A DNA stretch of 58,548 nt, filler included, from Sphacelaria rigidula (lineage: Eukaryota), in NCBI GenBank assembly GCA_964200075.2. It is 8 parts of 8 records of this genome, joined end to end, with 100 filler letters (N's around TTAATTAATTAA, not from the genome) between each part and the next. Parts side by side here need not be neighbours in the genome. Positions count along the whole stretch, not along the records: positions 36,657 to 43,887 come from CAXNAA020015852.1; 7 more parts are not named here. One strand, given 5' to 3'. Position numbers and translations under genes: made by a program. Within the stretch, counting starts at the first letter, position 1. Every line of letters begins with the position of its first letter. This document shows positions 1 through 58,548 of the stretch, piece after piece. A model generated the notes under the pieces. It made no database searches. It saw only the letters and a program-made list of their open reading frames with translations, and was not told the origin of the DNA.

Positions 1-82
1 ACTTTCTCCTCCCTTTTGGGCAATCAGGCCGAAGAAATCGTGGATTTGGTGATTCGTAGTCGTGATGATTCGTCCTAACCGT
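1..82 (+). mobile_element. 3' part of a MITE family (same family as 8243-8506 and 55307-55534)
   Basis: gcaatcaggcc...gtggatttggtga...gatgattcgtcctaaccgt matches the right ends of the other two copies; followed by (TA)n. Confidence 0.7.
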
Positions 83-1146
83 CATATATATATATATATA
101 CATATATATATACTGCGTACGGTATCCAAATCTGTTGTTTATTGCAATAGACGCAATGGTCGATACTGTACACGACACATATTTTTCGACAATGTCATCT
201 ATTGTCCAGGGTGGTGTGAAGCTTTCTCGGCTGTGGTTCATTTAAATTTGCGGGCGACAGTAATATGCTGAATTACTTGAACGAGTGCCGTTCTAGCGAT
301 TTCGGTATTCGCAGCAGTCTCCGTGTTCACGCGGGGGCATTCAGCTACAGAAAGTTACACCATGAGCTCGAGAAATAAAATGCGCGATTCGATTCCCGGC
401 AAATGAATTTGTGTCGTTTTTCTTCTCTTCTGAAAAATGATACTTCGAAGTATGATTTTCCGGCGTTGAGCGCGTGAGGCGTTGAGCAGCTGGAAAAAAC
501 ACGTATGTATCGAGAATCCACGGCGTGAGGCAATGCTGCCGATTTTTTAACCCGCGTTACTAATCTGCGAGACGTGTACATTAAACGGGACAGAGATGGC
601 TTGGTAACTCCTCGACACCGCGGGCTCGTTCCGTGGGAGGTGAAAGGGGAGGGGTTGAAAGTGTGCCGAAAACAAACAAACAGAGACGCACGTTCTGTGA
701 GACCTTCTAGGAACGATCTTTGTTCATTCAGAGGAGGTTCCCGGTCGTTGTCCATCCCTGCAGTCGAAATTGTTTCCGTCACCGCGATGCTAGTTGGAGT
801 ATCCGGGGATGAGATGCTCTGGATATTTGGCTGTACTGTAAAATAGGTGATCGTGTGGCGAAATCAATCAAAAGCGAGGAGTTGTCCGGGTTTACCGTGT
901 GCAGTCGAAAGTTGGGAAAATATATGGTGCCTCGTCAAACCCACTTCGATATCCACGTGGACAACTGATACGCTACCCACGTTTGGTGTAAACATGTACA
1001 GTATTTCTGGATTCCGAGCTACAAGCGTCGATTTTTTTATTCCTCTCCGTGGAAGTCGACGAAATACGCCCATCTTATTGTGTGCGTGAACAAGTCGTGT
1101 TGGTTGACCATCTCCTTTTTTTTTTCTTTGTTGTCGTTGTTGACAG

Positions 1147-4100
1147 AAGGAGAAGTTCGCATGGGATTCAGAGCGGGGCCGCAGAGAAGGGTCTTCGAGA
1201 GCGGGAGCAAGAGAGACAGGCGTTCCAGCATCAGGTGGACGCCAGCAAGCGAACTCCTCACGATGAAGTGAGTCCTAGCAACTACACTAACTCTGTCAGC
1301 TCGCTCTCTATATATCGAGGAATACTGGTGAAGTTCAGCTATACAGCGGATTAATCAATCAGAATTATGCGGAACCCCCAGGCGTTGTCATATCGAAGAC
1401 GTTGTCATCGTTGTCAAGATAGACTTCTCATGCGCGGACCAGTTCCTTGCCGAGACGATGGGAAAAGTTGTCCTGCTGCCGCACACCATATATTGCGAAG
1501 CACCAGTTGTGTGTCGCATTTTTCGACAACCGCGCGTCATGATCCGGCGGGTACCATATTTTTCGTCTGCTGCTTGGCGTACAAAAACACCGTGGACGTT
1601 GGTAGCATGCGCCAGTCGCTCGAGGATACGATTCTTCAGGTCCTGACAGGATAACGGTTTTGAGAGGAGCGGCGCCTATTCTGCCGACTGAAGACGGGGA
1701 CCGCGGGACGGGATTGGGGGCTGCTCTTGAAAAAAAGGCGACTGATCGAAACACCAGGGAAGCGGTGAGAGGCTTAGTGGGTTCGATACACACAGCTTTC
1801 CCCCCCTATCGAGTCCACTGTAATCGTACCCAACGGAAGTTTCCTACCTCAGCGGCACTTGGGAGATGTCGATGGGGTACAACCCTGTCCCCGGTGGTAG
1901 CGCCAATTGCAGCGCTTACACAATGGCCGGGCTGGCAAAATACATTTTTTCTGTGCGCTACACGTTGATTGATCGCGTTAACTGATCTGATCCCCGGGAT
2001 AGTCATGATCCAGCGGTCTTACCACATTATCCACAAGATAGACGTACATACCCCCTAAAGGCAAACGGAAACGGAAACACCTGCTGGAAGGAAACTCGAG
2101 AAAGGGAAAAGAAAAAAGAAAAGAGAAGAAGAATGGGAGAAAGAGAAAGAGAAGGAGAAGGAGAAAGAGAGAGAAGGAGAAGGAGAGAGGGATAGCCAGA
2201 CGAAGTGAACTCGAGGACGACGAGAGACAAACGAATACAGGGAACAGAAACAGTATTGACGAAAGCAGGAGGCGCGAGATGTGTCATCGCTGAATGGTGA
2301 AGAAATGCATATACTGTGTACTCTTTTTTTCTCTTCGTACGATCAGGTGTACGAAGAGAAACGCCGGCGGTATCTTGCCGCTAGGGGGCACCCCAGGACC
2401 AGCAAGCCTGGACACCCCGCAACGGTACAATTTCAGGAACACAAGGGGAGAGCAGAGTCGCTCTCGTTGCAGCTGAAACCGTCCTCCAACACCACCACCA
2501 CCGCGACCAAAGGCGAGGAAGCCGCAAGCCGGCTCGCCCTCAAAAGAGCAGAGCATCTTGTCATGACCAACCACAATGCCGACGCGAGGCGATCCGAGAG
2601 CATTGGGGGCTTAGGAAATGTGTCTCGAGACAGCCCCGTTGACAGACTGGGAAGCGGCGTCATAGATAGGTCAGGTCCATATTCGTTAAATGATAATAGC
2701 AATGGCGCGAATCGGGATATAGGCGTAGCAGAGGCCCCGGAGGTGAAATTCATGCTGGCGACCACGGTGTCCGTTGAAGATCCCAAAGCAGAGTACGCGA
2801 GGCAACTGCGGGAACAAAGTGCGACCAACGCTGCAGCCGTTCAAAAGAAGACTAGTTCCACTGTTGGGCTTCGCACTGAGCAACCGGTTGTCGCGAGCCC
2901 TGGTGCCTTTTCTAGCTCTGCTGTTGTTGCTAACGAAGCTGTCGCGGGCAACACCCACCTCTCAGCGAAGCATGCGTTGCCGCGAACAACGGCTGGCGAG
3001 GATGATGCGCGAGGCGGTAGTGATAGTAGGGAGACTGCTGCGGCGATTGGTCGTAAGATAGAGTACGGCAGACAGCTGCGTGAGCAGATGGCCGTCGATA
3101 CCGCCTCGAGGGTTGCTGCTGCAGAGAGAGACAGAAGACCACCCCCAGGGGTAGCCACCGCTGCTAATAGTGTAAAGAAGGACAGCTGCCAAGCCGCAGC
3201 GATGAATAACCACGACCCCAAGGCTGAGTACGCTCGGCAACTGCGAGAGCAAATGGAAGAGACACGAAAAGCACGGGGTGCCGAAGAACAGAGAGAACGC
3301 GGTCAACAACCTCGCACAGTGGATAGCTTTGGGCTGAAGTGGCTTGCTGAGGCCAGCGGACGCGAACGACAGCGACGGGACTCCAAGGCGGAGTACGCTG
3401 ACCAGCTACGGGCGCAGATGGAGGCCCAGTCGACACGTGAGTATTAGCGGTGGAGCGAGCGAACGCAGCTCGTTAACCCTTGTCCGATAGGTGGCCTGAG
3501 TATGTGTCTACTTGTGAGTGAGTCCCGCACTTCATCCACGTATCAAGTGTAGAAGGGGAAATCACTTCATGGGCCTAGTCTTTGGCGGGAAACGGAAATA
3601 AAAGTGGTGGGTCAGTCCGGCCCGGGAGATGAAGTATCTTGTCCGGGCATGGTACGCTTTACGACAACCTCACGTTTTTCTAGGTGATTTTAGTCAAAGT
3701 TTTGTTCATGTTGTAGGTAGCATTTACCGCCGTGAGTGAACGCAAAGCTGACGGGGATGCGCTCTCCAATGTCACCCGAAAGGTTTTGCAGCTCGATTCT
3801 AGCCCGTGTCACCTCCTGGACGAAGGAATACAATATCAGTACAGTAATTGGGGAAGGGTTATCGCTCATCGGTGCTAGGTCCTACCACACTTCGGCGTCC
3901 ACTGCCACAATTCGCCGTGCGTACTTTATTGAACCACGGTGGCACTCCACAAAGCTTAAGTTACCCCAGTGCTCCGTAGGGTTGCGGCAGTACATGCTCA
4001 CGCCTTTATACGAGTATCTTGAACGAGTCATGGCCGTCACCCTCGCGGTCGCATGACAACTCGCTTCGCTCCTACGAGATAGACACTAGTCCTTCTGGTA

Positions 4101-5387
4101 CGGCGTTGAACACAATCACAGGTCGAGAAGGAGCAGGGCAGAGAGTGACTGTTGATGAGGGGTCGAAGCACAGAAGACGTCCGTCCGAGCAGCAGTCGTC
4201 GAACCCTTCGGCCCACGAAGGGTCGCCAGATCTTCTTGCGCTGGAGAGGCAAGCGATGCTAGTTTAGGCATTTTGTCGTTTGTCTCACTTAGGAGAGGCA
4301 TTCGTTCATCCTCGCGTTGATTATCACGTATGTCTGTCTCTCTCTCTGTCTCTGTCTCTGCGCCATGCTGGTTGATGATTGTGCATGTCTGACTTTCGGC
4401 TGGAGACAGCCGTAGCTTTGTCGCACAACACTTGAGAGGAGATCGCATGAAAGCGTGATTAGTCTGCAGTAAAGTCCCGTCGTGATCCGGGAAAGGATCC
4501 TTCTCCCACATGCCGCCTCACGCGCGCTGAGTTGAAAGAGGAAACGGTATATGACGATATTGGATGCTACGGTGGTGTTCGCGGAAATTATGTAACCCGG
4601 ACGTTGTTGCTTTCTGTGCACATGCACCCTCCTCGACGCACTGTCAGCAGGCAAAAACAGGTGGAACAGCAACGCGCTTACGCAGAGGCGCTCCGACGCG
4701 ACATCTCCGCTCCGAAAGTGGACTCCCTGGGAAGGTGAGCGCATCGCGTCGGTGTTGAAGGTGGTTGGGGGTTGCGACGAGACAACAGATACTGAGCCGC
4801 CACGTTGTACATTTTTCATGCAAACGCCGTACTAACAGGAAATTCAGCGATATTCCGTCGCTTGTCGGATACAAGTACCAAGTTATCGGAAAATAATGTG
4901 AATGTGTTCGATGAATGTATGGTATCGCAGACGCTTATCACCTCCGCGATCGCGGTGGTTGATGCCGTCTTTACATGTGATGTACTACTATACTGTCAAT
5001 GGAGTGGAAGAACGCTTCTCCTTTATTTTTGTAGAAACGCACGCTAAATCGTGTACCAGAAAAACGGCTCACAATTCTCGGATTGTTTGCCGTTTCAGAC
5101 CTGTGTCAGACCTCACGGGTACCAGCCGACGTCCCCATATACACTCCAACAACCGGAGCCGCCACTACAACGACGGCCACGCCGACGCATCATACAGCGG
5201 CCGGAGAGATCATCATCAGCAACAACAGTATTTGGGTCAAAACGGCACGTTCTCAGCACGACAACACCATCACGCCGGTAACGGTAGACATAGCAATCAT
5301 CACAACCATCAACAACAACATCACCAACATCAGGGACCGGGAGCCTACCTCAAGCCCCAACCTCTCGACGCATGGCAGACGCAGCAG

Positions 5388-5432
<45 letters not shown>

Positions 5433-6707
5433 CGACAATGGCAGCAACTCCCATCTCCTCGAGCATCCAACGATAGTAGTGCTCGAGAATCTCAAGATCG
5501 GGATACACTTTCTCATCACACGGATGGCAGAAGTAGGAGCGTTTACGGCGATGATGAAAGGCGGGCCTACTACTCATCAACGAGCAACGCACACACAGCG
5601 CAGCAACACCCCCGCGGACCTCCCGCGTCAGGTACATGGCACATCGACGGGAGACCGGAGTATCGGAGGAACGAAGATCGCAGCTGGCGCGAGCAAGAGT
5701 ACGATCGGCATGCTCATCCCGCCACACGACCGGGGTATTACGACCCCGGACTGTTAAAAGCTCAACAGCAAAGAGCACACGGGTACGGGAGGAATGATGA
5801 GGTTCACGGGCCGCCATCGTTGCAGGTGCTACCGCAGCCCCCACCAGCACAGGAGGCACTACGCGAGTATCGAGGCAGTGAAGCTCCGTGGGACCGCAAC
5901 ACAGCTGTGAATAGAGCGGAACCTGGACAACAAGAGCCCAAAATCGGGACTGGGTTTTTTCCTGGGGGTGCTTTATCGGCTGGTGGACCTGTCGGTCCCC
6001 CGTATGACTATTATCGGCGGCAGCAGCAGCAGCAACAACAACAACAAGAGCAGCAACAGTATCACCAATGGAGTTTAGGAGCAACCCGAACTAGCACAAT
6101 GCACAACCCAGTAGGTGTTGACGAGCTGGCCAAGATTAAGGCCAAAAAGGATGCTTATCGCAGGGATCTCGAAATTCAGGCAAGAGACTCGGAGGGTGTA
6201 CTCATGATCATGCATGCCATAGTCATAAGACCGTGGCCCTGCATCCTTACAAAGCCGGGACGGAGCACGCCGAGTCGGAGAAGGAGGGGGCGTACTCGTT
6301 TGTTGCTTTCCTGAGTCATTTGACCATCAATCACGCATCCCTTTCGAGACGGAGTACTAAGAGACTCGGGAGGGAGGAAGAGGGGAGACGCACAGAAAAT
6401 GAGATACAACGCATGAGGGGACTTTTGGTGCCGTCATCGAGCGTGAGGGCTAAGGCATAAGAACCTTACATATCGATAGGGTATGGCTGTTCTCGGGTGC
6501 GTCTAGGTTGCTACTCCTGCGGCCGTCAGCCCATTCATTCCCGCTTGGTCCTTGTGCGGCTCAGTGGAATACCAATAATTTGCTCGTGCTGAAGCACCTG
6601 CTGACTCCAACCGAATCGACTCGCACCAAAATCAGGTTGCGGAGCATAAGCGGCGAGTAGAGCGTCAGAAACGTGGCAAGCCGGAACCGGGCTCTAAGGA
6701 GGCTGAG
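1147..6707 (+). CDS. Partial multi-exon gene for a coiled-coil/low-complexity protein with repeated K-x-EYARQLREQ motifs (possibly CSPP1/CCDC66-like centrosomal/ciliary). Exons about 1147-1267, 1606-1764, 2347-3436, 4083-4248, 4651-4734, 5099-6179, 6636-6707
   Basis: Exons join in frame across AG acceptors and GT/GC donors. Motifs: KAEYARQLREQ (x2), KIEYGRQLREQ, KAEYADQLRAQ, QRAYAEALRRD, KDAYRRDLEIQ|VAEHKRR. PolyQ tracts are present. The family assignment is inference only. Confidence 0.75.
2095..2280. repeat. GA-rich low-complexity intronic tract
   Basis: Runs of gaga/gaag/gaaa. Confidence 0.8.
5381..5433 (+). repeat. (CAG/CAA)n coding microsatellite (polyQ); second tract at about 6021-6058
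   Basis: Seen directly in the sequence, inside exon 5099-6179. Confidence 0.9.
6195..6358 (+). mobile_element. Short interspersed repeat: a subfamily A copy followed directly by a subfamily B copy
   Basis: A: gggtgtactcatgatcatgcatgccatagtcataagacc...gggacggagcacgccgag. B: ggcgtactc(a)tttgttgcttgcct.agtcatttgaccat..accacgcatccctttcgagacggag. Confidence 0.85.
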
Positions 6708-7232
6708 GTATTTGTCCTGCAGCAGGCCATGGAAAGGAGAAATAAAGTACAGGTACACACACGTATATATGTATAAGCAGCAACGGTTGAGACATGTGTG
6801 AGTGTGAACGTACTTCACCTCTCCTGCAGCAGTAGTTCGAAGATTAGACTTTTACAATCGAGTTCTTGCATAAGAGAAAACATGTCGCCGATTCAAAAAC
6901 GAGACACGCTGGCGTCTCACCACGCACACCACTCCCGAACTCCGCCCATGATACTAGAGAAGTTGATACTCAACAGATCTCGTCCTGGGTATGCATGAAA
7001 TACCCAAGGCAAGAGGCCACGGGTAAAATGCACTGCAGCACACGTGATACAGGCTCGCCGTTGTGTTGGGTTGTCGGCTCCCACGAATTTTAGGGCATGT
7101 CATGTGTATGCATTGTATACCAGGTCATATTTGTTCTCCGAGTCATGCTGTACGATAGGACGGCGGGGGAGGGGGGTGTACTCATGATCATGCATGCCAT
7201 AGTCATAAGACCATTGACCTCGCATCCCTACA

Positions 7233-7332
7233 NNNNNNNNNNNNNNNNNNNNNNNNNNNNNNNNNNNNNNNNNNNNTTAATTAATTAANNNNNNNNNNNN
7301 NNNNNNNNNNNNNNNNNNNNNNNNNNNNNNNN
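7233..7332. other. Artificial 100-bp contig linker (N44-TTAATTAATTAA-N44); also at 14564-14663, 21895-21994, 29226-29325, 36557-36656, 43888-43987, 51219-51318
   Basis: Seven identical linkers recur every 7331 bp; TTAATTAATTAA puts stop codons in all six frames. Confidence 0.98.
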
Positions 7333-8242
7333 GAAAGTACGGCATCATATGGGCCCGGGGAGGGGGAGGGGAGGGGGAGGGAGGGGAGAGGGGGGCAATT
7401 TGAAGCGCACGGGAGGTCATCTTCACCTCGGAAACTGCTAAGAACAAAAAACAAGGGGGGACAATGAGGAGAAAAGATCGCTCGCGTTTTATCCTTCCTC
7501 CTGCTCGATTTTTGTGTTTAGCGAGTTTGTGTCTGCGCGTATTCTTCTTGGGGGTACACATCTATGCTGTGGCCCACTGACACTTTCGTACGAAGTCATT
7601 GCACACGAATTAACAGTGAATTCATTCATCAAACCTCGTCAATAACGATCGCAAATCGCTAACCATACAAGAGCCCCGCACAGTCCCACGCTTCAGATCA
7701 ATAATCCCACCGACAATGCTCTGCGGCAAAAACGCCTACCCCCGACAGTCAAAACGAAACGCGATCCCTGAACTGCGTTGACATGAAAAAAAAGAAGTTG
7801 ATTTATCATGTTCAGTGAAGTAAGTCAGCAGTTTTGACCACTTGGTCGATTAGAACCTTCCCGGAATTGTATTACTTGATTTGAGTGTAAACACCAATAT
7901 TCGGATCTTTAGCGGGGCTGACAAGCCCAACTGCCCCTCGCGTGCGCAGAACGCGTTTTCGTCATAATCGGTGCCTGCGGCGCCATGTCGAGGTCTGCCA
8001 ACCCCGCACTTTGCCTAGGGAACGCTTAACACCCCCCTCGCCCGAGGGTTGTCGGTATGCCTTGGGTTGGGGTTAGGGTTAGGGTCAGCGTTATTTTAAA
8101 AAAGATGTTTCCGAGAAAAATTCGTCATCGACCAAGTGGTGAACACACCTCATGTAAGTTACCGTCACGACAACATCTCGCCGTCACACGCGCACCATAC
8201 ACTTTTCGAGGAAGTGTTGTGGGAGAGAGAGGTCACGGTTCT

Positions 8243-8506
8243 ACGGTCGGACGAATGAATGATTCAACGATTCGTCCGGAAACTACTTGATTTTAGTGTA
8301 ATTGATTCGCACCGTATGAATCAATCCTCAGGCTTTGTTTTCGGCGTTGCAGCCCAGGTACGCGAACCCAAGGCACGTGGAATGGCGCGAAGATTGCGTG
8401 GAGATCTTTTCGACCAGCGGTCGTTTTTTTTTCTCTCTTTCGAGCAATCACGCCTGAAAAATTGTGGATTTGGTGACCCGAATCGGCGATGATTCGTCCG
8501 AACCGT
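8243..8506. mobile_element. MITE with TIR ACGGT(T)CGGACGAAT
   Basis: Left acggtcggacgaat, right attcgtccgaaccgt; homologous along its length to 55307-55534. Confidence 0.75.
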
Positions 8507-8731
8507 CGAAGGGTTCCCAGTTCTATTTATCACGATATCCACCGATACCACAACAGGAGCATCAACCAACTCAAGCGTAAACACCGCCCGCCTCAGCTTT
8601 CACGTCACAGCCACGGCATGTCCCAGGGCACAAGAACCTTCACCACACGGAGTGAGAGAACTTCCGCCTTCATTTTTGCCATGCACGAAATGGTGCTATG
8701 GTAGGCACGGGGGGGTGGGGGTAGGGTTGAG

Positions 8732-8930
8732 GGTGTGCGTACTCATGATTTTGCATTCCGTAGTCCTACGACCATTGACCTCGCATCCTTTCAAAGCCGA
8801 AACGGAGCACGCCGAGTTTTCGCCGGACCAGGCTCGCACTCAACCAATCAAGCGCGAAGCGCCGTGATGTGTCCGGCGAGTCGCGTGAGGGGTGAGCTGC
8901 ATCCTGCCCAGATTGTTCGGCCCGAAGCCT
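8732..8930 (+). mobile_element. Longest copy (about 200 bp) of interspersed repeat A; other copies at 7175-7232(+), 9440-9633(-), 9732-9929(-), 48621-48705(+), 56620-56762(+)
   Basis: Shared core gtactcatgat...gaccattgacctcgcatcc...gagcacgccg...tcgccggaccaggctcgca...gcgcgaagcgccgtgatgtgt...gattgttcggcccgaagc. Confidence 0.85.
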
Positions 8931-10480
8931 ACTGATTGTCTTGCATTTGGATGACAGCCTACGATGAGTTGCTTCAATTCCCAGCATCGCCACTTCCAGA
9001 GACAGCCACGGGCTACACTGCCTCATGGGCGTCTCACCATTTGAACACTACGTAGTACGATCATCCCAACTGCGCGGAGTTGAGGTTCTCCCACGCCGCA
9101 CAGCATTTTCTAGCTCGTCTACCACCATGGTCACCGCAAAAAAAAATACAAGCGAGGAAAAAAGGGTCACCTGGTTACGTAGCTTACATAGCTTACGCAG
9201 TGTGTAGCGTGTATCAGCGTCATTGCCAACCCCCGCCAACCCTTGAACGGGGGAAAGGAGTCAGCTACTTCTTGGGTAAATCAGTCACTTTGAAGTTACA
9301 CTGATAATATCAACTCAACACACGCCTTCACATCGCTAGAGAACAATTTCAGCCACACGCAAGCGCACGATGAGTACGAGAGGCCGTCTAGCACACCCAT
9401 GAATCCCATTGTTTCGTGCCATGCGAAACAATGAGGTCGTGCTTCGGGCCGAACAATCTCAGCAGGATGCAGCTCGCTCTTCATGCAATTCGTCAAACAC
9501 ATCACGGCGCTTCGCGTCGGTGATTGATTGCCAGTCTGATCCGGCGAAAAACTGGCGTGCATCGTCCCAGCTTTGTAGGGATGCGAGGTCAATGGTATTA
9601 TAACTACGGCATGCAAGATGGTGAGTACACCCCATGAGGCCGTGTAAGCTGCGGCTGTTTCTGGAAATGGCGACGCCAGAAAATGAAGCAACTTACTGCC
9701 GGCTGTCATCCACTTGCAAGATAATTAGTACGCTTCGGGCTGAACAATCTTACTTACTAGGATGTGGCTAACCCTTCATGCGACTTGCCGAACACATGAC
9801 GGCGCTTCGCGCTTGGCGATTGACTGCGAGTCTGCTCCGGCGAAAACCCGGCGTGCTCCTTCCCGACTTCGTAGGGATGCGAGGTCAATGGTCTTACGAT
9901 TACGGAACGCAAGATCATGAGTACACCCCCTCAAAGTAAACAAAGTAAACAAAGCACGGCTTTCGACACCATTGCAAAAATTATTGCGATATGCTTGATG
10001 CGTAAAAATAAAATAAAAACTCAATGATGATGATGATGACCGGTAGCAACTTTAATTTTTCAAAAATGGGCGTCACAAGGTTACTAGTAGACCGATTATT
10101 GATTCATTAAATTAGATCAGATTAGATCCAATTTGATCGACAGATTGACTGTCGCTCATTAACCGACCTCTCCAGATACAGCCATGGTCATTCGAAGGAC
10201 GCACCCGGGGCAAATAAAATGGAGACGGTCGCTGACGAAGGCAAACTCGACAACGAGGGAAAGCGAATATAGATGAAGGGAGACTAGAAAAGCTCGGAAA
10301 TGGTTTGGTCATCGAGCAGCGCAGCCGCGAGCAGAAAAGCCCCCCCCCCCCTCCCTGCCAGATAGGGCCCCCGCTGCAGGCATCGTACCGGAGGCACGTT
10401 TTTAGGCGATTTCACATCACGAAAGCAAACAAAAAAACGTACTTTTTGGGCGAATTTTCAAGGGCTCCATGTAGCATACA

Positions 10481-10587
10481 TAGCCGGTACAGTAACGGTA
10501 AATAATGGTTTGAAACCCTTCCGCGAAATGTTCATATAACCATTATAATGATAATGACCAGTTATACCTGGTACCGTTTCTCAGCTC
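10481..10587 (-). repeat. Dispersed repeat fragment homologous to 36385-36520(+)
   Basis: Reverse complement gagctgagaaacggtacc..aactggtcattatcatt..gttatatgaa..ttcaaaccatt..ttaccg matches the 36385-36520 segment. Confidence 0.6.
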
Positions 10588-12458
10588 TAGAGAAAATAAT
10601 AAAACTGACGAAAGAAAGTGACGGTAAAGTTACTGTGAACACAACTTTGCACGCACGAAAATCTGGGAAGCTCCGCCTTCGTGAGGCGATGTTGGTCGGC
10701 AGATTCACCTCTCGGACCCCTCATGTCCCTTCAAGGAAAAAATTTCGGCCAGCTTAGAGGGAAGCAGGTCCGCCATCCGTTTCCTTGTTGACTTTTTTTG
10801 GTAGGACTGGGAAAAGCTGCACGGGTTCGAACAGTATATATCAGAAACATCAAACGTCAACATGCATGGAATCAATCTCAGGACCTTTCCCAGCAAGCCC
10901 AAAATTTTCTTCCCGCGTGATTTGCGGGGCACGAAAACTGACTCCAAGGACCAACATAATCTTCGACAAGATTGAACTCCCCATCTCCAGATTTGCGTTG
11001 TGGAAGATTCATGAATGAGAGCTCATACCCCAGAGAAGTCTGGCCGAAAAGGCTGACCTGCCATCAGTTGCTACAGTTTTTTTGCTTTGGTTGGGTACGA
11101 TTGCATATACTTTTGCACAAGACCTTTTCCACCTGAAGCCATTATTCAGAGACCGGCCATTTCTAGCTCATTTTTTTCTTGTCTTGTTTTGTGTCCAGAG
11201 CAATGCTACGGTAGGGGTACCTTTTTTGCGCAAAATCTTTTCTGGTTCAGGGGCACCTAACGATTCTGGATGCACTAAAATAGGGGTCAGGGCATCCCTG
11301 TTTGCAAATTCTACGGGATATCCCTAGCACATCAGAATAGTAATCCTGGCGTACTCTCACATATTTCACAAGTAGTACTTCGGATGAGATAAAGGGCTCC
11401 TGACAATTATAACACCAAAACATACTTGTGCACCCCTACCATAGCATCCCTCTGCATGTGTCTGTGTTTTTCCAGGTCTGCTGCGTCTGCCAGTTTCACC
11501 CTTCGGTTTTTCTTTCATTTTTCTTTTCATCGAGCGTTTCCGTTCTGTTTACTCCGTGTACATCTGTCGTGTGGATAATGACAGGTGGGTCCCTCAGACA
11601 TCAGACAGTGTGCGACAATCAATCGATCAGCAGGCTCGTGCCCGTGACCATCGCTACTTCAACAATAGTTGCATTCAAAGACTCTTCCGATTTAAAAGCC
11701 CTGGCACCCTTGTCACCGCGGCTGGACAAGTACTCGTAGCGCATCCGTTCATCTGACAAAACTAACCACACGTCCGACGCATCATCTGTCTGAAACAACT
11801 AATCGAACAAGACTCTCGAGTCCGTTGATCCAAAAACACAAAATATGTGACCGCGGAGTCAAATACGCCAAAGCGCCGCATTTGCACTTCTCGGCGTGCT
11901 CAGCGTCCGGCGCCGTAACGAGCAAACGTGAAAAAGGGGGGTCAAATGATCTGGATCATGATCCAGATCAGTATACTGAGAAGAAGTAAATTAATGTAAT
12001 GATTATTCAATTTGATATTTAAATTTCAGTAATAATAGTTTTCAGACGGATCATGATCTATCCGACGGATGAAACCAAAACCAACTAACCAGCCTACCAC
12101 GCGATCAACCAGTCAACGTTCATCACAACACAAGCTAAGGGGTCAGTCCATACCTCGGACAATGACAACACATGGTCGATAGTTGATAATTGCAATACAC
12201 GGAAAAAAATGCACCGCGGAAAGTATAGGCATGTTGCACCTGTAAAAGGCCTTTTCTTTACGCGGTACATTTTTTTTTTCGTATATTGCAACAATTGACC
12301 ATGTATTGTCCAAGGTGTAGAAGCATTACACACAAAAAAGCGAAACGCTGAACGCTCAACCTGGGACCCAGGACGCGGAGCGAGACCAACCCGACCCAAC
12401 CCAAACCCCAAAGCCAACTGAATCAGAGTAAAGAGATGGACTAGTGAGGTTAACCTAC

Positions 12459-13893
12459 CTGTACTCCTCTTGGGATAGGGTGAGTCGTTTTCGCCGGCGC
12501 CCGCTTTTGTCGATACGAGACAGCATGTCCACCTCGGAAGACAAACCTACCCCCGCCGCCGCCGCCGCCGCTGCTGCTGCTGCTGCTGCAGTCGCCGCCG
12601 CTGTCGTCGCTCTGGACTTGCCCTTGCCCTTGCGGACTTTCCCTGTGTTCCTACAGTTTTGATCCACACCTGCCGTGGAACAGGAATAGAGCACCCGCAG
12701 TCGTTCGGCAGTGGTGGTTTTGCTTGAACGCGCAGGTGGTTCACCCAGGGTCTTTTGTCAGGAGAGCAATATCTCGAGGAGTCAACAGCCGCTTTTTCCG
12801 CACAAGGATTGCTCGTGTGTTTCTGTCGATCACGTCTTGTCTTTCTGTCGCACCCCGATGCGTCTTCAAGTCAGATCTAGCTTATCTACTCATGTTCCTG
12901 TCTTTATTCAAGTATTTATATCTCCCTTTTGTCATGATGCTTCAGCTAGCTACTGAAGATCTAGCCTAGTGCGAATGTCCACGTCTTCGTCTCTTTGTCT
13001 ACTCTCGCATGCGCTGTGACGTTCTATACAGTTAATATTTGGGTCGACAAGTACCATTCATCAACGAATAGTAGAGCTGTCCAACTCATGTGATCGACGG
13101 CATACACGCTAGCCGCTGACCCTTAACTACCATTTTGCGAACACGCCACGCGTTCCACAGAAAACCAACCGTTTGCACTATCTAATCGACGCCCAGCATT
13201 CAACAACCCCGCCACAAGAAAACGCGTCCTCACCAGCAGCGCTGTCGTCATCGTTACTGCTGCAGCTCATCTTCCGTACTTCGCTTTCGGCATACGTCGC
13301 CCGATCGTCAGGCCTCATGAGGTACGCTATTTCCTGACAAAGACGAGGCGATTAGAGCCAGAGATTTCGGCAATGACAAAAAAGGAGAAATGATGAAAAC
13401 TTGATGGACTACCGAACTCATCTGACGATCCGATACTCCATATCCAAATAGCAAGGTAGGTGCGGGAACGGGAAACAAATGGGTTCTACTCCTTGAGAAT
13501 ATGGGACTCGTCCCCAATCGGGGGCGAGAGGGGTAAGTGTACGACAACAGACAGGAAAAGAGACGAGCGCGAGTGCATCTGTGCGTACAGAGTCACGCAC
13601 ACAACACGCTAGCGTCGAGAAAGTACACACGACATGGTGTACAACAACGATGGTAGAGAAGCGCTGTTGATTCATTTGCCCTCGGCGACATAATTCAAGG
13701 CACTGCTGAACTACATTAGTACACCACCACTAGCGCTAATGCTGTTGCTGCCGCCGTTGCACGTTTGCACACCTCTATCAGGTCTTGTTTGAGACGATCC
13801 TGCTCCCGTTGTGCCGCAAGATACGCCTCTACATCCCACTTCTCTCCGGCCACCCCGCTGTGCCCATACCCCGTCCCCGCAGCCCAGTACTGC
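12459..13893 (-). CDS. Internal exons of a BIRC6/Bruce-like ubiquitin-conjugating (E2) protein, region just N-terminal of the UBC domain. Exons about 13893-13773, 13333-13234, 12669-12459
   Basis: YWAAGTGYGHSGVAGEKWDVEAYLAAQREQD resembles the YWAKGTGFG...WDVEQAL motif preceding the UBC domain of BIRC6. Splice phases are compatible. The UBC core itself was not found in this contig. Confidence 0.65.
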
Positions 13894-14486
13894 CTGCGCA
13901 GAAAATGACCAAAAGACGAACTTGTTGGCGAGGGGCGCTGGATCGCAAACCATGCATTTGCAGATCCTACAATAGCACCAAAAAAACAGCATCCAGTGGG
14001 GGGACGCTGGCATGGTGCGGCGGCTCGCCAGCCCCCCATGGCCGCACTCTGCTAGGACTGCGCACTAGCGCACACCGGTGTGGCGCCAGTACTTCATGTA
14101 GTAGTATAGCGGATTGGACTTGTGGCGGGCGATTTCAACCGCACTACAAAGGAACCCCTCCTGAACACAGGGAGAACACATGCAGAAACACAAACCCTGG
14201 CACACGTTGTGAGCAAAACGCTCAAGTGTTCGTCAGCGGCAAGGTGAGAGGGGTGGATTCTCCTCTTGGACCTGACACTCTATATTGCTCACAAAGTATT
14301 TCGTTGTTCCGGAATAGAGCAGGTCTGGTAACCCAAGGAGTTCTTCACATAACCTCTCTCGCCACCAGATCACACAGGACAACCCCGCACGCCCACCACC
14401 AGGAAAATGAAAGAAAAAAAAAGCTTCAACTCAGTTTTTCAACAAAAATAAGAGAGTTGGGGGTATATTTATGGTATGCACATGTC

Positions 14487-14520
<34 letters not shown>

Positions 14521-15389
14521 AAAAAAAAGAGGAGGAGAGGGGAGATAAGAGGGGGCGGGGGGCNNNNNNNNNNNNNNNNNNNNNNNNNNNNNNNNNNNNN
14601 NNNNNNNTTAATTAATTAANNNNNNNNNNNNNNNNNNNNNNNNNNNNNNNNNNNNNNNNNNNNGCTCCTTGCACTCTGTGACCACGGGTTCGAGAGATCG
14701 AGCTAATGTGACGGATATAATAATATTAATAATAAGTTGTGATAGACCTATACTTGATACAGTACATTTTCGTCAAGTGCAACCATCAACCATGTATATA
14801 TATATATATATATATATCGTGTCCAATGTTACCGTACCACCACAAGTATCTGACGGGGAAGCAAAGCTCAAGCCGAACTACAACTCGAGACCGCCAAATA
14901 AATCAGACACCCGAACCGATTGCCAACTGCCCCCATTGCCTACCTTCAGGGGCCCACGTTGAAAGTATTCAACGATTAGACAGCGATCTCCGCGCAGGTG
15001 GACTGAGGTAGACTACACAACATTTGGGGTTCAAAACAGCTCTTTTCTCGCTACACATCATGTATTTTTATGGAACATGTAATTTGGCATCTATATAGGA
15101 AGTGGTCCCGGACAACCGCTGACCAGTTTTGATCCTGCAGTCGATTGTATGCATAGTCAGAATTTATGTGTGCTGTATGTCTTCGCTGGATACAACAGCA
15201 AAAGACAGTATATGTGCGTCATCGCTCTCGACTGGACATAACTTACTGCATGCTGCCGATGCCTCTGCTCCCGGTTCAACAACACTACAGGGTGAAGCTA
15301 TGCTGGCAACATATGACGAGTCAGACAGGCGGCTCAGACCTCGGGCACAGTACGAAACAAGTTATTCGTACTCATGTAACCTATGGTTG

Positions 15390-16513
15390 AATTGTCATGA
15401 CCAGAGTGAAATAAGCCAGTAGACAGCGAAGAAGTCCACTTGTAGGGAAATTACGTGCTCATTTTGACGACTGTGATTGGTCAGCATGGTCATTCCGCGC
15501 CTCTCGGGCTTCGTTTCTGGATTAGAATATTCCGTGGGAAAATTCCACAGACACATGGTTGAGATGCTGAGCTCGAAATGTGCGGCGTATTCTCGAGACC
15601 AACTTTCATGGCAGTCACAAATCTCGATTTTTTCGAGCATCGGGGGGAAAAAAACATGGAGCGCATTTCATGGATTCTCTCGATTTTTCAAAAATATTGC
15701 GGAAAATCGTTTCGAGATCGTGACTCCCCGGGGTTTTTTTGAGGTGACGTACGTGCATTGACCTACAACGGTGGGGTGCGAGGCACTTGATATTTCTGCA
15801 ACGGCAGCAGAAGACAGTCTCGTGACAGCGCAGGGCGTACCTACTGCCCGCGCCAGCTGCCGAAGCAACTTCGCACGGGGTTTGACAAGCGGATAATGAG
15901 TGCTGACGCCGTACCCTTCGGCGATGGTGATATTTCACGCTGCGCTGCGCTGCTTCATGCATCACTATAACGAACGCTACTGTACTCTTGTAGCTGTGGT
16001 CGCTGTACTAGAGGGGTGATGTACGGCACTGCACTACTGAACTCTGCTCGCGAACTGTTTGTTCGCTGTTCTCGCAATACCGACTGCGCCATCATGAACT
16101 ACCACACATTATCATGCCCTGTACTGATGTAGTGTCCTGCACTGCATTACGCTAGGGTACCAAGGTTTGACACTGTACCCGAAGGATTGTTTACCGCCAG
16201 CCTGCCCTTGGATTCATGAACGAGTAGGCAGTACCTCAGTCAGGCAGAAAATGACCGTCGTGTATAGAACCGTTTCACAAATCTGTGATACTGTACTGCC
16301 TGTACCATAGAACAGTCCCTCGGATTTTGAGTTCGCGATTTTTGAGTCCGCGAGTTCGAGTTCCCCAGATTTCTTCAGAATCGATATTCGTTGCCATGAT
16401 AGTTGGTCTAGTCGATGAAGGCAAAAAAAAAAAAAAAACGTCGGTCCGCTTTCCTCGGTGTTACGAGTAGGCGAGAAGTGCAATACAGGGTGATTTTTCT
16501 CTGGTCAAGAAAT
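15390..16513. mobile_element. Putative non-autonomous DNA element with imperfect terminal and subterminal inverted repeats
   Basis: tgaccagagtgaaat (15398) pairs with atttttctctggtca (about 16493-16507); agaccaactttcatggca (15596) pairs with tgccatgatagttggtct (about 16392-16409). Confidence 0.4.
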
Positions 16514-17413
16514 CTTGGTGAAAATTTGTGCTTTCAACACAAACTTAAGCCTCCGGCGACCCTCGGGACGGGGGGAGGGGCTGGCGGAGGGACATTTTGC
16601 CGCATATACAGCCTACGGCTCATCTGAAGCCCTGAACCAGAGCCATCTGTGCAATACATCAAATGTACTACAGTGAGGACAACGCCAGCATCGTATTTGA
16701 CAGCTTCATGTTCGCTTCGTCACGAGCACCACGTGTAACTATCGTTCGTCTTCCGTGTGAACCACTGGAAAAGAAGCGATAGAAAGACCTTCCGGGGGGG
16801 GGTTGCTGGGACCAGCTTGATGGTCAAGCGCAATGTGCCGAAGCTACAACAACACCAGAAAACTTCGTGCACGTTCGACATGATGGGGATGTTCCGAAAA
16901 AATCATCTCGGCGAACAAGCGGTGTGAAAAAAACTTGACCGCAGCAGAATCATGACGACCACGGTCCAGGCCATGCCTCAAGACCTAATATACTGTACTG
17001 CTCTAGTAGGTGTGCTGGTATCTCATGCAATAGAGCTGCTTTTAATCGTCGCGAAGTGTAGGGAGCTGCGGTTCATGAGGATGTGGCCTATGGCACAACG
17101 GCATCAATACACGGAAATATCACCACAAGGGTCCATGGGATATAAAACACGCACGCACAAGTACACACACACGCAGTCAAGAAACAAGATACTCCTTCAT
17201 CCCCTGATGAAGTGGCCTCAGGTATTGTTGGTTTGTTTTTCCGAGGGCAGCTGGGACGGACATGATGCACAACAACAACAGTGCCGCACTTTCCCATCTG
17301 TCCTGACAGGAAAACGGCCAAGCCGCTTTCGCAATACAAGCCACGCTCACCAAAATAGCGACAAGTGAAAAAAAAACGACCGATTTCTTGCGCAGCGCAA
17401 AAAGGTCACTCAC

Positions 17414-18216
17414 CAGCAGCTTCTCGAAGTCTACGAGGATGCAGCCGCACATGGCCCCCCTCCCCTGGCCATGGTCCTTGGATGTGGAAAACACCGTGAA
17501 CACCTTCGCCCCCTTGCTCAACGACACGCCCTCCGAGTGAGCCTCGTGCGCCCTCACAATGTAGCTGAGGTTACCTTGCGAGAGGAAGTCGTCAATCGCC
17601 TTAGCTCCGAAACAGATCGCCCCCCCACCCCTCAAGCTCTCTCCGAAGCCGGTAGAGTCAAGGCCCATTTCCTGTTGTTACACGTGTGAATATTCGATTG
17701 GTCCACTTGACTCACAAGAGTACATGGCGGTTGATGGAGAGGCCAAGTAGCCCTCAATCATAAAAATGTCCAACGGCAGTCAACCTGACACAACGTGAAC
17801 AATACATGGCCAATGGTTGACATGGAAAAAATTGTACAGCGTGAAGTATTCACGTATTACGACGTTTGTTGGAAAATAGTTGCATTGGGCCCATACTTCG
17901 CGCAACACAATTTTTCCATTGCAGCTATTGACCATATACTGTTCTCAGTCTGCAACATTCGGTGGGTAAAATTAAGGATTTCCGAGAGCCACCGCATCAG
18001 CCCTTCTACTCAGACCCGAGGTCAAAACATACTTTATCCCGGACAACAACGCACTAGGTGAAATCACTCGTCTGGGGGGGGGGGGGGGGGGGCGCACCAG
18101 AGGGGGGGGGAAAATGTGCGAGGGGAAAAAAATCCACCACGNNNNNNNNNNCCCCCCCCCCCCTCCCCCACACAACCACTAAAAAAAAACCCCACACACC
18201 CCACGCCCCGAAGCGG

Positions 18217-18257
<41 letters not shown>

Positions 18258-19217
18258 GTCACTGAAGTGGGAGGATAATGTGCTCAGGGATAAATATCCA
18301 TCACTGGAAAATGACCCATAGCCTACTTCATGAGGGAGTTGCGTTGTCTTGGTTTCGAACTCCCAGCCGTGCAGCAAAAAACAGATGAATGATGATCTTC
18401 ACAGACAAAACTCCCGTCACTTCATCGTCCCCTCTCGCCCAGAGGAGACTGCGATCATCTGGAACCCGGCTTCCTCTACTGCGGTATCCTCGCGCTCATT
18501 CATGGCCTTCGGGCGCTTAACCAGACAGAAATGCAAACCTCATCTTGGAGTGTTGACAACTGTAGTAGCAGTTTGCGTCCATTGCCGAAGACGTAAGTTG
18601 GATTTTTGAGGGCGTAGTGTTCCTGGTGCGAAGACTCTCAAAGCGGGGCGCTCGTACAGGTGATAGCTCGTGGAAACCCTCGGACATGCCGTAACAAATA
18701 CGAAAGTGACAGGGTCACCGCTCATGATGGTCTCCGCCCACCCATAAGAAATGCCATGATACGGTACAATACTCACCACAACACGGATTTGCATGTGTCG
18801 GTGGCAACGGCCCGGCGGGCCCAGGTCCCTCTGTTTTCACGCAGGCCATCGTGTCTTTGGCCAGGCCAACTATTACTCATTGCCGCCCTCTCATGTATAT
18901 CCGGACTGTGGCAAGTACAGCTCATCCCCCTGTTTCCATGTAGGCGATTGATCATGTCGTTGACCAGGCCACCTACTCCGAACCTCCGAAGTAGTCAGAC
19001 GAACATAAAGCCGGCCACCTGCACGAGCTATCCGGCAACCAATCACAACACCCGACAAACACAAAGGCACAACAAACACCAAGCCCCCCAGTGACGTCAC
19101 CTGGTTATCCCGTGCAGGGTCAGACCATAGACAGTCCGAGGCCACCTGCTGGGACTCGAACGTTTCGTACTCGTTGGGTGGACACACGCCAGCGACAGAG
19201 GGCACGCACAGTATATC
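17414..19217 (-). CDS. PPP-family (calcineurin-like) Ser/Thr protein phosphatase, C-terminal catalytic exons 19217-19101 and 17671-17414
   Basis: Motifs [26 protein letters not shown] and VFTVFS; canonical AG/GT boundaries, phase 0. Confidence 0.88.
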
Positions 19218-19429
19218 CTGGACAACAACGAAATGGCGAAACAGACAACAAACAGGGAGAACGCGGTTGCTTGAAACATACGTACTGCGTAGGATATCTG
19301 TCCAAAGAGAAACACGTACTAATTGATTTGGGGGGAACGGGAAGAATTTGGCGTACGTATATCATGTTAGTTTATACGACTACCCGGAATCCAACAATAC
19401 CGGGCTTGACCATTAAACCGCCGTGCGGG

Positions 19430-19530
19430 TAGTCCATCTGGACGACGCATACTTCTTTCAAGTGAATACTGATGCTGATTTCAGCGGATGACCTACCCTC
19501 GCGGTCAAGGGGTCAAGCTGTCACAACCGT
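19430..19530 (+). repeat. TE-derived fragment shared with 30200-30297
   Basis: catctgga...ttcaagtgaata.tgatg..gatt.agc.g.tgacctaccctcgcggtcaagggg occurs in both contigs. Confidence 0.7.
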
Positions 19531-21646
19531 ATCTCGTTGACGCGGACGAAATGGGCTGTGGTCCGCACACCATGCCGATTGTCTAATCAAGGGGCATATG
19601 TCCATGTACTCGACAGCCCGGTCAAACGCTCTCTCGTTGATAACGCGCGATGTTAGGTAGATCCAGTCCAACTACGGAAACATCTCGATACTCAGTCAAG
19701 TCTATACCGAACTTCGTTCGTCACACATCATGATCACCGGATGGCACTCATTTGTGGTGGCAGTATTTCTCGAGGCACGGGGGAAGCGATCGGTATCCTC
19801 ACCTTCACCGACCTCGTCATAAATCGAAAAACATGACGCGCTTTCTAAATTGTATACAGGTAGAGACACTATATCTGGATCTCGGTTCTCCCTTTTCAAA
19901 GGTGTGCTCTTGAGATTTGATATGGAGTATCGAAAGAGTAAAAAAAAGGTATATCCATGCTACGCCCTTGGTTTTTCCTTTCGTGAGTTGGGGAGTGCTG
20001 CAAGAGGAGGATATTATTTTTTGCTCTTGACTCACAACAAAAAAGGCTCACCTCCCGTAGAGAGGGGTACCTCAAAAGTGATGGGAAAATATTTTCGCGC
20101 GAAGCGCAATTATGGCCGAGCGTTTGGAAATCGCCACTCGGCCGAAACCGAGGATCCACCCGAAATCAGGGGGGAAAACTATCGCATGAAACACGTCCTG
20201 TGTCACTGTGCTGTAGCGCAAGCACACTCTTGCTCTGTCTCGTGTGTTGTAGCTGTTGCTGCGCTGTTGTGTCTTGAGGCCTTTGGTTTGATTTCCGTTG
20301 GGACTGCCTGAGTTACTTCATTGCCTTTGCGTTCGTCTCTTGTGAAAAGTAATGTCGGCACGCGGTGTTGTCTACACACTGTTGGAAAACTTCATGATGT
20401 GTTTGTTGGCTATTTCGTCTCGAGTCAAACGAACAAGGCGCTTCCCGAGCCCATCATTTCTATGCTGTAGTCGTCGCTGTGCTGCTGTGCATCTCAACAC
20501 TCCACGACGAACACGGCGCGAAATGCGCTGGAGAGTATCTGAACAGCTGTACTGCTGCATGCCGAGTTTCGATCTGCACACAATTGGGGTGGGATCACAG
20601 TGCTGTAAAAGCAACGAAATTTGGAACAATCGTGACGTGACGGCTGTGCAGCTGTCTGTCCCGTCTTCTCTGCTACTTTACTTATGGTCGGGTGCTGTGA
20701 TCGGGAAAGACACGCAAGGCGGATGCGTGCAGGTTGAAGCAAACAAACTGAGCCAGCACGGAGCTGCTGTATCCTCGGTGACTAACGGTAGCAGCTGTCT
20801 GTCTCGCAGCGGCGCAATGTGCGAGCCAATCAAGCTACTTTTCCACTCATATTCCACTCGTTATCATCTGATTGAGGAAAGGTCGCCGCGTCTTGGTGTA
20901 CATGATTACTCTGATTGGTCGAAAAACATTTTCACTGAAAGTTTTTGCCCCTATCTGCAGGGCCAGGTGCCAAAACAAGGCGCAACATGCATCATTTTTT
21001 CCCCCCTGGGGTCTCTTCACACCAAAATTCAGCGCACAAGTATCAAAAGTGGGATGCAAAATCTCGGTTCAGAGTCAGATCCATTTTTAGGGTGGCCCAG
21101 CACGCAGGCTTGTGCTAAACAACATTGGTCTCCTAGCTCGGGAAACACGCAAAAACGCGCCAGGCGCGCGCTACAGAGCCCTTGGGATTTGACGATCAGT
21201 TCCCAAAACATCACAAAATGGCAATCTACGGCGGCACCAAGTATTTCGACTACGAATTCCGGCAACCAATTAGCGCAAACTTTACCTATTTACATGTTTG
21301 ATGAAACTTGATGAGTCACAAGCAGGAAGGAATTGGCCAACGCCCTGGAAAGCACATACCAACGAAGTCAGTCAGACCCAACCAAAACAGGGTTGCTGAC
21401 AAACAAAAACAAGGTTCGCCTTCTGCAAGAAAACGTAAAACAACAAAAAAAACTGAGGGAGTGCTCTGTACGAGCGCTAGGGTCCCCTCCCTTGGCTGTC
21501 AGCGCGCGGGAGGATGGGTATGTGGCGGGGGGAGGGGCACGCAAAGCGCTTAGAGCCCTCTGAGAAATGACTCATCAATCAATTGATTGCGTGTTGCACC
21601 CCCATAACCTGATCACTCAGAAATACAGCGCCGTCTGTACCCACCG

Positions 21647-21667
21647 GGGTTAGGTTAGGGTTAGGGT
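21647..21667 (+). repeat. Short interstitial TTAGGG-like arrays (also about 8063-8085 and 27335-27372)
   Basis: ggttagggttaggg motifs. Confidence 0.6.
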
Positions 21668-22789
21668 TTTGAGAGGATGGGTAAGCACAAACAATTGTCT
21701 CCAAAATAGGCATCATGAACACAACCCAGGGTGACAAGATACACATGCGGGGCTAATAATGTTGCCCCTCTTTTGGGAGTGAGGGATCATCCTACGATAG
21801 GGGGGGGGGGGGGGGGGAACTCTTTTTTTTTTTGCCCTAGGTGTAAGACCATTTACCCCCCATCTTTTCCAAGGGGGAACACCGAAAGGGGCGGNNNNNN
21901 NNNNNNNNNNNNNNNNNNNNNNNNNNNNNNNNNNNNNNTTAATTAATTAANNNNNNNNNNNNNNNNNNNNNNNNNNNNNNNNNNNNNNNNNNNNACCGTC
22001 AGAAGGTTACGAGGTTACCAACTGAGCCACCGGGGCGACCGGTGGATCGACGAAAATGAAGGGTTGTCCAATGTTATTTGCGGTGCTTTTCATCACATAT
22101 GGCGCCTGCGTCGTTCGCGAAACACGCGTCTGCCGATTATCTCACGGACGGGGAAGGTTATACATTTTCGATTGACAGTGAAAGCAACGCGGATCGCTTG
22201 CTGCAAAGCGCCGCATGGTTTGTTCCAAGCTCAGCGTTTTTTTTACTGCGCCGTAATACCACTTTTCGAGAGGCTAATGGTACGAACCGATTAGAGGTGC
22301 ATACTTTCGCCCTTCAGCGGCGTTTTCCGCTCGAATAGACGGCCAGGTGGGTTGAGGCACCTCGGAGTGAGTGGCACTACTATTCTGAGAGGATTCCAGT
22401 CCAAGATGAATATCAGTCCGAACGCAACTACACCGCCAGGAAAACCTCCAGAAGACGTCCTGACTAGACTAACACGCCCTCACAGCTGCAAGATCTGCTG
22501 GACTCTGTCGGTTTTCTGCTTTCTGATGGGGACGTGCAGATTTTGATCATTCGGCAGATTTTTTCGCGTGAAGAGACGGCCAGGCGTGTTGGTGACTTGC
22601 TTGACTGTCGTAAAGGGTTCCAGCACATTTTGACGTGTTTCGGTGCGTGCAGCTGAATCTGAGAGAGGAGGAGTGCAAAAACTTGCACTTTTTTACAGAC
22701 CTTCCCGAGTCGCGAAAATACATGCAAGGTCTGCTCTTTTGATGGGTTTGTACAGGAGAGGTGCATATTTGTTTTTTCTTGTGCACCCA

Positions 22790-23158
22790 CCGGTCGTCCC
22801 GGTGGCTCAGATGGTTACCTCGAAACCTTCTGACGGTTGGGTTGTGGGTTCGAATCTCGGAGCGATCTGGGATTTTTTCTCGCACAATACCCAACAGTGG
22901 AGAGCGACCATGTCGTGAGTACACAAACGGCGACTTGATGATCGACGAGGGAAAGGGACTACTGGATTCCTCTCGCGATAAAAAGTAAAGGCAAGCACCG
23001 TAGAAGGAAGGTGGAGGAGTAATAACAAACGAAGAAAGGATAAAGTCCTGTGGGGGCATTCCTCCTGTGTGACCGCGGCTGTTGCGCCCACATACACCGA
23101 AAGGTGTAGATCGACGTTCAGAATAGATGGGACGACAACACACGACAACACACACACC
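22790..23158 (+). mobile_element. tRNA-derived SINE, apparently full length (about 370 bp); truncated heads at 21995-22042(-) and 29161-29225(+)
   Basis: Pol III A box TGGCTCAGATGG and B box GGTTCGAATCT; anticodon-like stem-loop aacc-ttctgac-ggtt; unrelated body ending in an (ACA/CA)-rich tail; three copies of the head. Confidence 0.8.
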
Positions 23159-23342
23159 TAGGGTCAAACTGTACGCACCAAAAGAAACCCGTCAAAACGT
23201 ACTGGAACCGCCTCGGGAAGTAGAGCACTTCATTCTTGGATACGATGTTTCGCCTGCTCGTTTATTCACGCCAAAAAGGCCACAGGACGCGAGAGGCTCA
23301 AATTATGCACGTCCCCCTAAGACAGCGGTGAACCGACAGAGT

Positions 23343-23740
23343 CTACCAGGTTGTGCAGCTGGAAAGGCGTATTGCTCTATTATTGTCAGGGTGTCCTTGG
23401 GAGGTTTCCCTGGCGATGGTTATGCGTTTGAACTGGTCTTCGTGCTGCACTGGTACATGCTGCCGCATCGAACGTACTGATGCGAGACTTGAGACATCGG
23501 CCACCTCAGGAAGAAATGATTGGTATGGGTCCAGGAATGTCGACCCGCCGGATGAAGTTTTTCTCAGTGTGGCCATTTTTCCTCTGCCAATTGGTTTGGT
23601 TAGTTTGTCACGGAGGATATCAGCCGCGTCGTGTCCACGCTTTTGGTCGAGATTTGCGCCCTGCGTTGCTAGCAGCACTTTGATTTTCGCCCGGCTCTTC
23701 CGTGGGTCCAAACCTGTAGCTTTCACCCACTTGCCGTCCT
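23343..23740 (-). pseudogene. Possible decayed DNA-transposase C-terminal fragment in an intron
   Basis: Isolated 127-aa ORF (GKW..TG.DP, HDAADILRDKLTKP, IRLSSC) loosely reminiscent of transposase C-termini; no clear splice partners. Confidence 0.25.
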
Positions 23741-24434
23741 GAGGAACTATTCTTTGTTTGGTTGTCGCACATTAACTGATCTTGGACATGATCCACAACA
23801 TGGACATGCGCAGGGTGAACAAAATTGGAACGCCTACTGAAGGGAGAAAAAAGTGTGTGTGTGTGTGTGTGTGGGGGGGGTGTTGAACAGAGTGTACAGA
23901 AAAAGAACAAGCAGCACAAGGAAAGGAAAGGAAAGCCTGAAGAAATGATGAAAGATACAGGGATGAATAATGAAATAAAAATGGAAATAGTCGCCCCCCT
24001 GCAGCATAACTTGAGGTGGAACAGGCCGTGCGCAAAAAGCATATGAATCCATACACGATATGGGCATGAGCTCTCACCTATGAGCAAGGCACCGAACTGC
24101 TATTGTGGAACACTGGTAGGAGAGATCTAGAGAGAGAGGTGGAGGTGGAGAATGAGATACCAGAACAGAGAAGGAGCCCAGGGACGATTAGAGCATGTCC
24201 AGGAGCACAACCAGAAACACCGCAGGGCTACAACTCGAATGAAAAGTATGTCAAGGCCAATGCTTGTGCGCATTCCTCTGCAAAAGTGAATCCACGAGTC
24301 TGTTAATTCGCCATACACATCCCTCTACCCTCGGCCCCCCTCTTTATTTGTGCCTGCCGCGTCTTTTTCACTCATTGCGGCGTTCGCGCGCGCTGAGCAG
24401 GAAGCGTGTCCCGTGCACTATGATAGCGTCGCAG

Positions 24435-27106
24435 GAGCAATGCCGACGGCATACTTCTGGTTCAGTCTCCACAGTCGTATCGTTCTCCGACGATGGAGTT
24501 GTGCAGAGCACTTTGAGGGAAGTTAGAAAGGCGGCAGAGGACGGCAAGAATAATCCTGGCAGAGCACCCCTGGTAAGACTTGAACACTTGAAAACCCACC
24601 ACGACAAAACACTTTTTTTTTTTTTGCTTGCAGTCTCTGAGGTCCCGAAATTTCGTAATGTGGCCTTGAAATTTCATTTTGCACATCAGTTAGAATGGTT
24701 CTGATTAGCGCTTGACCCCCTATGAATAGAAGCGATGTCTTCTCCACTGTGTGACGACGCGAATTACGAAGCGACGTCAGCACACCACGAGGAATGGCTC
24801 GAAATCAATGTTTTTTTATATTCATCGTGCTAGTGATGTCTCTCACTCACGGTCAACTTCAAACAGACGTGAATTTTTTGCAAGGGAGCTCTAGATACTC
24901 TGAGACCACGACTCGGTTGGGAAAACAAGACCGTCCGGAAAACGTTGTCTTTCCGAGACCGTTTTGGCCGACAAGAAAGCACGGAATTAGATTTCGAACG
25001 TACCCGTTGTGGGCGCAGGCGCAAGGTGGCTTTCTTTGTTTTCTTAGCGGTGGAGTTGAATGTACTGTCCCGAGAAAAAAAAAAAAGCAGTACTGCAGGG
25101 CAGAAAACGTGTGCTGACGGTAAAATTCGAAAGCGCCACCCTTTGTTCAGGGTTAGCGTAGCTAGGAAGATCTGCGTCAGGCAGCTGCTCAATACGGTGA
25201 GAGCTCGTCCGTGTATCGAATGACCAATCGAAGCAGTGGAGGAGGTTGTGGAGGGTCATGGCCGGACGGACGGCACATGGAAAATTGTCGTTTTTTGGGA
25301 GGTGCGGGGAGGGGGTAGGGTGTGTGTGGGCAAAATACAAGAAACACGTTTGGTCCGACGTCGTGTCCGCTCAGCCTAACGGCACCCACAGCGAGACCCA
25401 GGGTATGAGCAAAAGATCGAAGCGCATTCGTTCCCTTCGAGAACATGCAGTCTTTCAAGAGCAATTCGCGTCGGAGAACATGAGTATGCACTGTATGGTT
25501 CTAATATGCTGTGCTGTTTCTGACAGCAGTTCTCCGTTCTCTCTTGTCGTTTGTGTTCGTGTTTTGTGCTTCTTTACAAGTTTGATGTGACCTTGGAGGT
25601 TGGTGTTGCTCGCAATTTTTTTTCCAGGTGATCGATCTCTCACGTGTTGCTCAAGGGGTTGAGGCAAGAGGTTCGTTGCCGAAGCGCAAGCAGTGCATGT
25701 AGCAGTCGCCCTTGCTCCGATTGCTCCCCACGTGTCTGTGATTATTGTCGCACGGTAGTGTGTATGGATGTATGATTGTCGGAGGGGGCAATGGTTGTAC
25801 GTGTGACGGTGTGCGGCGCTATCGAAAATATTTGGGGGCATGCACAGTCGATCGTCTCACTTTTTGATGATCGAATGTGCATACATATCACCGATGATGG
25901 AAGTTTCGACCACTTTATTGCCGCGAACGCAGAAGTCGGCGTCTTCACAATATTTGCATGGCATACCCTCCTAACTTGGTATTTTCAAAAAGTTGAACAA
26001 CCGTGACCATGACGATGATCTCAGACGGCTATTTTGTTTTCTCCCTCGTAAAGTGTTGTGAGCCATTAATGAAAGTGACGCTGCTGAGAACGCACTCATG
26101 CACCAGGAGAGTGACGCCTCTTTGACGGTCTAGTATTACCTCGGCCGTGCTGTTCATGCCCACACTAGAAATGTGCTTTATCATAGGTGTACCACCTCGG
26201 CTTGTGGGTAACAAATCTGTAGTCTCACGGGAGTCACCAATCTCTCCTCCCATACCTGCCTGACTTATCTCTACCGACGATTTGGATCAGCACGCTCGCA
26301 CCCGGCCGACTCCCGCCTCTTTCCTTTTTTACATTCCCCGAGCGTTCATTGACGGTGAAAGCAGATTCTGCTCAAGTAGATACGTCTGGATTTGAACCCG
26401 CGACGTTCGGCCCTAACTGGCCGTATTAATAGTTACGCCACCACCTGGGGCGCGGCGACTTGAATCTAATTAGAGTCGGACATCAGCTCTGAAGGGCGCG
26501 GAAGGGGTAGGGGACTCGCGATCTTGAAACAATTTGGCAAATTTTTATCATTTTTCCAAACCTGATTTAACAATAGATAGCAATGTGCTGCTGTGCGGGG
26601 TGTGGACCCAATAAACATTATCCTACTGTACTGAACGTGAAAGTTCCAAGCGCCCGGCGCGACGTTCAAGACGTCCCAATGTGCACGTGGTGCGCACTGT
26701 TCTGAATCAGATCTCGACCCCCCCACCTCTCCACCCACCGCCTGCAAAACAACAGGTGTGGGCAGAGCTCGAGGGCCCCAAAACTCCATCTCTCCAAGAG
26801 GTGTGCGCTGCGGCTGCAAAGGGACCGGCCGGCGCACAGGCCTTTTTGTCTAAGCTAGACGAATCTGCACGATCAGTAGGGCACGAAAAACGAATAATTC
26901 GGGTGTTGGACGAGCTTCCCAAGGGGGTGTTGGTGGTTGTGGCATGCCAAGGCATCAGTCCCGAATTGCCGCGTAAGCTGGACAAGCAGAGGAAGGCTTG
27001 CGAGGATCGACGATGCGCATCGGTGTGGACGAAAGAGCAGGGGAGGGTGTTGCTGGACCTTGAGGGACGAGCTAGGGATGGGTGCGCGTTTTTCGTTATC
27101 ACTTGA
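24435..27106 (+). CDS. 3' end of a Rex1/REXO5/SDN-like DEDDh RNA exonuclease gene. Exons 24435-24572 and 26756-27106 (stop)
   Basis: C-terminus LDELPKGVLVVVACQG...WTKEQGRVLLDLEGRARDGCAFFVIT* resembles the Rex1/SDN5-type tail (LP..TL.+V..G...W...E..L...RAR.G..F). Phase-0 AG/GT sites. The catalytic domain is not in this contig. Confidence 0.62.
26030..26455 (-). mobile_element. Possible second tRNA-related SINE, intronic
   Basis: Minus strand has GGTGGCGTAAC...GCGGGTTCAAATCC (A/B-box-like) at about 26445-26388; only one copy seen and the 3' end is uncertain. Confidence 0.35.
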
Positions 27107-27455
27107 TGATTTATTGTTTTGGGGTAACTCTGAGGGGACATCATCGAGTCATGATGGAGGTGACATATTTATGCAAGTTTGTTGCCCAATGTTCGTCTTA
27201 TCGACTTGTCGACAGCACAAGAGTGCCGTATCAACAAATCAGTGTTTATGATCGTGAACTGAGAAGTGCTAGCGGGAGGAAGCATCGTAGGGGTCAGCAG
27301 TGTGTGCTGTTCGTTGTCGTGAAATGATTGAGATTTTAGGGTTAGAGTTTAGGGCTAGGGCTAGGGTTGGGGTCGGAGACTGGACACTTTGCCGCAAAGG
27401 AGAGCATGTTGTGCGGAAAAAATTACTAACGCTTATCTCTCTTGTTTTATTTCTT

Positions 27456-27826
27456 CATTTCTTATTTTACTCTGTTTTCGGGGTCTCAGAAGAAGCCGCT
27501 CAATAAGCGCTTCTATCTCATGTAAGGAATAGTACTAGCGGTGACGGGACTGAAAAGGCGAGCCCACGTCTGCGACCACGGGTTTGAGAGATCGGGCTAA
27601 TGTGCGGAAATAATAATAATAATAAACTCGAAATTCCTACCGTTTTCTCATTTTACCTTGTCTTTTGGAGTGTCAGAAGAAGCCGCTCAATAAGCGCTTC
27701 TATCTCATGTATGGAATAGTACTAGCGGTGACGGCACTGGAACGGCGAGCCTACGTCTGCGACCACGGGTTCGAGAGATCGGGCTGATGTGCGGAAGTAA
27801 TAATAGTAAACTCAAACATTCTTACC
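27456..27826 (+). repeat. Tandem dimer of an about 187-bp retroposon-like unit ending in (TAA)n; partial third copy at 14664-14735
   Basis: cagaagaagccgctcaataagcgcttctatctcatgta...gaccacgggtt.gagagatcgggct.atgtgcggaa.taataat starts at 27487 and again at 27674. Confidence 0.9.
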
Positions 27827-28632
27827 ATCTTACATGCTACATAGAACAATGTCTTTGTGAGATTGAAAGTAGAGCGCAGATTAAGAGTGGGTTTCATCAT
27901 TCGCTTCAACTTGATCAATTCTTCAATCTGTGTGTACTTTTCATTGCCTGTAACACTGGCTCGTGCTACAACTACACGTCGATATCCTACTCGGATATCA
28001 AGGACTCCAGTGGCAAGCTGCAACAGAAAGCGTACCGGGCCTCGTATAGGGGCATTTCGGAACTGAAAATATTCTTCACCAATTGACCGCTTCTCACCCT
28101 CAATCGTATCCTCTCTCGATCTCACGCAAACGTTTGTTATGATGGTTTAAAAAATGAATGAATAGCACACACCAGAAAATAATCGCCGTGATGATCGGAG
28201 TGTGCTTCATGGGGTGCCACTAGTGCGTGCTTTTGCCCCGGAGCATGATAGGAAAACCGCGCAGAAAAAATCCCGATGGTTTCCGGTTCGACGTTCTCCG
28301 TCGATGGCCTCTGAAAATCGTCAAACGGAAAAAATGCCGTACCCGCTATTCGTTACACTGTGTGATGCTTGACGGTGTGTGGCTGGAGGGGAGATGACTT
28401 GCTTGTTCCCGTCTACAGTAGCATTTCTTGTGGCGAGGGGAAAAGGAAAGGATGTGATATTGCGCCCGAAACTCATCGCGCCGCACGATCCGGGCTGACG
28501 AACGCCGAGGATGCGCAGCCGTGAGTAGCGGCTGAAATATTGGGACATGATCTGGAAAAGCCTGGTAGACATAGCATGCACCAATCACTCGAGGCTTGTC
28601 CGGGAGTAACGGGGAGATGTATAGCATCTAAT

Positions 28633-29069
28633 ACGGGATTTTACAAATTGGGGATGGATTTTTTTGAGGTTCAAAAACCCGGGGAATTAAAACCTTCGTA
28701 TCCACACCAAATCTTCGAAATATGATTCCATTTCTTCACTTGCTGGTAGTGACTGACAACTACTACACGCCATACAACCTTGGATTTCGACAACCCAAAT
28801 GCTAGGGTCCTAGGTGAAAAAACAATTTTGGGGAATTTCGGCGATCTGATCGGATGATTTAAATTCTTCCAAATTGATTCGTCATATAGGACCCCAACAT
28901 GTCGGTTATCAGGATCCAAATTTGTATGGCGTGTAAAGTAGTTGTCAATAGCTACCAGTAGATAAAGGAGTGGAACTATATTTCGAAGATTTGATATGGA
29001 TGCGAAGATTTTAATTCTCCGGATTCTCATCCTCGATGAAGAACCCATCCCCAATTAGTAAAATCCCGT
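28633..29069. mobile_element. Foldback/MITE with about 180-bp imperfect inverted arms
   Basis: The left arm acgggattttacaaattgggatgg...aatcttcgaaatat...ctggtag...tgacaactac..acacgccatacaa...gggtccta matches the reverse complement of 28887-29069. Confidence 0.88.
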
Positions 29070-32000
29070 GGTACGTGTACGAGAGGGTACTGACCACCCA
29101 TGAAAGTTGCTGTGACCGAAACAACGGGCAGTTGGTGGTTCAGAAGACCGAGAATGAGAGCCGGTCGCCCCGGTGGCTCAGTTGGTAACCTCGTAACCTT
29201 CTGGTGGTTGAGTTGTGGGGTTCGANNNNNNNNNNNNNNNNNNNNNNNNNNNNNNNNNNNNNNNNNNNNTTAATTAATTAANNNNNNNNNNNNNNNNNNN
29301 NNNNNNNNNNNNNNNNNNNNNNNNNAGGAGCCCCTGAACCAGACAAAATTTCGCGAAAAAAGTGCACCCCTACCGTAGCATTGCTCGACCACCCTGGAAT
29401 TTAGCAGTTCGGTAGGTATTGGTGATTCCGATGGAAAGCATTTTCATAATTTGTCGCTGTGTGTGAGTGTGTATTTTTTTTGCGCCCTTTACCGGCCTCC
29501 GGGGGTCTCGGCGTGAAGCCCCCCGGAAGCCGGTACAGAATGTCTCACAGAGAAAAAAGAAAGTTGTGCGTCCTGGAGTAAACAAGGAAACATTGTACAA
29601 AATATCAAAATATCGTTGCTGCGTAACTCGAAAACCTGATCAAGCTTTTACTCGTTGTGACGAACGCAAACGACGCACTACAATCATCCTTCATCGCACA
29701 AAGGCGCAAAACTTCACGCCGTGTTTTGGAGTTAGACTGAAATGTGCACACATGTACTCTGAGTCGCTAAGAAGCTTTGGATAAACGCGTTTTTATCTAC
29801 CCTCATTTTTCACCCGTCACAGGGAGGCTCCTTCCTCCCTGAGACCCCCCAAGAGACCCGTGGGACCCTCAAAATCCGGTGAAATAAAAAAAGTAACGAA
29901 AAAACATTGTCCATCAGAAGTTTTGAAGTGACTCGATGTACATCTGTGCAACATTTCAGAGTCTCGGCGTGAAGTTTTGCCGATGAATACATTTTCGGTG
30001 ATAGCGCGAGCCAGCTTGTGATAACGTTTTGCCAAAAACCATGAAAATAATACAATTTACGACCGGTTCGCGTAAACTTACGTCCTCAAATTCAATCCCC
30101 ATGAGTGATGAACCACGTTCCCCCCGAGAAAAAAGCACGGTCAGCTTCCGCTCAGCTGTTTTTTACAGCATCATGTTATCCCTTGGACCGCGGTGAGGGT
30201 AGTTCATCTGGATCACGCACACTTTTTTCAAGTGAATATTGATGTCGATTCAGCAGGTGACCTACCCTCGCGGTCAAGGGGTTAACCTCACAAGCTTGAA
30301 CATCTGAAGTTGCACCATAGCCGCAGAAACGGTCATTGAGTGTTCGAGCACGTATGAACCGTTGTACATCAAGTTGACAAAATGTGAACGTACAGACGGC
30401 ATCGGTCCGCATGAACCGAGGTCGCGGGCATGTGTCTGAAAGAAAGAGGGTCCAGTAATGTAATGCAACTTACACAGCACATCGCAAACCACAAACCACA
30501 TCAAACCCGGAGCACGGACGAGGGAGGGTGTTTCAACTTTATACGGTAGCTAACTACAAAAAGTGGAAAGCACAATCGATGGAAACGACTTCCCTCGCAG
30601 CGTAGCCCTACATTAGGCACACGGTGGCTACCTGTGGCTGAGTGATTTCGAGATTGCGGCAGCGCAGGCACGGGTGTAGCACAAATCATGCATCCTGTGC
30701 AGACCATAACACTTGTACAATCAGCAACCACAGCGGATATCACGGGGCGGGTATGTTTTGTAGGACTTGCGCATACGCGGCACGTATAGTGTCGTAAGGC
30801 AACCCGCATGAACTACAACTACAACTACAACAGTACAGCAGAGTACCTTTCGAACTAATACACCAGGACTAAAGCTCTGATGAGCAAAAGTAACAGGCAG
30901 ACGGTATGGTGCAGCAAGTGGCACGTCTGACGACCCGCTTCCTCTGGTGAAGATATTTTTCATTTTTCGAGCTTCCAGGCAAACCACAGATGCCCGGAAT
31001 TCCAAACTGCGGGGTGTTGCTGCACCGCTCTGTTCTGTGCCGTACGTAGTACGTAGTAGCATGATTTTCCTCAGATACGATATCGACACCCCCGAAGGAT
31101 AAGTCTGACTCCTTTTCCCGATGATCCCATTGAAAATATGACATATATACCTTTGAAGAAGCGGTACTGTACCGGGAGATCAGACTCTTTTTGTCAGAGC
31201 AAATCGACTAAAAAAGCTTGCAATGGAGGGGTGCTATACGTCGTGACATACAGGTAGTACGAAAGGTCGAATCTAAAAAATCATTGTTCCGCAGACCTCC
31301 AGGTGTAACGTGTCTGTACGGTGGCGTACGTGACGCCAACAGCAATCAAGGCTGAGATAAACGCCCCCTACAACAGTGCTGCACAACGTTCTCACCTTTT
31401 GACACATTGGGCGCAACCACACCAGCAGCGACAGCGGAAATACCAGCGACAGGACAACAATACAAGTTGAAATGATAGGATGGAGACAAGACAGATGTAC
31501 TGTACTGAGTATCGATGTATAGTACTCAGTATCGAGTATGCTATATCCCCTTTTTTGTTTTTACAATCGATTCTGAGATTATCAGGCCCGTGACCACAAC
31601 AAATGTATTCATTGACGTCATTACCATCTTTATTCGAGAATAAATAATAATAATACTTCGAGGTATATTGCACTACAGTATACATTTTGTCCGTAAGCTG
31701 CGCGCACTGTCGCTGGTATTGCACTCTGAATTACCCATATCCGTTCCCCATTCTAAGCTGTACTTAAAGTGGTTTTCAGTTGATACGAGTAGCCACATAC
31801 AAAGTTTCGTTACAAATGGAAGGTGCAGCGACGATACGGATATATATGTTATTATTATGTATATTATGTATTATACAACACAACAGCTCGTCAATTTGTG
31901 CAGCACGCAAAACAATATACGCGATACTTGGTCACCCCGAAATAGCCTGCTGTCGTATACACTTTTCTCTTTCGTTCGTTCACCTGGATAACATCCATCT

Positions 32001-32081
32001 TGTGAGCACGGCTGAATTCTTACCTGCGAGATTCAACGAATGTATGATGACCAATCGAGTCAATGGAATCGATATCTCCCT

Positions 32082-32636
32082 TGGTTTCAGCTTCGTATGC
32101 GCGCATAAGATTCAGCTTAATTTGGCTTTCTGGGGCAAAAACTAAGTTATTTTTATTTAAAGCTTAAAGGTTAAGGCGAGCATAACATTTCTGACGAGCT
32201 CATAATGTGCTTGAAACCAACATAAAGGTGCGATAAAGTTTTATGCGCTTCCTCCAGCGATTGTAGCAGCTGTCTGAAAGTGCCCCCTATCGTCTGTGAC
32301 GCGACTATTAATAGTGACTCCTCACCCGTCACCAGACAGGCTTCAATACTCCAAACTGCCATGGTTGCGGGTCTGATCCGGAAACATTTACGTGTATATT
32401 TGATATACGTGATACTATATTGAATTGAAAAGTATAACCAAACCAAGATTTTGTGCATTAGTTGCATACCGGGTCACTACCCACTACAGCGTTCATGCTT
32501 TAGCTCCTTATGCGTGTATAAGGTTTGGCTTAATTTGGATTTGGGGGGCTTAAAATAAGTTTTTTTTCAAAAGCTCAAGGCGAGCGAAAAAAATGAGCGT
32601 ATATCTTTTTTTAACGCGCAGACGAAGCTAAAGCCT
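32082..32636. mobile_element. MITE-like element with TIR GG(C/T)TT(T/C)AGCTTCGT(C/A)TGCGCG and an internal direct repeat
   Basis: Left ggtttcagcttcgtatgcgcg, right cgcgcagacgaagctaaagcc; gcttaatttgg...aaggcgagc is repeated at about 32115 and 32528. Confidence 0.6.
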
Positions 32637-32963
32637 ATACTAATAAAAAGAGTACATTTAGAGAGTAAAACAAAATAATTATTGTTGGGGGATGGGATGG
32701 GATGGTTGATTGGTTGGTTGATTGGTTGGTTTTGTATTTTGTTTTTTGGAGAAAGGAAAGACAAAATCTCGCAGCTCCTTTTATATGAGAGCCGTGACAA
32801 GATTTGCTACGCGTCGAAACTAGGCTTTATCCACACCTTCCGGGTCGGCCCGTGCAACCTTGCTTCTGGATACGGCAGTGTAGCTTGGGTCGTGGGGCGA
32901 ACGTTAAACCTCTACAGGCTGTCGTGGGAGCTGGCAGCCTGCGTACATTAGTCATTGGTGGGT

Positions 32964-33171
32964 ATGTTGCGATCGCTGTTTGGACAAACCGATGCGGATA
33001 AAACCAGCAACAACACATCAGATATGAACGGAACCGGAGGCACTGGCAAGACTCAACAAGGTGATGATGGTGCTGCTGGTGTTGCGGCTGCCGCTAGTGC
33101 ACAGAGAGAGGCGATCGAGGCGAATAAGGGCGGATTCTTCAAGTTAAACCCTGCGGAGGTTGTCGCTCCTG
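32964..33171 (+). CDS. Probable first coding exon of an unknown protein (MLRSLFGQTDADK...FFKLNPAEVVAP)
   Basis: ATG start, protein-like composition and a strong G|GTGAGT donor; downstream exons uncertain (candidate near 34670). Confidence 0.55.
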
Positions 33172-35147
33172 GTGAGTGTGGAATGCGGGAGGGGGCGCCT
33201 GCCAAATCATGTATGAGGATAAGGTCGACGGTGGAAGGGTACGCCGCTGCTGCGGTGCTGTTGTTTATGGTCAATGGTGCGAACTGTGAAAGCTCCATCA
33301 TGCTCTCTTGACGTGAACAGTCGAACCTTATCCTCGACCCAACAGAGGGTCGGTTATGATATGCTCGACAAATACATTTCCGTGGAACTTCGAGGTGAGA
33401 ATGGACGAGGGGGATCCTTTGCGGGGGACAAGTGGTTGTTTATGAAACGTACCAGGACCATTCTGCATTTCTGATGAAAACACACAAGATAGATTTGCCC
33501 CATGCAAAGAGACGTCTGCGCACAGCACTGCTGACAGCCGGGACCGTCGGGAAGCTGGGGCAGAATGGGCTTTATACACCTAGTGTATGGTAACTGGTGT
33601 AGAATTCCCGACAATCGGGCTTAGTTTCGCGGTTTGAATATACAAAGGGCCTGCTTTTCCAACCAGCCTTGAACCAGTGGAGGTGTCCGCCAAGCAGTCA
33701 TGTGTCGTGGCGGCGAAACGGTTGCACTGCAGCTGGACTGGTCTGTAGTGGAGCGATACTTCGTATCCAGACAGGTGGGACATGATACACCCTCTTGGGA
33801 TGATGGCGCTTGGCCGAAGCACGGTTGTGATTTCCCGACATGCTTCTTTTTCGTGGCCCGTAAGGCTTGTTGAGCCTGGGCGGCGCGATGAAAGCGGAAA
33901 CTTGCCCGGCTCTATCGTGTCACGTTCTTGGGAACGGAAGACTGTAGCGAAGGCAACACGTTTCTTTCTCGTGGTTCTCGTGGTGCATGCCCTGTCTCGA
34001 GCAGCTGAGCGGGGCGCCGGGCTCTTCGTCGAATCATCAAACCAACTACCCGATCGGCTGTCTGGCAATTACCCAATTCGAACGTTTCGTCACGAGAAAT
34101 GAGCACTCGAGCTGCTGCGTTGGGTATCGACGATATATATGGGGCCGCCGTGTTGTGCTTGGCCGCTTCCCCCCCCCCCCTGGGTCCCACCAACTGTTGT
34201 AATATGTAATATCTGTCGCAAGACGCGAGCACATCCGTTGAGTACCGACATAGATATGTTGCATTTCTGACGATTTGGTAGTGCATCTGGAGCAGTATAC
34301 AAACGACTCTATTATAGGCACAGTATGAGTATAAGACGCGCATCAGTTCGTCCCCGCGAAGGTATGGGAATTGTCGCTCTCGACTCGACATATCCTGAGA
34401 CCCTCTTGCGGGGTTTCGTTGCAGGGGATCCATGTCCCGATAAGTCGAAACATGGTGACAGACTCACTACATAAAAGACAGTTCCGAGGATAGGTTTCGT
34501 CGCGGGCGGTGCGCTCTCGGTTTACAGAAGTTACTCGCATTTGAGGAACGTCCTGAATTGGCGCTTCAGGAACTATCCTACAGTATAGGTAGTACAGTAC
34601 TTCTAAAGCCCGGAGATACTCACCGGATTATTTTCATATTAAGCTATGGCATTGAGAGCATGTTTCACAGAGCCTGGTCTCTGCGGAATAGAGTCCTCCA
34701 AGGGGCAAAAGCTAAGCGCTCGAGGAGTGATGATGAGGGCAAAGAAAAGGGTAGTTGGGAGGTCGACGCCCATGGCTTGGAAAAGAGGCACGCATTTGAC
34801 TCTTCCCATGGAAATCGGAGCAACAATTTCATATCAAGGGCAAGGACGGCTAGGACTCTGGGGCAGTAATGGAGAGTCCCTCGAGTACACCCGATGGGTC
34901 ACACACAGCGTATATTTTAGTTCCACCTCCGTTCCCTCTCCCTTCATTAGCCTGAAAGAAGTATTGTGTGCTTTGGCTGAAAACCAACATGAGGGCAGCG
35001 TGTAGACCTCTACGAGCGACTACATCAGCTGCAGGAGTAGTCCAACACTTGTTGATAACTCGCGAGGTGGGCTGATATTTCCCTGCACGCTTTCACTAGG
35101 GTAGCGATGCGGTAATGTCCGTGCAAACTCCATCACTCAGTCACCTT

Positions 35148-35174
35148 TATATATATATATATATATATATATAT
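35148..35174. repeat. (TA)n microsatellite (also 84-112 and 14795-14817)
   Basis: Seen directly in the sequence. Confidence 0.9.
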
Positions 35175-36293
35175 CTACCATATCGTTTCGATCGTTTTAT
35201 TCACGGACAGTTCGTACCAATGTCTCAAAGCTCAGTACCATTTACTCTCAACACGTAACTCAACTCTAGTTTATGCGGTCTGGCTACTTGGGGCAAGCCA
35301 GTTATTTGGATCCAGACAGTGTTACCAAATTCGGGCTATAATAGTGAAAAATTGGGGTGTCGCATGATTTTTCACATCTGTCCCACCCCTTGCGCTCCGC
35401 TGTCGTATTCTATTTTGTTTTTTTCACATCGTGGCCAGTGCATGATGACTGGGCTTCTACTTTGGTTCGTAGACTACGCTTGTTTTCGCCGGAAGCCACC
35501 AATATTTTGTTTCCGGGTCATGTTTTTGGATTACTGTTCCGAGAGCCATGGAAAACTGTTGTCCCGAAATGACCATTATCCCTCATCACCACCTCTTGTG
35601 CGATCAGAGAACAAGCAGTCTGTTCCTTTGTCCGACAGCTGAAAGATGTTGGGAGTATTTTTTTTCCTTCGTCATGCCGCATGGGAAGTGTATATTGACT
35701 GACCTAACACGAAGCCAGCCAATGATCGGGAGTCGTGAGGGATAGATAAACCACTTATTGGTTAATACAATGCGACAATCGATCAGTCTATCATCTCAAC
35801 CGCCAACTCTGCGGCATTGTGAACGATGGATATAATTTCTTTATTCACTGCTGAAGGGTGAGGAGTTTAACGACCAGCAGACCTCACCTGGGCTCGAACA
35901 GGCTCCTCGTGTCTGTATGAGAAAGTGAACTCCGAATGTTTGACTCGTCAAGAAATCGGACGTGAGTCTGTGATATGTGTGTGTACAGAAACCCGAACCT
36001 AATGAGTAGTTTCATTTAGTTTGCGTTATAGCACTCACGCGTCTTGAACAAATATAAAGACATTATGCTGTGCGGTCAAATTGATTTCTGCCAGATGCGT
36101 CCAGTTTGGCAGTTTTGTTCTTCTTCCTCGGGTAATATCTGATTTCCGCTGTTTTGGAAACGTGAGGACGTGAGGAGTAGCAAAAAAAATCCGTTTTAAC
36201 TTGAGTTTGCCGGACGATAGTCGATACGGTGCGGGAGTGCTGATCCGATCTGCAATACCGAAAGGTAAGGCGGGTTGGGAAGGAGGGAGGGGG

Positions 36294-36364
36294 GTGCGTA
36301 CTCATTTGTTGCTTGCCTTGGTCGTTTGACCATTGACCACGCATCCCTTTCGAGACGGAGCACG
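36294..36364 (+). mobile_element. Interspersed repeat B (about 70 bp); other copies at 36522-36556(+), 43988-44053(+), 51108-51175(+), 54917-54984(+), 55091-55158(-)
   Basis: gtactcatttgttgcttgcct.agtc.tttgaccattgaccacgcatccctttcgagacggagcac, usually preceded by a G-rich run. Confidence 0.85.
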
Positions 36365-36656
36365 TGTTTGAAGAGAGATGGAAAGAGCTCGGAAATGGTA
36401 CGTACCAGCTACAACTGGCCATTATTATCATGGTAATGATGATGATAGTTATATGAAATTTTTGGACAATGGGTTCAAACCATTCTTTACCGCTACCGGC
36501 TTTATAAGCCGTTACCGGCTACGTACTCATTTGTTGCTTGCCTTAGACGTTCGACCNNNNNNNNNNNNNNNNNNNNNNNNNNNNNNNNNNNNNNNNNNNN
36601 TTAATTAATTAANNNNNNNNNNNNNNNNNNNNNNNNNNNNNNNNNNNNNNNNNNNN

Positions 36657-37145
36657 AGGGCGGTGGTGCGGCCGTAATAAATAGATTCAATTTGAACTCG
36701 GGGGGTGTTAGTCATCATTGATTTTGCCCACATCTGACCCTCTGGGGGCCCGACGAGAACAAGTGCCACACGCCAGTTGAGGGGGGTGTATGAGAGATCA
36801 AACACTTGTAAAGACCTCTTTAATTTGCAGCGTGAAAACAAATACGTATGGTGGTGACCCAACTATTTCTAGTGTGGCGCATAGGAGTCCGTCCATGCTG
36901 CAACCTGGGGCACACGCTGGTCGCTGAACACCTGGGTAGACTACGAGTAGCTTTCCAGAATTATTCCGATGTGAGGAAATCATGCATTACAAGCTGGGAC
37001 GAGAGTGCTCTACGATCAACTACTTGTCGTTGCATTTGAGATCCACGCCATCAACCGCCGACAGCCAAGGTCTTGTGGCTTTCATGCAACACTGTCGGTA
37101 GTACGGCAGGCAAACCCGATCATAGCTAGCTTTCGTTGCTCTACC
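36657..37145 (+). pseudogene. Degenerate partial second copy of the KDZ transposase 5' region, inverted relative to 42510-43010
   Basis: Shared blocks gatcaaacacttgtaaagacct, cattacaag.tggg.cgag, gagtgctcta..atcaac..cttgtcgttgcatttg and cacgccatcaaccgccgac..tcttgtggctttca. Confidence 0.85.
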
Positions 37146-37175
37146 GCACTTACTCGCGACCGAAGTTCGCAACAG

Positions 37176-37599
37176 GTATGAAAACTAAACACTTTGATTT
37201 TTCTAAAGTACATCCCCCCAATTGAAACGACTCTCAAGACCTGAGGGAAGGTGGCCGCCTCGGGTCCGGGTGAACACGCCAAGATACCGTCGAACAGCAA
37301 TATCAAACTCTTCTGGGATTGGTATCAGGCAGTCCGTGGAGAGCGGAACAGAAATCGACAAGTTACCGTTCGTATTAGAAAACAATGCGCATGAAATGTT
37401 TTGCAGGTTGGAAAACATGCATTTTTATTGAGAAAAAACTATCCGTACCCCCATTAGTTTTGTATGCGGTTGAAAAACCTCTACCGTCCTTCGTTAATAC
37501 CTGGCGGGGGGACAGGAAAGCCGTCCTCCCTCAGGTCTTGAGAGTCGTTTTAATTGGGGGGATATAGTTGAGAAAAATCATAGTGTTAAGTTTTCATAC
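37176..37599. mobile_element. MITE (424 bp) with about 75-bp TIRs
   Basis: Left gtatgaaaactaaacactttgatttttct...cccccaattgaaacgactctcaagacctgaggga matches the reverse complement of 37527-37599. Confidence 0.9.
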
Positions 37600-37741
37600 T
37601 GACCGTACAAAGCACCCGGGAATCAAATTGCAACGTATCAGCACAGATACGGTAGCATTGGCTCTTCAAAGTGCAAACGCCGAGAAGCAACTTCGTTCAT
37701 CGGCGACAGAAGCTCCTAGCAAGCAAGACCATCTGTACGCC

Positions 37742-40700
37742 TTATAACAGCACCAAGTCTTCGCTCAAAAACGTCACGGCAACTCTGCCGAACCGATCAA
37801 AAGATCGCATCAGGGGAGTCATACAAAAGCACTGCCGGTAGCTCCGCATGTCCATTTCGCATCCCACGAGGTTGTCTTTGGGGTGCCTGATTACGCTGCC
37901 CACGAGGCGATCCACCGTCCTGCAGTCGATTACCTGGTTCTCGAGTTCATTTACGAGAGTAACCGTAAAAGCAAAAGCATCACAGCCCATTACGTTCACA
38001 GAGCGCAAGAAGCTTTTCTTCCTTGCGTGATTCTGCTCGTAGGTATTGAGGTTGACGCCCGCCAACTCGTCGAACCTCTCTAGCTCACCAAACAAAGCTC
38101 GACGTTGCGGGCCGTGATTTGTTTCGTGAGGTCCGTTGGGGGATAGGTACAGTAGTCCGGCGCACTTTCCGAGAACCGGAAGAGGTTGTCGAACGCGGGC
38201 GTTGCGGGCGGCTCGATGTTGAAGGGAAGGTCATGGTCTTCGACAAATCCCTCCTCCCTCACACTTTCCTCAGAATTAAAGCCGGATGGTGCAATCTGCA
38301 AGCACTTCACAGCGTGGTCGGGGGTCCCAAACCCAGCCGCATCACGTGGAATATGTACTGCGGGAGTAGCGACAGTAACAAACAGCAATTGCCAGCAGGA
38401 GAATAAATATAGAAGATGTAACGGAGAGGGCGCTGCTGAAAAGGGAGAACACTTCCTCATGTAAATCGTGAGGAAACGGGAAAAGCACGTCCCACGGGAA
38501 CCAAGGGTATACCCATGATCATGCATGCCATAGTCATAAGACCATTGCATGCATGATCGTGAGTATACCCTTGGTTCCCGTGGAACGTGCTTTTCCCAAG
38601 AGAGGGGCGTGAATAAATCTTGGCAAGTTTGAATACAATGAAAAAGAGGCGACCACAGCAATCAATGCCCGCACCTGCTTTATCTTTCATGCGGTCATCG
38701 GCGGGTTGTAGTCCGGCAGCGATGAAGTCCACCTTGGCCCGCCGAAAAAAATACGACAGGGATTGATGACTCTAGATCGACGACACAAATGACAAAAAAA
38801 TCCATCCTCGATCCGTGAAATCCCGTGTGAGGCCACGGTAGAGATAACAAAGAAACTGGCAATCATTCCCCTGATTTTTGTGTGTCTGATCGTTTGTAAT
38901 TTGAAATGCAATTCTGGTGAAGAAAAACTCCGTAACCACCGGGAAACGAATCATGCCCTGGAATGATTTCAACGAGCAGAGCAAGTCATTGCCAGGTTTC
39001 AACACGAGTCTAGCCCTCTTTGAAGGCGCGGGACGATGGAGAAAGGCGAAGGAGGTAGCTCTTGACAACATTTGGTTTTAAACATAGAAAATTAATGTCG
39101 TTGGAGTATTTTGGAGACGTTTCTCCCTCGAGGAAACGTCTTGTACTACGGGGGCCACGGGGGCCACCAATTTCACCAAAAAAAGCGGCATGTGCGGTCT
39201 CACGGGACCAGCATCGACCTGAAAATATGCACGTACGCTCCCGACGTCAATGCGCTGAAAAGCGATTGTCGAAATATTCGATGTACGTACGCCTTGTTGC
39301 GACATACCAAAACGTCTGTCTCAATGTTGAACGGGGTATGGTCTGTTTTTTTCACTCATGTCGGGAACCTCTTAGTGTTTTGATGCTTCATGATATCAAT
39401 CACTTCGGAATCTTCATCATTTCGCACTGTCGAACACGGGCCATGCAAAGGTGGGTTGCACACCCGGAACTCATAAAGCTGGGCCAGCGCGCAGAGTAAT
39501 TAGACTGTGGCGATTGCTTACCTCACCGTATGCGAGTAGTGCTGCATATCCTTCATCGTTGACTATTTTCATTTCACGGTCGACGGAGTCGGGGACCAAG
39601 GCCTCAACAGAAAAGCCGTGCAAGCTGGGTAGAGTCGGTGCTCCACTAATACCCATCGCACCAGTAGCTGTCGCCAACACCTGGCGGAGAAACCTTGTTG
39701 TTTTATCTTAATCGCTCCGGGGACGACTCTCCCCGTCGCCCCCACCGATCGCCCAGCAATCCTTCATTCTCGCCTCCGTGACCCTGCACACCTCCATCAG
39801 AACTACAGCTGTTTCATACAAGCTGAGGAAGTACAGTCCCTCTTCGTGCAATCGTCTCCAGCTGTTGACTACGGTGTCGCGAACGGCGACGGCCCACCTA
39901 TCCGCCGTATTTTCACTTGCTTCGTGAAGGAGACTGAGGAAGTCCAAACCGGGCTGGTGTGAGGCCGAGGGGCTCGCGCGGTGGGAGAGATCGTACACAT
40001 CAGCGACGGCCTTTTGCCGATGGTCGGGTGGTCGAATCATAGGTTCGCAAGGCGCCACGGGGTGGGTGTGGCACCCATGTTGGCCAGAGCAGGAATCGAA
40101 ACTTTGCGCAGTTTGCGGTGGATCAACCGCACGTCCTCTGACCCTGCAGCGGTGCTCTCACTACCCGTCGTGCTGTCTTCATCTCCCGCCTCAACTCGGG
40201 GCAGGGCCCCTCCGTTTTCGAGCAAGTGCGGACAGCTCTTCTGCATGATCGTTTGCACCATACACGGTGTGTCTGTCATGAGTACAACGGGTGGAACCTG
40301 AGGTTGTAGAGAACCAAAACGGCAATCATAACGCAAACCACGGGTTGGGTCACAATGAATAATTTCTGGCAGACAATTGTATCTTTCGAGTCGCCGGCAT
40401 ACCCCGAACCCCTCACTTGTATGCATGCTCGTGAATCGCTAGTACCAATTTGTAGCGATTACGGTATGAGATGCAACGAAACGCGACTCACCAGCAGGTG
40501 TTTCACCATTTCCACAACATCTTTTGCGCCCTCCGCCCTCCAAAAAAACATGTGCGCGACCTGAATCCCGTCGGTCGTGTGCAACCCTTCCACATTCGAT
40601 GTCGCCGCTGACCCGCGTCCCAAGAAAATTTCGAACACTCTTCGCTGCCTCTGGTACGTCAGATGAAATGCGACTGGAGTCGCTTGAAGATATCCACAAG

Positions 40701-43490
40701 CATTGCCTTCGTTGTGTAGCTGGAAACAAGAACGCCAGGGCCGTGAGGTTCGCTTAGGGAAAATGACAGTCACAACCGAAGAGATGGAAGCATCGCATTG
40801 ACATACTACAGCGTAGCAAAGACGGTCATGTTGGAGATTTTGGCTGCAATGGAAACAATCGCGTCAAATTATTCGGAGTTGTGAAGGCAAATTTGATAAT
40901 ATTCTACATAGACCTTGAAACGACTGTTGACGATGGGTGATGCGTAAATCAACGCACAAGCATAGGAAACGCGTGACTCTCAGGTACATTGCTAAACTCA
41001 CGAACTCAAGCCAGCCTTCCCTCTGAAGTATCGGACGTAGAGACGATCGAGGTCGTCCTTCATCATATCGTCGAGGATCGCTGCTCCCTCCCCAGAGTCA
41101 CGCAAATAATTCACGAGGGCCTCACCGTCGCCGCTCTCTACCGAACCAGCCTGCGTGGTAACCCCCGAAGCGCCCAAGTGGAATATATCTGACTTCCGGT
41201 TATAAGGGCTGAAATTGACCGAGGTTTTTGTCACAAACTGGTATCGCCGACCGAACATCACTGAACTCATCATACTGAGCTTGAGCTGCTGCACACCGAG
41301 GTCCATATCTATGACCATTTCTTCTCGTGCGTGCAACAGCAGTGCTGCCGATACGTTGTCGGTCGCCAACTTGTTACATCCATCGCAGGTTTGTAGTCCA
41401 GGGTAATGGTCGTCCATGAAACTTCGATAGTCGCATGGGTGATCGGTCATGGCCTCGAAGGCCAGGTAGCAATCTTTCAGCTGTTGCACAAGGCCGTCGC
41501 TAATGCCGTTTGGCATGGGGAAAAGGAAAACAAGGCGTGCACAGAGGAATGACAAATAGCGACGGGTTGGCCAAGGAGCCGGGAAGTCAATATGTTGCCC
41601 TCCTTGCCCTTTCCCCCAACAGTCGTCCTGGGTATTTTATACCCGCGGACAGGCGAAAACCATAACCCAAAACGAAGGGTGAACGCACGGCTGGACCAAC
41701 CTCCGCGGAAAATTATTGCGATACAACTCATATACGTGCTCATCTCTGCGAGAGTCCGGGATTTGCCTTCACCCAATCGCGGTTGTTCGTGGGCGCCCGC
41801 GCGATCTCCTCAAAGACGGACTTCAAGGGCACGCCCATCATGTACCGCTCCCTTGCGCACAGGAGGAGACGCATGTCCACCAACAGCTTGTTGTTGAAAT
41901 TAAGCATAACGGTCCTTCTCCAGTCGTCTCTCGCCCATGGACGTGCACAACAACGTGTGCACTGCCTCATCTCGACCTCCACGCGGCGGACAGCCGCTCC
42001 GGTGTTCCCCTATGCGGGATGGGTGGGGCAAGCGAACACGAGACCACGATGTAACGTTTAATTCACAAAACATACAAAACAAGGCGTACCGTCAATGATC
42101 CAGTCGGATGTTGCATAACTCAAGTGTTGAGCTTCAAGGCAACATGGATGCCAATGACGTGCATGGTTCGGCGCCAAAGTATCCCTGGTGCATGCTTGCT
42201 GAGTACGCATGCTTTGCCATGCACACCACACGCTTTCTGGAATACATGAGGCACAATATCAAGGTTCCGAGTTCAAACACTCGTGACAATACACCTGCAG
42301 TCGGTTTGCCTCCCTCTCTATGGGCGCCATACTTGTGTAAACGCTAGGGCGATCTCGTCGGCGAGCGGCTGATAGAGCAGCGCGCATCGTGTGCACCTCC
42401 TTTACATTGTGTGGGATGAGTTGAAAGATGGAGCGGTTTAACTTTACAACCCCTGTCAATTTCGGTGTTGTTCTGAGGTGATTGTACAGACGCCGCGACA
42501 GTCAGTACAGACAGCAGAGCATCGGAAGCTAGCTTTGACCAGGTTTGTCGGGCGTACTGCCGCCGGCGTGGCTTGAAAGCCACAAGATGTTCGCGGTCGG
42601 CGGTTGATGGCGTGAGTCGCAAATGCAACGACAAGCGGTTGATTATAGAGCACTCTTCTTTCACGTGAAACATATCTCGCCCCACCTTGTAATGAATGAC
42701 CTCCTCACTTGGGAATTGTCGAAAGCTACCGCGACACACGCAGCGGGTGGGTGGGTGTTCAAGATTGCAGCATAGAAGCACCCCCGTGCGACACGCCAGC
42801 AACAGTTAGGTCATCGCCGTAGGTGTCTTTTTTCACTCCGGATAACAAGAAGGTCTTTACAAGTGTTTGATCCTTCATACATCCTCCCAAATGGCGTGTG
42901 GCATGTTCTTGTCGTCGCGCACGCACAGGAACGAGTACACATGTCGGGTAAAATCAACAATGAGAACACCCCCCGAGTTGCGGTTGGATCTGAAATTGCC
43001 TCAGCACCGTCCTTGCTGGCATGTGTTTCACAGAGAACAGTAGCGGGGACGGGAACATCGCCCTGCTTTTCAACAACGTGTTCTGCAGCGCACAGAGGCG
43101 CGTCCTGTCCAAAAGAGAGGCAGAGAGGAATCGATATTTGCATTGGTAAGCTCCACAGACAAGAAGAGACGGCACCTACACCTCGGCACCTCGATGTTCT
43201 TCGGGGGCCTGTGCAGCAATAACCTGCCTACCGGCACATGGAAAATTGGGTAAATAAATCCTAATGACATGCATGATGCCAGTTTCTCGAGCAATTGGGA
43301 ATCGCCGAGCGAGGACACACGAAGGGTACGGGCAAGGAACTTCCTCTCTGCTATTACTCTTCCGGTGGTATCGTCATCGACACGCGCGTACACCGAATTC
43401 GTTTGGTGCACCTAGCCATAACTGCTTGACTGCTGCAGATTTTTTGGGAGGACGATGGTTTTCCCTGGTGTAACTATTTGGCGCCATTCC
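37742..43490 (-). mobile_element. Intron-containing, decayed KDZ (Kyakuja-Dileera-Zisupton) transposase of the HMGXB3/CxC4 type
   Basis: Collinear motifs recalled from HMGXB3-like transposases: SWIM-like CVC..IHYKV; CxC4-like LIP..QVYCHEC, DDW..LNFNNKLL and CYLAFEAMTDH; catalytic region VFEIFLG..DGIQVAHMFFWRAEGAKDVVEM|VPPVVLMTD; KVSIPAL; HETNH..ELAGVNLNTYEQ..RSVNVM. Clean GT-AG intron at 40491-40298. In-frame TAG at 43412-43414 and several frameshifts. Confidence 0.8.
38478..38597. repeat. 120-bp near-perfect hairpin (58-bp arms, ATAA loop) containing the 5' end of repeat A
   Basis: Left gggaaaagcacgtcccacgggaaccaagggtatacccatgatcatgcatgccatagtc versus the reverse complement of the right arm: 5 mismatches. 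Confidence 0.95.
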
Positions 43491-44916
43491 TGCGAAAAAA
43501 ACATTATGCCGCTTGAAACCCATTGTAGTGTTCGACCCCAGAAATTAGGGCGTGTCTTAGGCCAACTCTTATGAGAGCGTTTGTAATTTTATTTTGCAAC
43601 AATTTAAGAGGAGTTTTTTTTTTCTTTGTCATCATGGTGAACGGGCACAAAATACACAACCACGGCAAAGAAGAAGAAAAAAATGTCGTTTAAAATTATT
43701 GCAAAATAAATTTCTAAACGTTCCCATAATAAGAGTTGGCCTTGGCACTTTTTTTTCGATCGAAAAAGTGCGATCGAAAAAAAGTTGTCCTATCTGATAG
43801 GTGCACCGCATTTATGTTCCTCGAAGGCTTCAACTCAAAATTATAACTAGCGGCGCGCGGAGAAGAATGCAACGAGTGAAAAAATAGNNNNNNNNNNNNN
43901 NNNNNNNNNNNNNNNNNNNNNNNNNNNNNNNTTAATTAATTAANNNNNNNNNNNNNNNNNNNNNNNNNNNNNNNNNNNNNNNNNNNNGTACTCATACTCA
44001 TTTGTTGCTTGCCTCAGTGGTTTGACCATTGACCACGCATCCCTTTCGAGACGGGGGGGAAGAGGGGCGGGGGAGTGCCGATGAATACTTTTGGGCGTAT
44101 GTGGCAACGCTCCATACTTTGCTGGGGTGGACAACTTTTGTCCCGCGTACCTGGAAGTCGTTGCGAGGTTGTCCCATGCGTACGTGACGTACCCTGATAC
44201 CTTGCACATACCGTGATAGCCTTACCAGAGCTTGACAGGTGGCGAAAACACGCTTCATGATATCTCCCTGGCCACAAGTGAATCATTTATTTTTGCCGAT
44301 CACATGGTTGTCACGAAGAAAAGTTGAGCTGGGTCAGTAACACGCTCCGTCCCTCTCGTCGGAGAACGCTTTACACCTGTAAATCGCTAGGCAGCACTGT
44401 AGTGCACTCATCCTCAGTTCACCAAAGCGACATATCGGGACCCCCCATTGGATTGGGCCATCATATCTACGGTACATTAGGAGAAAGTAATTGGCCATCG
44501 GGATCGTTCTAGTTACAGCGTGGCTCCATTGTCTCGAGGGAACATGATTACGACCCAACACTGACTAAGGCAGTCAGAGCACGGGTAATCTCCCACCCAA
44601 TAATAGAACGAAAAACTAACACGCTCTCGAAGACGCCTCGTCAACGGTTCAACAGCTGAAGTTCAAAACACCATGAGTACTATCCGAAAGAGTTGAAGAC
44701 GTGAACCCATCAAGATTTACTAGTGTGGCGGCTCTTGTTTTGAGATGTTGACACGCTCTCTCTCACACACACACATACACACCTTCGCATAGATGAGAAC
44801 CTATTTGAACCGTGCTAGTAGTCGCCGACTCGCCAGGGGTAGGCAGGTCAATATTAGGATGTTTCATCTCACCCCCTACACACACATTTCGCTTCCGACA
44901 CCCCGCACTGGTATAG

Positions 44917-47900
44917 GTCCGACGGCGGCACCTCTCGATCCTCATCCTCATCACGTTCCTCATCTATTCTTCAGCATCTTCGGCGATATTCCAGACGTTC
45001 GCGTGCGACCCGCTGGATACCAAGCGTACCTACCTCCGGGCAGACTATCGACTGGAATGTCACGCACGCAACAATACGAACGCCGTGCACCGGGCCTACA
45101 TGGTATACGCGGCGATCATGATCGTTGTGTATCCGATTGGCATCCCCGTACTGTACGCACTTTTGTTGTGGTGGGCGTGGCGACGAACGCCCCATCAACA
45201 GCAGCACCGGCGCTTAGATTCGATGTCGGATTTCGGAGCATATATTGAGCTCCATCATCGTCGTCGTCTATCGAACGACCTCCGAAATAGGAATAGTAGT
45301 TCCAGAGTACAAGGAAGGACGCCTTCGTGGATACAAACCCCGAGCGAAAATGACGCTGGTAATTTCCGGGAGGACGACGTGCCTGCCGCGCTTCGAGGTC
45401 AATCGCAACGGCAGAATTCAGCCGTGCGAGAGTACCAGTCTACGATGAGAGATCTCTGGCAGCCGTACAAGCAGGACCGACGCTTTTACGAGGTGTTGGA
45501 GTGTTCTCGCCGTGTGATGCTCACCGGAGTCGTTGTGTTTATTTACCCCGGCACTGCGGCACAGATCAGCACTACGTTTCTACTGGCGTTGGTTTTTTAT
45601 GCGATGTCTGAAGCCCTCGACCCGTACGAGGATGAACGCGACTGCTGGATGTCGAGGTGAGGTCGTCCTACGATACCGGGTAGGTTTCAACATTGTGGGT
45701 AAGGGTGTTACTGCATGTGAGATCTCGAATACAACATAATTTCAGTGCTTCCCCTCCCGAACACTCCAAGCCGCCGAGCTATAGCGCGAGGAGGCAGAGA
45801 CGGCTGTGTTACGACGCACTGGACTCTAGGGCGTACGAGTTGTGCTCTCTGCTTCACCATGATACACGACCACCCATACTCATGCGCGGGTCTACATCTG
45901 TCCTTCATTCTCACACGAGGGTACAGTGTAGCCCACTGCCCGGATAGGGGGTGGTCAGTTCAAATTCCATGGCGGCGAGCGGGACCCAACGTCCAGATCG
46001 TGACAACAGTCGATATATGATTCCTTGAAATCGCGAAGGGTTAATATACTACCCTACACTCGCAATCAACGTATTAATCGTAAGAACGGTTCTGGAATTC
46101 ATGGCATTATGTGCGACGTGTAATCATAACCTTACTCTCAATGTACAGCGGCGCATTAATGATAGGAATGTTCTGATGGTTAATATCCTCATTCATTGCC
46201 CTTTTTATTGTTGTTCCAGGGGAACGGATCGTTCCGTACTATTACTTGTAAGAGTAATGACTCTTGATTCAAATGTGTTCCGTACCCTCATTCGAATTAA
46301 CCCTTTGACCGTCAGCGTAGGTGATATGTTGAATCGTCATCACTTCACCTGACATTGAGAAACGGAAGGGTTTCATGCATGTATAGAAGCGCATAAAAAC
46401 AATCGTGTTCCTGTTCAAAACCCACTCTAAATCAAAATCTATACTTTGAATCTGGCAAAAAAAAAAAGTGTTTTTTTCATTCCTTCCACACGTTGAGTCG
46501 TGTGCATCGAGCCACTGCACGATGGGGGGCGAATACGGAAAAAGGTGGCAGTGATATGTGGACTCGGAATATGAGCATCACCCTTGCTTTTCGTCATTTA
46601 TGATGGACGTGATGTGCACGCGATCATTCGGGGGTTCATGTTGTTTACAATTGGCATGCAATTTCGGGCCTTGTCATCCTCAAGAATTTACTCTGGAGCT
46701 TGTTCAGTATGTCAAGACGTGTCGGAGAGCGGTGAGGTGTCGCGCCTCTCAGTGGTCACGTATGGCACCCAGGCTAGAGTTTGTGCTTTCCATACTCGCT
46801 AGACTCCTACTCCACTGCGTGATTTGCTCGTTGAATGCATCATACCACTTCTAAAATAGAAACTGATTAGTTAAAATAGAATTTGATACAGGTGTCGATC
46901 TCAGGAGCGTCACGAAGTAAACCCTACACCGAAATTGGTGTAGTTCCGTCAGTGTATCCCGCGTCACCCCTATCCCGCAGTTATACTGACTGAAGGATTA
47001 CGTAGCATTTCAAACATTCGAGGTTAATACGGATGTATTATCTCCGAGTAGGTGCGCAAGCTCCAGGGGCACCACTGACGAATGTCCATGTGAGTCCCGC
47101 TCCACGAGTTGGATCAGCGAAGAACTCCTATTGGGGGTTGAAATATTTTTGCCCTGCGAAATTTCGGGGTTAGGAGTTGAATTTTTAGACGATATTTATA
47201 TTATCAAGACGCACAACGTAGCAAAAGTAGTCAAGAACAAAATAAAAAATAGAGAACGTTAGAGCGATTTGTTTTCGTAAAACGAATATGTCATGACTTG
47301 ATGAAAAAAATACATTTGGCTACTTTTGTGAAGAATCTTTAGCTTGCGTGTAGACGGTCCTTGTACAAATTTGGTCCAATACTCCTAAAATTGAGCAGAG
47401 CATTCCACTTGTACGGCACCGCAGCATCCGGTAGTTGAAGTGGTACAGGGGGCTTCCTGCGGGGGGTAAGGTCGTGATTTGGAATCCCGACAGGTACTTT
47501 GCTTTGTAACAGTAGAGCGTGTCATCCGTAGGTTAATGTACAGTTCACAGTAGTATATTTACATCAGGCTGATTCAGGAAACTAAAGAGGATGTCGTGTA
47601 GAGGTTGTCGTGTGCCGGAGGAACATGGATTTTTTGGTTGACTCAGCTAGCAGCATTTCGGGTACAACGACGATTATACTAAACCGCAACGAGTATATAG
47701 AATACGATATGCCCTCCCTCGAAGGGGAAATGAAGCGAGGACACACGTTTTCACACGCATACACACACACCTTATTGAGCCACCGTCGGCGAGTTAGGAG
47801 GAGCAAGTGACCATCGGTGGTCGCCCTTCCGGAACCCGACCAAGGGTATGTGGCGACGGCCTACCCAGCGAAGGTATATGAATAATGACGATCGCCCCCC

Positions 47901-48225
47901 TCCTTCCCTCCACGCTATCGCCCAACGAATTCTCAGGTTCGGGCACCTGGTTGTGTTGCTAAGTATGTTCGTTGCTCTGTTGCAAAAGGTGGATATGAGC
48001 GATGAACATGGACCAGGACAGGCCATTTACGGTGTTGTTCTAGTTGCTGCCAACGTGTTAATGCTCGCCGCTATCGCTGGGGAGTCGTTATACTCAGTGT
48101 TCTCCCACATTGAAGACGACAGCAGCGTGTATTGCAATGGACTGGTCCGATGCTGGAGGCGCTGGAGAAGCACGGTCAAGGATGATGCTGCGGAGGGATT
48201 TGAATCGTTTGATGAACAAAATTGA
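44917..48225 (+). CDS. 3' end of a multi-pass membrane protein of the large brown-algal family often annotated 'polymorphic outer membrane protein'/TRP-like. Exons 44917-45656 and 47937-48225 (stop)
   Basis: TFLIYSSASSAIFQTFACD..YLRADYRLEC..YAAIMIVVYPIGIP..LWQPYK..FYEVLECSRRVMLTGVVVFIYPGTAAQI..DPY; the phase-2 intron joins MSR|FGH in frame. Confidence 0.88.
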
Positions 48226-48921
48226 GGCATGTCGCCTATGTTGGTTGGGAACGATGGCGCGAGTATTTGGGGTATGTGTGTGAATGTCTTGGTCACTGGG
48301 TGATGCCATCGGCAATCAACGTGCTGCGTGGTCGCTTGTCGTGCAAGTTCAAAATGCTACCGTCACCCGCTATCATTGCCTTCGTCGAGAACGCGTATCT
48401 TCATTTAAAACTAAAAATGATTCTCTGGGAGATGGTCGCATCTTCTTCCCGCCGTGACTGACTCGTGACGGCTGTCGTATTTATCTCGCAGTAACTGACA
48501 TGGTAATGATATATACTGTTGGCGTTCTGCGAATTAACGACTGTGTGCTGCTTTCATACGATGTCGTCGTGCATGGTGGTAGATTCGACGGGTCGGGTTT
48601 CCGAGTCATGCTAGGATGGGGGGTGTACTCATGATCATGCATGCCACAGTCAGAAGACCATTGACCTCGCATCCCTACAATGCGAGGGCGGAGCACGCCG
48701 GGGTTTCGGAGGGGGTTATTTTGGGCCGTTTTCTTCCACGAAATTTCACTTAAACCGCCGTTGAAAGCAGCCGGCAGTTGTTCGAACGAACTTGCTTCCG
48801 ATAAATAACGCTCGTTCATACTGGTTGACACCGCTTTCACCCAAATGCAAGCGCACCGCGAGTGTTTCAGGTCGTTGGTTGCATCTACGAGCACATTTTC
48901 CCGTGAAACCGAACACCCCCC

Positions 48922-49084
48922 CCCCTACCGTAGCATGTGTCTTCCGGCAATATGCAGTATCACGTCCGAGACTTTCCGCTTCAAGTCTCAAGTCTTGAGT
49001 CGTAACTCGTAACTCGTAAGTCGTGAAAGTGTCGCCTCGTCTTGCACGCGTGATGTATTCTTCTCAAGCAATGCTACGGTAGGG
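48922..49084. mobile_element. Small element with TIR CCCTACCGTAGCAT; the same motif occurs at 11199-11217(-) and 29367-29387(+)
   Basis: ccctaccgtagcat ... atgctacggtaggg; the 11.2-kb and 29.3-kb copies also share flanking gcccctgaaccaga.aa.attt.gcg.aaaaa. Confidence 0.55.
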
Positions 49085-49139
49085 CACGGGGGCGGAGGAG
49101 CCAGACTTCTAGGGGTAGCTTTAGGCAGCAGCACATAGT

Positions 49140-50675
49140 AGAAATACATCAAGATCTGTCCAGGTGCGTCCGTGTTGCTGAGATTTTCGCGATCAATGGT
49201 GTATTGCACGGTTTCTTCAATTCCAATGTAGGCCTCGGGGTCTAGGCAATGTGTAGCTTCAGCAGAAGGCTGCATTACCTTCGTACAAGTCTTGTTGAGC
49301 GACGAGATTGTGCTACCCATTTTACACGCGATGCTTATTAGAATGGCCCGTCAAACAATATTCCAGAGCTATTTTGATCGCAGTACCGCTTACGTCAGAA
49401 GCCGTTGCCGTTTACGGGATTCTCAATGTCTGCTTTGATATGCACGGATGATATCGATGCGGTAAAATGTACGCTGTCTCGAATCATGGACGGGCGAGTT
49501 TCTTGTGAGCTCCTTACAACTGATAGTGAGAGCAATCCACAAGTATCGGTTGATCATATATAGTATATGCGCATTATACGCGGACAGCTCTGCGGGTTGG
49601 TTGAGGCTGTGTCCTGCTTGTAATGTTTTTTGGGGGGGGGGACATTGTTGTCCTCAAAGCGGTGGTGCATGCAAAAAAAAATTCCGTCATATAGGGTAAT
49701 TCAGACATTGCCCACCATCCCTCATTCCCTGTATATGGGGCGTGTTGTCTTTATTGCCACAAGCCTGAGAGGTATGGGTTTGGCCCGCTAGTGTTGAGGG
49801 TGTTATCACATACTTTCTTGTTTATGTGTATCTTGCGAGTGATGAGTGACCACGCCACGCAATGTATGAAAATGTATTATATTAATGATATGTTGAGACG
49901 TGTTTGTCTTCTATTGCTTGTCTGTGTGGAACTCAATGTTGTGCTGGAAACGTTTTTCTGCGTGTGGTTTGCCGCACTACATTGTTTTGGGGTAAGTGGT
50001 GTGAAGTGTCCAATTTTGTTGCTGGCTCTTACTATTAGTAGTATGACCCATAGAAATCCGTCTAAGGTCATGCAGTGTGACGCGCGTCGTTCTACTAGGT
50101 AGTCGGCGGAAAGAGTGATGAATGTCGTCGGTAACAGTAGTGCCTGTGGATGCCGTCGTTGATAGTATTGTTCGTGCAGTGGCAGACACGGGTCAGTTAC
50201 GGGTATATTTCGTACCCTTGTTTTGAACCAATGATAAGCAAAGCGGCTGTTGCTTAGTGTGCGTAGGATAAAATGCGCCGCGATGAATGCTTCATCAGCG
50301 ATATAGTGGATCAATATGGTACGCTTGATGAGCCACACTCAAACTCGGTGTAGCGTGTATGCCTGCAAGCACAATGATGGTTATGAAGATGGGTTTGTGA
50401 GGTATGTTTTCCTTGCACCCTCCTCCTTCTGAGGGGGGCGATCTGTCTGTGTGAAGTGCACACTTTTTTTATTCATGTCATATTGCGAAGTATACCTTGT
50501 TTCCGGGCAATCTCCAGCATACTCAAATGTGTCTGGTTTCGATATTACCATGTGTAATTGAATAGGCTCGCGCTCTGTCATGAACAAGATTGATGCAGGA
50601 TATAGTGCGGCACAAGTAGCATCAACCATGTTGCGGTTGCGGAGGAGTAGGTAACCAATCGCAGGAATAATGCCT
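49140..50675 (-). pseudogene. Possible decayed spliced gene or TE ORF of unknown family
   Basis: Exon-like segments cag|GIIPAIGYLLLRNRNMVD..QLHM|gt and cag|AYTLHRV*VWLIKRT..HWFKTR|gt, the second with an internal stop. Confidence 0.3.
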
Positions 50676-51479
50676 GATGACGTAGATTATGCGAGTACAG
50701 TCACGTGTGCAGTACGGGCAACCGAGTCGCCTGACGCCCACCATCAGTCAGGTCGGGTTCTGGGTGCCATTTGTCTGCCTTGCTGTGGGGGTTTGCATAA
50801 GTGTATGTGTGGTGAGTTCGTGTGTGTGTGGTATTGAGTGGGAAAGGTTGAGGGTGTGTTATAGAGTAACAGAGTGTGAGTGGTTGAGGTAAATTGGCTG
50901 AATAAGCAGAGTGTGACAATGAGATAATCAAAACGATAATACTGTTATTTGCCTGAACCAAGCTACTGATCACTGCTCACGCACGTGAGTTGTGTGGACG
51001 CTTACACCCGCATCAGAGCAGTTTATCTGTGATAGGATGTATATTTCTCAGCTTCCATATACTGCAAAATTGTATCTATGTAATGCTACGATTGGGGAGG
51101 GGGGGGGGCGTACTCATTTGTTGCTTGCCTTAGTCATCTGACCATTGACCACGCATCCCTTTCGAGACGGAGCACACGATTGGGGAGGGGGGGGGGGGGG
51201 GGGGGGGGGGAAGCACTCNNNNNNNNNNNNNNNNNNNNNNNNNNNNNNNNNNNNNNNNNNNNTTAATTAATTAANNNNNNNNNNNNNNNNNNNNNNNNNN
51301 NNNNNNNNNNNNNNNNNNCCCCCCCAGGCAACCCCCCTTCCCCCCCCCCCCCCCCCTCCCCCCCCTCCCCCAACCCGGTTTTTAACCCTCCCCCCCCCCC
51401 CCCCCCCCCCCCCTCCGACCTTCACGCTCATATGAAAAAGGGTTTAGCCCTCGGACACCACCGAGTACAAACTCAGCAC

Positions 51480-54400
51480 CTTCGCCTTTGCTGCGGCCTT
51501 TTTGGCCTCCTCCTCCGCCTTCATCTTAGCTGCGGCCGCCGCTGCTGCTGTCGCCGCCGCCGCCGCCTCCCTCTCCTCTTTTTCCTGTAAAGCCTTCGCT
51601 TCAGCAGCCTGACAGGAACAACACCGACCGTCAGAGGGTGTTTGCGAGGCCTAGGGTATGCATATCGTAACCCGGGGCACCCCGCATTCTTCTTCGGGAT
51701 GCTTCGCGCACGTCCAACGACTCTTCGGTGTTGATTTTCGTATGAATTCCGAGGACCAAGGACGGATCAGGGACGGCCGAGAGTCGATGATGACGATAAC
51801 CTGATGTATATATGAATAAGTCAATGGCCAAGACCACGACCAAGACTGCCTCGACACAGAGTCGTAGTCATTGGACGTGTAGGTGTTGGTAGTATCAGCT
51901 ACGCAAAGGGTGTCCACTTCGAAGGGAGCGGGAAGGGAGAGAAGACAGGCATACCGAAAAGTCCATGGTGCTCGTAGAGTATGAGTATCGACAAAGAACA
52001 CAACAACGAGTTTGATAATACCACCTCAGAGTTTGCTTCCCCCCCACCCCCCTCCCCAGCGGGACCTCATCCCTCGACTTTAGACCGACCCACAACACGC
52101 AAACGGGACCCGATCGTCACCTTTTTGGCCTTGGCTTCAGATGCTTGCTTCTGCAGGGACGCAACGAATAGAGGTTCACGTGCAGATACAGGGGGGTGGG
52201 TACATCAGCGGTGGAGGCGATTGAGGAATACACGACTACTCGACTACACAAGCACTGCAGACAGCAAACACTACAGGAGTAATCACCTACATCTCATCTT
52301 GTGCTCTGACGAAGGATGATATACTCCTTCCGATCAGCAGTAGAAGGTTATGAAAATTTGCACCATAAGTGAAAGACACTTGTGATTCTCGACTCGTGAG
52401 CTTGATTTCCACGAAAGGCATTTCCATTTTAAAAAAACAAGTCCTGTCCCCCACCACCCCCCCCCTTCCTTTCCCTTCACACTGTTCCTTCTTGCTGTTT
52501 CTTCGATTCAAAGGTTGTACTTCTGGCCACCCTGTGGCTTCGACACCGGTCGAAAAACACGGGAGCATTATATCCGTAGTTTCAAAAACTTGATTCTACA
52601 GGGAGCCAACATCAATCGATTCCATGAACAAAATCAGTCACTCGCATCACATCGAATCGAATACCTCAAACCAACGCCATATACCTCGGCTGCCTTGACC
52701 TTGACCTTGGCTGCGGCAGCCTCCGCCTCCTCCTGCTTCTTGCGGGCCGCTTCCTCCTCCTGCCTCCTGCGGGTCGCCGCCTCCTCAGCAGCCGCACGCG
52801 CCTTGGCCAGCCACAAAATACAGACACAGGCACACAAAACACGATGTCATCGACGGCGGTCAAGTAAATAGACTTCATTTTCGAAAGCACGCAAGCACAC
52901 GCGGGGGAAGAAGACAGAGGCCGCTTCACACGATTCACAAAAGCATGCAGACAGCAGAGCCTTTGACTGATTGCTGCTTCGAACGCAAGCACGGAGGCCC
53001 ATCCACATGCACATACGATCTTTTAACGTGAGGCGTGGAGATGCATCTCGCGTATATTGGCGTGCGCTTGGCACAGGTACGTGTCACGCCCTGGTCCCAA
53101 GGAGAGCAACCACAACCCCCTCTCGCGCCCTCGTCCAAAGCTAAACCCAACAGCAATAGCAAAAGGCAAAAAGGCAAGACATACATACCCAAAGGAACGG
53201 ATACGTGTCGAAGCAAACGCGTACCCACACTTCCGACGCCTTTCTACAGCGGGGGGTACATGTCATGTGTACGGAAGGCGCAGAAACACAAACCATGGAA
53301 ACGTGAAATTTTTCCAACAGACTTTGAATACACGTTCTGCGGCATTGTACGTTCCGCGGTGGAGACGTTTCCTGGACTCCGGATAGTGCGGCGAGGAAAG
53401 CATCCACCATTTCAGAGACAGGATACTCACCTGAGGAGTGGACTATTTTCGCCATTTTCTGCTTATTTGTTTTCCACTATAAAAACAACCTAACCCATCG
53501 TAGTCAATCATCAGCAGCCAGCTTGTTTAAGCGGACTTGGGCCTTTCAGCGAAACGCCCAACTCGCGCTAAAAAGTAAGTGAAAACACATGCTCTGGGGT
53601 AAACTGGATGAAATTTTTCGCACCCAAATGGATTCTTCAAAGTGTCGCAACGTGATTGAGACCTCAATCACTCACCGTAAGTACGCTGTGCTCGTCATCG
53701 ACTGACACCACAGACTCAACACGTACCATTAATTTTGACACACCGTATATACTGCCAAAGAAACGTGCACACTTCCGTCACCATGAAAGGTCAGCTGGAC
53801 GGCATCTCCATACTTCACAGAGAAATACAAACCTGTCCCGCTACACCAACAGCCCCGCAGCTTACCTTTGTATCCGACGCCTTACTCTCGGCAGCATTGC
53901 TGTTACCGTAACTCCCGAAAGACAGCTCCACATCACCATCATCCCGCTTAGGAGACGCCGCCGCTACCGGGGTCGACACCTTCGCGCCACCACCCCCGGC
54001 CCCAGCACCAGCCGCCACAGCAGTGGCTGCCGAACCCGTCCCAGACGGCGCCGCGCCGCCGTGTCCTTTGAACGCGGGCGGCGAAGCCTTTACTCCGCCA
54101 CCCTCGGCGTCACTCGCGGTAGCCGTGCGAGGTTTGGGCGCGGCCGCGGCCGCCCGTGCCGTTGCCGCAGGAGGCGTGGGAGTAGGGTCCTCCTTGAGCG
54201 CCGCCTGTGCCTTCTCACGCATCTCTCTAGCAGCGCTCGACTCCCCCCCGGATGAAGTTGGAGACATGGAAAGACCTCCTGTTTTTCTACCAGCGCCTCC
54301 CTGCTGTGCGTGCATCGGGAGAGTCCCCGCCCCTCCTGCTCCCATACGTCCCGCATTCACTGGAGGCGGGCCCCCGCCTGAACCGCCGCCGCCGCCACCC

Positions 54401-54683
54401 TGACCCGGAAGATCTATCGCCATGCCCGTCTTCGGGTCGACAATCTCCAGTACCTTCCGTTTTGGTGCGGATGGGGGAGGCGTCGGCCCGGCTAGGGGAG
54501 ACACACCGCCACTTGCTGTGGGTCCACCGGGTCCGCCAAGACTGCCTGGTCCACCGGGTCCACCGGGTCCACTGGGTCCGCCGGGCGGCGGTCCTCCGAC
54601 TCCGGCTCCGGGAGGTCCGCCTGCTTGTTGAGGCGCTGCTGGTTGTTGCTGTTGCTGCTGCTGCTGTTGCTGCGGCGGAGGCG

Positions 54684-54714
<31 letters not shown>

Positions 54715-57700
54715 AGATGCGGCGTTTGCTCGTGGTCCGACGGAGTTCGGGGGGGGTGCACCTGGCATGCCCTGTACCGGTTGGCCCGGCATCTGGCATG
54801 AAGCAACGATCGCCCAATCATTAGAGGCAGAACAAACGGCGGACAAAAACACATGACAGCATGAACGAGGCCAAGAAAACGTATATGTTGAAATTGGTCG
54901 AAGGTGGTGGGATGGGAGCGTACTCATATGTCGCTTGCTTTAGTCGTTTGACCATCGACCACGCAATCACTTTCGAGACGGAGCGAGTGGTGGGGTAGGA
55001 GGGGTAGGTTGCGAACAAATTCGTTTTGATATTTTGATAATAAGTACTACAAAGCTTGTAGCTAATGTTGGGCCCCCCACACCCCTGATGGTGCTCCGTC
55101 TCGAAAGGGATGCGTGGTCAATGGTCAAATGACTAAGGCAAGCAACAAATGAGTACGCTCCCCCCCTCCCCCCTCCCCCCTCCTACCTCGTCGCCGGCCG
55201 AAAGTCACATCCAAACCTGAATATAGAAAAAATTATGGAACAATGAACGGCATTCAGGGTTGGTACGAGTATACTAAACCCTACTGCAATGTGTACCAAA
55301 CATTGCACGGGTCGGACGAATCAACGATTCGTCTGGAAATGAAATGATTTCAATCCTTGGGCTCCGCTTTCGTCGTTGCAACCCAGGTAAGCGCAGCCCA
55401 GGCAAGTGGAACGCCGCAAAAATTGCGTGGAGGTCTTTTCGACCAGCGGTCAACTCTTCTGTCTCTTTCGAGCAATCAGGCTTGAACAATCGTGGATTTG
55501 GTAATTCCGACCGGCGATGATCCGTCCGAACCGTGGAAAATCGCGATATGGTCCGGTAGGGGTATCGAGTCTTGTTCCGAACAATTCTGTACGGTGCAGA
55601 AGCTAATTTCCTTATAAAATATCTCGTACATCTTTTGTATGTAAGTATCCGAATTTCTGGAGGATACACCCTACACAACGGGATATTCAAAAATATCGCT
55701 TTCCACGAGAAGTGATCTCAGAAGCCTTGTTTTTGTTTCTCTGTAAACCTGTTTGCCATGATAGTAATATTGCAAACTTGGTGACAGGTCTCAAAGCTGC
55801 CACCGCTGTTTCATTCCACACAAAAACATTCGACACTTTTACAGCAGTTAAAGCACATAACGCTCTGACACCCCTACACAAACGTACACAAGTTACTTTC
55901 TGGCAAAACAAAATTCCATCATATCGTGACTTCACCAACCCCTCTTTCAAGAAAATGTTATTCGAACTCTGGTTCATCATCACTACCTTACTACCGAGTA
56001 ACCATCCTGTTCTCCCCCAGAGGAAGGGACGCATCGTCCTCTACAGCCACGAACCCGACGGAAACGCCTCAGTCAAAAATGCACAATATGCTTCAAAACT
56101 TCTTTACAGGTCAAGCGGTTCCAAAACGTTTCCCGATCAGAAATAAGTAACAGCCAACAATATTCTTCCACTCTCTTTCAACAATGCACCACTCACCGGC
56201 ATCATGCCCTGTGGTATGTACGGCGCCGGGTAGACGCCCATCTGACCAGTGCCCATCTGGCCCCCGTAAATCATCTGCGAATGCATGTAGTTGGGGTTCC
56301 CGCCGTACTGGAAAGTCGAGACGAGGGGAAGGAGGGGAGGGGGGGATGCAGGGCCGAGGGATAGATTGCACACACACGAGCGGAGGACAAGAGATGTCCC
56401 ATGGGGTCTTTTCTCAATTTGGAGCAACTAGCGTCAGGGTCAAAATCAGAACGTGTGCAAAAAAAAAATAGTTAAACGTGACGGGAAAACACTCACATTA
56501 TTCATGGGATAACCTCCCATGTGCCCCTGCTGCGGCTGCTGCTGCGGCCACATGCGTTGGGGGTGGTGTGCCTGCCCCTTTCCGCGAAGAAACAAGGAAC
56601 ACACGAAGCGAGTGGAGGGGGAGTGTACCCATGAACTCGCATGCCGTGGTACGAAGACAATTGATATCACATCCCTACAAATCCAAGACAGACCATGCGG
56701 GGTTCTCGCCAGACCAGGCTCGCAATCAGTCACCTAGCGCGAAGCGCCGTGATGTGTTTGGCGGAGGCGGGGGGGGGGGGGGGGGAGGATGGAATTCGGA
56801 AACAGCAACAACTACTATATTTTTTTGTTTTTGTTTCGCCATCGTCTTCTCTGTTGCTAATTGAAAGTGTGTACTACAGTACGCCCCCCGCCCTTCTCGC
56901 CCCGTCTCCTTTGTTTCCCTGTACTCGAGCTTCCTCTCATCGCGGGTATCGCGCTTAAACTGTTGGGAATACTCATCTCGTGCCCATTCATGCGTAGGTT
57001 CACAGCCGATCACCTCTAATCTCAACACCACCAGAGCAACCCATTTTCTCCTTCCACGTTTCAATCAGGTCAACTCAAACATGACGCCAAAATCACGACC
57101 GCTGCACCCACACCTTCGTTCTCTGCACAATCAAGGCGTGGCATTCCTTGCAGCTTCGGAACCACCCACAAAATTCTCTGGAAGCCCGATGTGTGCGGGA
57201 GGGGGCACGGTTTCAAAAGTCCAAGTACTTGGGCTACCACCAGACGTGGTCAGACTCCTGAAAACGGACATGGTTCAAGTCTCCAGATGGTGCTCCCCTG
57301 CTCGGGGACAGTACTTACACAATTTTCGATATCTTGATACGAGTTCGACGTGAGTAAGAGACATCGAACTGATGTGGTGATGAAAAGAAAAAAAACATCA
57401 AGGAGCCGGCGGAGTTCCCTAGAGAACGCACAACACCCTTCAGAGGATGCAAAAAAGTATCAGCTCTCCCATTATAGTCAGTTTGCTCGTGTGTGTTGGA
57501 ACACTCCTACAGCAGGCTCATATTGCTTTGTTGGTGGTTTTTGGACAAGATGTAAAACGTTTCCATGAGGCCAACAAATGGGGATGAGGGGGGTGGGCGA
57601 AGCTGAAAGATACGCCATTCTTCGGCACGATTTATACAGATGTATGAATTCTTGCGGAGACCGATTAGAGATCTTCATCTGCACCACACTAAAGTATGAC

Positions 57701-58419
57701 GTGACTTTGATATTTGAAAAAAAACATCATGAGACATCTTCCACACCGTCCAACCCGAAAATGCCTCGAGTAGGCGGTCTACTGCGCACTGCAGATGTCG
57801 CGATTTTCATCACATGGACCGTATTGCCCGGGATCTTTTGCCATCAACACTTTCGAGAGCGATGCGATTTGAAGACAAATAACAGAAAAATAGAGCCACC
57901 ACTACCACCACTGATATCAACATCGCCACTTACTCTATACCAACCCGAAGAGACGAAGACAGGGAAAGGAAAGGAAGGGAGAGGAAATACGATAGAAATA
58001 TATATATATTTACCTCCTACGGCTGCTACTTCAAGTGCGACGAAAAACGCCAGTTCAACCAAGTATCACAATACAGAATTCGAGGATAAGGAAACGTGAC
58101 GCCAATCCTTCTCCGACACCGCAACTAGCACAACTCAACACAAGAGGTGAAAAAAAATACGTCACGATTGGGGATAGGCGATAAATCAAACACAAAAAAA
58201 CAAGAAACAAGTAGAAACCGTCACCTGCTGAGGTCCCTGCTGGGGTCCCTGCTGCGGCTGGGGCCCCTGTTGCTGCGGGTGAGGCAGAATACCGCCGCCT
58301 GCTCCGCCAGGGCCACCCTGCACCCCTCCTGGGTGCTGCTGCGGCGACATCATGGGCATCTGCTGCGGCGAACCAGCAATGCCCGTTCGTCTGGGCGAGC
58401 CACCGGGGCCGGCACGCAT
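51480..58419 (-). CDS. 5'/middle part of an eIF4G-like translation initiation factor. Exons 58419-58225, 56571-56497, 56307-56197, 54792-53866, 52801-52685, 52150-52121, 51608-51480
   Basis: All introns are phase 0 with AG/GT sites. Q/P/G/M-rich N-terminus, the motif KRKVLEIVDPKTG typical of eIF4G N-terminal regions, then an A/E/K-rich coiled coil. The eIF4E-binding motif and MIF4G domain are not in the contig. Confidence 0.65.
55307..55534. mobile_element. MITE, same family as 8243-8506, in an intron of the eIF4G-like gene
   Basis: acgggtcggacgaatca ... tgatccgtccgaaccgt; shares internal ttgcgtggag.tcttttcgaccagcggtc. Confidence 0.75.
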
Positions 58420-58548
58420 CTGTCATGTAAAGAAATAGAGAAAATAATACATGAAAATAGGGGGGGGGGGGGGGGGGGGGGGACACGGGAGGAGGGGGGG
58501 AGAAGGGGGGGGTGTGGCAACTGGAGCCAGGGGGGGAGAGCCAAAAAG

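What the first reader, a model, noticed from the sequence alone, without database searches (positions are those of the whole stretch)
37742..43490. Spliced HMGXB3/CxC4-type KDZ (Zisupton-related) transposase in a probable brown alga
Seen: at least eight minus-strand ORF fragments that look like noise in the ORF track fall in the order SWIM-like finger, CxC4-like region (CYLAFEAMTDH), SAP-like spacer, catalytic core (DGIQVAHMFFWRAEGAKD / PPVVLMTD) and C-terminal HETNH..NLNTYEQ. A canonical phase-0 intron (40491-40298) splits the core. Known: HMGXB3 is a domesticated Zisupton/KDZ-derived gene, and this subtype is best described in animals. Inference: this is a highly divergent, intron-rich stramenopile lineage of the element, probably unannotated and now decayed (stops and frameshifts). 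It is the best candidate for an undescribed system in this window.
Basis: partly seen in the sequence, partly recalled or inferred. Interest (0 to 1): 0.85.

Follow-up and report, generated by a model that had tools for sequence, protein, structure and literature searches.

The report
Decayed Zisupton-like transposase gene relic
This is a broken, intron-containing leftover of a Zisupton/KDZ-type "jumping gene" enzyme in what is very probably a brown alga, a kind of element already catalogued in brown algae, so it is real but ordinary.

Summary
On the minus strand, 42401 to 39471, five colinear exons encode a relative of brown-algal proteins (best: a partial Laminaria digitata protein, 59% identity, E 7.5e-53). 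The window's own ORF 41740-42009 passes Pfam's cut-off for CxC4 (PF18717, E 2.1e-6). The phase-0 intron at 40491-40298 is confirmed exactly.

The copy is dead. It has two in-frame stops, two frameshifts, a probable GT-to-AT splice-donor change, and no 5' part.

- The "SWIM finger" (about 42500-43490) lies in very high-copy repeats and has no homology to the relatives' N-termini.
- The "C-terminal HETNH..NLNTYEQ" ORF (37742-38230) has no detectable relative or profile match.
- The "SAP-like" label has no profile support.

No Pfam KDZ (PF18758) match was found for the catalytic part. A protein-language-model search places a relative's core next to animal HMGXB3 clusters (0.94) and a KDZ-bearing cluster (0.87).

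KDZ elements, often giant, with nested insertions and pseudogenised transposases, were already curated in Ectocarpus (PMC12477816). Verdict: a new member of a known kind, of low interest.

The parts
42333..42401 (-). Exon a (remnant): the first cysteine pair of the CxC4 region (RRCTRC...AFTQ). Stop codons lie directly upstream, so the 5' part of the gene is missing.
   Evidence: tblastn of P0001, P0083 and P0100. Upstream translation shows stops. The donor GTATGG starts at 42332.
42010..42332 (-). Intron 1 (323 nt, GT..AG, phase 0)
   Evidence: Spliced alignment to P0001 and the junction sequences.
41744..42009 (-). Exon b: CxC4 zinc-chelating module
   Evidence: Pfam PF18717, E 2.1e-6, 28.1 bits against a cut-off of 26.9, on ORF 41740-42009. 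49% identity to P0001.
41500..41743 (-). Intron 2 (244 nt). It begins AT instead of GT, a probable splice-donor lesion (inferred).
   Evidence: Junction sequence AG|ATGAGC and acceptor TTAG|C. Relatives diverge right after the same R codon.
41002..41499 (-). Exon c: holds CYLAFEAMTDH, the candidate first catalytic Asp (CDGCNK), VIDMDL, FSPYNRKS and a helical ('SAP-like') segment
   Evidence: 59% identity to P0001, E 7e-53. Alignment A2 of 21 sequences. The helical domain has pLDDT 89-97 in the P0001 model.
40720..41001 (-). Intron 3 (282 nt, GTGAGT..CAG, phase 2)
   Evidence: Junction sequences and the alignment to P0001.
40492..40719 (-). Exon d: core segment (NVEGLHTTDGIQVAHMFF...). It carries an in-frame TGA at 40661-40659 and a frameshift near 40633-40630.
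   Evidence: Two-frame tblastn match, codon print-out, and 98% identity to P0076.
40298..40491 (-).
   Evidence: P0001 reads HFLV|PPVV across it. Junction sequences.
39471..40297 (-). Exon e: PPVVLMTD (candidate second catalytic Asp), LLENGGALPR, and a conserved tail up to ..AYGEVS. It carries a frameshift near 40075-40072 and an in-frame TAA at 39710-39708.
   Evidence: tblastn of P0001, P0047, P0049 and P0055 in two frames. Codon print-out.
37742..38230 (-). 162-codon ORF (HETNH..NLNTYEQ). Its membership of the gene is unproven.
   Evidence: No Pfam hit, no relatives, Atlas best 0.79. The only link is one contig of run X4 that joins 38723 to 39473.
36695..37142 (+). Left arm of a 72%-identical inverted repeat. 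It belongs to a very high-copy repeat and is cut by the piece edge at 36657.
   Evidence: Summed depth is about 6e5 against about 65 for the unique contigs.
42516..42979 (-). Right arm of the same inverted repeat. It abuts the truncated 5' end of the gene.
37176..37599 (.). Nested MITE-like element (80-nt inverted arms, 89-92% identical, 264 nt between), high copy
   Evidence: Inverted repeat I11, blastn, depth 9e4-2.6e5.
38478..38597 (.). 120-nt palindromic very high-copy repeat (family D3, 9 copies in the window) nested in the 3' region
   Evidence: Inverted repeat I24 and family D3. Summed depth 1.1e6 in that bin.

Best explanation
The stretch 42401-39471 (minus strand) is a dead, 5'-truncated, intron-bearing copy of the transposase gene of a Zisupton-like (KDZ-group, CxC4/HMGXB3-type) cut-and-paste DNA transposon of a brown alga. 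It sits in a mosaic of unrelated high-copy repeats.

In intact relatives the protein has four parts in order: an N-terminal cysteine/histidine finger, the CxC4 zinc module (DNA binding, inferred), a helical domain, and a split catalytic region. In that region ..DGC.K.. and ..L(I/V)TD.PC.. are the candidate first and second catalytic aspartates (inferred from conservation and from the recalled KDZ motif pattern).

By analogy with characterised Zisupton/KDZ elements, such an enzyme would bind terminal inverted repeats, excise the element and reinsert it with 8-bp target-site duplications. This copy cannot do so. It lacks its start and N-terminus, and it has two stop codons, two frameshifts and probably a dead splice donor.

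Shown: the homology, the CxC4 domain, the exon-intron structure, the lesions, and the repeat mosaic. Inferred: the catalytic role, the transposon (rather than host-gene) nature, and the mechanism.
For: - Homology: E 7.5e-53 and 59% identity to a Laminaria digitata protein that itself carries Pfam CxC4.
- The window's own ORF 41740-42009 passes the CxC4 gathering score.
- Family size: 109 proteins at E<=1e-3, of which 1 is spurious. 35 of 109 carry CxC4.
- Every genuine named relative is brown-algal, with several paralogues per species.
- A relative without the CxC4 part (P0005) has animal 'HMG domain-containing protein 3' clusters as nearest named Atlas clusters (0.94 and 0.93, with 177 and 178 shared features), then a cluster with PF18758 KDZ on 13% of members (0.87).
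- Literature: KDZ domain + CxC4 + SWIM is called the canonical Zisupton structure (PMC11343200, passages). Brown-algal KDZ elements are giant, carry nested TEs and often have pseudogenised transposases (PMC12477816, passages).
- Lesions are seen directly. The same sequence, with no gaps, stands in contigs of three runs from two studies (records 5, 7, 12, 14, 20, 22).
Against: - No match to the Pfam KDZ transposase model PF18758: 0 of 9 window ORFs at E<=1, 0 of 109 relatives at E<=0.1, 0 of 10 core-bearing relatives at E<=10.
- No third catalytic residue or C-terminal part was identified.
- Two AlphaFold models leave the putative core below pLDDT 50. Foldseek gave 0 PDB matches at E<=1e-3.
- phmmer with P0001 found no animal HMGXB3 and no fungal KDZ protein, so the tie to those families rests on the CxC4 profile and on language-model features.
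- No private TIRs or TSDs could be shown.
- The central exons look nearly single-copy at >=80% identity.
Confidence: 0.8

Rival explanations
1. It is the pseudogene of a domesticated host gene (an algal counterpart of HMGXB3), not a relic of a mobile element.
For: - The central exons are close to single-copy at >=80% identity: bins 40771-42222 show 68-175 against about 65 for the unique contigs in run X1.
- It has several spliceosomal introns.
- The nearest named Atlas clusters are HMGXB3.
- UniRef calls the Ectocarpus relative 'HMG domain-containing protein'.
Against: - There are many paralogues per species. Ectocarpus sp. CCAP 1310/34 alone yields P0004, P0113, P0114, P0116, P0071 and P0025.
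- There are 108 genuine clusters at 50% identity, mostly fragments.
- No HMG-box Pfam family is among the 14 families matched by the 109 relatives.
- This copy carries at least four disabling lesions.
- Ectocarpus has thousands of KDZ copies (PMC12477816).
Confidence: 0.1
2. One reading: one gene from about 43490 to 37742, with a degenerate SWIM finger at the 5' end. The ORF 38230-37742 would then be the missing C-terminal catalytic part (H-x3-H ... NT.EQ).
For: - Two unusually long minus-strand ORFs lie downstream in the right orientation (193 and 162 codons).
- One contig of run X4 joins 38723 to 39473, so sequence beyond 39473 and sequence below 38723 are neighbours in another copy too.
- Summed depth rises over the putative conserved catalytic exons (40287-40770 and 37625-38350).
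- The H-x3-H and E-containing pattern resembles the recalled KDZ C-terminal motif. This is recall, not a call.
Against: - No Pfam hit for either ORF or for ten further ORFs in 37748-39711.
- No relatives among longer proteins. Atlas best score is 0.79.
- None of the 132 family proteins matches below 39516.
- The 5' 'SWIM' region has no match to the relatives' N-termini and lies in repeats with summed depth of 3e4-5e5.
- The joint is a single contig with a 34-letter side, laid at 80% likeness.
Confidence: 0.3
3. It is not a transposase at all: a CxC4 zinc module fused to a brown-alga-specific protein of another function.
For: The only curated profile that matches is CxC4. There is no KDZ, DDE or RNase-H-like profile or fold match.
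Against: - Pfam defines CxC4 by its association with KDZ transposases (description line).
- The CxC4-free relative P0005 still lands next to HMGXB3 and KDZ clusters.
- Conserved Asp-bearing motifs sit in the expected order.
- The copies are paralogous, fragmentary and stop-ridden, as is typical of mobile elements.
Confidence: 0.07

Closest known systems
KDZ DNA transposons of Ectocarpus (for example KDZ-1_Ec32; 8 curated families, PMC12477816)
   Same: Brown-algal host group. The transposase gene is often pseudogenised, and unrelated TEs are nested inside the element. Several relatives found here are Ectocarpus proteins.
   Different: The window's species is not Ectocarpus: the best named relative is Laminaria at 59% identity. 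No termini could be defined for this copy.
Zisupton-type elements such as KDZx1 of Cryptococcus deneoformans (KDZ domain + CxC4 + SWIM; 8-bp TSD; PMC11343200)
   Same: A CxC4 module sits N-terminal to the putative core. Relatives carry a cysteine/histidine finger upstream of CxC4, seen by eye in P0004, P0083 and P0118.
   Different: No Pfam KDZ (PF18758) or SWIM family is among the matches for the window or for any of the 109 relatives. The gene has many introns. A large helical segment separates the candidate first Asp from the rest of the core. No TSD or TIR was shown.
Vertebrate HMGXB3 (HMG domain-containing protein 3). That it is a domesticated Zisupton-like gene is recalled, not checked in a paper here.
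   Same: The nearest named Atlas clusters for the core-bearing relative P0005 score 0.94 and 0.93. That HMGXB3 itself carries the CxC4 family is recalled and comes from no call.
   Different: No HMG-box family was found in the algal family. phmmer did not reach HMGXB3. The algal genes are multi-copy and decaying, not a single conserved host gene.

Membership tests
Zisupton / KDZ transposon group | CxC-type zinc-chelating module (here CxC4, PF18717) N-terminal to the transposase core | tested here: met
   Window ORF 41740-42009: E 2.1e-6, 28.1 bits against a cut-off of 26.9. 35 of 109 relatives match. P0001, P0004, P0025, P0036, P0118 and P0130 all exceed the cut-off.
Zisupton / KDZ transposon group | KDZ transposase catalytic domain (Pfam PF18758) | tested here: inconclusive
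   The profile test is negative: 0 of 9 window ORFs, 0 of 109 relatives at E<=0.1, 0 of 10 core-bearing relatives at E<=10. Language-model features are positive as a lead: HMGXB3 clusters at 0.94 and 0.93, and a cluster with KDZ on 13% of members at 0.87. The fold could not be judged, because the core is below pLDDT 50.
Zisupton / KDZ transposon group | SWIM-type finger upstream of CxC4 (the canonical Zisupton architecture per PMC11343200) | tested here: not met
   In this copy there is no match to the relatives' N-termini upstream of 42401 and no Pfam hit. The region is high-copy repeat. In relatives a C..C..CxH pattern is visible by eye, but no SWIM family is among the 14 families matched by the 109.
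Zisupton / KDZ transposon group | Terminal inverted repeats and 8-bp target-site duplications | tested here: inconclusive
   A 72%-identical inverted repeat (36695-37142 / 42979-42516) flanks the gene. However, it belongs to repeats with summed depth of 3e4-6e5. It leaves no room for the missing 5' exons, and its left arm is cut by the piece edge at 36657. TSDs could not be examined.
Zisupton / KDZ transposon group | Complete DDE catalytic triad | not testable with these tools
   Two conserved Asp motifs are seen. No relative in hand extends past the ..AYGEVS exon, so the third residue is unknown.
Zisupton / KDZ transposon group | Multiple dispersed copies in the genome | tested here: inconclusive
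   There are many paralogous clusters in brown algae. This subfamily's central exons lie at about 1-3 times the unique-contig depth at >=80% likeness. No genome is held, so copies could not be counted.
HMGXB3 (domesticated host gene) | HMG box plus an intact, conserved, single-copy ORF | tested here: not met
   No HMG-box family is among the 14 families matched by the 109 relatives. This copy has two stops and two frameshifts. Several paralogues occur per species.

The most novel reading that the evidence does not exclude
The brown-algal CxC4 family may be a distinct HMGXB3-like Zisupton clade. Its catalytic region would be so divergent (a large helical insertion after the first Asp, and no recognition by the Pfam KDZ model) that automated pipelines miss it. 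Kelp repeat tables list almost no Zisupton but 18.6% 'ClassII/Unknown' (PMC12595068). Intact members would then be the closest living mobile relatives of the animal host gene HMGXB3. The abundant flanking repeats could be their non-autonomous derivatives.
Probability: 0.15. Interest if true: 0.45.

Novelty: new member of a known kind. Interest (0 to 1): 0.2.

Why it matters
It matters little by itself. It is one dead copy of a transposon type that has already been curated in the brown alga Ectocarpus.

It has modest practical value. It shows that kelp-type genomes hold CxC4/HMGXB3-like transposase relics that standard profiles (Pfam KDZ) and automated repeat classification do not recognise. 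A curated brown-algal KDZ/Zisupton library would therefore reclassify part of the large 'unknown DNA transposon' fraction.

If intact relatives prove to be close kin of animal HMGXB3, they could help trace the origin of that domesticated gene.

Tried and rejected
- **Whole genome:** none is held for this window.
- **Raw ORF fragments against Pfam:** only a sub-threshold UcrQ hit.
- **The search for homologous proteins, 'longer':** nothing for P0001 or for ORF 37742-38230.
- **Atlas on ORF 37742-38230:** best score 0.79, no named family.
- **Metagenome contig scans:** alignments A3 and A5 gave 126 and 104 pattern matches, none confirmed by tblastn.
- **AlphaFold:** the P0001 model (pLDDT 66.3) and the P0119 model (58.1) leave the putative core below 50. 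The second model was not searched because its confidence is too low.
- **Expression:** no RNA holder was listed among the sequencing runs.
- **P0073 (2693 aa, Bicyclus anynana):** the only named non-algal hit. It is a spurious match to a 44-residue tandem repeat.
- **Earlier findings of this scan:** nothing found by place, sequence or words.
- **Rfam and tRNA scans of the window:** nothing.
- **Cargo genes:** no TET/JBP, ULP1 or any other Pfam family at E<=0.01 in the ten longest ORFs scanned from elsewhere in the window. Nothing above threshold in ten further ORFs of 37748-39711.
- **Papers not held:** Böhne 2012 (Zisupton) and Iyer 2014 (KDZ). What I say about them is recalled or taken from papers that cite them.
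- **Inverted repeat as private TIRs:** considered and rejected as unproven.

Full report
**Setting**

The window is not one continuous stretch. N44-TTAATTAATTAA-N44 linkers recur at an exact spacing of 7331 nt, with N blocks starting at 7233, 14564, 21895, 29226, 36557, 43888 and 51219. It is therefore eight pieces of about 7231 nt each. The finding lies wholly in the piece 36657-43887. Anything outside that piece may not be its genomic neighbour. No whole genome is held for the window.

Mostly yes, in its centre.

- The 212-codon minus-strand ORF 40998-41636 hits a partial Laminaria digitata protein (P0001, 449 aa) at E 7.5e-53 and 59% identity.
- tblastn of P0001 against the window gives colinear minus-strand matches:
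  - 42401-42333 (weak)
  - 42009-41743 (49%)
  - 41501-41007 (59%)
  - 40727-40492 (in two frames)
  - 40297-40058 (51%)
- A HMMER search of 1.84 billion representatives with P0001 returned 109 proteins at E<=1e-3, 43 at <=1e-10 and 3 at <=1e-30. Only 8 of the 109 are 300 aa or longer.
- One of the 109, a 2693-aa butterfly protein, is a spurious match to a tandem repeat.
- When all 110 proteins were laid on the window, every hit at E<=1e-3 fell on the minus strand between 42401 and 39516. P0055, P0047 and P0049 extend the gene to about 39471.
- Two short proteins (P0076, P0079) are 98% identical to window exons.

**Exon-intron structure**

| Feature | Coordinates | Notes |
|---|---|---|
| Exon a | 42401-42333 | |
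| Intron 1 | 42332-42010 | GT..AG, phase 0 |
| Exon b | 42009-41744 | |
| Intron 2 | 41743-41500 | |
| Exon c | 41499-41002 | |
| Intron 3 | 41001-40720 | GTGAGT..CAG, phase 2 |
| Exon d | 40719-40492 | |
| Intron 4 | 40491-40298 | GTGAGT..CAG, phase 0 |
| Exon e | 40297 to about 39471 | |

The Laminaria protein reads ..HFLV|PPVV.. straight across it.

**What the parts are**

- **CxC4.** The window's ORF 41740-42009 matches Pfam CxC4 (PF18717, 'CxC4 like cysteine cluster associated with KDZ transposases') at E 2.1e-6 and 28.1 bits, above the curated 26.9. CxC4 is found in P0001, in P0004, P0025 and P0036, in P0118, P0130, P0129, P0114 and P0115, and in 35 of 109 relatives overall. The CxC4 region is therefore exon b plus exon a. 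It is not at the CYLAFEAMTDH motif, which lies in exon c.
- **Exon c.** It holds a conserved ..CDGCNK.ATDN.. motif, then ..VIDMDL....LSM.SPMVF.. and ..FSP.NR.SN.. (alignment A2).
- **Helical segment.** It follows in exon c and continues into exon d. AlphaFold predicts it confidently in P0001 (residues 240-310, pLDDT 89-97). No SAP profile matches, so 'SAP-like' stays a resemblance.
- **Exons d and e.** They carry ..GVEGL..DG...AH.F.. and ..P.LLITD.PC....LLENGGALPR...
- **Catalytic reading.** I read DGC.K and LITD.PC as the first and second catalytic aspartates of a KDZ-type core. This rests on conservation and on my recollection of the KDZ motif pattern, not on a tool result.

**The catalytic domain is not confirmed by profiles or folds**

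- Pfam KDZ (PF18758) matched none of the 9 window ORFs.
- It matched none of the 109 relatives at E<=0.1.
- It matched none of 10 core-bearing relatives at E<=10.
- Two AlphaFold models leave the core below pLDDT 50.
- Foldseek against PDB found nothing at E<=1e-3.

The one positive lead is the ESM Atlas search with P0005, an Ascophyllum relative that lacks the CxC4 part:

- Rank 1 and 2: chordate 'HMG domain-containing protein 3' (HMGXB3) clusters, scores 0.94 and 0.93, with 177 and 178 shared features.
- Rank 3: a basidiomycete cluster in which 13% of members carry PF18758, score 0.87.

UniRef also names the Ectocarpus relative D8LKG9 (P0130) 'HMG domain-containing protein'. Membership in KDZ proper rests on the accessory domain and on a language-model lead.

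**What is not there**

*The 5' 'SWIM finger'.* Relatives do carry a C..C..CxH pattern upstream of CxC4 (P0004, P0064, P0083, P0118; seen by eye). In the window:

- Nothing upstream of 42401 matches those N-termini.
- Stop codons lie directly before exon a.
- The three ORFs in 42344-43411 have no Pfam family.
- Contigs of four runs laid at >=80% likeness pile up there to summed depths of 3e4-5.5e5 in run X1. The 100%-identical unique contigs stand at about 65.

That stretch is therefore unrelated high-copy repeat, and the gene is 5'-truncated.

*The 3' ORF 38230-37742 (HETNH..NLNTYEQ).*

- It has no Pfam hit, no relative among longer proteins and an Atlas best of 0.79.
- None of the 132 family proteins reaches below 39516.
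- Its H-x3-H ... E pattern does recall the KDZ C-terminus, but that is recall only.
- In its favour: the ORF has the right strand and order, two unusually long ORFs lie there, and one X4 contig joins 38723 to 39473, so both sides are neighbours in another copy as well.
- I give it about 0.3.

**Decay**

The copy carries these lesions:

- An in-frame TGA at 40661-40659.
- A frameshift near 40633-40630.
- A frameshift near 40075-40072.
- An in-frame TAA at 39710-39708.
- At intron 2, AG|ATGAGC where relatives imply AG|GT (inferred).

Contigs identical to the window, without gaps, occur in runs X1 and X3. Contigs with 5-9 substitutions and no gaps occur in X4, which belongs to a different study. 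The lesions are therefore not errors of one assembly.

**Surroundings**

- An inverted repeat (36695-37142 against 42979-42516, 72% over 478 columns) brackets the gene. It looks like TIRs at first sight, but:
  - it belongs to repeats of very high summed depth;
  - its right arm sits where the missing 5' exons should be;
  - its left arm is cut by the piece edge.
  I treat it as unproven.
- A 424-nt MITE-like element (37176-37599) is nested in the 3' region.
- A 120-nt palindromic repeat (38478-38597) is also nested there.
- Summed depth over the central exons is about 1-3 times the unique level, so this subfamily is low-copy at >=80% identity. The tool warns that this is only a rough guide.
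- No TET/JBP, ULP1 or other Pfam family was found in ORFs of the piece or in the ten longest ORFs scanned from elsewhere.

**Host**

All genuine named relatives are Phaeophyceae: Laminaria digitata, several Ectocarpus species, Ascophyllum nodosum and Pylaiella littoralis. One run that holds the locus is labelled 'algae metagenome'. A brown alga is very likely. The 59% identity to the Laminaria protein may reflect a paralogue rather than species distance.

**Comparison with what is known, and novelty**

- The 2025 Ectocarpus TE study (PMC12477816, passages read) lists DNA/KDZ with 8 families, 6403 copies, 148 intact copies and 1.8% of the genome. Its elements reach 30.3 kb. [quoted passage not shown] That description fits this locus.
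- Zisupton elements have TIRs and 8-bp TSDs (PMC12730594, passages).
- A kelp genome paper's automated table lists only 20 Zisupton fragments beside 18.64% 'ClassII/Unknown' (PMC12595068, passage). Such elements are therefore poorly classified in kelps.
- I could not compare sequences with the curated Ectocarpus consensus library, because supplements are closed.

The finding is thus a new member of a known kind, not an undescribed system.

**Verdict**

This is a real, decayed, intron-bearing relic of a CxC4/HMGXB3-type Zisupton-like transposase gene in a probable brown alga (confidence 0.8). It spans 42401-39471 rather than 43490-37742. Interest is low (0.2).

Noticed in passing
window 7233-7332, 14564-14663, 21895-21994, 29226-29325, 36557-36656, 43888-43987, 51219-51318: 100-nt linkers (N44 + TTAATTAATTAA + N44) recur at exactly 7331-nt spacing. 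The window is therefore eight joined pieces of about 7231 nt, and neighbouring pieces need not be adjacent in the genome.
   Followed up: partly
window 38478-38597, and 8 other places (family D3, e.g. 7171-7232 and 48618-48679): A short palindromic repeat (58-nt arms, 91% complementary, 4-nt spacer) of extremely high copy number. Summed contig depth is about 1.1e6 against about 65 for unique sequence. Nine copies of the 62-nt unit occur in the window.
   Followed up: partly
window 37176-37599: A MITE-like element: 80-nt terminal inverted arms (89-92% identical) with 264 nt between, termini GTATGAAAAC..GTTTTCATAC, high copy. No obvious target-site duplication was seen by eye.
   Followed up: partly
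window 36282-36375, 43988-44071, 51094-51187, 54904-54997, 6276-6369 (families D4/D6): A second abundant ~94-nt repeat (GTACTCATTTGTTGCTTGCC...). Several copies lie right at the ends of pieces, which suggests the pieces may end where an assembly broke at repeats.
   Followed up: no
window 43559-43742 and 43749-43884: A self-complementary stretch (70% over 194 columns). Many contigs also show a joint that 'goes back 136' at 43884 to 43749, which points to a hairpin-like or tandem repeat structure at the piece's right end.
   Followed up: no
window 14477-14530, 18075-18256, 51171-51215, 58449-58500: Long poly-G runs (20-35 G) recur across several pieces.
   Followed up: no
window 2260-3447(+), 4902-6314(+), 20346-21311(+), 53815-54939(-): Long open frames (321-470 codons) elsewhere in the window have no Pfam family at E<=0.01. 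Some overlap CAG/GCN codon repeats.
   Followed up: partly
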